Shown in pieces: positions 1 through 64,000 of a DNA stretch of 64,000 bases; the stretch's first letter is position 1; every line of letters begins with the position of its first letter. The stretch is from Bacteroidota bacterium (lineage in GTDB: Bacteria > Bacteroidota > Bacteroidia > Bacteroidales > JAGONC01). The position numbers were made by a program, and so were the translations under genes. Below the pieces are notes generated by a model. The model was not told the DNA's origin and did not search any database. It saw only the letters and a program-made list of their open reading frames with translations. The stretch spans positions 3,771 through 67,770 of the forward strand of contig JAKLFC010000009.1 in assembly GCA_022711405.1 (NCBI GenBank). Direction: 5' to 3'.

Positions 1-116
1 CTATAAATTCAACTAGTGAAAGTGGACAGAACCTTTGCTCACCTTAATGTCAGTAGCAAGAATTCGGAAAAGCATACACTCTGACCTTATAATTGTATAT
101 CTTTGTGGTTGACTCA

Positions 117-243
117 ATGACAGTTAGGCAATAACAAAGAAATATTTGAGCTCATTAAAGCAACTGCGTGCAAATATCTGCCCGACGTTGAAGTCTTGTT
201 GTTTGGATCCCGCGACATAAAAGATTCTAATTCTCAAAAATAG
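117..243 (+). pseudogene. Remnant of a minimal (MNT-type) nucleotidyltransferase, frameshifted and truncated
   Basis: ATG at 117 hits TAA after 5 codons. The neighbouring frame 121..243 reads QLGNNKEIFELIKATACKYLPDVEVLLFGSRDIKDSNSQK*. That gives the N-terminal helix and the LFGSR motif of minimal nucleotidyltransferases, but it stops before the catalytic Asp region. Confidence 0.35.
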
Positions 244-252
244 GGGGATCGT

Positions 253-1131
253 ATGAAACGAGAAATGCACAGAATACTCTATTGTGTCTTATTGGCTTCG
301 GTTTTATTCTTGGTTGCGCCAGGACTGGCGCAAGTCACAGACGTTAAGGTGTATGCCTTCAATGCAGGTATCCTGAAAATACAAACACAGCTCATGCTGA
401 AGGACACACGCGTTGGAACGCCGATGAATATTCCGGTTCCATTCCTGGTGATCAAACATGGGAAGGAATGGATCGCGTTCGATACGGGATGCAGCGCCAA
501 TGCAGCCAAAGATCCCATCGGATATTGGGGCGAGGGGATTGTCAAAGCCTCTACACCCGTCATTGAACCCGACCAGGAATTTCAAGAAGCGATCAAAATT
601 TTGGGGCTTAAACCCAGCGACTTCAAGGCCGTTGTGATCAGCCACGGCCACCTCGATCATGCCGGAGCGATTGACAATTTCTTGGGCACTTCCGTTCCTA
701 TCTATTTCCAGAAAGCCGAAATGGCTGCGATAAGAAAGATCGTAGACGCCCAAATCGCGGGCACGGCTTATATCCTGGGAGATTTTCAACATCTGAACGA
801 ACTCAACATCCGGGAGATTGAGGGACCTTTCGATATATTCGGAGATAAATCGATTATTGTCTTCCCGACTCCAGGCCATACACCCGGGCATCAGTCACTG
901 TATGTGAAATTCTCCGCCGGCGAGGCGATTATTTATTGTGCCGATGCCTTGTATACTCTTGAGAATATGGACAAGTTCATAGCGCCGGGGCTTGCTACCG
1001 ACATTCCCGGCGCGATGCTGAATATCAACTGGTTTAAGTTGCAGGACTTGACAGGCACCAGGATCGTCCCTTCCCATGATCCTGAATACTGGGCAAAACA
1101 CGCTTGGGCGCCCAGCGAACTTGTTCCTTGA
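253..1131 (+). CDS. Secreted metallo-beta-lactamase-fold hydrolase (AHL-lactonase-like)
   Basis: 292-aa ORF with an N-terminal signal peptide (ILYCVLLASVLFLVAPGLAQ). It has the HxHxDH zinc motif (SHGHLDHAG) and downstream His and Asp residues (PGHTPGH, SHDP). Confidence 0.75.
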   Translation: MKREMHRILYCVLLASVLFLVAPGLAQVTDVKVYAFNAGILKIQTQLMLKDTRVGTPMNIPVPFLVIKHGKEWIAFDTGCSANAAKDPIGYWGEGIVKASTPVIEPDQEFQEAIKILGLKPSDFKAVVISHGHLDHAGAIDNFLGTSVPIYFQKAEMAAIRKIVDAQIAGTAYILGDFQHLNELNIREIEGPFDIFGDKSIIVFPTPGHTPGHQSLYVKFSAGEAIIYCADALYTLENMDKFIAPGLATDIPGAMLNINWFKLQDLTGTRIVPSHDPEYWAKHAWAPSELVP

Positions 1132-1379
1132 AAAAAGTCCAAAATAGTCGGTTTATAATCCCCCTATTCTTAGGACAGGATTTTCATTGGAATTCCAATC
1201 AGGTTCAAGTCCATTTCGCCCTTTATTTGGATGCAACTGGTGAATTTACCATGCCGCGTCTGTTGTTCCTGACCAACTGAATCCGTTATAAACCGAACAT
1301 TTGAATTGGCTAATTCTAACCGGAGCCGAATGGTCAATTTGCCTGGTGTATCCCAAAAGTTCCAGGCACAACCCGAATT

Positions 1380-1715
1380 TTACAATTCGATCATATGTCC
1401 GATACAAAAGTCCGGACCAGAAACCTCTCCTTTAAGATTGACCTGCTCGAAATAATTATACCAGCCCGACTGCTGAACAATATTTTCAAAACCGGTTGCC
1501 TGCTCTTTTGTAGGAAATTTCCAGATAGCAAAATACTCGAATGCAGCACGATAAGAAGTATCCGGGTCATTCATACTCCAGGATACGATCTCAACACCTG
1601 ATTTTAATAATTCTCCAATTCCCTTTCCGAGTTCGGCCATATAGTTACCCCGGTCTTCAATGGATAGAGCGAGCCACTCCGGACGTGCCTTCCAGCATTC
1701 TACAAATAAATACAT
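1380..1715 (-). CDS. Small cytoplasmic protein of unknown function (darcynin/DUF6616-like pattern)
   Basis: 111-aa ORF with no signal peptide. The N-terminal pattern KARPEWLALSIEDRGNY resembles small alpha+beta stress proteins. The family assignment is weak. Confidence 0.5.
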   Translation of the reverse strand: MYLFVECWKARPEWLALSIEDRGNYMAELGKGIGELLKSGVEIVSWSMNDPDTSYRAAFEYFAIWKFPTKEQATGFENIVQQSGWYNYFEQVNLKGEVSGPDFCIGHMIEL

Positions 1716-2034
1716 AGTTCAATTAATTTGGTTATTAATAATTCTAAGATAAAAAATCCATGGAAAAAGATCTATTGGTAAAGGTAGACTAATATATGAA
1801 CTAAGAAACATCAAAACATATATTTAAGGAACGGCTTTTTCTTGCAGAGTAGAGATAAGCAAAACAAATCCTTGTTTGAATTGTAAGGTATGATCCAATA
1901 ATTTATAAAGGCTAATATTAAGTCGAGGCTATGTTTATCCTGATCGCTTGGTTATTTCAACTTACACATTTTCTTTAAATTATGTCCAAAAGAAGAAAGT
2001 CAACATGCAACTTTTAAACGTTAGGGGCGCAGGC

Positions 2035-2069
2035 AAAACAGCCCGCGGCGAAAGCCGGCGGGCTGTTTT
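2035..2069. terminator. Bidirectional rho-independent terminator hairpin
   Basis: Perfect 12-bp stem AAAACAGCCCGC / GCGGGCTGTTTT (2035..2046 and 2058..2069) with an 11-nt loop. The A-run and T-run let it work on either strand. It lies downstream of the minus-strand HK-RR operon. Confidence 0.65.
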
Positions 2070-2149
2070 GATATCTGATGGTAAGATTAACAGATAGTTG
2101 ATATACGATTTAATTGACCTCTCTCCCGGCTCCTCCCCTTAAGGGGAGG

Positions 2150-2226
2150 GGTCATACGGGGTAAATTCCCCGGTGCTTGCGCCTGAATTTGTGTCCAGGG
2201 CTTGTTCTGGGGTTCATACCAGTGAT
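2150..2226 (+). repeat. Copy A of a ~77-nt intergenic repeat (GGTCAT...GGGTAAATTCCCC...GTCCAGGGCTTG...TTCATACCAGTGAT)
   Basis: About 75% identical by eye to 6987..7062. Both copies keep the hairpins GGGG-TAAATT-CCCC and CAGGG-CTTG-(C/T)(C/T)CTG. It is preceded by an 18-nt perfect palindrome, CCTCCCCTTAAGGGGAGG (2132..2149). Confidence 0.7.
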
Positions 2227-2270
2227 TGACATACAGTTGTTCCATTTTACCCTGCAGGAATATGCTGATT

Positions 2271-2978
2271 TCATTCTGACTCTTTATAGGATAACGATAA
2301 ACGAAATCCAATGCTGTGCACATTCTTAAGTTCAATTGACGTATCTTTCGACAGATATTTCCTCAACCTGCTGATAAAGACATCCAGTGTCCGGCTCAGG
2401 TAAAGCGTATCATCTCCCCATACTGCAGTGAGAATTTCCTCCCGCCTGACGATCCTGTTGATATGCCCGGTAAAAAAACGCAGGAGTTCAGACTCCTTAT
2501 AGGTAAGTACCTGCTTCTCTCCTTTCCATTCAAGGAACATACGATCCGGGAAAAACCTGTAACCTGCAAGCTGGATAGCCTCTTCTGCGTGATGGTCCTG
2601 CTCATGAATTCTTTTCCTTTTCATGAAGATTTCGATCTTCAGAATCAATTCTTCTATGCTGAAAGGCTTGACGATATAATCATCACCTCCAATGGTAAGA
2701 CCCTTTATACGGTCTTCCTTCAATGACAACGCTGTCAGAAATAAGATGGGTATATGCTTGTTTTGCTCTCTGATTTTCATGGCCAGAGCAAATCCATCCA
2801 TTTTAGGAAGCATCACATCAATGACACAGATGTCAAAGGGTTTTGTTTGAAAGAATTCCAGTGCCTGTTCTGCGTCCGTTGCGTGGACGATTCTGTAGCC
2901 TGCCTGCTCAAGGCTGTCGCGTGTCACAAAACCCAGTGCCACATCATCCTCAACGTATAAAACATGTGCTCTGTCCAT
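2271..2978 (-). CDS. OmpR/PhoB-family response regulator (REC + winged-helix)
   Basis: 235 aa. Receiver motifs are VEDD, DICVIDVMLPKMDG and KPF. The C-terminal trans_reg_C-like region reads LTYKESELLRFF...LDVFISRLRKYL. Confidence 0.9.
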   Translation of the reverse strand: MDRAHVLYVEDDVALGFVTRDSLEQAGYRIVHATDAEQALEFFQTKPFDICVIDVMLPKMDGFALAMKIREQNKHIPILFLTALSLKEDRIKGLTIGGDDYIVKPFSIEELILKIEIFMKRKRIHEQDHHAEEAIQLAGYRFFPDRMFLEWKGEKQVLTYKESELLRFFTGHINRIVRREEILTAVWGDDTLYLSRTLDVFISRLRKYLSKDTSIELKNVHSIGFRLSLSYKESE

Positions 2979-2982
2979 ATGC

Positions 2983-4245
2983 TTAGGTTCTTGTGATCTG
3001 AATAATAAAACGAGAGCCCGCGGATAATTGGCTCTCAGCCCATATCTTCCATTTATGGGCGCTGACCAGATTCTTTACATAATACAATCCAAGCCCATAG
3101 CCCTTGATGTTGGAAGGCTCTGGTGACGGAATCCTGTAAAACTTCTGGAAGATCTTATCCAAATCGTTACGGTCAATACCAGGTCCGTTATCCTCAACAA
3201 TCACCCGGACATTCCATTGGAAGTTCTCTATCGATAACCTGATCTGATTCCCGCCGTATTTTATGGCATTTTCAAGGAGATTGAACAAAATATTGGAAAA
3301 ATGCAGCCTGTCGGCCAGCACATAGACCGGTTCCTGCCCCGCCTCTATGGCAAAGGATAAAGACGGATCGGGATAGTGAACCTTTACATTGTTTACTGCC
3401 TCCTCCAACATTTTCCGCAATTCGATCTTTTCCAGTTTAAGTTTAATTTTACTTTTTTCAACCGTGGCGATTTGCAGGACTTTCTCGATTTGTTGTTTTA
3501 AACGTTCGTTCTGTTCCCCAATGATTGAAGCATATTGAAACAAACGATGCGGATCCCCGCTGATTTCGGGTTGAACCAGGGCCTCGGAGGCAATGGCAAT
3601 GGTGGATATGGGTGTTTTAAATTCATGGGTCATGTTATTGATAAAATCCTTTTGAATTTCGGATAATTTTTTCTGCTGCAGAATAATAAAAACTGCATAC
3701 GAAAAAAACATAAGAGCTGTGATGATAATCAATCCGGAAATAATCCAGATATCCATGCTCTTCAGCAGTGAAACATTTTTGCCGGGGAAAATGACTCCAT
3801 AATAATAAATCAGGCCTTCCTGCTTCAGAAAATCCTCAGAACGTTTCACTTCCGTGGAACCCTGGGGCGACTGTGAAATGTACCTTCCATATACCATTTC
3901 TTCAGTTTCACAATTATAAATCGCGTATTCGAAATCCATTCGTATGTTGCTCTGCTCAAATTCTGATTTTAAAAAATACTCAAGTATGGTCGGATCAATG
4001 ATGTCTTCCTGATTTACCACAAAATAATTGGAAGTAATCTGTTTCACGGGATCAGGCGGGATCTGCGACTGATTGAAGCGCGCCATTTGTTCTGCAACAT
4101 CATACAGGGCGATCTTGACACGCTGATTAAACTGATTCTCAGTGATATCGAATGTATTGTACACCCAGTAAAGCTGGAACAACAGAATGGTCACAATCGA
4201 AAATGATCCGAGCAAAACAACAAGACGGATACTACTGTTCTTCAT
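2983..4245 (-). CDS. Membrane sensor histidine kinase (HisKA + HATPase_c)
   Basis: 420 aa with two TM segments. The H-box is MTHEFKTPISTI. The N, G1 and G2 boxes are NLLENAIKY, VEDNGPGI and GYGLGLYYV. It ends 4 nt upstream of the RR gene. Confidence 0.9.
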   Translation of the reverse strand: MKNSSIRLVVLLGSFSIVTILLFQLYWVYNTFDITENQFNQRVKIALYDVAEQMARFNQSQIPPDPVKQITSNYFVVNQEDIIDPTILEYFLKSEFEQSNIRMDFEYAIYNCETEEMVYGRYISQSPQGSTEVKRSEDFLKQEGLIYYYGVIFPGKNVSLLKSMDIWIISGLIIITALMFFSYAVFIILQQKKLSEIQKDFINNMTHEFKTPISTIAIASEALVQPEISGDPHRLFQYASIIGEQNERLKQQIEKVLQIATVEKSKIKLKLEKIELRKMLEEAVNNVKVHYPDPSLSFAIEAGQEPVYVLADRLHFSNILFNLLENAIKYGGNQIRLSIENFQWNVRVIVEDNGPGIDRNDLDKIFQKFYRIPSPEPSNIKGYGLGLYYVKNLVSAHKWKIWAESQLSAGSRFIIQITRT

Positions 4246-4284
4246 GAAGGTAAATGTATTAAAAAAAAGGAAGGAAGGGACCGT

Positions 4285-4367
4285 TTTACATACCTTAACA
4301 TACTTTTACGTTTCGTTTACAATCCTTTACATTTGATTTACAGGTCAGGACCTTCCTACAGTTTACA
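4285..4367 (+). promoter_or_regulatory. Array of helically phased TTTACA-like direct repeats in the divergent HK / DUF1573 intergenic region
   Basis: TTTACA 4285, TTAACA 4295, TTTACG 4305, TTTACA 4316, 4326 and 4337 (spacings 10, 10, 11, 10, 11), plus TTTACA at 4362. The array lies between the HK start (4245, minus) and the DUF1573 start (4398, plus). Confidence 0.45.
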
Positions 4368-4397
4368 TTTGCACATTCACCAATAAAAACATCTATT

Positions 4398-4844
4398 ATG
4401 AAAATCTTTATCGTTTCCGTGCTTGTCATTTTATTAACAGCCGGGCAGTCACTTCAGGCACAATTAATTTCAAACCAGGCAACGGGAGGTATGACATCCG
4501 GCAATCAGGATCCAACGATCAAATGGGTAAACAGTATCATTGATCTGGGGGAAATACCGCTCAACGTTCCGGCAGAAGCCATTTTTGAATTCAGCAATAT
4601 TAGCAGTGAACCGGTCCTCATCGCCAGTGTCAGAAGTTCCTGTGGATGTACCGTTCCTGAGTACAGCAAAGAGCCTGTCCTTCCCAAAGCATCATCAACG
4701 CTATCAGCAATTTATAATGCCAAATCCCTGGGGGCATTCCAGAAAACCATCACAGTGATCACCAATGATAATCTGGAACACAGACTCACATTGAAGGGAA
4801 AAGTGGTGGCAACCTCCTCCAGCCCGAACAGACCCGGCAACTAA
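4398..4844 (+). CDS. DUF1573-domain secreted protein
   Basis: 148 aa with a signal peptide. It has the characteristic SSCGCT motif in an Ig-like domain (VRSSCGCTVPEYSKEPV). Confidence 0.75.
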   Translation: MKIFIVSVLVILLTAGQSLQAQLISNQATGGMTSGNQDPTIKWVNSIIDLGEIPLNVPAEAIFEFSNISSEPVLIASVRSSCGCTVPEYSKEPVLPKASSTLSAIYNAKSLGAFQKTITVITNDNLEHRLTLKGKVVATSSSPNRPGN

Positions 4845-4889
4845 AATCAAGGAAAATTATTACCCTGGCAAGCTTTTCAATCCCGGTCC

Positions 4890-6731
4890 TTAGGGCGCCA
4901 TGGTCTCAGGCGTCACCTCCCAGACAGCCTGTGTGCTACCAGGAAGCATTTGGCCGCGGTCCTCACCCACCTCGGTGTCGATCAATCCGTTGAGCTTTTC
5001 GTTCATGGCCAGGAGCAGGTCGTTGTACTTGTTTCCTTCCGCCGCCAGATTCTTCATCTCCAATGGATCGGAAGCGGTGTCGAACAGCTCGGCGTCGTTG
5101 TAGCGGTAGATCTCCTCCAGCGTTGTCGGGCGGTTGTGCTGCTTCGGCGAGAAATAACGCGCATAGACATACTGCCCGTCGTACACCATTCGCATGGCGC
5201 CGCGTTTCATCATATCGGGGACGATGCCTGCCTCACTTAGCTCTTTGGGATTACCGCCCTGCTTGATGTAGGCCACTGCGCGATACAGGAAATCACCGTC
5301 GATGTAGGCGAACATGTTGTAGTTGAACAGCACGCCATTACGAAAGGCGTTGAGGCCGGCGTTCTCAGGGGAGGTCAGCAGGCCCGAGAAATTCTTCCCG
5401 GGCAGAGATCCGGTAATGCTGGTAAAATGTTGCCGAGGTATACCTGTCATGGCCACGAGTGTGGGAGCGAGATCGACGTGGGAGGTGAGGGCCAGGCATT
5501 GTTTGCCGCCGGGGTACTCAGGATGCGCTATGATCAGTGGCACATGGTTCTGTTCGCGGTATGACGTCGACCCCTTGGCGTGGAGGAGGTGGGCGCTGTC
5601 GAGGTCGCCATGGTCAGCCGTGAGGATGATGATGGTGCGGTCGGCGAGCCCCACAGCATCCAGTTCGGTAAGGATGGCGGCAATGTTGCGGTCGGCATCG
5701 CGCAGGCAGTTCAGGTAGTAGTTATGACGACGGCGCCAGCGTGGTTCTTCGTTCGGTATTTCGCCCACCAGGGCATCATGGGAGCGCAGGAAGTCCTTGT
5801 GCGCCTTTGGGCGTCCGGGGGCATCCAGCGCCTGGTTATGATTGGCAGGGAGATCGAAATCCCATTGTTTATCGTACAACGAATCGTTGGGTGCCCGTAC
5901 CACGTGGCTAAGGGCCATCGAAGCCTGGTGATCCGTGCCGGGCGCATCGGTGTCGAAAAACATCACATCGTGCGGGTTGACCAGGTTAACGGCAAGGAAC
6001 CAGGGCTTGCCATCTGCCGCCAGATCGCGTCCTTTGCCTCGCAGCCAGCTTATCGACATGGCTGCAGTCACGCCATCATGAAGGTACCCGCCCTGATGGT
6101 GCGCGATGATATCGCCCACCCCAACATAGTCGGAAAAGCCGTATGCCTCCATCTCCTGAGTGAAGATCCTGGTAGGAGTGCCCAGCTTGTTGACAGTCTC
6201 GAATTCCTTGGTGAGGTGCCATTTGCCCTTGTAGGCGCTGTAGTAGCCGGCCTGGCGCATCATGTCGCCCAACGTGGGGATCTCTGTCGACAAGCTGTCG
6301 ATCCAGGGGAAGTTGGTGTTGTCGAACATCCGGGTCTGCTGGATGTGCTGACCGGTGTAAATCACCGAGCGGGAAGGCGTGCAAACGCAGGAATTGATGC
6401 GGTGGTTCAGAAATGTGGTGCCCTGTCTGGACAAGCGCTCGTGGGCAGGCAGGCTAAAGCCCACCGGGAGTTCGCCTGGCCGGAAGAACCGCTCCTGATC
6501 GGTAAGGATAAAAAGAATATTATAAGGGCCACCGTTGGGCGTGTTTCTTACGGATCGTTTGCTTGCTTCATCCGAATCCGCTGCCAGTACTTCATTGCCG
6601 GAAGTGCCTGTGACCCCAAGGCCCAATGCCGTCACCCCTGCACCCGTGATCTGAATGAACTTACGCCTTGAAAGAGAAGACGGAGAAGTATCCTGATCCT
6701 TTGTTCCTGGACTAAATCGTTTATTTTTCAT
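4890..6731 (-). CDS. Cys-type sulfatase with twin-arginine (TAT) signal
   Basis: 613 aa. The TAT motif is SRRKFIQITGAGVTALGLG. The formylglycine motif is C-T-P-S-R (SCVCTPSRSVIYTG). It also has GKWHL and ADHGD motifs. The gene is visibly GC-rich. Confidence 0.9.
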   Translation of the reverse strand: MKNKRFSPGTKDQDTSPSSLSRRKFIQITGAGVTALGLGVTGTSGNEVLAADSDEASKRSVRNTPNGGPYNILFILTDQERFFRPGELPVGFSLPAHERLSRQGTTFLNHRINSCVCTPSRSVIYTGQHIQQTRMFDNTNFPWIDSLSTEIPTLGDMMRQAGYYSAYKGKWHLTKEFETVNKLGTPTRIFTQEMEAYGFSDYVGVGDIIAHHQGGYLHDGVTAAMSISWLRGKGRDLAADGKPWFLAVNLVNPHDVMFFDTDAPGTDHQASMALSHVVRAPNDSLYDKQWDFDLPANHNQALDAPGRPKAHKDFLRSHDALVGEIPNEEPRWRRRHNYYLNCLRDADRNIAAILTELDAVGLADRTIIILTADHGDLDSAHLLHAKGSTSYREQNHVPLIIAHPEYPGGKQCLALTSHVDLAPTLVAMTGIPRQHFTSITGSLPGKNFSGLLTSPENAGLNAFRNGVLFNYNMFAYIDGDFLYRAVAYIKQGGNPKELSEAGIVPDMMKRGAMRMVYDGQYVYARYFSPKQHNRPTTLEEIYRYNDAELFDTASDPLEMKNLAAEGNKYNDLLLAMNEKLNGLIDTEVGEDRGQMLPGSTQAVWEVTPETMAP

Positions 6732-6986
6732 AACAAAAAGATCTTGTTATAATTACCGGATAAACATCCATGTTGACATATAACGTTGACATCATGTCCG
6801 GGGAGGTTGCGTTCCTTTGCAAAGAGCGCCGGGGCATTGATGTGTCGCTCAAAAAAGATGAAACAGAACTTTCGGCAAAAGTATGAATTCTCCGATTCCA
6901 AGGACAGGTTTTTTAATGGTAATGACCCCGCCCCCTTCACCCACTCCTCTGGGTCCCCGCGAAAGTGGAGATCCGGGAGGGGGACA

Positions 6987-7062
6987 GGTCATCAAGGGTA
7001 AATTCCCCGTACTTTCACCGGAATTAGGGTCCAGGGCTTGCCCTGAGATTCATACCAGTGAT
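6987..7062 (+). repeat. Copy B of the ~77-nt intergenic repeat
   Basis: See 2150..2226. It is preceded by a GC-rich tract (6925..6986) and followed by two ATATACGAT motifs (7061, 7089). The 13-mer TGATATACGATTT also occurs at 2099..2111. Confidence 0.7.
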
Positions 7063-7132
7063 ATACGATTTCACAATTGGGGGATATACGATATTCGATA
7101 ATACCAAAGTAAGGGTTCTGAAAGAGTAAAAG

Positions 7133-7474
7133 TTATTCTCGTAATAATAAATCAGATACTTCTTTCTTCAATTGAGGAAGGTGGTGGATAATGATACCCC
7201 AGAGAATTTCTACAGTTATCGTATCGTATCCATGAATGATCCTATTCCGGGCATCGACAATTTTCCTGGAATTGGACAGATTTAGATCAGGTTCTATTTT
7301 TAAAACTCGATTGACTGCTTCACCAATAATTTCAAGATTCCTTTCCACAGCTCTCCTGGTTTTTAAATCGTTTTCAAATTCTTTAAAGACCTTTTGCCGT
7401 CCTTCAAAATAAGCTTCAATCTCTTCAATGGATTGAAGAATATCATATAACCAGGCTTTTACTTCAGGATTCAT
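7133..7474 (-). CDS. hepT: HepT-like (DUF86) RNase toxin of a type VII TA pair
   Basis: Start chosen at MNPEVKAWLYDIL. It has the R-x4-HG motif of HEPN/DUF86 (ARNRIIHGYD). It overlaps the upstream MNT gene by 11 nt. Confidence 0.8.
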   Translation of the reverse strand: MNPEVKAWLYDILQSIEEIEAYFEGRQKVFKEFENDLKTRRAVERNLEIIGEAVNRVLKIEPDLNLSNSRKIVDARNRIIHGYDTITVEILWGIIIHHLPQLKKEVSDLLLRE

Positions 7475-7766
7475 AAACCAATTGCTTTGATAAATTGATC
7501 GACTCAATCAGGTATGGATTCTTTAAAGCTTTTTCTTCCAACAAATCAATTTCCCTTTTGAATAGATCTTCCAGCGAAAACTTAAAGTCGAAATAATTGT
7601 CAGCGTAATCTTCAAGGTTGATCTTTTTGAATGAAACCAGGAAATCAATATCACTATCAGGTCTGAAGGATGGATATACCGCTGAGCCAAATACAAAGAG
7701 CCTGCCTACATGATGTTTGATGCAAAGCATTTTAAGGCTGACGATATTTTCCTGAATAAGTTTCAT
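7464..7766 (-). CDS. mntA: MNT-type nucleotidyltransferase antitoxin
   Basis: Start chosen at MKLIQENIV (the longer ORF extension has no support). It has the GS-x10-DxD pattern (LFVFGSAVYPSFRPDSDIDFLV). Confidence 0.8.
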   Translation of the reverse strand: MKLIQENIVSLKMLCIKHHVGRLFVFGSAVYPSFRPDSDIDFLVSFKKINLEDYADNYFDFKFSLEDLFKREIDLLEEKALKNPYLIESINLSKQLVYES

Positions 7767-7870
7767 GGTACAAAGATAAGAAACAAGTGTGAGAATTTTG
7801 ACTATAGCTAACCTCAGGGAGTCACATTTGTATGCTGAATGAGGGTAGGTCATTCATAGAGCGGATGCAA

Positions 7871-9007
7871 TCATATCACCGGTGGCCTGAAAAACATCGA
7901 ATGCACATAATCACTGGTGAACAGCGGGTATTTTTCAACCTGTTTCTGCCAGATCTTTTGCATATCGCGTTCCGGGTAGTGTCCCATACAGGATGATGCC
8001 ATTTTCAGGAAGTCGGTCCCTTCTTCGCTCCGGCCTTCTATTTTGGCTAGAATGGCACGTGAGAGATATTCCAGTGTCTGGAAAGTATTGGTTACCACAT
8101 GTGAGTTCATCCTGTTGTAGTACGTTTTGAGGATGTATTCAACGATGTGCTGCGTGGTAATTACATTGACTGCCTTATTGAAAAGCTTTTTGTCGATTTT
8201 CTGGAATCCGGCCGGCAGGTAAAAGTTTTCAATCTCCCGTTTGTAATTGACCTCCCAGTGCATAAGATTGTATTCTTCACTGAATCGGTTGGTATTGCTT
8301 TCAATCTTTGCGTAGCTGGGAATATCGAACAGGCATCTCATTCTTTCAAAGGAGAAGTTATCGAGTATCTCTATCTTTAATTTGCGACGATTTTCATAAT
8401 AATATGACCCGGAAACCATGTATACATTGCTTTTCCTGGTATACCAGAACAGGTCCAGGGCCCCCAGAGCATAGCTTAATGTTTCAGCCACATGGTGACA
8501 GATATAATTAGCCTGGATCAGCTTATAAATGATTACATGGCGGTAACTGGTATGTAGCTGGTTTAACAGGAAGAGTTCCCTGGAATGACTTAAAATCTTC
8601 TCCCGGTCGCACAAAGGGCCCTTGCTTCCTGAGTAATGTTTGCCCAGGTAAAAATCTTCAAAAGTGATATTTGTATCTTTAAGCGTATGTCCTGAATAAT
8701 AATGCGTGCTGTGTGTTTTGATGGTGACCATCAATGGAGTGCATAGTTTCAGGATTTTATCCCCGAAGGCTCCTACTCCGAAGGAGTTTATCTGAAAGGC
8801 CAGGATCTGGAAAGTATGCCGGTCGAGTTCTTTCACAAAAGCAAAACCGTCGCGGCAATAGATCATTCCCGGTAAATCCAGGGAATCGTTGGCCAGGATG
8901 GTGCCGGTAAAACGATCGAAATCTTCTTCAGTGATGGGCTTTTTTCCTGTGGTAGGTACCTGACTGCGGACAAACCGCTGAAAGTTTACATATTTTTTGG
9001 TGATCAT
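7871..9007 (-). CDS. Hypothetical protein, no recognisable motif
   Basis: 378-aa uninterrupted ORF, 27 nt downstream of the PAS-LuxR gene on the same strand. It has no signal peptide and no TM segment. I recognise no catalytic signature. Confidence 0.55.
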   Translation of the reverse strand: MITKKYVNFQRFVRSQVPTTGKKPITEEDFDRFTGTILANDSLDLPGMIYCRDGFAFVKELDRHTFQILAFQINSFGVGAFGDKILKLCTPLMVTIKTHSTHYYSGHTLKDTNITFEDFYLGKHYSGSKGPLCDREKILSHSRELFLLNQLHTSYRHVIIYKLIQANYICHHVAETLSYALGALDLFWYTRKSNVYMVSGSYYYENRRKLKIEILDNFSFERMRCLFDIPSYAKIESNTNRFSEEYNLMHWEVNYKREIENFYLPAGFQKIDKKLFNKAVNVITTQHIVEYILKTYYNRMNSHVVTNTFQTLEYLSRAILAKIEGRSEEGTDFLKMASSCMGHYPERDMQKIWQKQVEKYPLFTSDYVHSMFFRPPVI

Positions 9008-9034
9008 GAGTCAAACATTTGATGAAAATACAAC

Positions 9035-9790
9035 TTACATCAATCCCTTTTCCTTGAGGTCAAAAATCACTTCCGAGATATTGTCCTTACCCGCCTTAAG
9101 AAGTATATTCCTGCGATGAGTGTTCACCGTATTCAGGCTGAGGAATAACATTTCAGCGACCTTTTCACTGCTGAGACCCTTTTCAAGCATCTTGATGATC
9201 TCAAACTCCCTTTTGGAGAAAACATTTCTTAGCATCAACAATTCGCGGTCAGGATATCTGAAATTTAACAGATCATCACCTAAATAGTAATGATATACCT
9301 GCCTGACCTCTTTCAACCAGTTGATATTGCTGTGGACTTTAATGGTAAATACGGATTTATAGGGGACATGACTGAAATAGATATAGAACTGAACTAACAT
9401 ATTGTTGTATTGACCTGCGGCATTTTTGATCCGGAAAGTAGTGGATACAATCTTAAATCCTTTTTCTGCTTTATAAAGTTCATGCGCTAGCTTTAATATA
9501 GTGGTCCTTCCAAGGAAATGTCTGTTTAGTTCATCAGGATGTGTCGACTGGAAGAAATTAAATCCGGAAAGCAGGGCAGGTTCGACTCCCAGCATGTCCT
9601 TGCATCGTTTACTGGTGTAAATGATTTGAAAGAGCATAAGATCGCCAAAATAAAAGAACTGATCATTCTTTTCCATGATCTCCTCCAACTCCATCATCAG
9701 GGGATCATTCGGATCGATCCCGGTAAATCCCTTTGGTCCATAAGTTTCAATACATTTCAGGAACAAATCGTAATATGATGGATGACTCAT
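9035..9790 (-). CDS. PAS-like sensor fused to LuxR-type HTH regulator
   Basis: 251 aa. The C-terminal region FSKREFEIIKMLEKGLSSEKVAEMLFLSLNTVNTHRRNILLKAG is a GerE/LuxR HTH. The N-terminal region has a PAS-like pattern (IIYTSKRCKDMLGVEP...THPDE). Confidence 0.8.
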   Translation of the reverse strand: MSHPSYYDLFLKCIETYGPKGFTGIDPNDPLMMELEEIMEKNDQFFYFGDLMLFQIIYTSKRCKDMLGVEPALLSGFNFFQSTHPDELNRHFLGRTTILKLAHELYKAEKGFKIVSTTFRIKNAAGQYNNMLVQFYIYFSHVPYKSVFTIKVHSNINWLKEVRQVYHYYLGDDLLNFRYPDRELLMLRNVFSKREFEIIKMLEKGLSSEKVAEMLFLSLNTVNTHRRNILLKAGKDNISEVIFDLKEKGLM

Positions 9791-10006
9791 TGAAGATGCA
9801 GTTTGACAATCTTTACGGAGTAAAATTATAATAATTCGGCCGAAAGTCTACTTAGTATTAAGTATTTTTTTAATCCTATCATAGAATGGTAATAAGAAAA
9901 AAATTACCTAGAAAAGAGTATTTTAAAGAACTCATCAAAATTATAATTTTGCTCTGCCTTTAGATAAAAACCGGATTTTATTATTAACTCATTAATCTCT
10001 GAGGTT

Positions 10007-10603
10007 ATGAAAAAAAATGTTTTTTACTTTATCGGAATCCTTTTCCTCATGATTTCATGCTACCCTGAGGGGATTGAATATTATGAAGAAACGGATATCG
10101 TTTTCACGGATTACACGGAATCTTTCGATTTTGCAAGCAGAGGCACTTACTCCATGCCGGATAAGATCGTGAAGATCACCGGTAACCTGGTGGAAGGGGA
10201 AGATCCCGAATTCGTGCCGGAACCATACAACACGCAGATTCTGAACAAAATCGAAAGCAACATGACAGCCCAGGGCTGGACAAAAATTGCTGATCCTGAA
10301 AGTGCAGACCTGGCATTACTTCCTGCCGTCTGGAGCAATACGACGATTGTGTACTATTATGATTACTGGTGCTGGTACTACTATTACTATTGCGGCTGGG
10401 GATGGTATTATCCGTATGCTACTTCATATACTACGGGTACCATGGTAATGACCCTGGTGGCACATGGGGAGGAATATATAGAGCCCTCCACTGTTTGGAC
10501 CGCTGCCATTAATGGACTGATGTCCGGAGCCTACGACACATCACGCATTACGAAGGCCATTGATCAGGCATTCAAACAGTCACCCTATCTGAATACAAAA
10601 TAA
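10007..10603 (+). CDS. DUF4136-like lipoprotein with extreme Tyr/Trp tract
   Basis: 198 aa. The lipobox is LMISC. An internal tract reads YYYDYWCWYYYYYCGWGWYYPY. Confidence 0.6.
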   Translation: MKKNVFYFIGILFLMISCYPEGIEYYEETDIVFTDYTESFDFASRGTYSMPDKIVKITGNLVEGEDPEFVPEPYNTQILNKIESNMTAQGWTKIADPESADLALLPAVWSNTTIVYYYDYWCWYYYYYCGWGWYYPYATSYTTGTMVMTLVAHGEEYIEPSTVWTAAINGLMSGAYDTSRITKAIDQAFKQSPYLNTK

Positions 10604-10628
10604 GTCCAACCCTCAAAACAACTGAAAA

Positions 10629-11222
10629 ATGAAAAGAATAACCGTCTTTGTTATATGCTGCTTCCTGGTGAGTTTTACCAGTGCCTATGGTCAGCAGGGG
10701 AGCCATTTGGCTGTTCAATACGATATGAGTTTTGGTATGGGGGATTTAGGAGATTTCATCTCCGCTCCCAGCTTCCGGGGTGCTTCGTTACAATACAGGT
10801 ATGCCGTAACGGATAATATCCTGGTAGGCGTCGATGCCGCCTGGAATACTTTCTATGAAAAAATGGATTATGACTCTTATACCGTGGACACAAAGACACT
10901 TTCGGGGATCCAATACCGGTATCAGAATGAAGTCCCGATCCTGGTCTCGGTAGATTATCTGTTCCTGACAGACAATAAATTCCAGCCTTATCTGGGATTA
11001 GGTATCGGGACAATTTACTCTGAGCGGATCGTTGACATGGGTATCTGGAGATTTGAGGAGGATCCGTGGCAATTTGCTTTAAAACCCGAATTCGGTCTGA
11101 TGTATAATTTTTCGAATAGCACTGCTTTCAAGCTGGGTCTTAAATATTACACCGGTATGGGCGGGGACCTGGATACCCAGGGGTATCTTACCATCAGCGC
11201 AGGTTTCGCATTCAGCTTATAA
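10629..11222 (+). CDS. Small outer-membrane beta-barrel protein (OmpW/porin-family-like)
   Basis: 197 aa with a signal peptide, an alternating hydrophobic beta-strand pattern and a C-terminal aromatic residue (GFAFSL). Confidence 0.65.
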   Translation: MKRITVFVICCFLVSFTSAYGQQGSHLAVQYDMSFGMGDLGDFISAPSFRGASLQYRYAVTDNILVGVDAAWNTFYEKMDYDSYTVDTKTLSGIQYRYQNEVPILVSVDYLFLTDNKFQPYLGLGIGTIYSERIVDMGIWRFEEDPWQFALKPEFGLMYNFSNSTAFKLGLKYYTGMGGDLDTQGYLTISAGFAFSL

Positions 11223-11243
11223 TCTTTCAAAAAAACAGAACCC

Positions 11244-13058
11244 ATGAAATATCTTCTTTCCTTTTTTTTAACGGGAGCGATGCTTTTCCGAGGTGAAACC
11301 AAGGCACAAGTCCGTGAGGAAGCAAAAGCGCAAACGCCAGAGAAGCGTCCCAACATCGTCCTTATCCTTGCGGATGATATGGGCTTTTCCGACATGGGGA
11401 TGTTCGGCAGCGAGATCAGGACACCGAACCTGGATTCACTGGCTCAGAGCGGTGTGCGTTTCACCAACTTCTACACATGCGCCAGCAGTTCCCCGACAAG
11501 ATCTATGCTATTAACGGGGCAGGATACGCACATCAATGGTTTGGGCGCCATGGATGAGTGGACTGCCCCCGCCCAGATGGGCAAAGAGGGGTACGAAGGG
11601 AATCTCAGAACCAGCCTGGTAACCCTGCCTCAATTGTTGAAAGATGCAGGATACCACACCTATATGGTTGGCAAGTGGCACCTGGGTAAAGCACCTGACA
11701 AGATTCCGGCCGCCCGTGGCTTTGAAAGGGATTTTACCCTGCTTGATGGCATGGGAAGCTATTGGGACATGACCAATATGACGGCACTCAACCATACGTC
11801 AGTTTTTACAGAAGATGGAAAATACCTGACCAAACTTCCTAAAAACTATTATGCCACGAAAACCTATACGGATAAACTGATCAGTTTTATTGATAAAAAT
11901 CATGGCGATGGTAAACCCTTCTTCGCCTATGTGTGTCATCAGGCGCCCCACGATCCTTACCACCTGCCCAAAGATTGGAGAAACCGCCATGTGGGTGAGT
12001 ACGACAAAGGTTGGGACATCGTTAGACAAGAACGACTGAAGAAGCAAAAAGAATTCGGCATAATTCCGGAAAATACCCAGCTCGCAGAGCGGATGTGGTT
12101 CGTTCCTGATTACTCCATTCTGGCGCCTGCCACAAGGGCCGTGCTTGGGAGGAAAATGGAGCTTTATGCCGGTTTAATTGAAAACATGGACTATCATATC
12201 GGAAGATTAATTGACCATCTGAAAGAAATAGGAGAGTATGAAAACACCATCTTCATTGTATTTGGCGACAACGGAGCGGAAGGCAACGACCTGGGCGCTA
12301 TGATTGGTGGCACACCCGGCACACTCAATTACCTGTATTTTGCCACCAAATGGTCAAACACCGATCTCAATGCATGGGGAGAACCACACTCTTACGTGGG
12401 CTATGGTCCGGGCTGGGCACAGGTTTCTATGACACCTTTTAGCCAATACAAAGGCTGGATGGCCGAAGGCGGAATACACAATGCACTGGTAGTAAGTGGT
12501 CCGATCAACAAACTGCCGAAAGGCAGCATCAACCATGGCACCATGTTCGTGACCGACATAATGCCGACCTTGCTCGAAGTAGCAGGTGCAAACTATCCCG
12601 AAACCTTTAACGGCAAGGCGCAACCCAAATTAACGGGTAAATCCTGGCTTCCAGTACTGAATGGGCAAGCTGCTTCTCCACGAACGGATGAGGATTACAT
12701 AGCCATGGAAGTATTCGGTAACCGCGCTTTAAGGCAAGGCGACTGGAAAATACGCTGGGAGATAAAACCGATTGGTAAGTCGGATTGGGAATTGTTTAAC
12801 CTCGCTCAAGATCCTGGCGAACGAAATGACTTAGCAGCCCAATACCCTGATAAGCTTAAAGAAATGCTGATACTTTGGGATAAGTATGTACAGGAAAACA
12901 ATGTGATACTGCCCGATCGCACTTTGTTTGAAACACTGGAAGATCAATTACCTGCAAGGGTCCCTGTGCAGGATGGCTATCCTCCGCTTAATTATATCAG
13001 ACAATTTATTCCGCCTGCAGACATGATGGCCAAACCTAAAAAAATAAAGAATAACTAA
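11244..13058 (+). CDS. Ser-type arylsulfatase
   Basis: 604 aa with a signal peptide. Motifs are LILADDMGFSD, GKWHLG and FGDNG. The formylglycine position carries Ser: C79-A-S-S82-S-P84-T-R86-SMLLTGQ aligns with the classical C/S-x-P-x-R-SMLLTG motif with S82 (codon 11487..11489) at the modified position. Confidence 0.85.
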   Translation: MKYLLSFFLTGAMLFRGETKAQVREEAKAQTPEKRPNIVLILADDMGFSDMGMFGSEIRTPNLDSLAQSGVRFTNFYTCASSSPTRSMLLTGQDTHINGLGAMDEWTAPAQMGKEGYEGNLRTSLVTLPQLLKDAGYHTYMVGKWHLGKAPDKIPAARGFERDFTLLDGMGSYWDMTNMTALNHTSVFTEDGKYLTKLPKNYYATKTYTDKLISFIDKNHGDGKPFFAYVCHQAPHDPYHLPKDWRNRHVGEYDKGWDIVRQERLKKQKEFGIIPENTQLAERMWFVPDYSILAPATRAVLGRKMELYAGLIENMDYHIGRLIDHLKEIGEYENTIFIVFGDNGAEGNDLGAMIGGTPGTLNYLYFATKWSNTDLNAWGEPHSYVGYGPGWAQVSMTPFSQYKGWMAEGGIHNALVVSGPINKLPKGSINHGTMFVTDIMPTLLEVAGANYPETFNGKAQPKLTGKSWLPVLNGQAASPRTDEDYIAMEVFGNRALRQGDWKIRWEIKPIGKSDWELFNLAQDPGERNDLAAQYPDKLKEMLILWDKYVQENNVILPDRTLFETLEDQLPARVPVQDGYPPLNYIRQFIPPADMMAKPKKIKNN

Positions 13059-13072
13059 AGAAAAAAATAATC

Positions 13073-14071
13073 ATGAACAACTTTATAAAGTTTATCAGCA
13101 TGCGTGCAGGTAATTTTTCTTTAGCACTATTTATAGTCATGCTTTGTGCATCCATTTCCACCATGGCTCAGGGAGATGGCGCCCGTTTTTATTGGAAAGG
13201 TTTCATGGGAACAAACGCCGTTCCTGTGATTGTAAATTCAATGGGCGGTAATGCAAACCCTATGGATCCTTCGAATACCGTAATCCCGGGTTCTGAATTT
13301 TCTGCAGCCATGAGTATGGCCGGCTATGCCAGGATGCTGCCGATAGGCAAGCGTTCGGCCTTGATTTCGGTACTCGTGCCCATGGGCAGAATATCCGGAG
13401 TGGCCTCTCTGGATGGGATAGACTTTAGTGCCACTTCAAGAGGGTTTGGAGATCCCATGGTGCAATTCAGCATAAACGTTATCGGGCCTAAGGCAATAAT
13501 GAATATTCCCGACATACTAAGGTATAAGCCCGGATTCTCTCTCGATATCCTCGGCAGCCTGGCTGTTCCGATAGGGCAATACGACAATACCATTCCGATA
13601 AATATCGGTCAAAACAGGTGGTACGGGCGTATCGGAATACCCATTGTTTGGCAAATCGGTCAGTGGATACCCGGTAAGCGCACTACTTTTGAGTTTCTTC
13701 CTGCCGTTTGGTTCTTCACCGATAACAAGGATTTTGTGGGCAAAACCATGTCAACAAAGCCGAAGTACCAACTCGAAGCCCACCTTACCCGCGATTTTAT
13801 GGAGCGGATGTGGGGGTCATTTGATGTTATTTCTTATTTAGGAGGCAAATCTACTGTTGATGGTGTGGAGGGCGATGCATTGAGCAATCTTGGATTGGGT
13901 GGTACGCTCGGTTATCAGATAAACGAAAACATGCAGCTTACACTTTCTTATAACACTACTGTTAACGACAATGATGCCGAAGATTTGAAAATGGATGGAT
14001 TCCGTATTACTTTCCTTTACGGGTGGCACAAGCTAATCGAAGGGATGCATCGGCTAAAGGGAAATGAATAA
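13073..14071 (+). CDS. Outer-membrane transporter-like beta-barrel (MetA-pathway/phenol-degradation-like family)
   Basis: 332 aa with a signal peptide and a beta-barrel pattern. It lies 14 nt downstream of the sulfatase. Its C-terminus, DLKMDGFRITFLYGWHKLIEGMHRLKGNE, has a paralogous fragment at 15438..15551. Confidence 0.6.
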   Translation: MNNFIKFISMRAGNFSLALFIVMLCASISTMAQGDGARFYWKGFMGTNAVPVIVNSMGGNANPMDPSNTVIPGSEFSAAMSMAGYARMLPIGKRSALISVLVPMGRISGVASLDGIDFSATSRGFGDPMVQFSINVIGPKAIMNIPDILRYKPGFSLDILGSLAVPIGQYDNTIPINIGQNRWYGRIGIPIVWQIGQWIPGKRTTFEFLPAVWFFTDNKDFVGKTMSTKPKYQLEAHLTRDFMERMWGSFDVISYLGGKSTVDGVEGDALSNLGLGGTLGYQINENMQLTLSYNTTVNDNDAEDLKMDGFRITFLYGWHKLIEGMHRLKGNE

Positions 14072-14110
14072 TTGTTTAGTATGGAAGTTTAGTTCCTTTT
14101 CGAATTATAT

Positions 14111-14854
14111 ATGGTTATGGCCTCAGTAGAATGTAAAAACTGCAATCTGCTCTACGATGGCAAATATTGTCCGGGTTGCGGGCAAAGTGCTGACCAAACC
14201 AGATTCACGATGAAGAAACTTGGAGACGAATTTATTCATGGTTTCTTTCATATTCATAAAGGCTTTATTTTCACGATAAAGCAACTATTACTTCATCCGG
14301 GAAAAATGTTGCAAGGATACCTTAAAGGTCAGCGGGTCAATTATTTTAATCCCTTCAATTTCCTTATAATGATCAGCCTTGCTGGAGGGTTTTTCTATAC
14401 TCGATCAGGTATTGTTGAGTTCATAAATGCAAATTTTCAGGCAGCCGGTGATATCATAAGTTTTACAAGCGGGCATTTTAGCTACAGGTTCCTGATGGTA
14501 ATCCCAACTTACGCAGTCAGTTGTTTGATCCTGTTCAGGCCGTTCAGGTATAACCTTGCTGAGCACCTTATCATAAACACCTTTGTGATTAGTCAAAGTA
14601 TAGTATTAATGATGATATGGAGTATTGTAGCCCTTATTCTCAAACCAGGCGAATCAACTTTCACAATCCTCTATTTTCTGGCTTTCATTACCGTTATAAT
14701 TTACCAGACCTATGTTTTTTTTCAATTATTTGACTCCGGCAATAAAATACTCCGGGGGATCAAATCCATTACCGCTGTTCTTTTTGGATTAATGTTAAGT
14801 ATACTATTAAGTGTCTTATTGGTTAAGCTGTTAAATTATTTAGGTCTTCGTTAA
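14111..14854 (+). CDS. DUF3667-like membrane protein with N-terminal zinc ribbon
   Basis: 247 aa. CKNCNLLYDGKYCPGCGQ is followed by about 5 TM helices. Confidence 0.65.
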   Translation: MVMASVECKNCNLLYDGKYCPGCGQSADQTRFTMKKLGDEFIHGFFHIHKGFIFTIKQLLLHPGKMLQGYLKGQRVNYFNPFNFLIMISLAGGFFYTRSGIVEFINANFQAAGDIISFTSGHFSYRFLMVIPTYAVSCLILFRPFRYNLAEHLIINTFVISQSIVLMMIWSIVALILKPGESTFTILYFLAFITVIIYQTYVFFQLFDSGNKILRGIKSITAVLFGLMLSILLSVLLVKLLNYLGLR

Positions 14855-14999
14855 TTCCCCGGTTCCTGTAATTTATTTCCGGTAAGAAAAACATTCAATA
14901 ACTTCAGATCATGCTTTTCTGTAATGCCACTCTTTCTCTGAAATCTGCATTGCTCTTCTTATAAGTGTGGTTTTATATCCGAACATGTTGAAGGAGGCT

Positions 15000-15416
15000 T
15001 CATTTGTGTTTCGGCTGCGAAGCCGCCCACTTTCTAACATTCGAAACGGCACGGTTATTTACAAGTTCGTTGGTATTCCCAGGCTTGTATTCGGGGAACA
15101 CGTAATGATCGCAGGAGTAAAGATCGCCATTGTACTCCACCACACCGGCATGGCCGCAGATTTCTGCTGCCGTGCACAGGGCAGGAGGGACGCGCATCCA
15201 GTTGGCCAATACACAGTCGAAGGTAACAACAAAATAATCTCCTACATCCTTCCTCACCCATTCGTCGAAGATGCGGATCAGGAAGTCACCATAATCCAGC
15301 GGATCGACAGACCAATCGGTAACTTTTACCTTTTTATCTGAATCTGAAAGTAATATCGAAAGCTCTGCGCTACCTGCTTCGGGATTAACCTGCTCCACGA
15401 TCGAGATGAGCTGCAT
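15000..15416 (-). pseudogene. Remnant of a second anaerobic sulfatase-maturating enzyme (anSME)
   Basis: The 138-aa ORF aligns to residues ~196-315 of the intact anSME at 50705..51934. One conserved stretch is DYGDFLIRIFDEWVRKDVGDYFVVTFDCVLANWM...CGHAGVVEYNGD.YSCDHYVFPEYK. It lacks the N-terminal CX3CX2C half and about 90 aa including the C-terminal SPASM cysteines, then resumes at N.RA.SNV.KWAA. Confidence 0.8.
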
Positions 15417-15437
15417 ACAATGGCTGCCTGTGCATCG

Positions 15438-15551
15438 ACCATCAATGCAAATGATTATCAGGATTTGAAATTAGATGAATTTCGCATTACACTGATTTAC
15501 GGATGGCATAAGTTGATTGAAGGAATGCACCGTATTAAAAGCAACGAATAG
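15438..15551 (+). pseudogene. 3'-terminal fragment of a paralog of the 13073..14071 transporter gene
   Basis: It translates to TINANDYQDLKLDEFRITLIYGWHKLIEGMHRIKSNE*. The intact gene ends VNDNDAEDLKMDGFRITFLYGWHKLIEGMHRLKGNE*. No upstream coding region remains. Confidence 0.75.
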
Positions 15552-15569
15552 GGTAACTAGTTGGCTGGT

Positions 15570-16619
15570 TCAAAAAGTATATCCTATTGTGGTCGTTACT
15601 CCCCAGTCACTTTTTTCAGATCCTTCTGGCGGCTGGTTATCGAAGGAGCTATAAAAAGTCAGGCCGATCGTAAAATCCTTGATGATCTCCTGACTGATAT
15701 TCATACTTGTATTCACACGAAGTCTTCCCCAGTCTGTGATCCCCGGGAACGCATTGGCTTTGACCGAAATGTTGGATTTGGGCGAGTCGTATTTGAAAAG
15801 TGAATAATTCAGTGTGATGATTCCTTCAAGATCGCGTGATGATTCGGCTTCTTCTGAAAGCCATTCGCTGATGCCCTGGAATCCGATCAAAGCCAGGAAC
15901 ACGTTCCGGTTGTTCTGGATCATGTTCCGTCCGCCTCCCACACCAAGGTTGATACGCAGATCCAGCCCCAGCTCGGAATTTTGTTCAAAACCTGTTTGGA
16001 AGCCAAAGAACCACCTGCCGGGCAAAAGCCGCTGCCATTGGTAATACAGTTCCTGTCTGCGGGTCGTGCTCGCTTCCTCCTGGGTACTGAAATTTCCGTC
16101 ATAGGAGATGGATGTACCCATTTTCCTGGTTCTGTACTGGATAGCGGTGTTGAAATTCAATTGGGCCAGTGTTGTGGCTTTCGTATAACTGAAACCGACT
16201 CCCACCGATCCGTCGAGGCGTTTGAAAAATTTATTTTTAATCGGGATGATGGAAACCACCGATGACTTGGCGATTTCAAAACGGAAGTTTTCGCTGGCGA
16301 CAATCAACGTGTCATTCAGTAATGACAGCAGGATGGAACCAAAATAGAGGTTCCCCTCTGCTGTTTCCACTTCAAAGGTTTCTTTGGCAATGAGTGATGA
16401 AATCTTATCCCATTTAATGTTCAGGGTTCCCGCGTCATCCGTTTTGTAGGTGACAAGACCATACTCCAGATTTTTCACTTCTCCGGTGATCTGGTCTCCG
16501 TTATTCAGGATAATCACATCCGTTTTCTGGGCAAGAATTGCAACAGGATAATGAAGTCCAGCCAGGAATATGATCCGAACGAATGTTGATTTACCATGAA
16601 GAAATGCATTCAATTTCAC
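15570..16619 (-). CDS. Outer-membrane beta-barrel protein (DUF481-like)
   Basis: 349 aa with a signal peptide. An N-terminal NGDQITGEV-type domain is followed by a beta-barrel pattern ending in an aromatic residue (TIGYTF). Confidence 0.55.
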   Translation of the reverse strand: MKLNAFLHGKSTFVRIIFLAGLHYPVAILAQKTDVIILNNGDQITGEVKNLEYGLVTYKTDDAGTLNIKWDKISSLIAKETFEVETAEGNLYFGSILLSLLNDTLIVASENFRFEIAKSSVVSIIPIKNKFFKRLDGSVGVGFSYTKATTLAQLNFNTAIQYRTRKMGTSISYDGNFSTQEEASTTRRQELYYQWQRLLPGRWFFGFQTGFEQNSELGLDLRINLGVGGGRNMIQNNRNVFLALIGFQGISEWLSEEAESSRDLEGIITLNYSLFKYDSPKSNISVKANAFPGITDWGRLRVNTSMNISQEIIKDFTIGLTFYSSFDNQPPEGSEKSDWGVTTTIGYTF

Positions 16620-16647
16620 GATGTTGTTTTTTTCAGGTCTCGTCGGC

Positions 16648-17682
16648 TCATTTTTTTGCTTCAGCCGGCTCTACATTCACAACTTCGTACATGTTTTTAC
16701 CATCCACTTTTATTGGCTGGTAATAGGTTTCACCCAGCTTCACGTAGGTCACATCTCCTATCTTGACCTCTTCCCCTCCTTCAGGCAGGTTCTCTACAAC
16801 CGTTCCGGCAGTTGGGGGGACAACCGTATAGCCGTCATCTGTTTTTTCATAATACGTTCCACCATAGTAATAGTTATTGGTGGTCTCATTCACCACCACG
16901 GTCTGGGATCCTTCCGGCAACACCTGAATAGTGGCTCCGGGAGGAGCCTCCACCACTGTATAGCCACCATCGCTTTGAATATAATAAACCCCTGAATCAT
17001 AGTAGTATTGTTGCTGTTCAACGCTGACCACAATGGCTGTCACCGCCAGTGCAGTAACAAAAAATCCCCATGGATGATAGACCGGCCCCCAGTAAAAGGG
17101 GTGATAAGGATGATATGCATAAGGGTGGAAACAGTTATAATGAAATCCGCCGTACGTATAGGGAGGCCGGGGATAGGGTGCAACCGGACGCCTCACGTAA
17201 TAATTGTCCCGGTCCACATTAATATTGATATCCCTGCTGTTGTCAATATTGATACTACCCACATTGGTCCTGTCGCCTGTTGAGACATTGGTTCTGTCAC
17301 CTGTCGAGACATTGGTTCTGTCGCCTGTTGAGACGTTGGTTCTGTCGCCTGTTGAGACATTGGTTCTGTCGCCTGTTGAGAAATTTGCCCTGTCAGCAGA
17401 GGAAACGTTTTTTCTGTCAGCTGTTGAAACAGATTCGTTATTCCGGGAAACAGAAGACTGATTACCGCCGTTGATGGACCGGTTTGAGGTACGATCGGAA
17501 GTACTGGCCGATGGGTTGCTGTAGCCGGATGAGGAGCGGCTGTATGAAGAAGAGGAAGGCCGGCTCGTTCCGCCACTACTACGTGAAAATCGTTGTGCCT
17601 CAAGGTTCAGGGGCCAAAGAAAAGCAATGGCCAGGAGGAGCAGTGCTATTGTAAAATGGAATAAGCGGATACATGTTCTCAT
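16648..17682 (-). CDS. Secreted low-complexity repeat protein with Tyr-rich C-terminal domain (DUF6515-like)
   Basis: 344 aa. After the signal peptide come a Ser-rich tract and 5 exact or near-exact GDRTNVST octapeptide repeats plus degenerate ones. Then come a Pro/Tyr/His-rich tract, one TM-like segment and YY..GGYTVV.PP.G repeats. Confidence 0.7.
   Translation of the reverse strand: MRTCIRLFHFTIALLLLAIAFLWPLNLEAQRFSRSSGGTSRPSSSSYSRSSSGYSNPSASTSDRTSNRSINGGNQSSVSRNNESVSTADRKNVSSADRANFSTGDRTNVSTGDRTNVSTGDRTNVSTGDRTNVSTGDRTNVGSINIDNSRDININVDRDNYYVRRPVAPYPRPPYTYGGFHYNCFHPYAYHPYHPFYWGPVYHPWGFFVTALAVTAIVVSVEQQQYYYDSGVYYIQSDGGYTVVEAPPGATIQVLPEGSQTVVVNETTNNYYYGGTYYEKTDDGYTVVPPTAGTVVENLPEGGEEVKIGDVTYVKLGETYYQPIKVDGKNMYEVVNVEPAEAKK
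17261..17428. repeat. In-frame 24-nt tandem repeat (5 near-perfect + 2 degenerate units)
   Basis: Units of ACATTGGTTCTGTCGCCTGTTGAG start at 17261, 17285, 17309, 17333 and 17357. Degenerate units start at 17381 and 17405. They encode the GDRTNVST repeats. Confidence 0.9.
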
Positions 17683-17706
17683 GGTATATATGTATTATGC
17701 AGGTTA

Positions 17707-18435
17707 TTATTTGAATCTGGGTAATATGGAGACCTTCCTGGCTGCAGGCGGAGGAGTGAATTCAAACACTGAGGCCGGGATTTCCGGATTAAGCTGCCAG
17801 TTGCTGAATGTGGCTTCATATTGCCTGTTTCCTTCCTTTTTATACAGAATGACGAATTTTTGAGGCAGGGTAAATGCATCGGCCGAAAACCACATCTGAA
17901 CACTGATGGCCGGATTGGAAGCGAGGATATGAAAGCATTCCTGGCCGAAGACTTTCTTTTTCCCAAGGAATATAACGGTGTCATAATTAGCCAGGATATC
18001 ATCCGTAAAGGTCGGGTAAAAGAAATCAGCAGCCGGGAACTCAATGCCATAATTCTTGTTGATGGTGTCGATCATAGCGATCAGGTCATCCGGTGCTTCG
18101 ATGGCGGCAAAGTTATTCTCGTCGAAGGAATAGATGATAGCCCGCCACCCGTTGTACCAGAAACCCCGGTGGCCTTTGTCTCCATGGGTATTGCTATACA
18201 TTTTATCCGGGCCGCCAAGATAAACTTCATCTGTCCAGGTCTGTTTGATCAGGCCGAAATCCGGATCTTTGACATCCATGGAGGTGTTCAGCGTAAAACT
18301 GCATGAAGTCAGTTCGCCGATGACGGAAGCCATCCGGTCGATGATCATGACCGCGACGGTATCAACCCGTGGTTCCTGTGCAAGGGTCGACAGTAAAAAG
18401 GTCAGCCCGATAAAGAATAAAAGAACTTTTTTCAT
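17707..18435 (-). CDS. LolA-like / DUF2092 periplasmic protein
   Basis: 242 aa with a signal peptide. Its size and pattern (GFWYNG...YSFDENNFA...YGIEFPAADFFYP) resemble DUF2092 lipoprotein-carrier-like proteins. Confidence 0.6.
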   Translation of the reverse strand: MKKVLLFFIGLTFLLSTLAQEPRVDTVAVMIIDRMASVIGELTSCSFTLNTSMDVKDPDFGLIKQTWTDEVYLGGPDKMYSNTHGDKGHRGFWYNGWRAIIYSFDENNFAAIEAPDDLIAMIDTINKNYGIEFPAADFFYPTFTDDILANYDTVIFLGKKKVFGQECFHILASNPAISVQMWFSADAFTLPQKFVILYKKEGNRQYEATFSNWQLNPEIPASVFEFTPPPAARKVSILPRFK

Positions 18436-18521
18436 AGAGAGAGGATCATTTTATGCCAAAATAAGTAAAAAATGATGACAATATTAGATGGACTAACTAA
18501 TGACTGTTTTGTACAATAGTT

Positions 18522-19022
18522 TTACTCGCCATATTCAGGAGGCACTATCTTATACCCCAACTGACGGAGTGCATCCGCTTCATTATAGAAGGTCAGGCTT
18601 TTTGCTATCTTACTATTCTCCAGGAGGTAATTGGTGTTGGCCCAAATAGTGACCGATCCGCCTTTTTTATACGAAATGCTCAGTTCTGCCCAGCAGGCGA
18701 CCCATTCCCCTTGATTGTCGCCTTCAGGGATCGTTACAGCGATGAATTTTGAGCGGTTATAATGGATGTTCTCGTAAAGGTTTGTGACATTTTCTTTCCA
18801 GTTGGCCACTGCATCCTTTTTCCCGATGGAATCCCCATAGGAAGGTCCTATACCGATATAATTATCAGACAGATAGGTTTCCATGGCATTGAAATCCATT
18901 TCTTCTACAGACTTAACATAGCTTTTGACAAGGTCAATGTTTTCTGTGTGTCGTTTTTCGGTAATTGACGTACATGCTGCCAGGCAAATGCTGGTCAGAG
19001 CAATGAGGATCAAATTTTTCAT
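18522..19022 (-). CDS. SnoaL/NTF2-like lipoprotein
   Basis: 166 aa with lipobox LAAC. It shows an NTF2-like pattern (VKSYVKSVEEMDFNAMETYLSDNY). Confidence 0.6.
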   Translation of the reverse strand: MKNLILIALTSICLAACTSITEKRHTENIDLVKSYVKSVEEMDFNAMETYLSDNYIGIGPSYGDSIGKKDAVANWKENVTNLYENIHYNRSKFIAVTIPEGDNQGEWVACWAELSISYKKGGSVTIWANTNYLLENSKIAKSLTFYNEADALRQLGYKIVPPEYGE

Positions 19023-19042
19023 AGGTATGGTTTTATGTTTTC

Positions 19043-19606
19043 TTATTTGACAGTGTATCCTTTTCCCTCGATGCAGACTGTAAAAGCCTTTGCAAAACTG
19101 TTTTTCATTTCCTGTTCAGCAGCAGCAGCACTGGCCTGTGCCTGCTGGTTCTGTTGAGCCTGAGCCTGTTTCCCCTGGCGCCTGCCGGAAAGTCCGCCGA
19201 CAATGGCACCAACAGCTGCCCCGTCACCGGCATCCCCTGTGATCGCGCCAATGGCTGCACCGGCCGCAGCACCCTTGGCAGCACCAACGACAGCCCCCCC
19301 GGTAGGTCCCGTTTTCTCGGGCGCTGCTTCCACCTTGGGAGGATTTAAGGGATCAATCCCGGATTGTTCCATTGCCCATTTATAACATTCAAATTCATCT
19401 TCCTTCTGTTGTTGTTTGCTTTGCCCCTTCGACGGGTATACATACAATTTCAGTCCCTGGGAGATCTGGTTATAGGTCATTTTTGACGTGTCGGGCAATG
19501 TGGGCGGTGGCGTTGGTTGCTGGGCATGAAGAGTATGCGAAAAAGCAACGGCAAGAGCCGTAAGTAAAATCCCGGTAAACGCTTTGATCAGATGTTCTGT
19601 TTTCAT
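19043..19606 (-). CDS. Glycine-zipper (YMGG-like) secreted protein
   Basis: Start chosen at MKTEHLIKAF (signal peptide). The Gly-zipper tract is GGAVVGAAKGAAAGAAIGAITGDAGDGAAVGAIVGGLSG. Confidence 0.6.
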   Translation of the reverse strand: MKTEHLIKAFTGILLTALAVAFSHTLHAQQPTPPPTLPDTSKMTYNQISQGLKLYVYPSKGQSKQQQKEDEFECYKWAMEQSGIDPLNPPKVEAAPEKTGPTGGAVVGAAKGAAAGAAIGAITGDAGDGAAVGAIVGGLSGRRQGKQAQAQQNQQAQASAAAAEQEMKNSFAKAFTVCIEGKGYTVK

Positions 19607-19651
19607 TATACTTATTTTTTGAATTATGTTAAATAGAATGTTTACCATCCC

Positions 19652-22432
19652 TCAGGATTTCTTGTTTCGGGTGTTGTCGGAATAATGACCGAAGGCGGCC
19701 TTCTTGCCGCCTTCCAGGCCTTGCCTGGAATCCAGGAAACCAAAAAGCTGGATAAGCTTTGCAATGACTCCGGTCCAGCCTGTCTGGTGGCTCGCACCAA
19801 GCCCGGCACCATTGTCACCATGGAAGTACTCGTAAAAAAGGATATGATCGCGCCAGTGCAGATCCGTCTGGAACTTCTCGGAGCCGCCATATACAGGTCG
19901 CCTTCCCTTCTCATCGCGGGTGAATATACGGGAGAGCCGGTCCGAGATCTCCCTGCTTATCTCGAAGAGGTTCATCAGATTACCGGAACCTGTAGGGCAT
20001 TCGATCCTGAAATTTTCACCGTAGTAAAGGTAGAAGTTCAGCAGTGCCCGGATGATGAGTGCATTCACAGGCATCCAGACCGGTCCCCGCCAGTTGGAGT
20101 TACCACCAAACATACCGGTGTTGGACTCTGCCGGCAGGTAATCCACACGGAACTCCTGGCCACCTGCATGAAGTACATAGGGGTGCTGCTCATGGAATTT
20201 GGATATGGATCGGATTCCGTAGGGACTGAAGAACTCGTTCTCATCAAGCATCCGCGTCAGGATCCGTCGAAGCCGCTCCGGGTTGACCAATGCAACGATC
20301 CCTCTTTCAGCCACTCCTAAATGACCTGGACCTGTAGGATGCATAGATTCCATGAGTTCGGGCATCCGGCGATGGCGTTCATAGATCTGTACCATCGCTC
20401 GAGGAATCCTTTCCCTCTGCCATTTTTCGATTACCGTGGTCGCACACAGCGGCAGAAGCCCCACCATGGAGCGCACCCTGAGCCGTGTGGCGCTCCCATC
20501 GGGAAGCTGCAGCAGGTCGTAATAAAACCCGTCCTCTTCGTCCCACATACCATCCTGTCCGGGACGGTTCATAGCCGCAGCGATATAATAGAAATGCTCG
20601 GCAAACTTTAAGACCATGTCCTCGTACGTGAGGTCGTAAGCAGCAAGCTCCACCGCGAGTTCCATCATGTTCTGGCTGAAGAGGGCCATCCATGCCGTAC
20701 CGTCAGCCTGCTCCAGGTGACCCCCCGTAGGCAATGGGGCACTGCGGTCGAAGACGCCAATGTTGTCGAGACCGAGGAACCCACCTTCGAAGACATTCTT
20801 ACCGAACCGGTCCTTACGGTTTACCCACCAGGTGAAATTCAGCAACAGTTTATTAAATGCTGCCATGAGGAATTTGACATCCATTTCGCCTTTCAGGGCC
20901 TGCTCGGTCCGAAGCAGGAACAATGTCGCCCAGGCATGGACGGGGGGATTCACATCACTGAAGTTCCATTCATAAGCAGGCATCTGGCCGCTGGGATGGA
21001 GGTAAAGCCCGCGAAGCATCAGTTTCAGCTGTTCTTTGGCAAAATCGGGATCAACAATGGAAAAGGGGAGGGCGTGGAAAGCCAGGTCCCAGGCCGCGTA
21101 CCATGGGTACTCCCACTTATCGGGCATGGAAATCACATCTTCGTTCAGCATATGGAACCACTGCGAGTTCCGGGAAGTTTGGTAACCATGATGAAGGGGA
21201 TTTGAGTTGTGCTCGTCCAGCCAATTGTCTCCGTCGAAGAAGTAGAACTGTTTGCTCCAGAGCATACCGGCAATCGCCTGGCGCATAACATGAGCCGTAT
21301 CTTCACTCACAGAGGGTGGCGTGACCGACCTGAAAAATTCATCCGCTTCACTAAGCCTGTCAGCGAAAATTTCATCAAATTGATTTCCAAAGGGATCGTT
21401 TTTCGGATCCAGAGCACTCTCAGTAAGTCTCAGGCGGATCACTGCGGACTGACCGGCGCCAATCGTTGTCTGGTAGTGCGCTGCGACCTTTGTGCCCTGT
21501 TTTTCAGGATTCACTGTATCCTGATTACCCTGTACCACAAAGTCATTGATGCCATCCTTGACAAAGGGGCTTTCGTTCTGTTGTCCGGGGAAAAGCCGCT
21601 CATGGTTTGTTTCGTTCTCTGTGAAGAGGAGGGGTATTATTCCTTCACACGAAAAAATGAATTGACCCAGTTGCGGATGATCCACAATGATCTGGGTCGT
21701 GCCTGCCTTCGCCATGATCTGCCTGAGGTTCGGTTTCACGGCAGCCCTACTGGATGCCGTAATCCATGACGACCAGTCGTTCCGGAACCAGAGTGTGGGG
21801 AGCAGATGCAGTTTGGCTGCCTCCGGTCCCCTGTTGACAGCGGTGATCTTTACCAGGATGTCTTCCGGCTCGGCCTTGGCATACTCGATGAAAACGTCAA
21901 AATACCGGTCCTCATTGAAAACGCCCGTATCCAGCAACTCGTACTCAAACTCGTTCCGGGAACGGCGGCGGTTAGTCTCCACCAGATCGGCATAAGGATA
22001 AGCCACCTGCGTGTACTTGTAGAGGTATTTCATGTAAGAGTGGGTTGGGGTACTATCGAGGTAGAAATAGTATTCCTTCACATCCTCACCGTGATTACCC
22101 TCACTGTTGGTCAATCCAAAGAGTCGTTCCTTTAGAATAGGATCCTTGCCATTCCAGAGAGCCAGTCCAAAGCAGAGGTGCTGCCTGTCATCGGAAATGC
22201 CGGCGATGCCGTCCTCGCCCCAGCGGTAGGCACGAGAGCGGGCGTGGTCATGGGTAAAAAAATTCCACGCATCACCGTTTTCACTGTAGTCTTCGCGTAC
22301 CGTTCCCCATTGGCGTTCACTTAAGTACGGCCCCCACTTTTTCCAGAGTGCCCTTTTTTCCTGATCCTCCTTAAGCCTTTTTCTTTCGGCCCCGGAATCA
22401 GGGTGCCGGTAAACGTCACTTTTCTCTTTCAT
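19652..22432 (-). CDS. GH63-like (MGH1-type) glucosidase, (alpha/alpha)6 barrel
   Basis: Start chosen at [10 protein letters not shown] (22432). The longer ORF would overlap the upstream gene. Motifs typical of this family are [29 protein letters not shown] and [10 protein letters not shown]. Confidence 0.75.
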
Positions 22433-22488
22433 GGATGGACTAACTGAATGATCAGATTCCCATATATAAAAAACACATATTAAGTTTC

Positions 22489-23265
22489 TCAGAAACAATA
22501 GCGGACTCCGACTTCTCCATCCCAATCATAGCGTGCAATGAAATCACCAAATACTCCAACCCCTGCCTGTGCCCATATATTGAAACGGCGAACCGGTGCA
22601 TAGGCCATCCGCGCTTCAAGATTCATCGACACGCCACCATGCACATAATCGAGGTACCACTCAGGAGCCAGAACGGTCCAGGTTTTCGTCGTCCAGACCT
22701 TGATCAGGATTGCCTGTAGTTTTGAAAAACTGACCGTTTCCCTCTCTTCGTCTCCGCTGAACGAATTGGTTTGCTGAAACGCCATTGAAAGAATCATTTT
22801 TTGTTTTTTCAGTGCCGCTGAATAACTAATAAGCGGGATGATCATATTCTTACCTGTACCTCGAAGCGGAGATTGTGCCGTATTCAGGCTGATTTCAATG
22901 GATGCCGTCAGGGCGGACGTTCTCGACTGAAAAAACTTGTAGCCCAGCAGACGAAATGAGATATCTCCGAGTCCAAATTGAGCATAATCCGGGGATGATA
23001 TAGAATTATATACAAAAGGCACGTCCAGCCGGGTGGTAAGTTTCTTCCCGATTTTCAGAACAGTCCTGAGAACTGTCTGGTTAAAGTTCACATTATCTGG
23101 TAAATGCTGGAATTCATTGAAAAGCTCTACACGTGAAAAGAACTGTGAGGGATCGTCGGCATTTGTTCTTTCATTCTGACTTACGTTCAGGGTATCTGGC
23201 TCAACCTGGCCATACAAGGGAATGATCTGATACAACAAAAAAAAGAGGCATAATAGTTTTGTCAT
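22489..23265 (-). CDS. Outer-membrane beta-barrel protein of unknown function
   Basis: 258 aa with a signal peptide and an alternating strand pattern. A GLGDISFRL motif recalls MetA-pathway-type transporters. Confidence 0.5.
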   Translation of the reverse strand: MTKLLCLFFLLYQIIPLYGQVEPDTLNVSQNERTNADDPSQFFSRVELFNEFQHLPDNVNFNQTVLRTVLKIGKKLTTRLDVPFVYNSISSPDYAQFGLGDISFRLLGYKFFQSRTSALTASIEISLNTAQSPLRGTGKNMIIPLISYSAALKKQKMILSMAFQQTNSFSGDEERETVSFSKLQAILIKVWTTKTWTVLAPEWYLDYVHGGVSMNLEARMAYAPVRRFNIWAQAGVGVFGDFIARYDWDGEVGVRYCF

Positions 23266-23300
23266 CTCAGCAGAACTTGATCATGAACCTTGCAACCGTA

Positions 23301-24050
23301 TCATTTATTTTCTTCCGCACGTTTTGCTTCCGCCTTGCCCTTTCCGATGGGAATCGAAACACAGATATAAAGCGATGTATTGTGCTGGGCTGGCCCGGAA
23401 TTATCCTTCACAATATCCAAAAATCCATAATAATACCGTAACCCCAGTGTCATCCCAGTCCCTTTCTTCAGTTTATAGCCAAGGCCGCCGACAGCACCGA
23501 CATCAATATATTTGTATTTATTTTCATCATTTTCTTTGAAGATGTTGTATTTAAACTTCAGATCCTTCTTATCATAGATCTTCTCCTCAAACCGGTCGGT
23601 GGCTTTATATAACAAGCCCAACTGGATTCCCCCTTCCACATGAAAATAATCATAGAAGCGGTACCGTACCAGTGCCGGAACATTCCAGTACTGCAATTTC
23701 CGGTAGACATCCGAATCGATCAACAGACTATCCAGATATTCATTTCCGACCGAATATGGAGCGATCCCTCTGGCACCCATGGTTGATTTTACAATGACTC
23801 CGGTGTGGATGAACAGTTTGGGCCGAAGCTTGAAATCGAAATAAAAACCCAGGTGAAAGTCCGGAAGATATTTTGTATCCTCCAGGTTTGAGATCCTGGT
23901 CAGGTTGGCTCCTCCGTCGAGACCGAATTCAAGCTTATCCGAGTTCAGTTTATCGCCGAGAAGAAGCGAAATAAGTACCTGGGACCGGGTGTAGGGTGCA
24001 CAGATCAGGCAAAAGAAAACCAGGATCAGGGCATACTTAAGATTTTTCAT
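23301..24050 (-). CDS. Porin-family outer-membrane beta-barrel protein
   Basis: 249 aa with a signal peptide and a PorT/OMP_b-brl_2-like strand pattern (GLRYYYGFLDI). Confidence 0.65.
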   Translation of the reverse strand: MKNLKYALILVFFCLICAPYTRSQVLISLLLGDKLNSDKLEFGLDGGANLTRISNLEDTKYLPDFHLGFYFDFKLRPKLFIHTGVIVKSTMGARGIAPYSVGNEYLDSLLIDSDVYRKLQYWNVPALVRYRFYDYFHVEGGIQLGLLYKATDRFEEKIYDKKDLKFKYNIFKENDENKYKYIDVGAVGGLGYKLKKGTGMTLGLRYYYGFLDIVKDNSGPAQHNTSLYICVSIPIGKGKAEAKRAEENK

Positions 24051-24201
24051 AGTTGGAAGTCGTTGATTGGTTTATTTGACGGGTGGTTGTGATCTCACAG
24101 TAATTGATTAAGCAAAGCTACTTCCAAATCGGTCTATTGAAAATACTTATAATTGGGTATTTTTTAATTCACTACCTTATCGGCCTCAAAATATTCAAGC
24201 C

Positions 24202-25323
24202 ATGCAAAAAAATCAGCTTCCCAGAATCCACATTGCTGCTTTCCCGGGAAAATACATCCAGGGTGAGGATGCCATCCACAGGTTGCCGGAATACATCAAA
24301 TTATTGGGCAATAAAGGATTGATCATTGCCTCACCGACGCCAGTCAATAGAATAATCCCAACCTATCATCTTGCAGAAAATTCTGATCGGATCTCGGTTG
24401 AGGAGTTCCGTGGCGAATGCTGCGAAAAGGAATTGAACCGCCTGTCAGCGATCATTCACAGCAGAAAAGCAGATGTGATCGTCGGTATGGGAGGAGGCAA
24501 GACGATCGATACGGCCAAGATCGTGGCCGACAGGGTGAGGATCCCGGTCATTGTCGTTCCGACCATCGCTTCCACCGATGCTCCCTGCAGCGGATGTGCT
24601 GTTGTCTATTCTGACCAGGGAGTCTTTGAATCGGTTTATTACCTGAAGATGAATCCTCAGGTGGTTCTTGTGGATACCGGGGTGATCGCCGCTGCTCCGG
24701 TGCGTTTTCTGGTTGCCGGTATGGGGGATGCGCTGTCGACATGGTTCGAAGCCAGGTCGTGCGAACGTTCCCAATCCCCGAACGAATGCGGGGGATACAG
24801 TACCATGACAGGACTGAGCCTCGCCAGGCTTTGTTATGATACACTGCTGCATTACGGCCATGCCGCTCAACTGGACTGCAAAAAAGGGATCGTTACGCCG
24901 GCCCTGGACCGTATCATAGAAGCCAATACCCTGTTGAGCGGCATTGGTTTCGAAAGCTCGGGGCTGGCCACAGCTCATGCCGTTCACAACGGACTCAGCG
25001 TCCTGGCTGAAACCCATAGGTTCTATCATGGAGAGAAAGTAGCCTTCGGTGTGCTGACAGGCCTTCATCTTACTCATGCATCACCCGAAGAGACGAATAC
25101 TGTTTATTCATTCTGTGAACAAATAGGATTGCCGACCACCTTTTCCGACCTTGGCATCACTGACGTAGGCAATAACAACCTGATGCCAGTGGCGCTGAAG
25201 GCGTGTGCTCCGACTGAGGCCATACATCACGAGGCTGTTCCGGTCACTCCCGAAAAAGTCCTTGAGGCCATGATGGCGGCTGACGCGATGGGAGGAAGTA
25301 GAAAGCATTTGCATTCAACATGA
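24202..25323 (+). CDS. gldA: Glycerol dehydrogenase (iron-containing ADH family)
   Basis: 373 aa. The GGGKTIDTAK nucleotide-binding signature and conserved His residues (HAVHNG, HGEKVAFG) are present. Confidence 0.85.
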   Translation: MQKNQLPRIHIAAFPGKYIQGEDAIHRLPEYIKLLGNKGLIIASPTPVNRIIPTYHLAENSDRISVEEFRGECCEKELNRLSAIIHSRKADVIVGMGGGKTIDTAKIVADRVRIPVIVVPTIASTDAPCSGCAVVYSDQGVFESVYYLKMNPQVVLVDTGVIAAAPVRFLVAGMGDALSTWFEARSCERSQSPNECGGYSTMTGLSLARLCYDTLLHYGHAAQLDCKKGIVTPALDRIIEANTLLSGIGFESSGLATAHAVHNGLSVLAETHRFYHGEKVAFGVLTGLHLTHASPEETNTVYSFCEQIGLPTTFSDLGITDVGNNNLMPVALKACAPTEAIHHEAVPVTPEKVLEAMMAADAMGGSRKHLHST

Positions 25324-25380
25324 ATAGCTTCACAGGGAGCTCAGAAATGATAAACAAACATCCGGTTGCTGGGCTGCGGC

Positions 25381-26688
25381 CTATCCTTCCGAATACCACT
25401 TTATCTGCCGCGAAGCACGCATGATCATGGCCAGAATGACAAACAGTCCGATGCTACCGGCAAGCAGCGCATAATCCTGCAACTGCAAAATGGTAAACAG
25501 GAAAGCATACAGGCCTATCTGTAATAGCGCCACCCAGGCCACCATCCGCAGATTTCCCAGTATATCGGAGGCATACCATGAAATCAGCAATGTAACGGCC
25601 ACGGCTGAAATCAGATAAGCCAGGTTGAACCCGATCTGTTCCCCAATGGAAATGAGCAGCACATAAAAGATCAGCAGGGCAAGGGCTACCAGCGAATACT
25701 GGAACGGATGAATCCTTGCTTTGCGTTTGATCTCGATGAAGATGAATACGATAAAGTTGAGTGCAATGAACAGGATGGCATATTTGACCGACCGCATTGA
25801 TTTCTGGTAATGATCCACCGGAATGAGCAGTTCAACACCCAGCTTGGCCTCGTCAGTGCTGTACTTATGGTCGATCCATTGCTGGGGGAAGTTGCGGTTC
25901 AGGTGGGTCACCAGCCAGTCAGCCGTAAATCCTTTGGCCGTGACCTGGCGATGTACAGGAAGAAATCCTCCGGTAAAACCCGGATTTGCCCAGTCAGATG
26001 CCAGGGTAACCTCAGATGTCTTCCCCAGTGGCTCCACCAGAAGATTCTCCGATCCGTTCAACACAAGTTCCAGTTCAAAATCCATGGCCTGGCTCAGATC
26101 GACAGAACCGGCTTTGACAGTGATCCCCGACTGGAACAGGTCATTATCTGCCACACCTGGTTCAACACTGCATTTCTGTCCATTAACGACCAGTTCCGGT
26201 AAATTTTTAATGCCGCGCATTTCTGATATTCCGATGGTGAAATACGCTGAATTCCAGTCGAAAATGGCATTTGAAAGACCCAGCTGCCCGGCATCCGGCT
26301 GTTCAAATGAGCCAGCCAGCCTGAGCTTTGCTTCGTAGACTACTACTGAGTAGATCCCGCGCTTCCTTGTCTCAGGGTACAATGTGCCATTCATTTTTAA
26401 TGTTTCGGGCAGAAAATGAGCAATTCCATGCTGTTCACCGGTTGCGGGATGATCCTCATCCGTTTCTGTGACTGAAAACGGCACATTCAGTACCGGACCG
26501 GCAACAACCTGTCGTTCACCCCATTGGGAGTAAAGCTCAGTCTTCACTTTTTCACTCAGGTCCATCCTTCCGCGAATGACATCCTGTATCAGAAATGTAG
26601 GTACCAGCAGCAAAATAGCTAAAATTGCAACGATGATCATCTTGACGCTGTAACTGTTCATGAACTGTTGAATGCTTTTTGTTTCCAT
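25381..26688 (-). CDS. creD: Cell-envelope integrity inner-membrane protein CreD
   Basis: Start chosen at METKSIQQF. An N-terminal TM segment is followed by a large periplasmic domain (WGERQVVAGPVLNVPF) and then 5 C-terminal TM helices. This is the typical CreD layout. Confidence 0.75.
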   Translation of the reverse strand: METKSIQQFMNSYSVKMIIVAILAILLLVPTFLIQDVIRGRMDLSEKVKTELYSQWGERQVVAGPVLNVPFSVTETDEDHPATGEQHGIAHFLPETLKMNGTLYPETRKRGIYSVVVYEAKLRLAGSFEQPDAGQLGLSNAIFDWNSAYFTIGISEMRGIKNLPELVVNGQKCSVEPGVADNDLFQSGITVKAGSVDLSQAMDFELELVLNGSENLLVEPLGKTSEVTLASDWANPGFTGGFLPVHRQVTAKGFTADWLVTHLNRNFPQQWIDHKYSTDEAKLGVELLIPVDHYQKSMRSVKYAILFIALNFIVFIFIEIKRKARIHPFQYSLVALALLIFYVLLISIGEQIGFNLAYLISAVAVTLLISWYASDILGNLRMVAWVALLQIGLYAFLFTILQLQDYALLAGSIGLFVILAMIMRASRQIKWYSEG

Positions 26689-26707
26689 TGTTATTAGTTT
26701 TAAAAGT

Positions 26708-26724
26708 ACTTTGTAATACAAAGT
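26708..26724. promoter_or_regulatory. Perfect 17-nt palindrome ACTTTGTA-A-TACAAAGT upstream of creD
   Basis: It lies between the regulator stop (26740) and the creD ATG (26688). The 15-mer TTTAAAAGTACTTTG is shared with 27678..27692. Confidence 0.5.
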
Positions 26725-26739
26725 TTATAGTGAAAAAAA

Positions 26740-27036
26740 TTATTGATTGCTTAACAGATCCTCAAGCGCAGCCAGATGCTTGCGAAACAAATCCTTTCCA
26801 TAGCCTGTGGCTTGATAGGTTGTACTTGGCTTCCGTCCGATAAATTGTTTTGATACCTGAATAATATCCTGTTGTTCCAGCGCTTTCAGATGGCTGGCCA
26901 GGTTCCCGTCAGTCAGCTCGAGCAGTTCCCTGAGGACATTGAACGAAAGGGAGTCATTTACCATGAGGGCCGACATGATTCCCAGCCTGATGCGGTTCTC
27001 AAATACTTTCTGAAGGTTCGAAATCGGATTTTTCAT
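26740..27036 (-). CDS. Small winged-helix transcriptional regulator (ArsR/MarR-like, HTH_34-type)
   Basis: 98 aa. The region RIRLGIMSALMVNDSLSFNVLRELLELTDGNLASHLKALEQQDII is a wHTH. Its start overlaps the stop of the upstream membrane protein gene (ATGA). Confidence 0.75.
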   Translation of the reverse strand: MKNPISNLQKVFENRIRLGIMSALMVNDSLSFNVLRELLELTDGNLASHLKALEQQDIIQVSKQFIGRKPSTTYQATGYGKDLFRKHLAALEDLLSNQ

Positions 27037-27677
27037 CTTTTTCTCTCATGCCGGTAATACATCACTGAACCATAAACAATATGCATCAGCCCAAAACCGA
27101 GTGCCCATAAAAGCAGTCCGTAATCAAGGAAGACACCCGCCAGGATTCCCAGGCCAATTTCCGTCAGTCCAAGGTAATGGATTTCACCAAAAGTGAACTT
27201 GCCGGCATTTACCAGCGCCAGCCCGTAAAACATCAGCATTGCTGAGGCAACCAGTCCCCAGTTGTTATGCAAAACCAGAATCAGTATGAAAATTCCGCCG
27301 GCAACCAGCGGAATCATTAAATGAAGGACCAACCGGCGGGTTGAATTCGTCCAGAGCCGCTGACCGGCCTTCCGGGATTTCCTTTGTGAGAAGAAAACGG
27401 CCCCCGCAACCGCCAGTCCAAGAACCAGCAGCGCATCCAGGGCAAGGTACAGCCTGATTCCTGAAAATGTCCCGCCTCCAGGAATACGCAGGAATTCATC
27501 GTAATGAACGTGACCCGAATCCAGGATGAAAAGCCAGGTGATGGCTGCTCCCATCAACGCAATGATCCCCGCAAAAATTCCGGATAATCCACTTAGCGAC
27601 AAGAACCTGGATGACCGTTCCATGATGTCACGGATGGCCTGAAGATCTTCATTGGGATGTGTTGAACTATTTTTCAT
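27033..27677 (-). CDS. Polytopic membrane protein of unknown function
   Basis: 214 aa with about 6 TM helices. It is the first gene of the membrane-protein / wHTH / creD string. Confidence 0.55.
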   Translation of the reverse strand: MKNSSTHPNEDLQAIRDIMERSSRFLSLSGLSGIFAGIIALMGAAITWLFILDSGHVHYDEFLRIPGGGTFSGIRLYLALDALLVLGLAVAGAVFFSQRKSRKAGQRLWTNSTRRLVLHLMIPLVAGGIFILILVLHNNWGLVASAMLMFYGLALVNAGKFTFGEIHYLGLTEIGLGILAGVFLDYGLLLWALGFGLMHIVYGSVMYYRHERKR

Positions 27678-27685
27678 TTAAAAGT

Positions 27686-27702
27686 ACTTTGAGTTGCAAA
27701 GT
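27686..27702. promoter_or_regulatory. Second copy of the ACTTTG-N5-CAAAGT inverted repeat, abutting the operon start
   Basis: ACTTTGAGTTGCAAAGT begins 9 nt from the ATG at 27677. It is preceded by the same TTTAAAAGT as the creD copy. Confidence 0.5.
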
Positions 27703-27802
27703 TAAACATTTTATTTAATTTCCGACAGATTGAAGAAAAAAAAATCAGGAAGTTCATATTCGCCCCCATCACGTGAGGGTGTATCACAATGAATTTTTTG
27801 AT

Positions 27803-27907
27803 TTAACCACGGAGTGCACGGAGAAAATACGGAGAACACAGAGAGCTGGTAATGCAACATTTAACCTCCGTGCTCTCCGTGCATTCCTCCGTGTTCTCCG
27901 TGGTTAA
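27803..27907. repeat. 105-nt inverted-repeat element of the TTAACCAC-(CACGGAG)n family
   Basis: The left arm is TTAACCACGGAGTGCACGGAGAAAATACGGAGAACACAGAGAG. The right arm is CTCCGTGCTCTCCGTGCATTCCTCCGTGTTCTCCGTGGTTAA. Related copies lie at 39037..39145 and 53691..53737. Confidence 0.8.
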
Positions 27908-27930
27908 ATTGTATTTTAACACAGCCTCTG

Positions 27931-28043
27931 AATACAGCTTTTATGTTGGCGGATGCAACCGCTGGGCTCCGCCCCCATCCCGACCTTCCCCCAACCGGGG
28001 GAAGGAGAATACGGCTTTTATGTTGGCGGATGCAACCGCTGGG
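27931..28043 (+). repeat. 36-nt direct duplication (35/36) of a gene 3' end flanking a GC hairpin
   Basis: AATAC(A/G)GCTTTTATGTTGGCGGATGCAACCGCTGGG occurs at 27931..27966 and 28008..28043. Between the copies is the hairpin CCTTCCCCC-AACC-GGGGGAAGG (27984..28005). The second copy contains the stop and last 8 codons of CDS 28018..29889. Confidence 0.85.
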
Positions 28044-29889
28044 CGAACCATTTCCGTACGGATTGCATGGTTTTTTGCTGGTAGGGCGGAGCCTGTCGGC
28101 GGCAGGTGGACCTTTCGGCACTGTTCACGGGTGCGCCCCAGCGCACTTCCACACAGTCGTTGGGATTGTAGGCCATCTCAAATGCTTCTTTCCGGTTGAG
28201 GATCCCGGCCAGCGACAGTTCCTGTGGCGAACCGTCGGATCGTGTATAGGTGATCGTTAGTGCTGAAACCTTTTTCTCCAGCAGCGACTGAAGGCTGTTC
28301 CTTATTTCTTCAGGAGACGTTGATCCGGAGACCTTAAAATCTCCGGGTGCACCGGCCACCCTGCCGGGAAAGTCCAGCACGGCATCCATGGCGATCAGAA
28401 GCCGCAGATCGCGGTTGGGTGTTGAATAGTCCTCCCAGGGTCCACCGGCCAGGAAAACACCATTGGCACTGGATGGCATGGGAATCACGGTTCCCGGATG
28501 GGCGTTGAGGTATGCTTCGCCATTGGCCACCGATTTAACACGTACCAGCAGCTGTTCGTGCAACGCACTTACCAGGTCGGTCAGGGCTTCTTCGGGATCC
28601 AGCGGCTCCGGGTTGATCAGGCGTTCCATGGCGCGATAAAAATCCTCGCTGTTCATATTCTGCTGCTCCAGCGAAAAGGGAGCGTATCCTGCGAGGTTGG
28701 TCAGCGTTTCATTTTTTACCAGGCGCAGTTTACCCTCTTCATGGAATACCGGGCGAAAAGCCTTAAATCCGGGCTCTCCCACGACCTCCCTGGTATTAAA
28801 TAGAAAATTCCCCTTCCAGAAACGCTTGATCGCTATGGTGTTATCGGGCTGGGCATCTGCGGCGAGCAGCAGTCCCGGGTGGTCCCTGGTCTGTGGCACC
28901 CAGCTCACGAGGATCAGCGTATGTCCGTACGGATCTGCATAGACCGTACCCGGACGCAGGGACTCCCGTGAGAGTGCAACAGGATAATAGTCGGAGCTCT
29001 CGTTGTCAAGGGCCGTGCGGGCAGTACCCGAATGAACGCCATTCATCATGTTCAGTAAAAAGGCATTGAATGCAAGAACCGGATTACTTCTCGAAGAGGA
29101 AGTTTCGTTGGTGATCCATTGCCCGGGCCGGGGGCTCCTTCCCACCCATCCCCTGTCGCAGATATGATAACCGAACGGCAGTCCGAGCTTCCATGCAAAA
29201 TATGCCCTCAGGAAGAACGGAAGGTCAGCACAGTCAGGTTCCATGATCACTGTGGATTTACCGGCAGGATCATCTTCACCGAGCGAGAGGCAGTTGTAAA
29301 GAAAATTACGGTCGCGGTCGCGGGTCACCTCGTGGAGGGCGGTCCAGGAGGACTGTTCGCTACAACTTCCAAACAACGCATTGATCCAGGCCGAATAGAG
29401 CGTCTCTGTGCCGCTGTCCCATCCCCTCACCGTTCTCCAGATTACACCCTGCCGTGCAATCTCCTTCGGGGGTGCGATCTCAAACTCCAGGTGGCCGACA
29501 TCCTTCTTGTTCACGATCAGGGTTGCCGTACAGGTACCGGCCGGGCAACCGGAAAATTCATCCATGCGCCAGAATGGCAATTCCTCTCCGGTCTTACTTG
29601 TAAGGGATTCCAGCTGGCCCGAAGGACCGGTGACCATGATCTTCGCCTTGCGGAGGTTTTTGCCCCCGGTGGCGATGATCCGGAATCCTTCGCCCGGAGC
29701 AGGAGTTCCTGGCACGACCAAAATCGCATATACCGGATTGTGCGGATCCTGTACCTCAACCATTGTATCCTGTACCGGATTTTCGCCGGTCGCAGGTTCT
29801 TTCTTCCCTGTCCGGTTCCCGTCGCAAGAACCCAGGTTAAGCAACAGGAAAGGAATGACCACTATCTGAACGATCAGGCGCATCTTCAT
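28018..29889 (-). CDS. Large lipoprotein with transglutaminase-core-like Cys/His motif
   Basis: 623 aa with lipobox LNLGSC. EPDCADLPFFLRAYFAWKLGLPFGY resembles the TGc pattern (C-x-D-F-a...R-a-x-G-l-P-a-r-y), followed by DPYGHTLILVSW. I make no firm family assignment. Confidence 0.6.
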   Translation of the reverse strand: MKMRLIVQIVVIPFLLLNLGSCDGNRTGKKEPATGENPVQDTMVEVQDPHNPVYAILVVPGTPAPGEGFRIIATGGKNLRKAKIMVTGPSGQLESLTSKTGEELPFWRMDEFSGCPAGTCTATLIVNKKDVGHLEFEIAPPKEIARQGVIWRTVRGWDSGTETLYSAWINALFGSCSEQSSWTALHEVTRDRDRNFLYNCLSLGEDDPAGKSTVIMEPDCADLPFFLRAYFAWKLGLPFGYHICDRGWVGRSPRPGQWITNETSSSRSNPVLAFNAFLLNMMNGVHSGTARTALDNESSDYYPVALSRESLRPGTVYADPYGHTLILVSWVPQTRDHPGLLLAADAQPDNTIAIKRFWKGNFLFNTREVVGEPGFKAFRPVFHEEGKLRLVKNETLTNLAGYAPFSLEQQNMNSEDFYRAMERLINPEPLDPEEALTDLVSALHEQLLVRVKSVANGEAYLNAHPGTVIPMPSSANGVFLAGGPWEDYSTPNRDLRLLIAMDAVLDFPGRVAGAPGDFKVSGSTSPEEIRNSLQSLLEKKVSALTITYTRSDGSPQELSLAGILNRKEAFEMAYNPNDCVEVRWGAPVNSAERSTCRRQAPPYQQKTMQSVRKWFAQRLHPPT

Positions 29890-30115
29890 CCTTCATGCAA
29901 ATAATTGTGTCCTAATGCTGTTTTTTTGCAAAATGCCCACTGTCAATCTTTTTATGCCACCCCTTCGTGGTTCGAAAATGATGGCCTGCAACGTTTCATC
30001 TAACAATATGCCGCTCCTTCGGAGCTTTAGAAAAAGCCTGCTGTTGACCATCGATCGTCAGCTGTCAATCCTGATTTCGTTTCACTCATCAGGACAGGCC
30101 TTCAACCGTCAACCG

Positions 30116-31006
30116 TTAATCGGCTACATACCATACATGGCTCCTCACCCGGGTGATGCCTTCAGTATCCAGAGAATTCACGATCCGGCGGGCAGCCACA
30201 TAATTGCGTTCAGGGTCATGTTTTGGATCACCGGGCACAATGCTGCTGATGTGCACCCTGCCTGAGGCGTGGATGAAATCTCCTTTTCCCAGGTGGATGC
30301 CCACATGACTGATGCGTTGTGCGGAGCTTCCGAAAAAGAGCAGGTCTCCGGATTCCAGGTTGTCCAGCCTGGTGATATCGATCTCTTCGCCATACCTGGC
30401 CTGCTGGGAGGCATCACGCGCAAGAATGATCCCCTGGGTATAATACATCAGCCTGGTGAATCCTGAACAATCGACAGCTTTACTGGATGCTCCGCCCCAT
30501 AAATAGGGGAAGCCCATCATTTGCCTGGCAAATGTCAATAATGAGTTAATATCCGGTTCCAGGCTGCTCCACTCCTCAAAAGAGATGCAATCCTTTCTGG
30601 GAACATAGCCCCTGCGGCCATCCGGAAGTGCAATCTTTAAAAAATCCTTCCCTGCGGACTCAGCTTCAAACAAATCGCCAAGTACCAGATCGGTCAGGAT
30701 GCCACCCCTATCGCCTAATGCATCATAAGCATAACCAGAAATAGTATGGTAAATGAACCGGGTTGTTTGTTTCCAGATCTCCATTTCCTGTTCCGTGAGC
30801 AACTGCAAACCTTTGGCATCCACCCATCCGGTATACTGTTCAGGTGTCAGGACACGGTAGAATTTATCGTTGAATTCCTGTACCGTTAACGGGGTTCCCA
30901 TCATGACCTGCGAAACCAGCTCAGAGGTATGGTCGGGGACGGCGCGCAGATTTGAGACCGACAATGAGGCCAGGGCCCAGGATCTATCTTTTAGTGTTTC
31001 AGCCAT
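30116..31006 (-). CDS. SH3b + NlpC/P60 (C40) cell-wall peptidase
   Basis: 296 aa. The catalytic motifs are DCSGFTRLMYY and ISHVGIHLGKGDFIHASG. The N-terminal half contains SH3-like repeats. Confidence 0.85.
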   Translation of the reverse strand: MAETLKDRSWALASLSVSNLRAVPDHTSELVSQVMMGTPLTVQEFNDKFYRVLTPEQYTGWVDAKGLQLLTEQEMEIWKQTTRFIYHTISGYAYDALGDRGGILTDLVLGDLFEAESAGKDFLKIALPDGRRGYVPRKDCISFEEWSSLEPDINSLLTFARQMMGFPYLWGGASSKAVDCSGFTRLMYYTQGIILARDASQQARYGEEIDITRLDNLESGDLLFFGSSAQRISHVGIHLGKGDFIHASGRVHISSIVPGDPKHDPERNYVAARRIVNSLDTEGITRVRSHVWYVAD

Positions 31007-31063
31007 TCAATCATCTGTCAAGATAAACAGTCATTAAAGGTATCCTACTTCACTGTTCGCCGG

Positions 31064-32458
31064 TCATTTTTTTGCATATTTTCTTTGCAGCAGAAAGTAG
31101 ACCGGTATACCGGCCAGGATAAGGATCGTTCCAATGGCAGCTTCGCGCGGCCTGGTAATGATCGTATTGAAGAACAGGTACAGGCAGAAGAGGATGTACA
31201 ATGCGGGCACGACAGGGTATCCCCAGACTTTGTAAGGACGGTGGACATCGGGCATCCTGCGGCGCAGGATAAATACACCCAGGGATGTGGCACCATAGAA
31301 AATGAACACCGAAAAAATGATCATGTCGGTCAGCTGGTCGAAGGTCCCTGACAGGACCAGCACCGAGGCCCAGATCCCCTGCCACAGCAGCGAATTGCCG
31401 GGGACGCTGGCCCTGTTCAGTTTTCCGATACCCTTAAAGAAAAGCCCGTCGCTGGCCATCGCGTAATAGGGACGGGCGCCGGTGAGAATGCTGGCATTGG
31501 TGCACCCCAGGGTAGTGAGCAGGATCAGCAGGGAAATGAACATGACACCACCGGTTCCCCAGAAGCTTCTGACTGCTTCAACGGCCGCAATCTGGTTATC
31601 AGAGGCATAGATCTGTTCCAGACGGGGAATGGATAAAAGTGCCAGATAGGTCACGTTCACCAGCAGGTAAATGGCGATCACGATAAATACACCCATCACA
31701 ATCCCCCTGGGGATGTTTTTATTCGGGTCTTTGATCTCCCCCCCGATATAACCCACAGAAACCCAGCCCTGGTAAGCCCAGAAAGCAGCCAGCATCGCTG
31801 TGAAGAAAGAGGAGATCGTGACGGTTCCACCTGTCAGCTCCCTGAACTTCATAAAATCCCCGGGTACTTTTTCTACATGGCTCAAACCAAACACGACGAT
31901 CACGAACAAACCTGCGAATACCAGCCCCAGTATGATCTTACTCGTCCTGGCGCCGCTTTTCAGGCCGGTGATATTTAAAAATGTCAACAGTAAGATCAGG
32001 ATGATGGCTGTCATCTTCACTCCGGAATTCTGGAAAGGAAAGAATACTCCGCCAATGGTAACGTTTTGAAGGGAGGGAAATACCTCCGGCAGGGAGATGA
32101 TATTGTTGAGCGATTGGGCAAAAACGTAGGCCAGCGACGAGATGGTGGCTGTCTGGATGACGGCGAACAAAGACCAGCCGTATAAGAATGAGAAAAAGCG
32201 ATTGTAGATCCTTTTCAGGTAGACGTAATCTCCCCCTGTATCAGCAAGCAACCCTGCCACCTCGGCATTGCTCAGCGCTCCAAAGATGGTGATGATCCCT
32301 GCGACGATCCAGGCCAGGAGGATCCACACCGAAGAGTGAAGTTCGGCAGCCATCGGAGCGATCTTTTTATATACACCTGATCCAATGATGTTTGCGACAA
32401 CAAAAATGATCACATAGCTTAAGCCGAGGGTTCTGTTCAAATGCCTTTGATGCACCAT
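31064..32458 (-). CDS. APC-family amino-acid permease
   Basis: 464 aa with about 12 TM helices. N-terminal IGSG.Y and other APC-type patterns are present. Confidence 0.8.
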   Translation of the reverse strand: MVHQRHLNRTLGLSYVIIFVVANIIGSGVYKKIAPMAAELHSSVWILLAWIVAGIITIFGALSNAEVAGLLADTGGDYVYLKRIYNRFFSFLYGWSLFAVIQTATISSLAYVFAQSLNNIISLPEVFPSLQNVTIGGVFFPFQNSGVKMTAIILILLLTFLNITGLKSGARTSKIILGLVFAGLFVIVVFGLSHVEKVPGDFMKFRELTGGTVTISSFFTAMLAAFWAYQGWVSVGYIGGEIKDPNKNIPRGIVMGVFIVIAIYLLVNVTYLALLSIPRLEQIYASDNQIAAVEAVRSFWGTGGVMFISLLILLTTLGCTNASILTGARPYYAMASDGLFFKGIGKLNRASVPGNSLLWQGIWASVLVLSGTFDQLTDMIIFSVFIFYGATSLGVFILRRRMPDVHRPYKVWGYPVVPALYILFCLYLFFNTIITRPREAAIGTILILAGIPVYFLLQRKYAKK

Positions 32459-32534
32459 AGATCGATGGTTGAAAATGAATGAGGCATCTAAATTAAGAAT
32501 TTAGACGTTTAATTCACCGTTGCCGGTTTCGGAA

Positions 32535-32945
32535 TCAGTTTCCAGGGGTTTGTCCTGGATTGCTTACCCCGGATTTTTCTGAAAATTGTATCATGGCCTT
32601 GTCCAGGCTTTCCCGGGTCAGGGGTTTTACGATCGTATAAAGGATGTTAAGAGAATCAATCTCTTCAATATAGTCGACAAAGGAAGTGGTTATGATCACC
32701 GTAAAATCCACATTTTGAAGTGACTGAAGGATATCGAAGCCCTTTCCGTCAGGCAGTTCAATATCCAGGAAAAGAAGGTCAATCTTATGATCTTTAAGAA
32801 ACTCCTCTGACTCTTTCACCGTCTGAGCCATACCGACAATGTGTACATCAGGATAATGATCCTCGAGCAGGTCGCACAGCATCGACCTGCTCAGGGGATC
32901 ATCTTCCGTTATCATGGCGCTGATAGGCATGGCATTGAGTTTCAT
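32535..32945 (-). CDS. Stand-alone receiver (REC-only) protein, truncated paralog of the LytTR regulator
   Basis: 136 aa. The receiver motifs are ITEDD and DLLFLDIELPDGKGFD. By eye it is about half identical to the receiver of 41578..42321, and no output domain follows. Confidence 0.8.
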   Translation of the reverse strand: MKLNAMPISAMITEDDPLSRSMLCDLLEDHYPDVHIVGMAQTVKESEEFLKDHKIDLLFLDIELPDGKGFDILQSLQNVDFTVIITTSFVDYIEEIDSLNILYTIVKPLTRESLDKAMIQFSEKSGVSNPGQTPGN

Positions 32946-32996
32946 GATCCTTCCTCCTTCTCCCCCTCGGGGCTCCTCCCCATGGCATTAACTTGA

Positions 32997-35783
32997 TCAA
33001 TCGTTCATTAAACAACGGATGGATTGAGCGTATGTTTTAGGTCTCTCATCATACCTCCACATTGAGGTGATATCGTTTCTCATGCCACGAGGCCAGGCCA
33101 ATGATTCATCTATCTGTGTTGAAGTCCAGAACATTCCCAAAACTTTCAGGTTCCAGAACAGCCAGTCATCTGTGGTACGGCTGCCCCCTCCAAAAGCAGT
33201 AAATCCGCTGGAATTGGTCGCATCATTGGGCGATTCCCAGTGAGCCAGGCCTGTTTCCTTCAGATTTCCACCGGCATCGTAACCGCGCCAGCCAATATCT
33301 TCCCATTCCAGGTCTCCTACCTGGAACTGGCTGTCGACAGTGCCTTCCAGTATCTTCCACTCGTCATCGGATGCAAGGTGCCACCCCCCAGGACAGATCC
33401 CCAGTGCGCTTTCGGTCGTGACATACTGCATCGCTTCATCCCATTCATAAAGTCCTCCATAGGTGTCACAATTGTAGGAGATGTTATCATAACAGAATTT
33501 TTCAATCACACCGTTGTTTGTCTGCAATACCCCCGGCCCATTGGTGATCATTGTGCCGATATTCATATTCTCCGCCAGCCAGCATTGATCACCTATGAGA
33601 ACCGTGTTATAGGATTGCCCGTCGCGATCATCCACGATGGGTTCGCCACAGGACCATTCCGGTGCGAAGCTGATCTCCACCGTATCCACCGAAGTGCCAC
33701 ACACCGTGTTGCTGATGGTCCAGGTCAGGGTATATGCATGTTCATACAATCCATTGAATATGCTATGCGGATCATCGGGATCATAAACGTTTCCACCGCT
33801 GCCACTCACAATTTGCCATAAACCGTTGCCAAATGTCGGAGCATTGCCAGCCAGCGTGGTAGAATTACCATGGATATTCAGCTGATCGGGTCCTGCATTT
33901 GCGGTGCCTGTCCATATCTTCAGGGTCATGGCATCGCTGACTGGTTCACAGGGGCCATTCCCATTCACATTCAGTGAAAGGATCACTGGGCCGTTCATTT
34001 TATCCCCTGTACTGGGTGTGTAGACAGCTGTCAGGGATGATGGATCATTAAAAGTCCCTGTACCGGAGGTGGTCCAGAGCGCCGAGGAATAATTGGCAGC
34101 TACCCCGTTCAGGTTCAATGAATACTGGGTGCTGCAGATATCTGCGTCATCCCCGGCATTGGCTTCAGGTGCAGCCGTGAATGTCAATGTCATGGTGGAT
34201 GCAGCATCGGGGCACTCTCCACCCCCGGATGCGGCCAGGGTCAACTCAACCTGTCCGCTGTCCATATCTTCCAGGCTGGGTGTGTACATCGGATTTACCC
34301 TTGTGGGATCATCGAAGGTTCCCGTGCCGGAGGTGGTCCAGAGCAGCGTGGCAAAGTTAGCGGCCGTGGCCCCTGAGAGGGAATAGGCTGCATCTCCGCA
34401 GCTGCCGTCATTCTCCCCTGCATAAGCCTTGACAGGTGCACAGCCCCTGAGGCAACGGACAGAATACCCGGCAGCTTTGTCAACATACTTCCGGTACGCA
34501 TGGGGGCTGGCGTAATTCAGAGCACGGTACCATGCGTTTCCGGTACCATCCTCTGAGGAAGACCAGAAAGAGCCTCCTGCACCCATGTTGGCGAAACCGC
34601 CGGTGCTGTAGTCACGGTTCCCTGCCGGGAGGCCCGTGAATCCACTGGAATTGGTAGCACCATAGTTAGGCGGATTCCAGTGCGTTGTCCCTGCTTCTTT
34701 CAGTCCGCTGCCGACATTATATCCACGGTATCCTTCTCCATCCCATTCCATATTTCCAAAGCCATACTGGCCATCCACGGCTCCTTCCAGCACTTTCCAC
34801 TCTTCATCCATGGGAAGACGCCAGCCAGGCGGGCAGATACCCTTTGTCAATGCTTCTGAACTGTATTGCATCGCTTCGTTCCACTGGTAAAGACCACCAT
34901 AGGTATCACAGTTGGATTCCATATCTCCATAACAGTACTTCTCCATTGTTCCATTGTTCGATTGATCGATTGTTCCTGAAATCATGGTGCCTACGTTCAG
35001 GTTTTCCTTCAGCCAGCACTGGCTGAAGATCTGGAGAGTACTGTAAATCTTCCCTGCGTAACTGACCGATGTTTTTTCCGGGCAGGGGATGTTGGAGGCA
35101 AACTGGAAAACATAGGTCCTGTCGGTCTCCGGCCCATCGAGTATACCGGATTTCTGAATGACAGTAGATCCTGTTTGAAGCGATGCTTTCAGAGCGTATG
35201 CATTGGTGGAGCTTTCCAGGTAATCGAGCCTGCACATTTGCCCAATGAGCGTTTCTGAGGTCAGGATCTTTATGCTCCGGCTTACTTCATTCCACCGGGC
35301 TGTGAAGAAAAAGAGGCCACCGCCGCCGGGAAGGAATCTGAACGAATGAGTGCCCTGATCAAGTTGCCGGTCAGAGGCGAGGACCACCCTGCCCTGTACG
35401 TCGGTGACCATGATCTTCACGGTTCCTTTTTCCGGAATGTACATCGAAATGACAGTCTGGTCTGTCACCGGATTCGGGTAGTTCTGAAACAGCTGGAATG
35501 AATTCATCACCGTACCGGACCCGGAAATGCCCACAAAGGCCGGAGTAGCATAACCGATATAAAGCAGGAGGTCACCCGGGGTAATCTCAAGCGATACACT
35601 GGTGTCGGGCCAGTAGATCGTGGTCCCACCACCCTGGGTGCGGTTCATGATCTGAACGCTGTCCAGCCGGACATAAGCAGCACTGTCAATGGCAGTGAAA
35701 GTCAGGTGGAAGGACGTGCTCTGCCCCACGGTCAGCATGAATGCTGCGACAAGGATCAGCAGCAGGGTAAATTTTGTTTTCAT
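32997..35783 (-). CDS. Giant secreted protein with two FISUMP domains, Ig-like repeats and an internal T9SS-CTD-like domain
   Basis: Start chosen at MKTKFTLLLILVAAF (signal peptide). Two Fibrobacter-succinogenes-major-paralogous-type domains are present: YGGLYQWNEAMQ...CPPGWRLPMDEEW...SVRCLRG, and YGGLYEWDEAMQ...CPGGWHLASDDEW...SIRCLMND. Three LWTTSGTGTF.DP repeats lie between them. Confidence 0.8.
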   Translation of the reverse strand: MKTKFTLLLILVAAFMLTVGQSTSFHLTFTAIDSAAYVRLDSVQIMNRTQGGGTTIYWPDTSVSLEITPGDLLLYIGYATPAFVGISGSGTVMNSFQLFQNYPNPVTDQTVISMYIPEKGTVKIMVTDVQGRVVLASDRQLDQGTHSFRFLPGGGGLFFFTARWNEVSRSIKILTSETLIGQMCRLDYLESSTNAYALKASLQTGSTVIQKSGILDGPETDRTYVFQFASNIPCPEKTSVSYAGKIYSTLQIFSQCWLKENLNVGTMISGTIDQSNNGTMEKYCYGDMESNCDTYGGLYQWNEAMQYSSEALTKGICPPGWRLPMDEEWKVLEGAVDGQYGFGNMEWDGEGYRGYNVGSGLKEAGTTHWNPPNYGATNSSGFTGLPAGNRDYSTGGFANMGAGGSFWSSSEDGTGNAWYRALNYASPHAYRKYVDKAAGYSVRCLRGCAPVKAYAGENDGSCGDAAYSLSGATAANFATLLWTTSGTGTFDDPTRVNPMYTPSLEDMDSGQVELTLAASGGGECPDAASTMTLTFTAAPEANAGDDADICSTQYSLNLNGVAANYSSALWTTSGTGTFNDPSSLTAVYTPSTGDKMNGPVILSLNVNGNGPCEPVSDAMTLKIWTGTANAGPDQLNIHGNSTTLAGNAPTFGNGLWQIVSGSGGNVYDPDDPHSIFNGLYEHAYTLTWTISNTVCGTSVDTVEISFAPEWSCGEPIVDDRDGQSYNTVLIGDQCWLAENMNIGTMITNGPGVLQTNNGVIEKFCYDNISYNCDTYGGLYEWDEAMQYVTTESALGICPGGWHLASDDEWKILEGTVDSQFQVGDLEWEDIGWRGYDAGGNLKETGLAHWESPNDATNSSGFTAFGGGSRTTDDWLFWNLKVLGMFWTSTQIDESLAWPRGMRNDITSMWRYDERPKTYAQSIRCLMND

Positions 35784-35792
35784 AAGTGAAGA

Positions 35793-35878
35793 TTTTAGAG
35801 TTCGGATCAAATGTAGGAATGGTTTAAGCAGGATTCTTACGGGAGTTTCCGGTTTGCGGGGTAGAGTTTCCGGTTGGA
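35793..35878 (-). promoter_or_regulatory. Bipartite conserved promoter region with two AGTTTCCGGT repeats 21 bp apart (LytTR-box-like)
   Basis: GAGTTTCCGGTT occurs at 35843..35854 and 35864..35875. The 19-nt block 35793..35811 (sense TTTGATCCGAACTCTAAAA) ends 9 nt from the ATG at 35783. The same architecture occurs at 41428..41513. Confidence 0.55.
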
Positions 35879-36042
35879 TGAGATCCCGACTTGTGAGCAG
35901 ACATATATAATGATCACCACTGGTCAGCATGATATTTTCGTGGCGATGATTCTTTTATCATTGATTTGGGCATAAAATAACCATATATTTGCTTATAACG
36001 ATCTCTCCCCCCGGCTGGAGGAGGGGTCATAACAAACACCCC

Positions 36043-38964
<2,922 letters not shown>

Positions 38965-39036
38965 TCAACCTGATCTGAAGTCTATGATCCTGTATGGCAG
39001 GATTGTAAAATAAAAAACGAGCTGTACCCAACATAC

Positions 39037-39145
39037 TTAACCACAAAGGAACTCAAAGGTTTTCACGAAGATCACAAAGTATATTAATTGATTATCAATA
39101 ACTTGATGTTCCCTGGTGTAATCCTTTGAGTTCCTTCGTGGTTAA
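39037..39145. repeat. 109-nt inverted-repeat element of the TTAACCAC family between convergent genes
   Basis: The arms are TTAACCACAAAGGAACTCAAAGG (39037..39059) and CCTTTGAGTTCCTTCGTGGTTAA (39123..39145), matching at 22/23. Internal CACGAAG and CACAAAG heptamers are present. Confidence 0.8.
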
Positions 39146-39191
39146 AAATGAATTTTGAAACAGTCTCTTTTTGAATTGATCAGCTGGTTAT

Positions 39192-41417
39192 CTATTTCTG
39201 TACAACGAGTTTTTTCGTTGTTGAAAAATCGCCGGCCTGCAGACGATAAAAATACATTCCAGTGGAAAGGTCATCCGATGAAAGCTGAACAATATGCTCT
39301 CCCATGCTTTGAAACTCGCTCACCAGCATTATGACTTCTTTTCCGAAAGAATTGTATACTTTCAATGTAACAAATTCATCGACCGGGAGGGAATAATGGA
39401 TCGTCGTGTACGCATTGAATGGATTGGGATAATTCCACGTCCGGGGGCTTTCTGCTGTTGAAAGATCAGCCGTTGCCATCACTCCGCCCTGTTTTAAAAG
39501 GAAATGTTTAAGGACATCAATGATCCTTTCCGCGGAGGCTATCAATGCATTTGCCTGATCATCAGACAGTATTCCTGCATTGTGGAAGTCAGTCACCTGG
39601 TTGATAAATGCATAAAGCATGTTGATCGCTGCGTTATGATTTTCCTGATCCATCTTTTTTATTGCATTCTCAAGTTTAACGATGAGGGAATTTCCTTGTC
39701 CCTTGTTGAGTACTTTGGAAGCGACCAGTTCCTGAACGTCTGCAATCAGATCGTGCGTTGCCTCCTGCGGGGTTTGGACCGTGATATTGACAAGGCAGGA
39801 CTCACTATCCTCAGTACCATCATTAACGATGAGTTGCACCTGGTACTCTCCTGCGACATCCGCTTCAAAGCTGGGATCCACGACGGCTGAATTGCTGAGT
39901 GTGGCACTGCTGCCGGAGGGCTGGGACAGGATGGACCACGAATAGGTGATCGCGTCCCCGTCCTGGTCACTGGAACCGCTGCCATCCAGCTGGACCGTTT
40001 CGGTAATGATCTTGAGCTGGTCATCTCCGCAATCAGCGACCGGGGGCAGATTTACCAGGAGTTTCATGAGGAATGCGTCGGATCCACCGACGCGTGTTGG
40101 ACCGAGATCTCCGTTAGTTTGTCCGTTGAAATAAGCGAATGAGGATGATACAGCCAGGGTCCATGTATAATCCCTGGCTGTTGTTGTTCCAACTTTTGCA
40201 CTGCCTATCTGCTTGATCCAAAGCTGGTCACCGTTTTGATTATATTTGGCAATAAAAATATCCTCTCCACCAATGTTGGTGGTTTGTCCGGTAAAGGTGC
40301 CGGTAGTAAATCCATTGATGTAAACACCTGAAGTGCTGGCAGAAATGCCAAATCCATTATCAACTCCTATAGTTCCGGAAGTTCCGGGAGTTCCGAATTC
40401 CCTGACCCATAGCATATTGCCGTCGAGGTCATGCTTCGCTATAAAAACATCGGAATTTCCAAGATAGATTTGACCGGTGAAAGTACCATTGGTAAACCCT
40501 GAAACGTATAAGGCTGTTTTGTCAGCCGAGATCTCTTGTACGTAATCAGGTAAAGTAGTTCCAAATCGTTGGTTCCAGGCCTCACACCCTTCAAGGCTGT
40601 ATTTTGCAATGAAGTAATCATTTTGACTCCCTACACTGTTATCGTATCCGCAAATATAGAATCCTGAGGCAACAACATAAATGCCGGTACACCAGTCATT
40701 TCCGGCAGTTCCCTTTTGTGTAAGCCAAAGCTGAGTGCCATCTGGACTGTATTTAGTAATAAAATAATCCCTTCCGCCTAGATTGGAATATCCCGAAAAA
40801 GCACCAAATGTGGTACCGGTTATGTATATGCCCGTTGCATCCAAAGCGATTGCATCACTCGGATTATCCAAACCTGCTGTTCCAAATTGTGTTGTCCAGA
40901 GCTCATTGCCGTTGTGATCATACTTTTTAATAAAAGCATCTGAAGAACCAAAGTTGGAAGGACCGGAGAGTATACCATTTGTGTATCCCATAACGTAAAC
41001 GCCTGAGGCGTCAACAGCAACTCCGGTTGCATTATCGTCGCTAGCTGTTCCGAATTGCCTGATCCATAGCTGATTGCCAGCAAGATCGTATTTTGCGATA
41101 TAGGCATCATAAGCAGGTAAAGCTGGAGGAGCCGGGACCGGGCTGGGATTGGTGAATCCCGGGAAGCTTCCGCTCGTATATCCGGCAACATATATGAAAT
41201 TCCCATCGGTACAGATACCTCTGCTTATATCAGCCATTGAGGGATTACTCCCACATGTAGTACCATACTGCCGGATCCAGGTGATGCCGGGAACCGTTTG
41301 TGCATGAACGGATCCCCACTGGCAGACCGTTGATATAAAAAGCACCATGAACACGTATGCGTTCATCTGCAGGCTCCTTGAAAGAGCTCCCTGAAAAGAG
41401 GTAGAATTTGTTTTCAT
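39192..41417 (-). CDS. T9SS-secreted protein: SBBP-type beta-propeller repeats, PKD/Ig-like domain, helical region, C-terminal sorting domain
   Basis: 741 aa with a signal peptide. It has at least 7 repeats of about 45 aa (FGT..D.A.G...D..G.Y..G.T.G.F.G......D.FI.KY...G..LW). The PKD-like segment reads DGSGSSDQDGDAITYSW. The T9SS CTD reads WNYPNPFNAYTTIHYSLP...GMYFYRLQAGDFSTTKKLVVQK. Confidence 0.8.
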   Translation of the reverse strand: MKTNSTSFQGALSRSLQMNAYVFMVLFISTVCQWGSVHAQTVPGITWIRQYGTTCGSNPSMADISRGICTDGNFIYVAGYTSGSFPGFTNPSPVPAPPALPAYDAYIAKYDLAGNQLWIRQFGTASDDNATGVAVDASGVYVMGYTNGILSGPSNFGSSDAFIKKYDHNGNELWTTQFGTAGLDNPSDAIALDATGIYITGTTFGAFSGYSNLGGRDYFITKYSPDGTQLWLTQKGTAGNDWCTGIYVVASGFYICGYDNSVGSQNDYFIAKYSLEGCEAWNQRFGTTLPDYVQEISADKTALYVSGFTNGTFTGQIYLGNSDVFIAKHDLDGNMLWVREFGTPGTSGTIGVDNGFGISASTSGVYINGFTTGTFTGQTTNIGGEDIFIAKYNQNGDQLWIKQIGSAKVGTTTARDYTWTLAVSSSFAYFNGQTNGDLGPTRVGGSDAFLMKLLVNLPPVADCGDDQLKIITETVQLDGSGSSDQDGDAITYSWSILSQPSGSSATLSNSAVVDPSFEADVAGEYQVQLIVNDGTEDSESCLVNITVQTPQEATHDLIADVQELVASKVLNKGQGNSLIVKLENAIKKMDQENHNAAINMLYAFINQVTDFHNAGILSDDQANALIASAERIIDVLKHFLLKQGGVMATADLSTAESPRTWNYPNPFNAYTTIHYSLPVDEFVTLKVYNSFGKEVIMLVSEFQSMGEHIVQLSSDDLSTGMYFYRLQAGDFSTTKKLVVQK

Positions 41418-41427
41418 AAGTTTGGGG

Positions 41428-41513
41428 TTTTAAAGTTCGGATCAAACTTATGATAATAAAAATGCTGATCCATTCGGGAGTTTCCCGTTTACGGGAATCA
41501 GTTTCCGGTTGGA
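41428..41513 (-). promoter_or_regulatory. Second copy of the bipartite promoter (AGTTTCC(C/G)GT x2, 21-bp register)
   Basis: AGTTTCCCGT at 41479..41488 and AGTTTCCGGT at 41500..41509. The 19-nt block 41428..41446 (sense TTTGATCCGAACTTTAAAA) ends 10 nt from the ATG at 41417. Confidence 0.55.
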
Positions 41514-41562
41514 GGGGGAGATGACCCCTCCCCCGACACCCCCTCCCCTTCAGGGGAGGGGG
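41511..41562 (-). terminator. GC-rich hairpins between the LytTR gene stop and the downstream promoter
   Basis: CCCCCTCCCCT-TC-AGGGGAGGGGG (41539..41562) has an 11-bp stem. GGAGGGG-N7-CCCCTCC lies at 41511..41531. Both sit directly after the stop at 41578..41580. There is no clear U-run, so the terminator role is inferred. Confidence 0.45.
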
Positions 41563-41577
41563 ACGGGGGGTGAGGTA

Positions 41578-42321
41578 TTACTCCTCAATCGCTTTCAGGA
41601 ATTCATCCTTGCGGCTGCGGGATACCGGTACGGTTTCTCCTGTCGTCATGATCACGTGTCCCCCTTCGCCGCGAATATACTGTTTAACCTGGCCGAGATT
41701 GATGATATGGGAATAGTGCACGCGGATGAAATTATGGTTGAGCAGCCGTTCCTCGAAGTCCCCCAGAGGGCTTGACACCATGATCCTTTCATGGGTATTC
41801 AGTGAAAAAACCGAATAGGCCCTGTCGGCTTCGGCATGCACGATATCCTCGAAATTGACAAAAACAAATCCTTCCAGTGTCGGTAACGGTAATTTCAGGC
41901 ACTTCGGATTGAAATAGGCCTCTTTCTGTTTTGAGGGCTTTGAGGATCCGAACTTCTTCATGAACTTCGTCAAGGCATGGCTAAGGTCATCCTTCGTAAC
42001 AGGTTTGATCAGGAAGTCGAGTGCGCTGTGCCGTATGGCATCCAGCGCATAGCTGCTGTGCGAGGTGGTGACGATCACCTCAAAAGGAACCTCCTGCATT
42101 TCAGAGAGCAGGTCAAATCCTTTTCCATCGGGCAGTTCGACGTCGAGGAAAAGAAGATCGATGTTCAGGCATTTAAGCAACATCCTGGCTTCCTGCAGGG
42201 AGGTGGCGGTCCCAGCCACCTTTATTTCCGGGAAATGATCATTGAGCAGATCCTGTAAAATCAAGCTGTCCAGAGGGTTATCCTCGGTGATCAGCGCCAG
42301 AAACCTGCGTAGATGTTCCAT
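41578..42321 (-). CDS. LytTR-family response regulator (REC + LytTR DNA-binding domain)
   Basis: 247 aa. The receiver motifs are ITEDNP, DLLFLDVELPDGKGFD and IKPV. The C-terminal LytTR pattern reads FVFVNFEDIVHAEADRAYSVFSL...FIRVHYSHIINLGQVKQY. Confidence 0.9.
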   Translation of the reverse strand: MEHLRRFLALITEDNPLDSLILQDLLNDHFPEIKVAGTATSLQEARMLLKCLNIDLLFLDVELPDGKGFDLLSEMQEVPFEVIVTTSHSSYALDAIRHSALDFLIKPVTKDDLSHALTKFMKKFGSSKPSKQKEAYFNPKCLKLPLPTLEGFVFVNFEDIVHAEADRAYSVFSLNTHERIMVSSPLGDFEERLLNHNFIRVHYSHIINLGQVKQYIRGEGGHVIMTTGETVPVSRSRKDEFLKAIEE

Positions 42322-42459
42322 CCTGAATTTGATTTCGGTGTAAATATATTAAATTTGGGATAGTGGTGCTTAATGGAAATTCTTGAAAACTGTTTCAATG
42401 GATTGCATCATTCAATAAAAATATATTAATTTCGGGCATTCAACTTTAAAACACCTCTT

Positions 42460-43113
42460 ATGAAACCTAACATCATCATTGCTTTCATGCTTTTATGCAT
42501 GACATTCTTCTGCGCATGTGAACTCTTCGAGGATGATGACGACAATACCTCCATCAGTGGTGAGCAATCGGAAATGGGGAAAGTAGGGACGACCGTTGAA
42601 TCCACATCGGTGGAATACTTTGGGGTGAAGGATTTTCATGCTGAGGTGACCACCCTCAGCGACGGGGTTTCCTCCCTGTCGGGCAGTGCAGTGGTTACGA
42701 ATACATTCCTGAAGAACCTCATGTCGAATTTCCCGGAAGTGACCATCAAGGGCGATACGGTGATCGCCACGGGCATTAAAGGCAAGAATACGAAGGAAGG
42801 AATTGAGCTGATCTCGGGTCCGACACACGGCATCATCGTCAAATACGGCTCTTCGGTCGGGGATGAGTACCCGATCGGATCCACGGGCACCTCCCGAAAG
42901 GTGGTCAGCAAGTCCTCGACAGACGATTACCCCTACGGATTCATGTACATCAAAGTGATACAGGTCGAGGAAATCCCGTCTGCCCTTAAAAGTGCAGGGA
43001 TCAGCAAGATCACCTACTGGGCCAATCACCGTTTCGGGCTGGTAGGCGTCGATTTCACGTTTGATGATCAGACCACCGCTGATTTTCCAATCTACACCAG
43101 CGCAGAGAACTAA
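42460..43113 (+). CDS. Lipoprotein of unknown function
   Basis: 217 aa with a lipobox-like signal (MTFFCAC). I recognise no motif. Confidence 0.55.
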   Translation: MKPNIIIAFMLLCMTFFCACELFEDDDDNTSISGEQSEMGKVGTTVESTSVEYFGVKDFHAEVTTLSDGVSSLSGSAVVTNTFLKNLMSNFPEVTIKGDTVIATGIKGKNTKEGIELISGPTHGIIVKYGSSVGDEYPIGSTGTSRKVVSKSSTDDYPYGFMYIKVIQVEEIPSALKSAGISKITYWANHRFGLVGVDFTFDDQTTADFPIYTSAEN

Positions 43114-43141
43114 AGGGGATCAGGTCCCGGAGCATCATCCC

Positions 43142-44395
43142 ATGAGAACCCTTACGATCAGGGGAGAGAAAAAACGGATCCCGCCTTATCCGCATCACAA
43201 GAACTTTGTTTACCGTGCGAACCTTTTTTTCACAGCGAACCACCTGCTGGGCTGGTTCATGGTCAACGGACCCCGGAAAGCGCTTCGGAGGATGTGGATC
43301 CAAAAGAGGTACGGCTTTTCAGTACCCCTCAACCTGCTGATCGATCCCACCAGCGCATGCAACCTCAACTGCCTGGGGTGCTGGGCGGCCGACTATGGCA
43401 AAACAAGCGAGCTTTCCTATGACAAGCTTGATGAGATCCTTACGGAAGCATGGCATCTGGGTATTTATGACATCGTCATGAGCGGCGGGGAACCCCTCAT
43501 GCGGAAAGCAGATATCCTGAGGTTATGTGAAAAGCACAAGGAACTCTCCTTTGCCCTTTTTACGAACGGGACCCTCATCGATGACTCCTTTGCCGATGAA
43601 ATCGCCAGGCTGGGTAACCTGAATATTTTTGTCAGCATCGAAGGATTCCGGGAAAAGACTGATTTCAGACGGGGTAAAGGGACTTTCGATAAAGCTACAG
43701 CTGCCATGGATCTGTTAAAATCGCGTGACATTGGATTCGGTTTTTCGGTTTGTTATCATGCGCTGAATTATGAGGAGGTATGCAGTGATGCCTTCCTGGA
43801 TTTCCTGCTGGAAAAGGGAGCGTGGATGGGATGGATGTTCATCTACATGCCAATCGGCAGTGATGCGGACAGTAGCCTCTGCCTGAATGCAAACCAGCGT
43901 ACCTACGTAAGGGAGAAGCTCGGATCCTACCGGACCAGGCACCGCTTCACGCTCATCGATTTTGCCAACCTCGGCCACAAGGCGTTTGGATGCGTGGCCG
44001 CTGGCAATGAATTTGCCCACATCAACGCGCACGGGGACCTGGAACCCTGTGCCTTCTTTCACTATTCCGATACGAACCTGCATGACAAAACCCTGAAAGA
44101 GGCCCTGGCTTCCCCCTTTTTCAGGCATTTCAGGAAACACAAACCGCTCTCTGAAAATCCTCACCGCCCATGCCCCATCATGGATGTGCCGGAAAAACTG
44201 GTCCCGATCATTCATCATGAAGGAGTGCTTTCGACCCATCTGCATCATCCGGAGACCGCTGAGGCGCTTGCCTCGAAGACCCGACCCCTGGCAGAAGGAT
44301 GGAAAATAAAAGCCGATGAACTGTTCAGGGATATGCCTGAAAAAGAGAAGCGAAAGTTCCGCCGGCTTGCCCGGTTCATCATTTACCGGCACTGA
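43142..44395 (+). CDS. Radical SAM protein of an uncharacterised family
   Basis: Start chosen at MRTLTIRGEKK, which avoids overlap with the upstream gene. It has CNLNCLGCW (CX3CX2C), GGEPLMR and the conserved C-terminal region HINAHGDLEPCAFFHYSD...RPCPIMD. Confidence 0.8.
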   Translation: MRTLTIRGEKKRIPPYPHHKNFVYRANLFFTANHLLGWFMVNGPRKALRRMWIQKRYGFSVPLNLLIDPTSACNLNCLGCWAADYGKTSELSYDKLDEILTEAWHLGIYDIVMSGGEPLMRKADILRLCEKHKELSFALFTNGTLIDDSFADEIARLGNLNIFVSIEGFREKTDFRRGKGTFDKATAAMDLLKSRDIGFGFSVCYHALNYEEVCSDAFLDFLLEKGAWMGWMFIYMPIGSDADSSLCLNANQRTYVREKLGSYRTRHRFTLIDFANLGHKAFGCVAAGNEFAHINAHGDLEPCAFFHYSDTNLHDKTLKEALASPFFRHFRKHKPLSENPHRPCPIMDVPEKLVPIIHHEGVLSTHLHHPETAEALASKTRPLAEGWKIKADELFRDMPEKEKRKFRRLARFIIYRH

Positions 44396-44488
44396 ATCCT
44401 CCACTTACTATTCCATTGCGGGTACAGGGATAGAATTAAAAAATTTCCATATCGACCGTTCAGAATGTATAAAAAGCCTATATATTTG

Positions 44489-44508
44489 CATACCGAACGT
44501 TTAGTATG
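44489..44508. promoter_or_regulatory. Imperfect 20-nt palindrome, candidate TetR operator
   Basis: CATACCGAACGTTTAGTATG is self-complementary at 16/20 positions and ends 8 nt upstream of the TetR ATG (44516). Confidence 0.4.
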
Positions 44509-44515
44509 TAATGCC

Positions 44516-45103
44516 ATGGCGGAAACAAGAGAAATCATCATTGACCAGGCGTACCGGCTTTTCCTGAGCAGAAGCTATGAAGCCGTATCGATCCAGGATA
44601 TCAGCAAATCGGTCGGGCTGACCAAAGGGGCGCTCTATCATCATTTTCTGAACAAGGAGGAGCTGTTTAAGGCCGTTATCGACAAGTACCTCAAACTGGT
44701 GGGTCTGATCCAGGTCAGGCAGGATATCACCCTGGAGGAGTATATACAGGTGATCATTGAATATGTCAGCCGGATCGTCCAAACGATCTGCATCGACGGC
44801 CAGTCATTCATTCCCGTCAAGTACCTGTTGTTGCTGATCGATGCCCTGAGGCACTACCCCGGGTATATGGACGAGCAACGGCATTTCTACACATTAGGTA
44901 CTGATCATCTGAAAACCATTCTGGACAGGGCTGTAAAAAATGGTGAGATCCGGGGAGATATCGACACTTCCCTGGTAGCATTGAATTTCACTTCCATTGC
45001 GCTTGGTGTAGCTGCCAGCCTTTTCAGGGAACATTCGACGCAGGAAACCATCCAGCTACTTCGATCCCAGATGGTTGAATATTACAAGATCCTGAAAAAA
45101 TAA
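44516..45103 (+). CDS. TetR/AcrR-family transcriptional repressor
   Basis: Start chosen at MAETREIIIDQAYRLF. The HTH is YEAVSIQDISKSVGLTKGALYHHFLNKEELF. Confidence 0.85.
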   Translation: MAETREIIIDQAYRLFLSRSYEAVSIQDISKSVGLTKGALYHHFLNKEELFKAVIDKYLKLVGLIQVRQDITLEEYIQVIIEYVSRIVQTICIDGQSFIPVKYLLLLIDALRHYPGYMDEQRHFYTLGTDHLKTILDRAVKNGEIRGDIDTSLVALNFTSIALGVAASLFREHSTQETIQLLRSQMVEYYKILKK

Positions 45104-45186
45104 ACGAAACAGATGTGACAACTCCCCTGATCATAAGTTGCATGAAAAGCGGGTAAAAGAGTGATAACAATTTAAATCTTAATCAT

Positions 45187-46212
45187 ATGAGAAAAGCCAA
45201 TCTTATTTTTATGCTCCTTGCCGTGGTCACAGGGTGCAATCATCGCGGAACCGATGTACCATTGACCAGGGCTGCCATCAATGTCAGGATTCAGACGGTG
45301 GAAGGATCGAAAACGGCTGGTATCCTGAGTTATGTGGGGACGATCGAAGAAAAATCCTCCACAGCGCTCAGTTTTGCCACGCTGGGGATGATTGAGAAAT
45401 TCTTCATTTCTGAAGGAGATTACGTTTCGGTCGGACAGCTGCTTGTCAGGCTTGATGATGAATCAGCCCGGAGCATGCTGGTTGCCGCTGAGGCTACATT
45501 AAAACAGGCACAGGACGGATACGACCGTCTTAAACTGGTGCATGATGCGGGAAGTCTGCCCGAGATCCAGATGATCGACATTGAAACCAAACTGCAGCAG
45601 GCGCAGTCGTCCTACGCCATCGCTAAGAACAACCTGAAAAACTGTTCACTGTATGCCCCGGTTTCCGGTGTGATCGGTAAAAAAATGGCGGAAGCCGGCG
45701 AGTATGCAGTGGTTGGAAAAGCTGTTCTTACCATATTGGATATCAGTTCAGTCAAAGTAAGGTTTTCGGTGCCTGAAAACGAAATTTCGGCGATACCTTC
45801 CGGGAGCAGATCCTCCATCACTGTGTCAGCAGTTGGTAATAAAAGGTTTGAAGGCCAGAAGATTGAAAAAAGCGTTTCAGCGAATCCCATCTCCCATACA
45901 TATCCTGCCCATATCCTGTTACCCAACCCTCAGAAGGAGCTCTTACCAGGTATGGTCTGCAGCGTGGAACTTTACCCTGACAGCGCTGTAAAGGAGGCGA
46001 TCGTGATCCCCATTGGGATCATTCAGACCATGGCTGACGGTCAAAAATTTGTCTGGTGCGACAGGGGAGGCGTTGCAAAGCGCGTAGTTGTGACAACCGG
46101 TACGGCAAGGGGCAATGGCGTTGAGATCACGGGCGGACTTTCTGTGGGCGACCGCATCGTTACAGAGGGTTATCAGAAAATCAGTGAAGACGATAAAATC
46201 ACAGGACAATGA
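45187..46212 (+). CDS. RND efflux periplasmic adaptor (MFP)
   Basis: 341 aa with lipobox VVTGC. Lipoyl, hairpin and beta-barrel pattern is present (CSLYAPVSGVIGKK, VKVRFSVPE). Confidence 0.85.
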   Translation: MRKANLIFMLLAVVTGCNHRGTDVPLTRAAINVRIQTVEGSKTAGILSYVGTIEEKSSTALSFATLGMIEKFFISEGDYVSVGQLLVRLDDESARSMLVAAEATLKQAQDGYDRLKLVHDAGSLPEIQMIDIETKLQQAQSSYAIAKNNLKNCSLYAPVSGVIGKKMAEAGEYAVVGKAVLTILDISSVKVRFSVPENEISAIPSGSRSSITVSAVGNKRFEGQKIEKSVSANPISHTYPAHILLPNPQKELLPGMVCSVELYPDSAVKEAIVIPIGIIQTMADGQKFVWCDRGGVAKRVVVTTGTARGNGVEITGGLSVGDRIVTEGYQKISEDDKITGQ

Positions 46213-49200
46213 AACGCAGCCATAGCTTCATCGAATGGACGATGCAACACAAAGGCATTGTCGTCCTCATGATCGTTCTGCTGGTCGTCCTGGGGATCAT
46301 TGCACTCTATGTAATGCCCAAGCAGGAGTTTCCCGGATATACCATCCGTCAGGGGATCATTGTCGGGGTATATCCCGGGGCCACCTCCGAGGAGGTGGAA
46401 AAACAGCTGGCCGAACCCCTCGAGCAATTCCTTTTTTCCTATCCCGAGGTAAAGAGGAGCTTTACGACCACAACCTCTCAAAACGGGATATGCTATGCCA
46501 TGGTCGAACTGAATGACAACGTGAAGAACAAAGATGAGGTATGGTCGAAGATAAAGCACGGGCTTGCAACACTGAAGATGCAACTGCCATCGGGTGTTCT
46601 CGCCCTGATGGCTCAGGATGATTTTGGCGATACTTCGGCGCTTCTTATTGCCATCGGATCCGACAGACGTTCCTACGGGGAGCTGAAGAGTTATGCCGAT
46701 GAATTGATCCGCAGGCTTCACCGCATCGAATCGGTTTCCAATCTCCGTCTGTATGGGATGAAGGATGAACAGGTGACGGTGTATGTGGACCGGAGCAAGC
46801 TCTCGTCGTATGGGATCAGTGACAAGCTGCTATTGGCCGAGGTTTTCAGCCAGTCGCTGGCCCCCGGGGGAAGGATTGAAAATGACGATGTGCTTGTCCC
46901 TGTTCATTTCAAGCCCACATACAGCACGGTCGGTGAGGTTGGTGATCAGATCATTTTCAGCGATCCTGACGGCAATATGATCCGTTTGAAGGATGTGGCG
47001 ACTGTGGTAAGGGAATATCCTGACGGCGGAAGCTATATTACCCATAACGGGCAACCCTGTCTGGTTCTTTCAGTTGAGATGAGAGAAGGCTACAATATTG
47101 TCAGGTTTGGCAAGGATGTCAGTCAAATCATTGAAGTTTACCAGGCAAGCAATCTACCGGATGATGTGACGATCAACTCCATCGCCAACCAGGCAGATGT
47201 GGTGGAAGGCTCGGTCTTATCGTTTCTCCGTGACCTGATGATGGCGATCATCGTGATCATTGTGGTGATGATGATCCTGTTCCCGTTCCGGTCGGCCCTG
47301 GTGGCTGCCATCGTTATCCCCCTGAATACCTTCATCTCGGTGGGGATCATGTACCTGTTCGGAATACCACTGAATACGGTTACCCTGGCAGCACTCGTTG
47401 TTGTGCTTGGAATGACGGTGGACAATTCCATTGTGATCATCGACGGATATATTTACTGCCTTAAAAATGGGTATAAGCCCTGGGATGCGGCCATCGAAAG
47501 CGCCCATAAATATTTCATGCCGATGTTCCTTGCTACCACCTGTATCTGCCTTATTTTCTATCCACTTCTCATCCTGTTCAAGGGCCAGATGCTTGAATTC
47601 ATCTACTTTTTCCCGTTTACCTTCACGATCAATTTGATGATGTCGCTTGTCCTGGCGGTGACGGTCATCCCCATCCTCGAGAACGCGCTGATCAAATCAT
47701 CCGGGATGGATAAGGATGAGCCGGATAAGAAGAGACTGACGGAGAAAGTTCATGACATTTATTTAAAACTGCTTGACTGGAATTTCCGTCATCCGTGGCT
47801 CACCGTCTCCATTGGGGTTGCATCCATTGTGGCCTCATTGTTCATTATCCCGCATATTCGTTTCAGGATGAATCCCCTGGCAGAGCGCGACCAGTTCGCC
47901 GTAGAGATCCATCTGCCTGACGGGACACCGATCAGTCGTACGGGAAAAGTGGCTGATTCCATGAGAATGATCCTTATGAAAGATCAGCGGGTGAGATCGG
48001 TGACCCAGTTTGTGGGGATGTCTTCACCCCGGTTCCATATCTCCTATGCTCCTCAGATGCCTTCCGAGAGTTATGCTCAATTCATTGTCAATACAGGTTC
48101 TCCTGAAGAAACCGAGGCCCTGCTGGATGAATATGCGGACCGTTATGCACATTATTTTCCGAATGCCTACATTAAGTTCAAGCAGATCGATTTTCAGCAT
48201 GTGCCTTCGTACGAGTTCCGTTTTTACGGTGAAGACACCAAAGAGCTGAAAAAGGCGGCTGAGGCTTTAATGGCCAGGATGAAAGAGATGCCTGTGCTTA
48301 CAAATGTCCAAACTGACTGGGGTGAGAAGCTGCCTGTCATGGAGGTGGAATTAGATCCTGTAGCTTCCTCACGGCTTGGGGTGACCCGTTCCGTTACATC
48401 AGCCAACCTGATGCTGGCCACGGGTAAATTCACCATGGGATCACTCACCGAGGGTAACGACAACATTCCGATAGTCCTGAAAACGGATGATCCGGAAGGC
48501 AAACCTACCCTGGAAGGGCTTTCCTGCACACTGGTAACGGGCCTGATCCCCTCGGTCAGCGTCCCTTTGAGGCAGATAGCCTCCGTGGTGCCCCAGTGGA
48601 GCGAAAACAGCATTGTCCATCGTAATGGCATCAGGACCATATCCGTAACTGCCGATCCAAAGAGGAATGTAATACCGGCCCGCTCACTTTCCGCTATCCG
48701 CGATTTTATCAAAAATGATCTTGAACCATCACTACCGGCAGGAATAATATACCAGGTGGGAGGTGAACCAGAATACAACAAGGAGAACCTGTCGCCTGTG
48801 ATCTACGCGATCATTGCCGCCTTTGCCATCATATTCCTTTTCCTGCTGTTTACCTATGGCAAATTCAAGCTCACGATCATTTCACTGTTTACTTTATTGC
48901 TGTTCATGTTCGGTGCGACGTTCGGTCTCTGGATCGCCCACTATACGGTCGGGATCACAGCAGCCCTCGGGCTGATTGGCTTATTCGGACTTACGGTGAG
49001 GAATGTGATCCTGATGTTTCAGCATGCCGAGCAGAGGTTCGCCGTGGAAGGATGGACGGCACGGGATGCGGCCTACGATGCTGGCAAGCGTAGGATGATA
49101 CCCATCTTTCTGACTTCCGCTGCTGCATCCGTCGGGGTCATTCCCATGATCATCTCAGGAAGTTCATTCTGGGCACCCGTTGGTATGGTGATCTGTGCAG

Positions 49201-49277
49201 GGGGAGTTTGCCTGCTGCTGCTGACGATTACGATCCTCCCGGTCCTTTACTGGAAATTTAATGAAAAAAAGCGATGA
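46209..49277 (+). CDS. RND efflux permease (AcrB/HAE1-type)
   Basis: 1022 aa with a 12-TM architecture and two large periplasmic loops. It overlaps the MFP stop by 4 nt. Confidence 0.9.
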   Translation: MKRSHSFIEWTMQHKGIVVLMIVLLVVLGIIALYVMPKQEFPGYTIRQGIIVGVYPGATSEEVEKQLAEPLEQFLFSYPEVKRSFTTTTSQNGICYAMVELNDNVKNKDEVWSKIKHGLATLKMQLPSGVLALMAQDDFGDTSALLIAIGSDRRSYGELKSYADELIRRLHRIESVSNLRLYGMKDEQVTVYVDRSKLSSYGISDKLLLAEVFSQSLAPGGRIENDDVLVPVHFKPTYSTVGEVGDQIIFSDPDGNMIRLKDVATVVREYPDGGSYITHNGQPCLVLSVEMREGYNIVRFGKDVSQIIEVYQASNLPDDVTINSIANQADVVEGSVLSFLRDLMMAIIVIIVVMMILFPFRSALVAAIVIPLNTFISVGIMYLFGIPLNTVTLAALVVVLGMTVDNSIVIIDGYIYCLKNGYKPWDAAIESAHKYFMPMFLATTCICLIFYPLLILFKGQMLEFIYFFPFTFTINLMMSLVLAVTVIPILENALIKSSGMDKDEPDKKRLTEKVHDIYLKLLDWNFRHPWLTVSIGVASIVASLFIIPHIRFRMNPLAERDQFAVEIHLPDGTPISRTGKVADSMRMILMKDQRVRSVTQFVGMSSPRFHISYAPQMPSESYAQFIVNTGSPEETEALLDEYADRYAHYFPNAYIKFKQIDFQHVPSYEFRFYGEDTKELKKAAEALMARMKEMPVLTNVQTDWGEKLPVMEVELDPVASSRLGVTRSVTSANLMLATGKFTMGSLTEGNDNIPIVLKTDDPEGKPTLEGLSCTLVTGLIPSVSVPLRQIASVVPQWSENSIVHRNGIRTISVTADPKRNVIPARSLSAIRDFIKNDLEPSLPAGIIYQVGGEPEYNKENLSPVIYAIIAAFAIIFLFLLFTYGKFKLTIISLFTLLLFMFGATFGLWIAHYTVGITAALGLIGLFGLTVRNVILMFQHAEQRFAVEGWTARDAAYDAGKRRMIPIFLTSAAASVGVIPMIISGSSFWAPVGMVICAGGVCLLLLTITILPVLYWKFNEKKR

Positions 49278-50644
49278 AAAAATTGATGTATTTTCTTCCG
49301 ATACTGTACTGGGTGGTCGGTTTCAACCTTCCGGCAATGGCCCAGAACATCTATTCGCTGGATTCGTGTAAAAAGATCACCCTGGAAAAAAACATCCAGC
49401 TTAAAAGCAGTGCCCTTGAGGTTGAAGCATCCCAAAAAATCAAACAGGCGGCTTTCACCAGATACTTTCCCAACATCAGTGCCCTGGGCCTGACGGTTCG
49501 GTTCAGCGATCCCCTGCTGAAGATTGACATGCCCGGCGGGAACCTTCCGGTGTATAACGGAGATCCTACGACCTTACCATTCGCCACCGAGTTTGCTTAT
49601 TTTCCGGGCGTTTCCCTCGGGATGCTGGAAGACCTCACCACAGGTGCCATTACAGCGGTACAGCCTATATTTTCGGGCGGCCGGATCATCAACGGGAACC
49701 GGCTGGCACACCTGGGAACCGAAGTGAGCAATCAGAAGCTTAACCTCTCGGCAAGTGAAGCACTGTTCAAAACCGAAGAGCAGTACTGGCAGATCGTCTC
49801 GCTGACGGAAAAGCTGAAGACCATCGATGCATACGAGCGGCTTTTGGACACACTGTACAAAGATGTGAACACTGCGCATAAAGCCGGACTGATCAACTAC
49901 AATGACGTCCTCAGGGTATCCCTGAAGCAAAGCGAGATGAAAATGAACCGTCTGCAGCTTGAGAACGGGATCAGCCTGGCCACCATGTCGCTGTGCCAGC
50001 ACCTGGGCATCCCCTATGATCCATGGATGAAGCTGTCGGATTCGGTCGGTGCCTTTGCCCCACCTGCCAGCCTGTATTCCGATCCCCAGTCAGCGGTATC
50101 ACAACGAACGGAGTACCATCTCATGCAGAAAAGTGTGGAGGCGGAGAAACTGCAATCGAAAATGAAACTTGGGGAGTACCTGCCGCAGGTTGGCATTGGT
50201 GCAGGAGCATTCACCTACGGGATGGACAATGACTGGAAAGGCGACTGGAACAATGAACTGATGGCCTTCGGTACGGTCACCATACCGCTGTCGGACTGGT
50301 GGGAGGGATCGTACAGGATCAAAGAGCAAAAGTTAAAGGAAGAGATTGCGCAGAACAATGCGGATTATACGGCGACCCTTTTGCAGCTTCAGATCGAAAA
50401 GACCTGGACCGATCTGCAGGAATCCTGGCAGAGGATAGCGCTGGCAGAGGAGGCTATTGAACAGGCCCGGGAGAACCTGAAGATCACCTCTGATAATTTC
50501 CATGCGGGAATCATTGGTATCTCCGATGTACTGGAGGCGCAGGCCATTCTCCAGACCACCCTGGATCAGCTCACCGACGCCCGGTGCGGGTACAGGGTGA
50601 AAATGGCGGAATATTTAAAGGTGACGGGGAGGAGTCAAGAATAG
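49274..50644 (+). CDS. TolC-family outer-membrane efflux channel
   Basis: 456 aa with a signal peptide and a two-repeat coiled-coil/barrel pattern. It overlaps the RND stop by 4 nt. Confidence 0.85.
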   Translation: MKKLMYFLPILYWVVGFNLPAMAQNIYSLDSCKKITLEKNIQLKSSALEVEASQKIKQAAFTRYFPNISALGLTVRFSDPLLKIDMPGGNLPVYNGDPTTLPFATEFAYFPGVSLGMLEDLTTGAITAVQPIFSGGRIINGNRLAHLGTEVSNQKLNLSASEALFKTEEQYWQIVSLTEKLKTIDAYERLLDTLYKDVNTAHKAGLINYNDVLRVSLKQSEMKMNRLQLENGISLATMSLCQHLGIPYDPWMKLSDSVGAFAPPASLYSDPQSAVSQRTEYHLMQKSVEAEKLQSKMKLGEYLPQVGIGAGAFTYGMDNDWKGDWNNELMAFGTVTIPLSDWWEGSYRIKEQKLKEEIAQNNADYTATLLQLQIEKTWTDLQESWQRIALAEEAIEQARENLKITSDNFHAGIIGISDVLEAQAILQTTLDQLTDARCGYRVKMAEYLKVTGRSQE

Positions 50645-50704
50645 GGATATCCGATGGAACGATTAACCGATATTTGATATTCGATTAAATCAAATCTTTC
50701 CGAA

Positions 50705-51934
50705 ATGGAAACTTTTTTTATTCCCGGCGCCAGGCCTTTTTACCTGATGGCCAAGCCTGTGGGAGCCGTTTGCAACCTGAATTGCACCTATTGCTATTAC
50801 CTGGAAAAGGAGAAACTTTACCCAAAGGATCCCCGGCGGTGGTTCATGGATGAAAAGATTTTAGAAACCTTCATCGCACAGTACATTTACTCCAGCACTG
50901 AGCCTGCCGTGTTGTTTACCTGGCATGGCGGGGAGCCCATCCTGCGGGGAATGGAATTCTTTGAGAAGGTCATCGCGCTTCAGAATAAATATGCAGAGGG
51001 GAAAGCCATTGAGAATTCACTGCAGACCAACGGGACCACACTGACCGAAGACTGGTGCCGGTTCTTCAGGGATCATCATTTCCTGATCGGTCTTTCCATA
51101 GACGGACCGGAGCATTGCCACGACCATTACAGGATCTATAAGAGCGGCCTGCCAAGTTTCGCAAAGGCAATGCAGGGGCTGGAGCTGCTAAAGAAATACA
51201 GCGTGGAATTCAATACCCTTTCGGTGGTCAATGATTATAATTCAAAATTTCCGCTGGAGGTCTACCGGTTCCTGAAAGGCATCGGCAGCCGGTATATGCA
51301 GTTCATCCCGATCGTGGAATGGGTCGATCCGCACGCCGCACCGGAAGAGCTCAGGATCCTGCCGGCAAGTACGCAGAAGAAAGCGGATGTAACGGATTGG
51401 ACGGTTGATCCGGTGGATTACGGCGATTTTCTGATCCGGATATTTGACGAATGGGTACGAAAGGACGTGGGTGATTATTTTGTGGTCACCTTCGATTGCG
51501 TGCTGGCCAACTGGATGGGTGTTCCACCGGCTGTCTGCGTGTATGCAGAGACCTGCGGGCATGCCGGCGTGGTGGAATACAACGGGGATGTATATTCCTG
51601 TGATCATTATGTTTTCCCGGAATATAAACTCGGCAATATCAGGGACAAAGGATTGCTTTCCCTCATGCATTCGCCTTTCCAGCAGCAGTTCGGGCAGAAT
51701 AAGAAGGATAAGTTGCCTTCCTACTGCAGAAAATGTGAGTACCTTGACCTGTGCACCGGCGAATGCCCGAAGAACCGGATCATCCGCACACCGGATGGTG
51801 AGCCGGGATTGAATTATTTATGTGTGGGATTCAAGAAGTTCTATAAACACGTGGAATCCTATATGGATTTCATGGCCAACGAGATAAGGAACGGCCGGGC
51901 GGCGTCGAATGTCAAAAGATGGGCTGCTAAATGA
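50705..51934 (+). CDS. Anaerobic sulfatase-maturating enzyme (radical SAM/SPASM)
   Basis: 409 aa. The motifs are CNLNCTYCYY (CX3CX2C), GGEPILRG and the SPASM cysteines (CGHAG...YSCDHY...CRKCEYLDLCTGECPKNR). Confidence 0.9.
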   Translation: METFFIPGARPFYLMAKPVGAVCNLNCTYCYYLEKEKLYPKDPRRWFMDEKILETFIAQYIYSSTEPAVLFTWHGGEPILRGMEFFEKVIALQNKYAEGKAIENSLQTNGTTLTEDWCRFFRDHHFLIGLSIDGPEHCHDHYRIYKSGLPSFAKAMQGLELLKKYSVEFNTLSVVNDYNSKFPLEVYRFLKGIGSRYMQFIPIVEWVDPHAAPEELRILPASTQKKADVTDWTVDPVDYGDFLIRIFDEWVRKDVGDYFVVTFDCVLANWMGVPPAVCVYAETCGHAGVVEYNGDVYSCDHYVFPEYKLGNIRDKGLLSLMHSPFQQQFGQNKKDKLPSYCRKCEYLDLCTGECPKNRIIRTPDGEPGLNYLCVGFKKFYKHVESYMDFMANEIRNGRAASNVKRWAAK

Positions 51935-51938
51935 TCAT

Positions 51939-51976
51939 GGGATGACATCCCCTGTCAGAGGATGTCATCCCTTTTC
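51939..51976 (+). terminator. Rho-independent terminator after the anSME gene
   Basis: Perfect 12-bp stem GGGATGACATCC / GGATGTCATCCC with a 9-nt loop, followed by TTTT (51972..51975). Confidence 0.75.
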
Positions 51977-52073
51977 AACTGGCGCATCTATCTTTCGGAA
52001 TTCGCCCGATGCTTTTTAAATAGCTTGTTCCACAAGTCATTATTTCATTATTTTTGGCGATAAAACCAAGGAT

Positions 52074-53669
52074 ATGAGATGTATTATTACTGTTGGCCTG
52101 GCCGTGGCGCTGAACATTCTATCTGTGAAGGGACAGATGACGGTGGCCGAAAATTCCGATTTCAACTCCACTTCCACACATTCCGAAGTCATGAGCTTTG
52201 TCAGCCAGCTGACCGGTCTTTCTCCCTTTGTAAGGGTGGATACCCTTGCCATGTCGGTCGAGGGGAAGTTGGTTCCGTTGCTGGTCATAGGCGATCCCCT
52301 GCCTGAACGACCAGAAGACCTTGCATCCGATAACAGGCTGGTGGTCTATATCCAGGCGAACATTCATGCCGGAGAGGTGGAGGGAAAGGAAGCCAGCCTG
52401 ATGCTGGCAAGGGACCTGTTAAAAGAACATGATCCGAAGTATTTCAGGAACCTGGTTATATTGATTTGTCCGAATCTGAATCCCGATGGCAACGATAAGA
52501 TCAGCACACGGAACCGCACGAATCAGAACGGTCCCCAAAACGGCGTTGGGGTACGGTATAACGGACAAATGCTGGATCTGAACAGGGATGCCATGAAGCT
52601 GGAGACACCGGAAATGAGGGGTGTCATCACACGGATTTTTAACCGGTGGGATCCCGCCCTTACCGTGGACTGCCATACCACCAACGGATCATATCATGAA
52701 GAAGCGGTCACGTTCAACTGGATGGTGAATCCCAACGGTGACCGCAACCTGATCAACTATATGCGCGATGAACTTTGTCCGGCAGTTTCGCAGAGACTGA
52801 AGAGCGTTTATGGCGTGGATAATATCTTTTACGGTGAGTTCATCGATTTCAAAGATTATAGCAAAGGATGGGAGTCGTATGCTTCAGAGCCGCGTTACCT
52901 GGTGAATTATGTGGGTATCCGTAACCGGCTGGGGATCCTGAACGAAAATTACGTTTATGCGGATTACAGGACACGGGTGATGGGGTGTTATGCCCTGCTC
53001 CGGTCCATTCTGGATTATTCGGCCGAAAACAGGCAAAAGATCCGCGAACTGATCCGGACTACGGATGAAGCCATGATCCTCAGGGAAAGAGATAAGGTAT
53101 CTGCCGACTCATTTGCCCTTGAATACAAGGTCAGGCCCACGCCGGAAATGGTGACGATCCATGCCTATGAAGTTGCTCCCAATCCGGAGCCGAATGTCTG
53201 GCCTTATTACATCCGCACCGACCAAAAGGTGACCGTTACGGTTCCTTTCTTTGCCGATTATTCCCCGACGCGTAGCATTGCCATGCCTTTTGGATACGCA
53301 TTGACCATGCATGATCATAACGTCCTGGATCTGTTACAGATACAGGGCATCCGCTTTCACCGCCTGGAGGATTCGGCCTCCTACCGGGTGGAAAGTTTTA
53401 CCATCAGTGAGTTAAAACCCTCCGAGCGGTTGAACCAGGGGCATTATACCAATAAAGTGACCGGTGAATGGAAGCAGGAAAAAAGAACATTTCCCCCGGG
53501 GACCTATGTAATAACTACTGCACAGCCTCTGGGTAACCTGGCTGCATACCTGCTTGAGCCGCAGTCGGATGACAGCATGCTGTTATGGAATTTTTTCGAC
53601 CGGTACCTGGTACCGCAATGGGGAAGAGGGTATTATCCATATCCGGTTTACCGGATTATTGAAAAATAG
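52074..53669 (+). CDS. M14-family zinc carboxypeptidase
   Basis: 531 aa with a signal peptide. It has the HxxE zinc motif (NIHAGEVEG), NPDG and DCHTTNG. Confidence 0.8.
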   Translation: MRCIITVGLAVALNILSVKGQMTVAENSDFNSTSTHSEVMSFVSQLTGLSPFVRVDTLAMSVEGKLVPLLVIGDPLPERPEDLASDNRLVVYIQANIHAGEVEGKEASLMLARDLLKEHDPKYFRNLVILICPNLNPDGNDKISTRNRTNQNGPQNGVGVRYNGQMLDLNRDAMKLETPEMRGVITRIFNRWDPALTVDCHTTNGSYHEEAVTFNWMVNPNGDRNLINYMRDELCPAVSQRLKSVYGVDNIFYGEFIDFKDYSKGWESYASEPRYLVNYVGIRNRLGILNENYVYADYRTRVMGCYALLRSILDYSAENRQKIRELIRTTDEAMILRERDKVSADSFALEYKVRPTPEMVTIHAYEVAPNPEPNVWPYYIRTDQKVTVTVPFFADYSPTRSIAMPFGYALTMHDHNVLDLLQIQGIRFHRLEDSASYRVESFTISELKPSERLNQGHYTNKVTGEWKQEKRTFPPGTYVITTAQPLGNLAAYLLEPQSDDSMLLWNFFDRYLVPQWGRGYYPYPVYRIIEK

Positions 53670-53690
53670 GGAGCTGTGTCAAAATCCAGT

Positions 53691-53737
53691 TTAACCACGG
53701 AGTGCACGGAGGAATGCACGGAGAACACGAAGTTTAA
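53691..53737 (+). repeat. Single-arm copy of the TTAACCAC-(CACGGAG)n repeat
   Basis: TTAACCACGGAGTGCACGGAGGAATGCACGGAGAACACGAAGTTTAA lies immediately upstream of the start-less 5' region of the glycosyltransferase gene. Confidence 0.75.
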
Positions 53738-53872
53738 TATTAAAACAATCCTCGGCCGGCCGGCAGGCGTATTTTTTTCTTTGCCATTCTTTCGGTTGCA
53801 CTACGCTTTTTCAGTTTTTTCCCCAGCGTTCTCGACCACGACGAATCCACATACCTGGAAATTGCCCGCGAG

Positions 53873-55195
53873 ATGCTGGAGGGTAAGGCACTGTATGTTG
53901 ACCTGATCGACATAAAACCTCCCGGGATTTTCTGGCTGTACGCATTTTTCCAGGTCATTTTCGGGCAATCCATACCTGTCATGCGGCTGATGACCGCACT
54001 CTTCGCAGCTGCCACAGCCTTCATGATCTTTCAGTTCAGCAGGCTTATGTTCGGCAGTCATCGGGCAGGCGTTGCCGGAGGGATGATCTATGTACTGTTT
54101 GTTTCCACCTGGTCGGGTTACGGTATTTCCCCGAACACCGAGCTGTTTTTCAATTTTTTCACCATCACCGGGCTGTTTGTCCTCATGAAAAGAGAGCACT
54201 GGCTCAATGATGTGGGTGCAGGGTTCATCATGGGACTGGGATTCATCATCAAGTACCTGGTATTGTTTGATCTTGTGGCATTCCTGCTCTACTTCATTAT
54301 CCTATTCCTCAGGCACAGTCCTTCCTGGCCAGGGTTCGGCCGCCTGGTGGTCAGAAATGTCCTGCTCCTTGTGGGATTTGGGCTGCCCTTTGCCCTGGTC
54401 AATGTATATTTTTATCTGACCGGTCATTTCGGGGCATTCGCCGAGATCGTATACTTTACCATGGCCAGGTATCCCAGGGAGTTCCGGTTGATTCCGGCGG
54501 CGGAAAATATTGGTGAATTCGTCCTGCTGTTTCTTCCCTTTTTATTCTTCTGTTTTTATGTTTTATTCAATAGGGCAGTCCAGGATAACAGGATAAAGGA
54601 CTTTCGCATCTTATTCCTGATCTGGTCTGTATCGGTCCTGACAGGCATTGTATTGCCCGGAAGCGGGTTCAATCATTATTTCATTCAGCTCATGGTACCG
54701 GTCAGCCTGCAGGCAGGGCTCTTTTTCCATCCTTCGAACAGGCTCCCGCGGCTCATGGCAAGGTTCAGCCGCAGCGTGGCAGGACTTCTTATTGTGGTAA
54801 TCACCTGCCTGGTCATCATGGCCTTTTCGTTCCGCGACCATGCCGGAAAGACAGACACTCCGCGGCAGATTGCTGCGTACCTGAAGCCGCGGCTGCTCAC
54901 GGAGGATGTCATCTATGCAGCGAACCATTTTCATGTTCTGTATTTCCTCCTGGAGAAGGACAGTCCCACACCCTATGTGCATGCCTCCCTGTTGACCAAT
55001 CCGGACCACAGGCGGGCCCTGAACATTGATCTTGAACGTGAACTTCAACGTATCAGGGAGAAGGATCCGGTGTATATCCTGATCCAGTTCAAGGGAAAGA
55101 ACAGGACTGACTGGCTTAATCCGTTTCTTGAGGATCATTATTTCATTGAGAAACAGTTCAATAACAGGATGCAGCTATACAGGAGGATGGATTAA
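53873..55195 (+). CDS. GT39/ArnT-like (GT-C fold) membrane glycosyltransferase; 5' end anomalous
   Basis: 440 aa from the first ATG, with about 10 TM helices. The same frame is open from 53744 and encodes RRIFFFAILSVALRFFSFFPSVLDHDESTYLEIARE. That is the expected first TM helix and the DE-containing loop of this family, but no ATG, GTG or TTG is present. Confidence 0.7.
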   Translation: MLEGKALYVDLIDIKPPGIFWLYAFFQVIFGQSIPVMRLMTALFAAATAFMIFQFSRLMFGSHRAGVAGGMIYVLFVSTWSGYGISPNTELFFNFFTITGLFVLMKREHWLNDVGAGFIMGLGFIIKYLVLFDLVAFLLYFIILFLRHSPSWPGFGRLVVRNVLLLVGFGLPFALVNVYFYLTGHFGAFAEIVYFTMARYPREFRLIPAAENIGEFVLLFLPFLFFCFYVLFNRAVQDNRIKDFRILFLIWSVSVLTGIVLPGSGFNHYFIQLMVPVSLQAGLFFHPSNRLPRLMARFSRSVAGLLIVVITCLVIMAFSFRDHAGKTDTPRQIAAYLKPRLLTEDVIYAANHFHVLYFLLEKDSPTPYVHASLLTNPDHRRALNIDLERELQRIREKDPVYILIQFKGKNRTDWLNPFLEDHYFIEKQFNNRMQLYRRMD

Positions 55196-55220
55196 GGTGA
55201 GAGGTGATCATCAGGCACGC

Positions 55221-56879
55221 TCACCCGCTAAAAGATGTTGGGATGATCAGATTGTCACGGATGGTCATGGGGATATCGGGCACCGGTACCTTCATCACAT
55301 TAGCTATCTCATTGAAAATGAATAAAATATTCTCCCAGGAAGCCTTTTCCATGAAGGCTATGGTCAGTTGCTGGCGCAGATGAAATAATTGAAGCCGCTG
55401 TTCGTCAGTAAAAAGTTTACGGTTATAATATGTCCGTTCTTCGGTATAATGATAGGGTATCCTGGTCACCTGTCTGAACAACTCATATCCGTAACCGGGA
55501 GTTTCGCCTGAGTTCATGGTGTAATGGGACCATTGGTCTACATAGCCGGTGATGTTCCACTGATCCCGGAACTCTTTGCGGGCCAGGTCGGAGAAGGGCG
55601 AGATGATCAGCGGGAACAGCAGGTAGCTGGAGGAAGCCAGGCCAATGTGCAGGCTGTTGAGGAAGGAGGCGGTCTGGTGGATGGTCTCCCGTGTTTCTCC
55701 CGGAAATCCCACGATGAAGGTCATCAGCGCCGTGATCCCGTTCTGGTCAAGGATTTCAATTCCCCTCCTTACCGCTTCCAGGTTCTGTGATTTGTTCATT
55801 CGCTGGAGCTGCCCTTTGTCGCCTGATTCAATCCCCAGAAGGGAGATCAGCAATCCTGAGCGTTTGATATCCTCAATGTTCGATTCATTGACCGACGAGG
55901 TCCGCATAAATCCGATCCACTGCGTTATACCCGACTCCATGAACGCTTGCGTCACCTCCTTCACTCTTCGGGAGTTGATAAAGACATTGTCGTCGGTTGG
56001 ATGCAGGATGAATGTCCGGTTGCCGATCCGTTGGCGGATCATGCTGAGCTCGGCCATCAGGCTTTCTTTGGAGCGTATGAAGATCTGCGGATAGAGCTGG
56101 TAGAAGTCGCAATAGCGGCAGCGGAACGGGCACCCGACCGAGGTTCTGACAGGGATCTGTTCGGGCAGGTCGTCAAGCAGGTCCCAGCGGGTGAAATCCC
56201 GGTCATAGTCCACCTGCTCGGTCCTGCGTTCAGTGAAATGAAACGAGCCGTCGGGAAGCGGCAGGGCCAGGTTGGGGATGTGGGAGAAACCATCTTTTTT
56301 CCCCTGAGAAAGTGCATCAAGGACTTGAAGCAGGGGCTCTCTTCCATGGGGGGCGGCGACGTATATGTCGGCCGGTATGTGCGTGCTGTGCACATTGAAC
56401 AGCAATGGATTGATATCGTCCCCGGGTGCCGGCTGATCCTGATGGGAAGCGAAGAACTGGTAGCTTTTCCACACAAAAACGCCGCCTGCGATCAGCGGGA
56501 TACCGGGCATGTGGCGGCGGATCTCCAGCACCAGTTGTTTAAGGGATTCAGTGCTCAGGATCATGGTGGTTGACAGGCAGATGGCAAAAGGATCAGCGTC
56601 TGCCAGCCGCTTGAGCTCTGTATCTGAACACTGGTATGTGGTTACTGTTTCATAGCCCTGCTCACGGAGCAGCCCTGTCAGGTAAAAACCGGCTGCCGGC
56701 ATCATATCCCTTTTCGAGGGGATGGCCGGCAGCCGGTCGTACCTGAATCCGCTCTGCATCAGTTCATACAGGGTGGACAGGGTCAATTCGCGGTTGCTTC
56801 CCTTCAGCTTCAGGGTCAGGTCGAGGTGATACTGGGTCACATCAACCATGGGTGCAATGACCGCAACCGTCTTCCCCAT
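55221..56879 (-). CDS. B12-binding-domain radical SAM enzyme (BchE/P-methylase-like class B)
   Basis: 552 aa. The N-terminal Rossmann-like region (AICLSTTMILS...PLIAGGVF) is followed by VGCPFRCRYCDF (CX3CX2C). Confidence 0.8.
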   Translation of the reverse strand: MGKTVAVIAPMVDVTQYHLDLTLKLKGSNRELTLSTLYELMQSGFRYDRLPAIPSKRDMMPAAGFYLTGLLREQGYETVTTYQCSDTELKRLADADPFAICLSTTMILSTESLKQLVLEIRRHMPGIPLIAGGVFVWKSYQFFASHQDQPAPGDDINPLLFNVHSTHIPADIYVAAPHGREPLLQVLDALSQGKKDGFSHIPNLALPLPDGSFHFTERRTEQVDYDRDFTRWDLLDDLPEQIPVRTSVGCPFRCRYCDFYQLYPQIFIRSKESLMAELSMIRQRIGNRTFILHPTDDNVFINSRRVKEVTQAFMESGITQWIGFMRTSSVNESNIEDIKRSGLLISLLGIESGDKGQLQRMNKSQNLEAVRRGIEILDQNGITALMTFIVGFPGETRETIHQTASFLNSLHIGLASSSYLLFPLIISPFSDLARKEFRDQWNITGYVDQWSHYTMNSGETPGYGYELFRQVTRIPYHYTEERTYYNRKLFTDEQRLQLFHLRQQLTIAFMEKASWENILFIFNEIANVMKVPVPDIPMTIRDNLIIPTSFSG

Positions 56880-56887
56880 ACGGGAAA

Positions 56888-59821
56888 CTAATAGTTAAAG
56901 ATTTCTTCCAGTGTCAGCTCTTTCACCGGGCCTATTTTCCCGAGCAGATCCAGCCTGACGTCCCCCTTCTTTCCCAGCACCAGGTAGGTATAGTTTTTCC
57001 CTTTGATATGCTGATCAAAAAAGGCATTCAGGTCATCCAGGGTCATACCCTGAACATTATCATAGATGTCTTTCCGGATATCGTAGGTGATCCCTTTATC
57101 GAGGTTCGACAGATACGTCCAGAAAATCTGTGCTTTGATGATCCTTTCCGAGTCCAGCTGCTTGATCAGGGATTCTTTGGCCATGTTGAACTGAATCTCC
57201 GCTCTGGGCATCTCATTCATCAGCCCCAGCATGGTGTTGGTTGCCTCCATTAGCTTGTCGGCCTGGGTTCCCACAAAAGCATAGTTAAAATTGCTCCGGT
57301 CGGGTTTATCTGCCATCGCATAGGAGGCGAAGGCTGAATAGGCAAGACCCCTTGCCTCCCTGATCTCCTGGAAAACGATCGAGGACAGACCTGAGCCAAA
57401 ATATTCCCCGAACATTCGGGCAGACGGATAGAGGGACTTGTCGAACAGCTGATCTTTTGACACCAGCAGCAGGTTGACCTGGGTCATGTCATAATTGACA
57501 AAATAGACCTGGTTTTGTTTTGTTTCCTGTTCAGTGTATAAAACCGGCTGGGGATATTCCTTCAGTGGTTCGGTCACTATGTGATGGGTGTTCAGCATTT
57601 CCTTGACTTTGTTCATTTCTTCCTGTCCATAATAGAAGATCTTGTGTTTATATGCATAAATCCCCTTGATCAAATCGGTAAGTGCTTCAGGATTAAGGGA
57701 ATTCAGTTCCTCCTCGTTAAGGATATCCGTATAGGGAGAAATCGGTCCGTATTTACCGTAATTGAACATGGCACCCCAGAGGATAGTGCTGTTATTTAGC
57801 TTATTGTCGGCCCTGTCTTTCAGGATTCCCTTCACATATTCCGAATAGGCGGCCGGATCAGGTTTTGCGCTGGAGAGGACGTGCTCAAGCAGCTCGACTC
57901 CTTTATCGAATGATTTTTGCAGTCCGGAGATCGAGATGTACGACCGGTCATTCCCGGCGCTAACACTCATTCGAAGTCCATAACGGAAAAATTCCTTCTG
58001 CAGGTCGGCAGGCGAATATTTATCGGTGCCCAGGTACGGTAAATAATTCACTGCGATCGGGAGGTTCCGGTCATGATTTTTTCCCATATCGATGATATAA
58101 TTCAGGCTGAACAATTCATTGGTGGGATTCTTCATGTAATAATATTCCACCCCCTCTTTGAATGTCTCTTTGTTGATCTCTTTTTCAAAATCGAGGAACA
58201 CAGGTTTTATGTCCTCTGAAGGGATCTCGCTGAACTGCCTGGCAAATTCAGATTGCAGGCCACGGTTGACAGGCACTGCGGTGATGGGAGGTTTTTCCAC
58301 TTTTTCGACGGCATCCTTCTCTCCCAGACGCTTATAGACCACCACATAATTATCTGTATAATGATCTTTGACGAACTGGATCAGTTCTTCTCTGGTGATC
58401 TTCTCCATTTCATCAATGAATCCCAGCTGGGTTTTCCGGTCGATGCCATTGGTAAATCCGGACACCAGGGTAAATGCGCGGGCCATGTTGCTTTCCTCCC
58501 TGCGGATCTCACTGAGCCGGAAGTCGTTGATCACAGCTTCGAGCATCCAGTCGTCGAATTCCCCCTTTTTCACTTTTTCAATTTCACCCAGCAACAGGTC
58601 CTTCACCTCTTCCAGGGTCTGTCCCTGGCGGGGATTGCCATAGAACAGGTGGATCCCGTAATCACGCAGGAACTGGGCGGTGGAACCGGCCCTGAGCACT
58701 TTTTGCTGCTGGTTCAGGTCCAGGTCGATCAAGCCCGCCTGGCTGTTGCTGAGCATCTGGTCGAGCAGGGTGACATATTTACGGTCGGAGGAGGTAAATC
58801 CTCCGAAACGGAACGCAAAGTTAACCGATTCGGCATCCGGCCCATGGACCTCTTTTACAACGGGCTGTGAGATGGGCTCTTCAACCGGTTGGGTGATCGC
58901 AGGCAGTTCTGACGGTTTCTTATCTCCGAAATACTGGTTTACGAGTTGAATGGTCTTGTCCGGATCCAGGTCCCCTGAAAGGACAATGGCCATGTTATTG
59001 GGTACATAGAAAGTACGGTAGAAATTATAGATGTTCACCATCGAAGGATTCTTCAGGTGTTCGGGCAGTCCGATCACGTCCCTGCCATAGGGGTGCGAGG
59101 GGAACAATCCTTCCATGAGGGCATTGCTTGCACGGCTGTCATCCATATCATTGTACATGTTGTATTCTTCGTAGACCGTTTCCAGCTCAGTGTGGAAAAG
59201 GCGCAGCACCACATCCCCGAACCGTTCGCTTTCCAGGGTGAGCCATTTTTCAAGTTCATTGGAAGGGATGTCGTTGATATAGACCGTCTGATCGTAGGAT
59301 GTTCCTGCATTGGTGTTTTTAGCTCCCAGGGAAGAGACGAGCTTATCGTATTCGTTGGTAGCCACATACTGAGCTGAAATCTGCGAGAGGCTGTCGATCT
59401 TTTTATAGATGGCCAGCTTCTCTGCAGTATCATTGGTGGCCCGGTGCTCCTCGAACAGGTCGGAGATCTGCTGAATGAGCTTTGACTCCTCTTCCCAGTT
59501 GGTGGTGGCGATCTTTTGGGTTCCCTTGAACATCAGATGTTCGAAATAATGGGCAAGGCCGGTGGTCTCCGCCGGATCGGAAGCGGAACCGGCACGGATG
59601 GGGATCAGGGTCTGGATCCGTGGCTGATCTTTATTCACAGAGAGGTACACTTTCAATCCGTTTCCAAGAGTGTAAATCCTTGCATTCAGTGGATCATTGG
59701 TCACGGTCTCATAGGAATAGCCATTGCTGTCAGTTTTGGTCTCGACCCGGTACTTTTCAGTTGTACAGGAGAAGAATCCTGCCAGTGCGATGACAATTAA
59801 AAACAGGCCTGATTTTTTCAT
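56888..59821 (-). CDS. M16-family (insulinase/pitrilysin-like) zinc peptidase, double-length
   Basis: 977 aa with a lipoprotein-type signal (LAGFFSC). It has the inverted zinc motif HxxEH (HYFEHLMFKG). Its length fits four M16 half-domains. Confidence 0.85.
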   Translation of the reverse strand: MKKSGLFLIVIALAGFFSCTTEKYRVETKTDSNGYSYETVTNDPLNARIYTLGNGLKVYLSVNKDQPRIQTLIPIRAGSASDPAETTGLAHYFEHLMFKGTQKIATTNWEEESKLIQQISDLFEEHRATNDTAEKLAIYKKIDSLSQISAQYVATNEYDKLVSSLGAKNTNAGTSYDQTVYINDIPSNELEKWLTLESERFGDVVLRLFHTELETVYEEYNMYNDMDDSRASNALMEGLFPSHPYGRDVIGLPEHLKNPSMVNIYNFYRTFYVPNNMAIVLSGDLDPDKTIQLVNQYFGDKKPSELPAITQPVEEPISQPVVKEVHGPDAESVNFAFRFGGFTSSDRKYVTLLDQMLSNSQAGLIDLDLNQQQKVLRAGSTAQFLRDYGIHLFYGNPRQGQTLEEVKDLLLGEIEKVKKGEFDDWMLEAVINDFRLSEIRREESNMARAFTLVSGFTNGIDRKTQLGFIDEMEKITREELIQFVKDHYTDNYVVVYKRLGEKDAVEKVEKPPITAVPVNRGLQSEFARQFSEIPSEDIKPVFLDFEKEINKETFKEGVEYYYMKNPTNELFSLNYIIDMGKNHDRNLPIAVNYLPYLGTDKYSPADLQKEFFRYGLRMSVSAGNDRSYISISGLQKSFDKGVELLEHVLSSAKPDPAAYSEYVKGILKDRADNKLNNSTILWGAMFNYGKYGPISPYTDILNEEELNSLNPEALTDLIKGIYAYKHKIFYYGQEEMNKVKEMLNTHHIVTEPLKEYPQPVLYTEQETKQNQVYFVNYDMTQVNLLLVSKDQLFDKSLYPSARMFGEYFGSGLSSIVFQEIREARGLAYSAFASYAMADKPDRSNFNYAFVGTQADKLMEATNTMLGLMNEMPRAEIQFNMAKESLIKQLDSERIIKAQIFWTYLSNLDKGITYDIRKDIYDNVQGMTLDDLNAFFDQHIKGKNYTYLVLGKKGDVRLDLLGKIGPVKELTLEEIFNY

Positions 59822-59954
59822 AAAGATAATTTTTGCTATTTGTACTGGACGTTAAAATAATGACTGGAAAAGGGTTGTAAAAGTAAGGAAATATTTCAAA
59901 GGCGAAGGGATTAAAAAACCATCGAGATATGATTACAGTATGTGATTAAGGAAT

Positions 59955-60530
59955 TTATTCCCCCCCCTCCTTGCCCAGCGATCTTTTTGGCCTGATCCTG
60001 AAATGGTAATTCAAATAGAAAATTCCCTGTAGTAAGATTACCACACCAAAAAGGAAATGAGGCCCCCGGTTATAAAACTCAAAAAAGCCAAATGTTCCCC
60101 AGATGACTACACCATACCAGATCAAAAAGAAAATACCTGCATACAGTTCCCACTTCCAGGAAAGGATCGTTCCTGCCAGGAAAAGGCCAAGAAGAACAGG
60201 GAATAGTACGCCCGGAATCGTGAGAAAGTCAATCGGGTCACTGTACATGAAATCCTGGGCCATGTATAAACCGTATAAAAGGATATAATTGATTAGCAAG
60301 ACCCGGAGAATGAACTTCCATTGCTGTTGCTTCGCAGGAGGTGGTGACTGGCGGTTTTTGTACCATCCGAGAAGCGATACTGCCCCCAAAAAAAGCAATG
60401 GAACTGCTAATATAAGATCCATGCCATCACCGCGGTTGATAAACACTCCATTGATCCATACTCCCATATTCAGGACCAGTAAAAGGATCCCTGCAATAAG
60501 CAGGCTGAGGGTTAAAAATTTTGATTTCAT
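59955..60530 (-). CDS. Polytopic membrane protein of unknown function
   Basis: 191 aa with about 6 TM helices and no recognisable motif. Confidence 0.55.
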   Translation of the reverse strand: MKSKFLTLSLLIAGILLLVLNMGVWINGVFINRGDGMDLILAVPLLFLGAVSLLGWYKNRQSPPPAKQQQWKFILRVLLINYILLYGLYMAQDFMYSDPIDFLTIPGVLFPVLLGLFLAGTILSWKWELYAGIFFLIWYGVVIWGTFGFFEFYNRGPHFLFGVVILLQGIFYLNYHFRIRPKRSLGKEGGE

Positions 60531-60592
60531 GATTTAGTTTTTTTATGACTGTATAATTTCTGGTTCGTTTTATCGGATGCTCTAATAAGTAT

Positions 60593-61897
60593 TTACAATA
60601 CCACCCTTTCCGGCCAGGGATCGACTTTAGCAGTGCCCCAGAGTTTATTGATATAGTCGATGGAGAAAAAGTCCTCAAAGGCATGGATCCAGTATGTACC
60701 CCTATCCGTTAGCCGGATATGATCGCTGCCGTTTGACAGATATCCCAGACCAGACATAAGGTTTATGAATTTCCCGAATTTCCTGCCAAAACCGGTGTTG
60801 AACCTTTTCTCAAAATCGCTTTTTCTGAACTGTGTTTCATAGATCCTCCAGTAAAGCCAGCCCGACATTTGCATCTCTTCTGAAAGATCAATGGACAGGG
60901 CAATGGGCGATTTTCCCGCATTGATTGCTTTAATATATTCATCCACACTGAATGTGTTTACATAAAAAATATCCCTCAGATAGGAACTTCCGCTGGCTCC
61001 CAATCCAACATAAAGAGGAACAGTTACAGAACAGTACTTATCAGTCCCCTTTTTGGTGAACGCCCAGACAGAACTCCGCTCAAAGCCGGAATCATAAAAA
61101 ACATCCTCCAGTATCTTCAGCAGTTTCCTTCGCCGAAACATGGTCGCTAATGCGTATCTATGATGATTTGTTACCATACTCCAGCGCGTGTAGGGAAACC
61201 TGAAAAGAGGATACGTAGCTACCTGGTGGACACCCAGTTTTACCATGTCATGGGCTGCCTGTTCTACCTCTTCAGCAGTCTGTCCGGGAAGATCGAACAT
61301 ATAATCCATGTTGACGCACTCAAAGCTTCTTCCGACAGCCTTCTCAACGCTTTTTTTCACTTCGGCAACCGTATATGGCCGTTCAATGGATCTCAGGTGC
61401 CGGTCCTGCAATGCTTCAACTCCCATACTCAGGTACTTTACCCCCATGGCTTCAATGGCGTCAAGGTTTTCGGGAGTCAGGTGGTTCGGATGGCTCTCCA
61501 TATGGACATAACATTTCATATTGAAATGGTTGTAAATATGGTTGATGATCTCCTCAAGGCCTTTTCCCAGCATCGTGGTCGGAGTGCCGCCGCCTATGTA
61601 GAAGCTTGTTACCGGCTTACCTGATACTATGGGAACATAAGAGTCTATCTCTTTTAAAACAGCTTTTTTGTAGCTCTGACATGCCGTAGGTTCATAAATT
61701 TCCTTATTATAGGGGCAATATGGGCAAATCTGGTTGCAGAACGGAACATGAAGATAGATTCCCAGCTCTGGAATATCTTCGAATTTTTGGGCTAACGATT
61801 CACGCGAAGGGATGCTGTTATCAAATACAATTTCCTTTTGCCCGCTGAAGTGCCTGCTTATTTTATTTCTTAAAAAATCAGAGATCATCGTGATCAA
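60593..61897 (-). CDS. HemN-like (class C type) radical SAM enzyme
   Basis: 434 aa. The motifs are HVPFCNQICPYCPY (CX3CX2C), FYIGGGTPT and a HemN_C-like tail. Oxygen-independent coproporphyrinogen oxidase cannot be told apart from a class C methyltransferase on sequence alone. Confidence 0.8.
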   Translation of the reverse strand: MITMISDFLRNKISRHFSGQKEIVFDNSIPSRESLAQKFEDIPELGIYLHVPFCNQICPYCPYNKEIYEPTACQSYKKAVLKEIDSYVPIVSGKPVTSFYIGGGTPTTMLGKGLEEIINHIYNHFNMKCYVHMESHPNHLTPENLDAIEAMGVKYLSMGVEALQDRHLRSIERPYTVAEVKKSVEKAVGRSFECVNMDYMFDLPGQTAEEVEQAAHDMVKLGVHQVATYPLFRFPYTRWSMVTNHHRYALATMFRRRKLLKILEDVFYDSGFERSSVWAFTKKGTDKYCSVTVPLYVGLGASGSSYLRDIFYVNTFSVDEYIKAINAGKSPIALSIDLSEEMQMSGWLYWRIYETQFRKSDFEKRFNTGFGRKFGKFINLMSGLGYLSNGSDHIRLTDRGTYWIHAFEDFFSIDYINKLWGTAKVDPWPERVVL

Positions 61898-62772
61898 AAA
61901 TATTTCAACGCATTGATAACAGCTCCGGGTTTCAGTTTCAGGGTCTGGTCAATCTCAGCATAGCTCAGATAACCACAATCCCTGCAAAGGGCACCATGAT
62001 TGTTTTCCCTGCAACAGGGATAATATGTTCCATTCTCGTATACCCTGCATACAGTAAGATTCTTCTTCCAGTCGTTTCGTATGGCTGATTTCAGTCCGGA
62101 TGAAGAGTTCAGGATCCTGTATTGCTTTTTCAGCCCCAGCAATTTCATCAGGATTTCCTTCTTTGTTGCGGTATCCAGAAAAAGTTCATCATAACCATAG
62201 TAGGGCGTATGGAAGTAAAAGAAGGTACCTTTGACCTGCAGTATTCTGCTGATGTATTCACAAAATCCAGGTATGTCATCTTTATTCACGGAATTGATCG
62301 TATAATTGATAAAAACAGATGGGTGGCCTGACTGCCTGATATTCTGGATGATCCTGTCAAATGTTTTTCCCCTCAACGCATCATGGGTGTCCTTCAATCC
62401 GTCAACGCTGACAAAGATGGTATCCGCATCCGATTCGATCGGCAGGGTTCCGTTCGTATAGATGATGACCGCATAATACCCTCTTTTCCTTGCGTAATGA
62501 ACAATATCTTCCATGGTGTATGGATCCTCTTTCCATAAAAACGGTTCCCCTCCCTCCAGATAAAGACAGCGTCCTCCCTCCTCATAAAAGGAATCAATCA
62601 CTCCAATCGCCTCCTCATAGCTCATGATAGCATCTGACCGGTCAACCACAGCACAGTGACGGCATCGAAGGTTACACCTGTTATGCAGAACCAATCCGCA
62701 GATAAGGGGATTTGTCCTGCCGAAGAGCCAGTAATTAGCCAGGTATTTTATTCCATAAAATAAATGTTTCAT
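61894..62772 (-). CDS. Radical SAM enzyme with Cys-rich C-terminal tail
   Basis: 292 aa. The motifs are HNRCNLRCRHC (CX3CX2C), LEGGEPFL and a C-terminal Cys-rich stretch CRVYENGTYYPCCRENNHGALCRDCGY. Its stop overlaps the start of the HemN-like gene by 4 nt. Confidence 0.8.
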   Translation of the reverse strand: MKHLFYGIKYLANYWLFGRTNPLICGLVLHNRCNLRCRHCAVVDRSDAIMSYEEAIGVIDSFYEEGGRCLYLEGGEPFLWKEDPYTMEDIVHYARKRGYYAVIIYTNGTLPIESDADTIFVSVDGLKDTHDALRGKTFDRIIQNIRQSGHPSVFINYTINSVNKDDIPGFCEYISRILQVKGTFFYFHTPYYGYDELFLDTATKKEILMKLLGLKKQYRILNSSSGLKSAIRNDWKKNLTVCRVYENGTYYPCCRENNHGALCRDCGYLSYAEIDQTLKLKPGAVINALKYF

Positions 62773-62780
62773 CCGGGAAA

Positions 62781-63545
62781 TTATTTTGCTGACACAAATC
62801 CTGAAAGCCTGGCCGCAATTTTTCGTGGGATGAACCGCACCATAAAAACCTGCATCTTATTTGCCATCCCTGGAACCACCAGGTGTTTCCCATTCATCAA
62901 CCCATTATATCCGTTTTCAGCGATTCTGGCAGGATCCATTATCGGGAAAAAGAACGTTCCCCTTCTTTTATTGAGATCCTGAAAGGTTGTATTTGTTCCG
63001 CCCGGGCACAGGGCGGTGACGGTGACTCCCGATCCCGATACTTCTTCGGCAACTGCTTCTGTGAAGCTCAGCAGAAAGCTTTTTGCTGCGCAATAGATTG
63101 CATTATAAGGACCGGGCACAAATGAACCTGTGGAACATACATTCAGTATGCCCCCTGCTCCTTTCATTATCATATCAGGGAGAAACAGCTTGGCAAGCCG
63201 GATGTGATTGATACATTGTAATCGGATCAGCTTTTCTTCCTCATCCCATGAAGTGGCTGTAAAAGAGCCCTTTACATAAAAACCGGCATTATTGATCAGG
63301 TAATCAACGGTAAACGATTTTTCCCGGGTCCATCTGAAGATTTCGTCTGCGGCATGTGGCTGACTTAAATCAATAGAAATTATCTGAGCATCAATTTGAT
63401 ACCTTTTCCTCAGTTCATCGGCCACCTGCGCCAGCTTCTCTTCCTGGCGTGCCACAAGAATGACATGATGACCTTTCCTGGCAAAGTGCCTGGCCAGTTC
63501 ATAGCCAATGCCACTGGATGCTCCGGTAATCAGGGCATTACTCAT
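62781..63545 (-). CDS. Short-chain dehydrogenase/reductase (SDR)
   Basis: 254 aa. The motifs are TGASSGIGYELA, NNAG and YCAAK (YxxxK). Confidence 0.85.
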   Translation of the reverse strand: MSNALITGASSGIGYELARHFARKGHHVILVARQEEKLAQVADELRKRYQIDAQIISIDLSQPHAADEIFRWTREKSFTVDYLINNAGFYVKGSFTATSWDEEEKLIRLQCINHIRLAKLFLPDMIMKGAGGILNVCSTGSFVPGPYNAIYCAAKSFLLSFTEAVAEEVSGSGVTVTALCPGGTNTTFQDLNKRRGTFFFPIMDPARIAENGYNGLMNGKHLVVPGMANKMQVFMVRFIPRKIAARLSGFVSAK

Positions 63546-63567
63546 AAAGTATTCATGATCATTATCT

Positions 63568-63972
63568 TTACCGCATTACGAAAGGCACAATGATGGCGAT
63601 GATCCCCGTACATATCACCACCATCAGGAACAGGTTATACCGGACACTGTAGTTGCTCAGCAGCGAGGAATCATAATATTTGTCCACCTGCTGGTCCCGG
63701 TACATGGTCAGTAATCCATGTAAAAGTTTTGTGCGCGTTTGTTTTCCTTTCAGTAAGCCGAAAATGGCCACGATGTTGATCAGGATGACCAATGCGACAA
63801 AGATGAACATCACCACCAGGGTGGTATCATCGGTCCGTGATTTTTCGGCAGAACTGGCATTGATGGCCAGGGTGATCAGATTAAGGGCTATCGAAGACAG
63901 GATGAAAATGGTATCCGTCTTTGTATTTTGCTGCAGCTCATTGGTAATGTGCTGATGAACATGTTCGATCAT
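63568..63972 (-). CDS. Small membrane protein of unknown function
   Basis: 134 aa with about 3 TM helices. It is the first gene of the co-directional cluster visible in the window. The upstream region is cut off by the window end. Confidence 0.5.
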   Translation of the reverse strand: MIEHVHQHITNELQQNTKTDTIFILSSIALNLITLAINASSAEKSRTDDTTLVVMFIFVALVILINIVAIFGLLKGKQTRTKLLHGLLTMYRDQQVDKYYDSSLLSNYSVRYNLFLMVVICTGIIAIIVPFVMR

Positions 63973-64000
63973 GGCGTTAGAATTTTTGATTGGTTTTATT

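Follow-up and report, generated by a model that had tools for sequence, protein, structure and literature searches.

Conserved paired repeats beside a LytTR regulator and a hybrid kinase suggest a phosphorelay switching on secreted-protein genes in a Bacteroidales bacterium

Two minus-strand genes for secreted or surface proteins in this stretch of DNA from an uncultured Bacteroidales bacterium (the window, 64 kb at its full length) have similar promoter regions and lie near a LytTR response regulator and a hybrid sensor kinase, which raises the question of whether these genes form one circuit, as an earlier note had proposed. We consider it likely that the region encodes a multistep phosphorelay switching on the secreted- and surface-protein genes, with the LytTR protein binding paired repeats upstream of them.

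The first target gene (32997..35783, minus strand) encodes a secreted FISUMP protein of 928 amino acids with an N-terminal signal peptide and two FISUMP domains (Pfam Fib_succ_major, 207 bits; TIGR02145, 229 bits), and the gene call in a relative, L173, begins at the same ATG. Pfam and NCBIfam detect no C-terminal T9SS sorting domain in it, only a weak internal match at residues 102-160. The second target gene (39192..41417, minus strand) encodes a protein of 741 amino acids with SBBP beta-propeller, PKD, and FIMAH domains by Pfam and a C-terminal T9SS type A sorting domain (Por_Secre_tail; TIGR04183, 55.6 bits at residues 663-740). Both proteins had been described as giant; at these lengths they are large rather than giant. 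The response regulator (41578..42321, minus strand; 247 amino acids) has a receiver and a LytTR domain, both over the Pfam cut-off (Response_reg, 61 bits; LytTR, 58 bits), with the phospho-acceptor Asp60 in LFLDVELPDG. Its 268 homologs at E<=1e-20 are named as LytTR family and come from Bacteroidales MAGs, and its best NCBIfam matches, BtsR and LytR (79-82 bits), lie under their equivalog cut-offs.

The paired repeats, the two conserved blocks, the 21-bp register, and the distances to the start codons at 35783 and 41417 were all found as the earlier note had given them. The sequence ACSGGAAACT-N11-ACSGGAAACT has exactly two matches in the 64-kb window, both on the minus strand (35844-35874 and 41479-41509), against a chance expectation of 0.00 in 100 shuffles. 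They lie within a 39-nt conserved upstream element that occurs 5' of the FISUMP gene (operator A, 35839..35877, minus strand; 53.5 bits with a position weight matrix, PWM) and 5' of the SBBP/PKD gene (operator B, 41474..41512, minus strand; PWM 51.6 bits). Operator A consists of a distal ACCGGAAACT (35865-35874) and a proximal ACCGGAAACT (35844-35853) followed by CCCG, and operator B of a distal ACCGGAAACT (41500-41509) and a proximal ACGGGAAACT (41479-41488), likewise followed by CCCG. The surrounding 42-nt block is alike at 34 of 42 positions, and a repeat search returned three collinear blocks common to both promoters: 35832-35878 and 41467-41513 (81%), 35793-35818 and 41428-41453 (85%), and 35766-35787 and 41400-41421 (91%), the last taking in the ATG and first codons. 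Published LytTR sites generally comprise two repeats of 9-11 nt with 11-13 nt between them (PMC4847170), and the 10-nt repeats and 11-nt spacer found here fall within that rule. The GC-rich hairpin noted earlier spans the LytTR stop codon (41517..41584, minus strand) and does fold (-49.1 kcal/mol, z -2.5); it has no T tract, and it probably acts as a terminator, or as an insulator, separating the LytTR gene from operator B.

The second conserved block, TTTGATCCGAACTYTAAAA, matches the window only at 35793-35811 and 41428-41446, even with three mismatches allowed (0.04 expected). It had been taken for a second binding box; judged by its sequence it is better read as the end (TTTG) of a sigma-A -7 box followed by a 5' UTR of about 20 nt. 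The box is TACATTTG in the FISUMP promoter (35808..35815, minus strand), which would put the transcription start near 35803, about 20 nt from the ATG at 35783, and TAAGTTTG in the SBBP/PKD promoter (41443..41450, minus strand), with a start near 41438 and the ATG at 41417. Flavobacterial transcription start maps place this Bacteroidota box (TAnnTTTG) at -12 to -5 (PMC9723704). The 32-nt spacer between the blocks, described earlier as unrelated, conserves a CCG and takes in the TA of the -7 box, and just about 21 nt of it vary. Relative to these starts, placed by consensus only, the repeats lie at about -71 to -62 and -50 to -41. An alignment of seven promoters shows no -33 element (TTTG or TTG) at the expected place, so that RNA polymerase would presumably need an activator; a -7 box lacking a -33 element and preceded by upstream repeats has the layout expected of an activator-dependent promoter.

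We compared orthologous loci from seven groups whose LytTR proteins are 65-85% identical to that of the window: L173/L174/L175 (85%); L176, L181/L183, and L180 (77%); L178 and L179 (68-69%); and L184 (65%). All seven keep the GGRAA cores 21 bp apart, the CCG after the proximal repeat, and the TAnnTT box at a constant offset, so that the repeats, their register, and their distance to the core promoter are conserved down to 65% regulator identity. Gene order is unchanged in the 85% relative, where both promoters carry the site, and the 77% relatives retain it. Across 11 of 11 sites the GGRAA core begins at positions 6 and 27 of the 39-nt element and the TAnnTT box at offset 62, the full TAnnTTTG standing at that same offset in the seven closest (7/7). 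Invariant columns in the seven-promoter alignment read CC..CGG.AA......CC.G..A...GGAAA.T.CCG for the upstream element and TC.TA..TTTGA for the core promoter; the intervening stretch of roughly 21 nt is essentially unconstrained apart from a single invariant T.

In the 68-69% relatives, a PWM trained on the seven aligned sites scores three sites outside its training set at 18.8-20.6 bits, one of them in L178 and the other two in L179; a score of at least 18.8 arose in none of 60 simulations of 169 kb, and scores in real control DNA flanking distant LytTR genes (630 kb) peaked at 15.2 bits. Across the window and orthologous loci totaling about 120 kb, the element occurs only before genes beside the LytTR/kinase module, and it is thus not a dispersed repeat. 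The L184 site, GTTGGGAAAT-N11-GTTGGGAAAT, reaches only 9.3 PWM bits and was spotted by eye and by repeat search, and the DNA available for L185 (61%) and L093 (60%) shows no clear tandem site. In most lineages the site directly follows the LytTR gene, within about 10-80 nt of the stop codon in the window, L173, L178, L179, and L184, and within a 185-nt gap in L180. Elsewhere it occupies the divergent gap beside a partner kinase (window site A, the second L173 site, L176, and L181) or, as the second L179 site, lies upstream of another T9SS gene. Each point on which the earlier note could have failed and that we checked came out in favor of its reading.

The link between the LytTR protein and the site, drawn from co-location and geometry, is circumstantial, and other explanations of the shared promoters deserve weighing. 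The upstream element might be the operator of a different, unlinked factor, such as a dimeric helix-turn-helix protein reading CGG...CCG, with LytTR acting elsewhere. The element does contain partial palindromes (TTCCCG-N4-CGGGAA in site B, where it reads TTCCCG-TAAA-CGGGAA, and GGAAATTTCC in the 77% group, L176/L181/L180), because of which the binding mode could differ from a pure tandem, and the conserved CCG after the proximal repeat lies outside a simple direct repeat. However, the palindromes vary between sites (site A reads ACCCCG-CAAA-CCGGAA), whereas the direct GGRAA cores hold their 21-bp spacing without exception; moreover, the element tracks the LytTR gene through all seven ortholog groups, LytTR is the sole DNA-binding protein consistently in the module, and inverse as well as direct repeats can serve as LytTR sites (PMC4847170). 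We regard such a factor as unlikely.

Still less probable is that the likeness is a mere remnant of duplication or gene conversion of a cassette of promoter and signal peptide, with no common regulator. Similarity that runs through the ATG and first five codons would fit such an origin, as would the near identity of the two L179 sites and the variants private to a genome (the proximal repeat reads GGAAACT at the two window sites and GGAAATT at the two L173 sites), although coevolution with one regulator predicts private variants equally well. Against it, conservation is patchy in the manner of binding sites, the repeats and -7 box being invariant around the free stretch, and the pattern is kept across genomes whose flanking genes are just 78-86% identical in DNA and in relatives with other targets (a 111-amino-acid protein, a receiver, and an fn3/PPC protein). 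ECF sigma promoters typically have GGAAC- or GAAAC-like -35 boxes, and by this resemblance GGAAAC could be a -35 element through which an alternative sigma factor, and not an activator, drives the genes. ECF-type promoters do occur in Bacteroidota (PMC9723704), but the variable stretch 16-18 nt past either repeat holds no conserved -10-like element, the conserved box farther downstream is the sigma-A TAnnTTTG, whose distance of exactly 29 nt from the proximal GGRAAAY core exceeds that of a -35/-10 pair, and the module has no sigma or anti-sigma gene; this is the most improbable of the three.

The probable partner of the LytTR regulator is the hybrid kinase (36043..38964, plus strand; 973 amino acids), in which sequence and Pfam give the order signal peptide, TPR region (presumed periplasmic), one transmembrane segment, HisKA (His473), HATPase, and REC (Asp767). 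It is 79% identical to the L173 kinase that lies adjacent to and divergent from the LytTR gene, and is the ortholog of that kinase in the relatives, in agreement with the proposed pairing; at least 9 of the 12 relatives looked up have TPR/HisKA/HATPase/REC kinases next to their LytTR ortholog. The best NCBIfam matches of its core, TorS (393 bits), BarA (350 bits), and ArcB (288 bits), are all under equivalog cut-offs, as is, under its own cut-off, the match of HK_Porph_FimS to residues 210-688 (5e-42). What looks like a self-sufficient sigma-A promoter, TTG-N20-TATATTTG (35961..35991, plus strand), lies about 52 nt 5' of the ATG at 36043, and a promoter scan also marks it, as TTGATT-17-TATATT.

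Pfam supports the domains assigned earlier to the regulator, the kinase, and both targets, except the HPt domain at the kinase C terminus: the last 140 residues have no Pfam Hpt match even at E<=10, and the domain emerges only from a structure model. The AF2 model of this tail (residues 834-973) has a pLDDT of 87, its top Foldseek matches are HPt proteins (TM 0.64-0.79), HPt proteins or domains also fill the first six places among its PDB matches (7c1i, three chains of 3myf, 1wn0, and 3iqt), and it superposes on the HPt domains of BarA (3iqt) and a Shewanella hybrid kinase (3myf), so that an HPt fold is confidently predicted. His913 is invariant, and a search of 1.84 billion representative proteins yields only nine members of the tail family at E<=0.001. 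The glycine usual at His+4 of HPt domains (PMC6341664) is replaced, the tail carrying HKLLP and not HxxKG, and because of this and the negative Pfam result its competence in phosphotransfer is putative. In L185, one operon encodes HK-HK-REC-LytTR, and Pfam Hpt matches both kinases weakly.

Beside the first target lies a gene left out of the earlier note, a stand-alone receiver of 136 amino acids with Asp61 (32535..32945, minus strand; Pfam Response_reg), 51 nt 3' of the FISUMP gene. Its resemblance to the receiver domain of the LytTR regulator (46% protein identity; 74% DNA identity over 69 nt) marks it as a paralog of that domain. The gap shows neither a promoter box nor a terminator, and the two genes are probably cotranscribed. 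The same receiver gene follows the FISUMP gene by 8 nt in L173, and receivers of this kind recur, in target operons or within the module, at L173, L180, the P0013 locus, and L185.

In the phosphorelay that we favor, the membrane kinase would sense some signal through its TPR domain, which we infer to be periplasmic, and autophosphorylate at His473; the phosphoryl group would pass to the kinase's own receiver at Asp767, then to His913 of the divergent C-terminal HPt domain, and finally to Asp60 of the LytTR regulator. Two phosphorylated regulators would sit side by side on the direct repeats (consensus SGGRAAAY, ACSGGAAACT in the window genome), 21 bp apart and centered at about -66 and -45 of both promoters; with a good sigma-A -7 box but no -33 element at either promoter, RNA polymerase would need the activator. 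The outputs would be, from one promoter, the FISUMP protein together with the receiver encoded behind it and, from the other, the SBBP/PKD T9SS cargo protein. The stand-alone receiver, a truncated paralog of the regulator, most likely takes phosphoryl groups away from the HPt domain or enters into inactive heterodimers, and is thus probably a negative-feedback element.

Parts of this arrangement are familiar. In the Escherichia coli LytS/LytTR systems YpdA/YpdB and BtsS/BtsR, a REC-LytTR regulator also activates through two direct repeats; YpdB binds cooperatively at two sites, the repeated GGCATTTCAT (PMC4847170). The window differs from these systems in its repeat sequence, its Bacteroidota -7/-33 type core promoter, its targets, which are secreted proteins and not transporters, and its kinase, a TPR hybrid HisKA protein with REC and HPt domains in place of the LytS type (5TM-Lyt/His_kinase, PF06580). 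The Gram-positive quorum-sensing systems AgrC/AgrA, ComD/ComE, and PlnB/PlnC/PlnD likewise have an activating regulator and tandem imperfect direct repeats 5' of weak promoters; their peptide pheromone gene and HPK10-type kinase are absent here, and their transfer is one-step, unlike the proposed phosphorelay. As summarized in PMC4847170, a second regulator antagonizes the first in the pln system, which resembles the antagonism proposed for the truncated receiver, although the latter has no DNA-binding domain.

With the His-Asp-His-Asp phosphorelays of ArcB, BarA, and TorS, the window kinase shares the cytoplasmic order HisKA-HATPase-REC-HPt, whereas its sensor is a presumed periplasmic TPR array, its HPt domain is too divergent for Pfam, with HKLLP for HxxKG, and its cognate regulator would be LytTR instead of OmpR/NarL type. 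FimS/FimR and PorY/PorX/SigP of Porphyromonas gingivalis are likewise Bacteroidota two-component systems, and they control surface or T9SS-related genes. The sensor region of FimS is also of the TPR type; unlike the window kinase FimS is not a hybrid, neither FimR nor PorX is a LytTR regulator, and PorX/SigP control secretion machinery, whereas the window targets are cargo-type proteins. The switch proposed here would be an ordinary gene switch of a known kind, and the recurrence of its layout in related genomes makes the example solid and testable.

Two minus-strand genes of the window share a promoter architecture that, together with the REC-LytTR regulator encoded at 41578-42321 (Pfam), makes a well-supported in silico regulon prediction, in which we infer that the regulator binds upstream of both. 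One gene (32997-35783) encodes a protein of 928 aa with two FISUMP domains (Pfam), and the other (39192-41417) an SBBP/PKD/FIMAH protein of 741 aa that ends in a T9SS sorting domain (TIGR04183, 55.6 bits, residues 663-740 of 741); the FISUMP protein lacks such a domain (TIGR04183/PF18962) at its C-terminus and shows only an internal 24-bit match at residues 102-160. At 928 and 741 aa, "giant", as the earlier note called both proteins, is an overstatement. A pattern scan of the 64-kb window with ACSGGAAACT-N11-ACSGGAAACT gives two matches, at 35844-35874 (-) and 41479-41509 (-), with none expected from shuffled sequences, and exact copies of the 10-mer occur at one further place outside these tandem sites. 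The second conserved block, a 19-nt stretch near the ATG (TTTGATCCGAACTYTAAAA), has its sole matches in the window at 35793-35811 and 41428-41446, allowing up to 3 mismatches. A repeat search of the window finds three collinear blocks between both promoters, with start-to-start offsets of 5635, 5635, and 5634. The first, 47 nt long and 81% identical, is the upstream element; the second, 26 nt at 85%, corresponds to block 2; and the third, 22 nt at 91%, is the region of the start codon. Both searches place the promoter elements of the earlier note where it had claimed them. An Rfam search of 32400-42600 returned nothing but spurious sub-threshold matches to miRNA families.

The receiver of the regulator scores 61 bits against Pfam Response_reg (cut-off 30) and contains E13/D14, D60, T85, and K106, the equivalent columns being invariant in 40 homologues; the LytTR domain (PF04397) matches at 58.4 bits (cut-off 22.6) across residues 152-245, covering profile positions 3-97 of 98. 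Known LytTR operators consist of a pair of repeats, direct or inverse, each 9-11 nt long, 11-13 nt apart and without a common consensus, and YpdB binds cooperatively to two copies of GGCATTTCAT (PMC4847170). The window site, at 10 + 11 + 10 nt, fits this rule exactly, and the suggestion that repeats in a 21-bp register have a LytTR-type geometry agrees with it (PMC4847170).

We retrieved 268 homologues of the LytTR protein at E<=1e-20, the named ones coming from Bacteroidales MAGs, and examined the contigs of 12 of them; three of the 12 are gene lists only, and promoters were read from those with DNA. Loci are referred to below by the protein identity of their regulator to that of the window. 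The closest relative (L173/L174/L175, 85%) has a kinase gene divergent from the LytTR gene, which is followed by the SBBP/PKD/T9SS gene, and then a convergent second kinase gene, divergent from the FISUMP gene and the receiver gene behind it; ACCGGAAACT-N11-ACCGGAAATT and the box TAnnTTTG occur at both of its promoters. In the 77% relatives the element reads ACGGGAATCA....CCCG....GGGAAATTTCCGC, again followed by TAnnTTTG, though the target genes differ. The targets are a 111-aa protein and then a beta-helix T9SS protein in L176 and L181/L183, and a stand-alone receiver directly 3' of the LytTR gene in L180. An alignment of seven promoters gives the invariant columns CC..CGG.AA......CC.G..A...GGAAA.T.CCG for the upstream element and TC.TA..TTTGA for the core promoter, separated by ~21 nt that are essentially unconstrained (one invariant T).

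A position weight matrix built from the seven sites, which themselves score 47-57 bits, detects three untrained sites in 183 kb, at 18.8-20.6 bits: one in L178 (69%) and two in L179 (68%). In both L178 and L179 the LytTR gene is immediately followed by one of these sites, and the remaining site lies upstream of an fn3/PPC/T9SS gene. No score of 18.8 bits or more arose in any of 60 simulations of 169 kb, and real sequence surrounding distant LytTR genes (630 kb) scored 15.2 bits at most, in a control composed of metagenome loci from a search with a 40-sequence alignment (mostly 35-43% relatives among the matches listed). At 65% identity, L184 has GTTGGGAAAT-N11-GTTGGGAAAT directly 3' of its LytTR gene; there is no clear tandem site in L185 (61%) or L093 (60%). 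In all 11 sites, a GGRAA core begins at position 6 and again at position 27 of the 39-nt element, 21 bp apart, and a TAnnTT box begins at an offset of 62 nt from the first base of the element. The earlier note would have counted against its own reading either a dispersed genomic repeat or a loss of the repeats or their register in orthologous loci. What we find is that orthologous loci keep the repeats, the 21-bp register, and the spacing from the core promoter even where regulator identity is as low as 65%, and that the 42-nt block is not a dispersed repeat, the element not being scattered in the DNA examined.

In most cases the element immediately follows the LytTR gene or sits between divergent genes, next to that of a partner kinase, and the LytTR protein is the sole DNA-binding component travelling with it in the examined loci. 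Promoters of one genome have private variants in common: the proximal half is GGAAACT at both promoters of the window and GGAAATT at both promoters of L173, and the L179 pair is nearly identical. Such variants fit co-evolution with one regulator, and gene conversion would give the same picture.

Some further occurrences of related sequences were noted. A site at 14848-14886 (-), antisense to the end of a DUF3667 gene and reading ACCGGAAATA..ACCGGGGAAT, scores 17.2 bits with the matrix, a level at which ~0.03 matches are expected per 169 kb; we discounted it, as it is without a -7 box and its ACCGG starts are 20 bp apart, not 21, and it is probably not functional. A scan of 185,579 genomes with the exact ACSGGAAACT-N11-ACSGGAAACT pattern returned 92 stretches, nearly all of them (GGAAACY)n heptamer arrays or coding repeats in unrelated phyla, and was uninformative; block 2 is absent from all 92. 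The same scan contains arrays of more than 8 copies of 21-nt tandem units with ACCGGAAACT or ACGGGAAACT (L064, L038, L050, L040, and L087), hosted by a termite-gut-type Prevotellaceae MAG (Cf509_bin1, the source of the first three) and by Fibrobacterota; these arrays are unrelated to the window promoters. Beside a 35%-identical LytTR relative (L167), ~475 nt downstream of the LytTR gene, positions 3936-3974 read CATTGGGAAAC-N10-CATTGGGAAAT in a 21-bp register, so that a GGGAAAY half-site may serve a far broader range of LytTR regulators in Bacteroidota.

The conserved stretch that the earlier note described as block 2 is real, and its nature can be refined. Sense-strand reads through this region are ...TACATTTGATCCGAACTCTAAAATCTTCACTTATG and ...TAAGTTTGATCCGAACTTTAAAACCCCAAACTTATG at the two loci, and the TTTG at the start of block 2 is the 3' end of TAnnTTTG, the Bacteroidota sigma-A -7 box. 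This box spans -12 to -5 in a flavobacterial map of transcription starts (PMC9723704), which would put transcription starts at about 35803 and 41438, would leave 5' UTRs of ~20 nt, and would make the remainder of block 2 the initial transcribed region. Relative to these predicted starts, the repeats lie at about -71 to -62 and -50 to -41. The -7 box is present at a conserved position in the window and its relatives, and a -33 element (TTG/TTTG) is missing at the expected place in the alignment of seven promoters; a good -7 box that lacks a -33 partner and has a tandem site immediately 5' of it is read here as the layout of an activator-dependent promoter. A generic sigma-70 scan, with 16 matches against 13.3 expected, is not informative for Bacteroidota.

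Three other explanations of the element were weighed against a LytTR operator. It could be the operator of another factor that recognises palindromic features, which we consider unlikely: the palindromes are not conserved between sites, whereas the direct cores are. That the likeness of the two promoters is a mere remnant of duplication is more improbable still; the footprint pattern seen from genome to genome contradicts it, and so do the differing target genes found under the element. The reading to which we give least credence, and which we rejected, takes GGAAAC as the -35 of an ECF-sigma promoter; no conserved -10 stands at a fitting distance from it, and the sigma-A box is conserved 29 nt after the proximal GGRAAAY core. 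We retain the tandem repeats as the predicted LytTR operator.

The partner of the regulator is likely to be the TPR/HisKA/HATPase/REC kinase encoded at 36043-38964 (Pfam). Kinases of this type flank the LytTR orthologue in at least 9 of the 12 look-ups, often as a pair, and in L185 two kinase genes, a receiver gene, and the LytTR gene form one same-strand cluster, with weak Pfam Hpt matches on both kinases. In L173, the kinase divergent from the LytTR gene shares 79% identity with that of the window, and the one at the same place between the two target genes only 59%, so the only kinase near the regulator in the window is an orthologue of the regulator's usual neighbour. Kinase orthology and recurring linkage both support the pairing proposed in the earlier note. 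The kinase scores 73.5 bits for HisKA (PF00512), 99.4 bits for HATPase_c, and 86 bits for Response_reg, with predicted phospho-sites at H473 (in SHEIRTPLN) and D767 (in LVLMDIRMPG), and no PF06580 protein was found among the window proteins scanned. Its sequence has a signal peptide, a TPR region, one TM segment, and a cytoplasmic core, a layout that suggests a periplasmic TPR sensor.

The neighbourhood of the kinase itself appears to have been rearranged. Where relatives encode two paralogous TPR hybrid kinases, the window encodes one; an 8.3-kb block at 42357-50704, containing a 217-aa ORF without a family match, an rSAM/SPASM protein, a TetR protein, and an RND efflux pump, stands in place of the kinase that in L173 (7032-9950) is divergent from the LytTR gene. 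The promoter box of the lost kinase, TAAATTTG, is still there, orphaned, at 42349-42356. The surviving kinase has the sensor of the lost LytTR-side neighbour at the position of the other kinase, which suggests recombination between the paralogues. The idea that the 217-aa ORF (42460-43113) is what remains of a kinase was rejected; neither Pfam nor NCBIfam gives a match, and the ORF is part of this block, to which nothing corresponds in L173 between the rSAM gene and the LytTR gene. Also in L173, a 262-aa gene annotated as Response_reg only (19692-20480 (-)) adjoins the stand-alone receiver and has 78% DNA identity to window 38070-38880, a match that identifies it as a REC-HPt fragment, free-standing, from a third copy of the kinase. 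Between the convergent kinase and SBBP genes lies a 121-nt hairpin (39031-39151; arms 39032-39066 and 39116-39150, -43 kcal/mol, z -6.4), single-copy in the window and 97% identical to L173 13083-13191, the flanking genes being ~78-81% identical; Rfam gave spurious miRNA matches only, and candidate identities for the hairpin are a bidirectional terminator, a small RNA, and a MITE-like element. Short C-rich/G-rich hairpins (CCCCC...GGGGG) occur in leaders or intergenic stretches beside kinase or LytTR genes at window 36000-36033, at L176 9882-9935, and upstream of the LytTR gene in L179 and L180, and are similar to the one that follows the LytTR stop (41517-41584).

The HPt that the earlier note assigned to the end of the kinase holds as a modelled fold and fails as a match by sequence: residues 839-973 have no Pfam match at E<=10, PF01627 included, and a profile of 8 sequences against PDB sequences finds no HPt, its single match being a designed repeat protein. 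A word-indexed homologue search returned 3 proteins, and an exhaustive HMMER search of 1.84 billion proteins with the C-terminal 140 residues yielded just 9 representatives at E<=0.001; two remote relatives of the tail match PF01627 below threshold (E 0.01 and 0.11, positions 2-81 and 2-78 of 84). The AF2 model from the tail sequence alone was unusable (pLDDT 55); from a 10-sequence alignment it reached pLDDT 87.4 and pTM 0.78, with the four-helix-bundle fold of HPt domains and the conserved His on the second core helix. The six best PDB matches by Foldseek are all HPt proteins or domains, among them HptB (7c1i), a Shewanella hybrid-kinase HPt (3myf), ZmHP2 (1wn0), and the HPt of BarA (3iqt), at probability 0.99-1.00, TM 0.64-0.79 normalised by target, and E-values of only ~0.02. 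His913 is invariant in the tail family and lies within model helix 72-89. On the model, these matches, and the invariant His913, we accept the tail as a divergent HPt fold, which would be active in phosphotransfer. The Gly at His+4 (HxxKG) conserved in HPt proteins (PMC6341664) is missing here, the residues being H913-K-L-L-P with a Pro nearly invariant in the tail family.

Downstream of the FISUMP gene lies a stand-alone receiver (32535-32945, 136 aa; Pfam) that the earlier note did not discuss. It has 46% protein identity to the regulator's own receiver (DNA 74% over 69 nt) and keeps the acidic pocket and Asp61. The gap of 51 nt from the FISUMP stop (8 nt in L173) contains no promoter box or terminator. 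Equivalent receivers occur directly under the operator in L180, after a beta-helix T9SS gene in the P0013 locus, and within the kinase-regulator operon in L185. A paralogue without a DNA-binding domain, expressed from the regulated promoter, could act as a phosphate sink or a dominant-negative partner, and would most simply provide negative feedback.

At its DNA end the window regulator resembles YpdB/BtsR, AgrA, ComE, and PlnC, and at its signalling end the kinase resembles ArcB, BarA, and TorS. Unlike the kinases of LytS/LytTR and HPK10/LytTR pairs, the window kinase is of the HisKA/HATPase_c/REC type, not of the PF06580 or AgrC/ComD type, so that the system belongs to neither pair class; on the DNA side it works as LytTR systems do, despite its non-LytS kinase. 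Tentatively, and as a possibility to which we lean a little less than even, the loci may represent a dedicated signalling module of an uncultured Bacteroidales lineage, in which one or two paralogous TPR hybrid kinases with fast-diverging sensors, the lineage-restricted HKLLP variant of HPt, the LytTR regulator, and a decoy receiver without a DNA-binding domain in the target operons make an on/off switch for a variable set of surface and T9SS cargo proteins (FISUMP, SBBP/PKD, and beta-helix).

LytTR regulators are abundant in Bacteroidota. The literature searched contains no characterised LytTR operator or regulon in this phylum and no LytTR link to T9SS cargo. It describes no regulator of FISUMP-family genes either, in line with the earlier note, and FISUMP domains figure there mainly as targets of diversity-generating retroelements. 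The advance is incremental, both parts and logic being classical. The locus yields a precise and falsifiable prediction, comprising a 39-nt operator, two predicted starts, the phospho-sites His473, Asp767, His913, and Asp60, and a candidate decoy receiver. If the module reading holds, an operator sequence would for the first time be available for a LytTR regulator of Bacteroidota, FISUMP genes would gain their first regulator, and feedback through a decoy receiver would be exemplified in a LytTR circuit. With the putative relay, the locus would also mean that a His-Asp-His-Asp relay headed by a TPR sensor, and not just a kinase of LytS or AgrC type, can drive a LytTR output.
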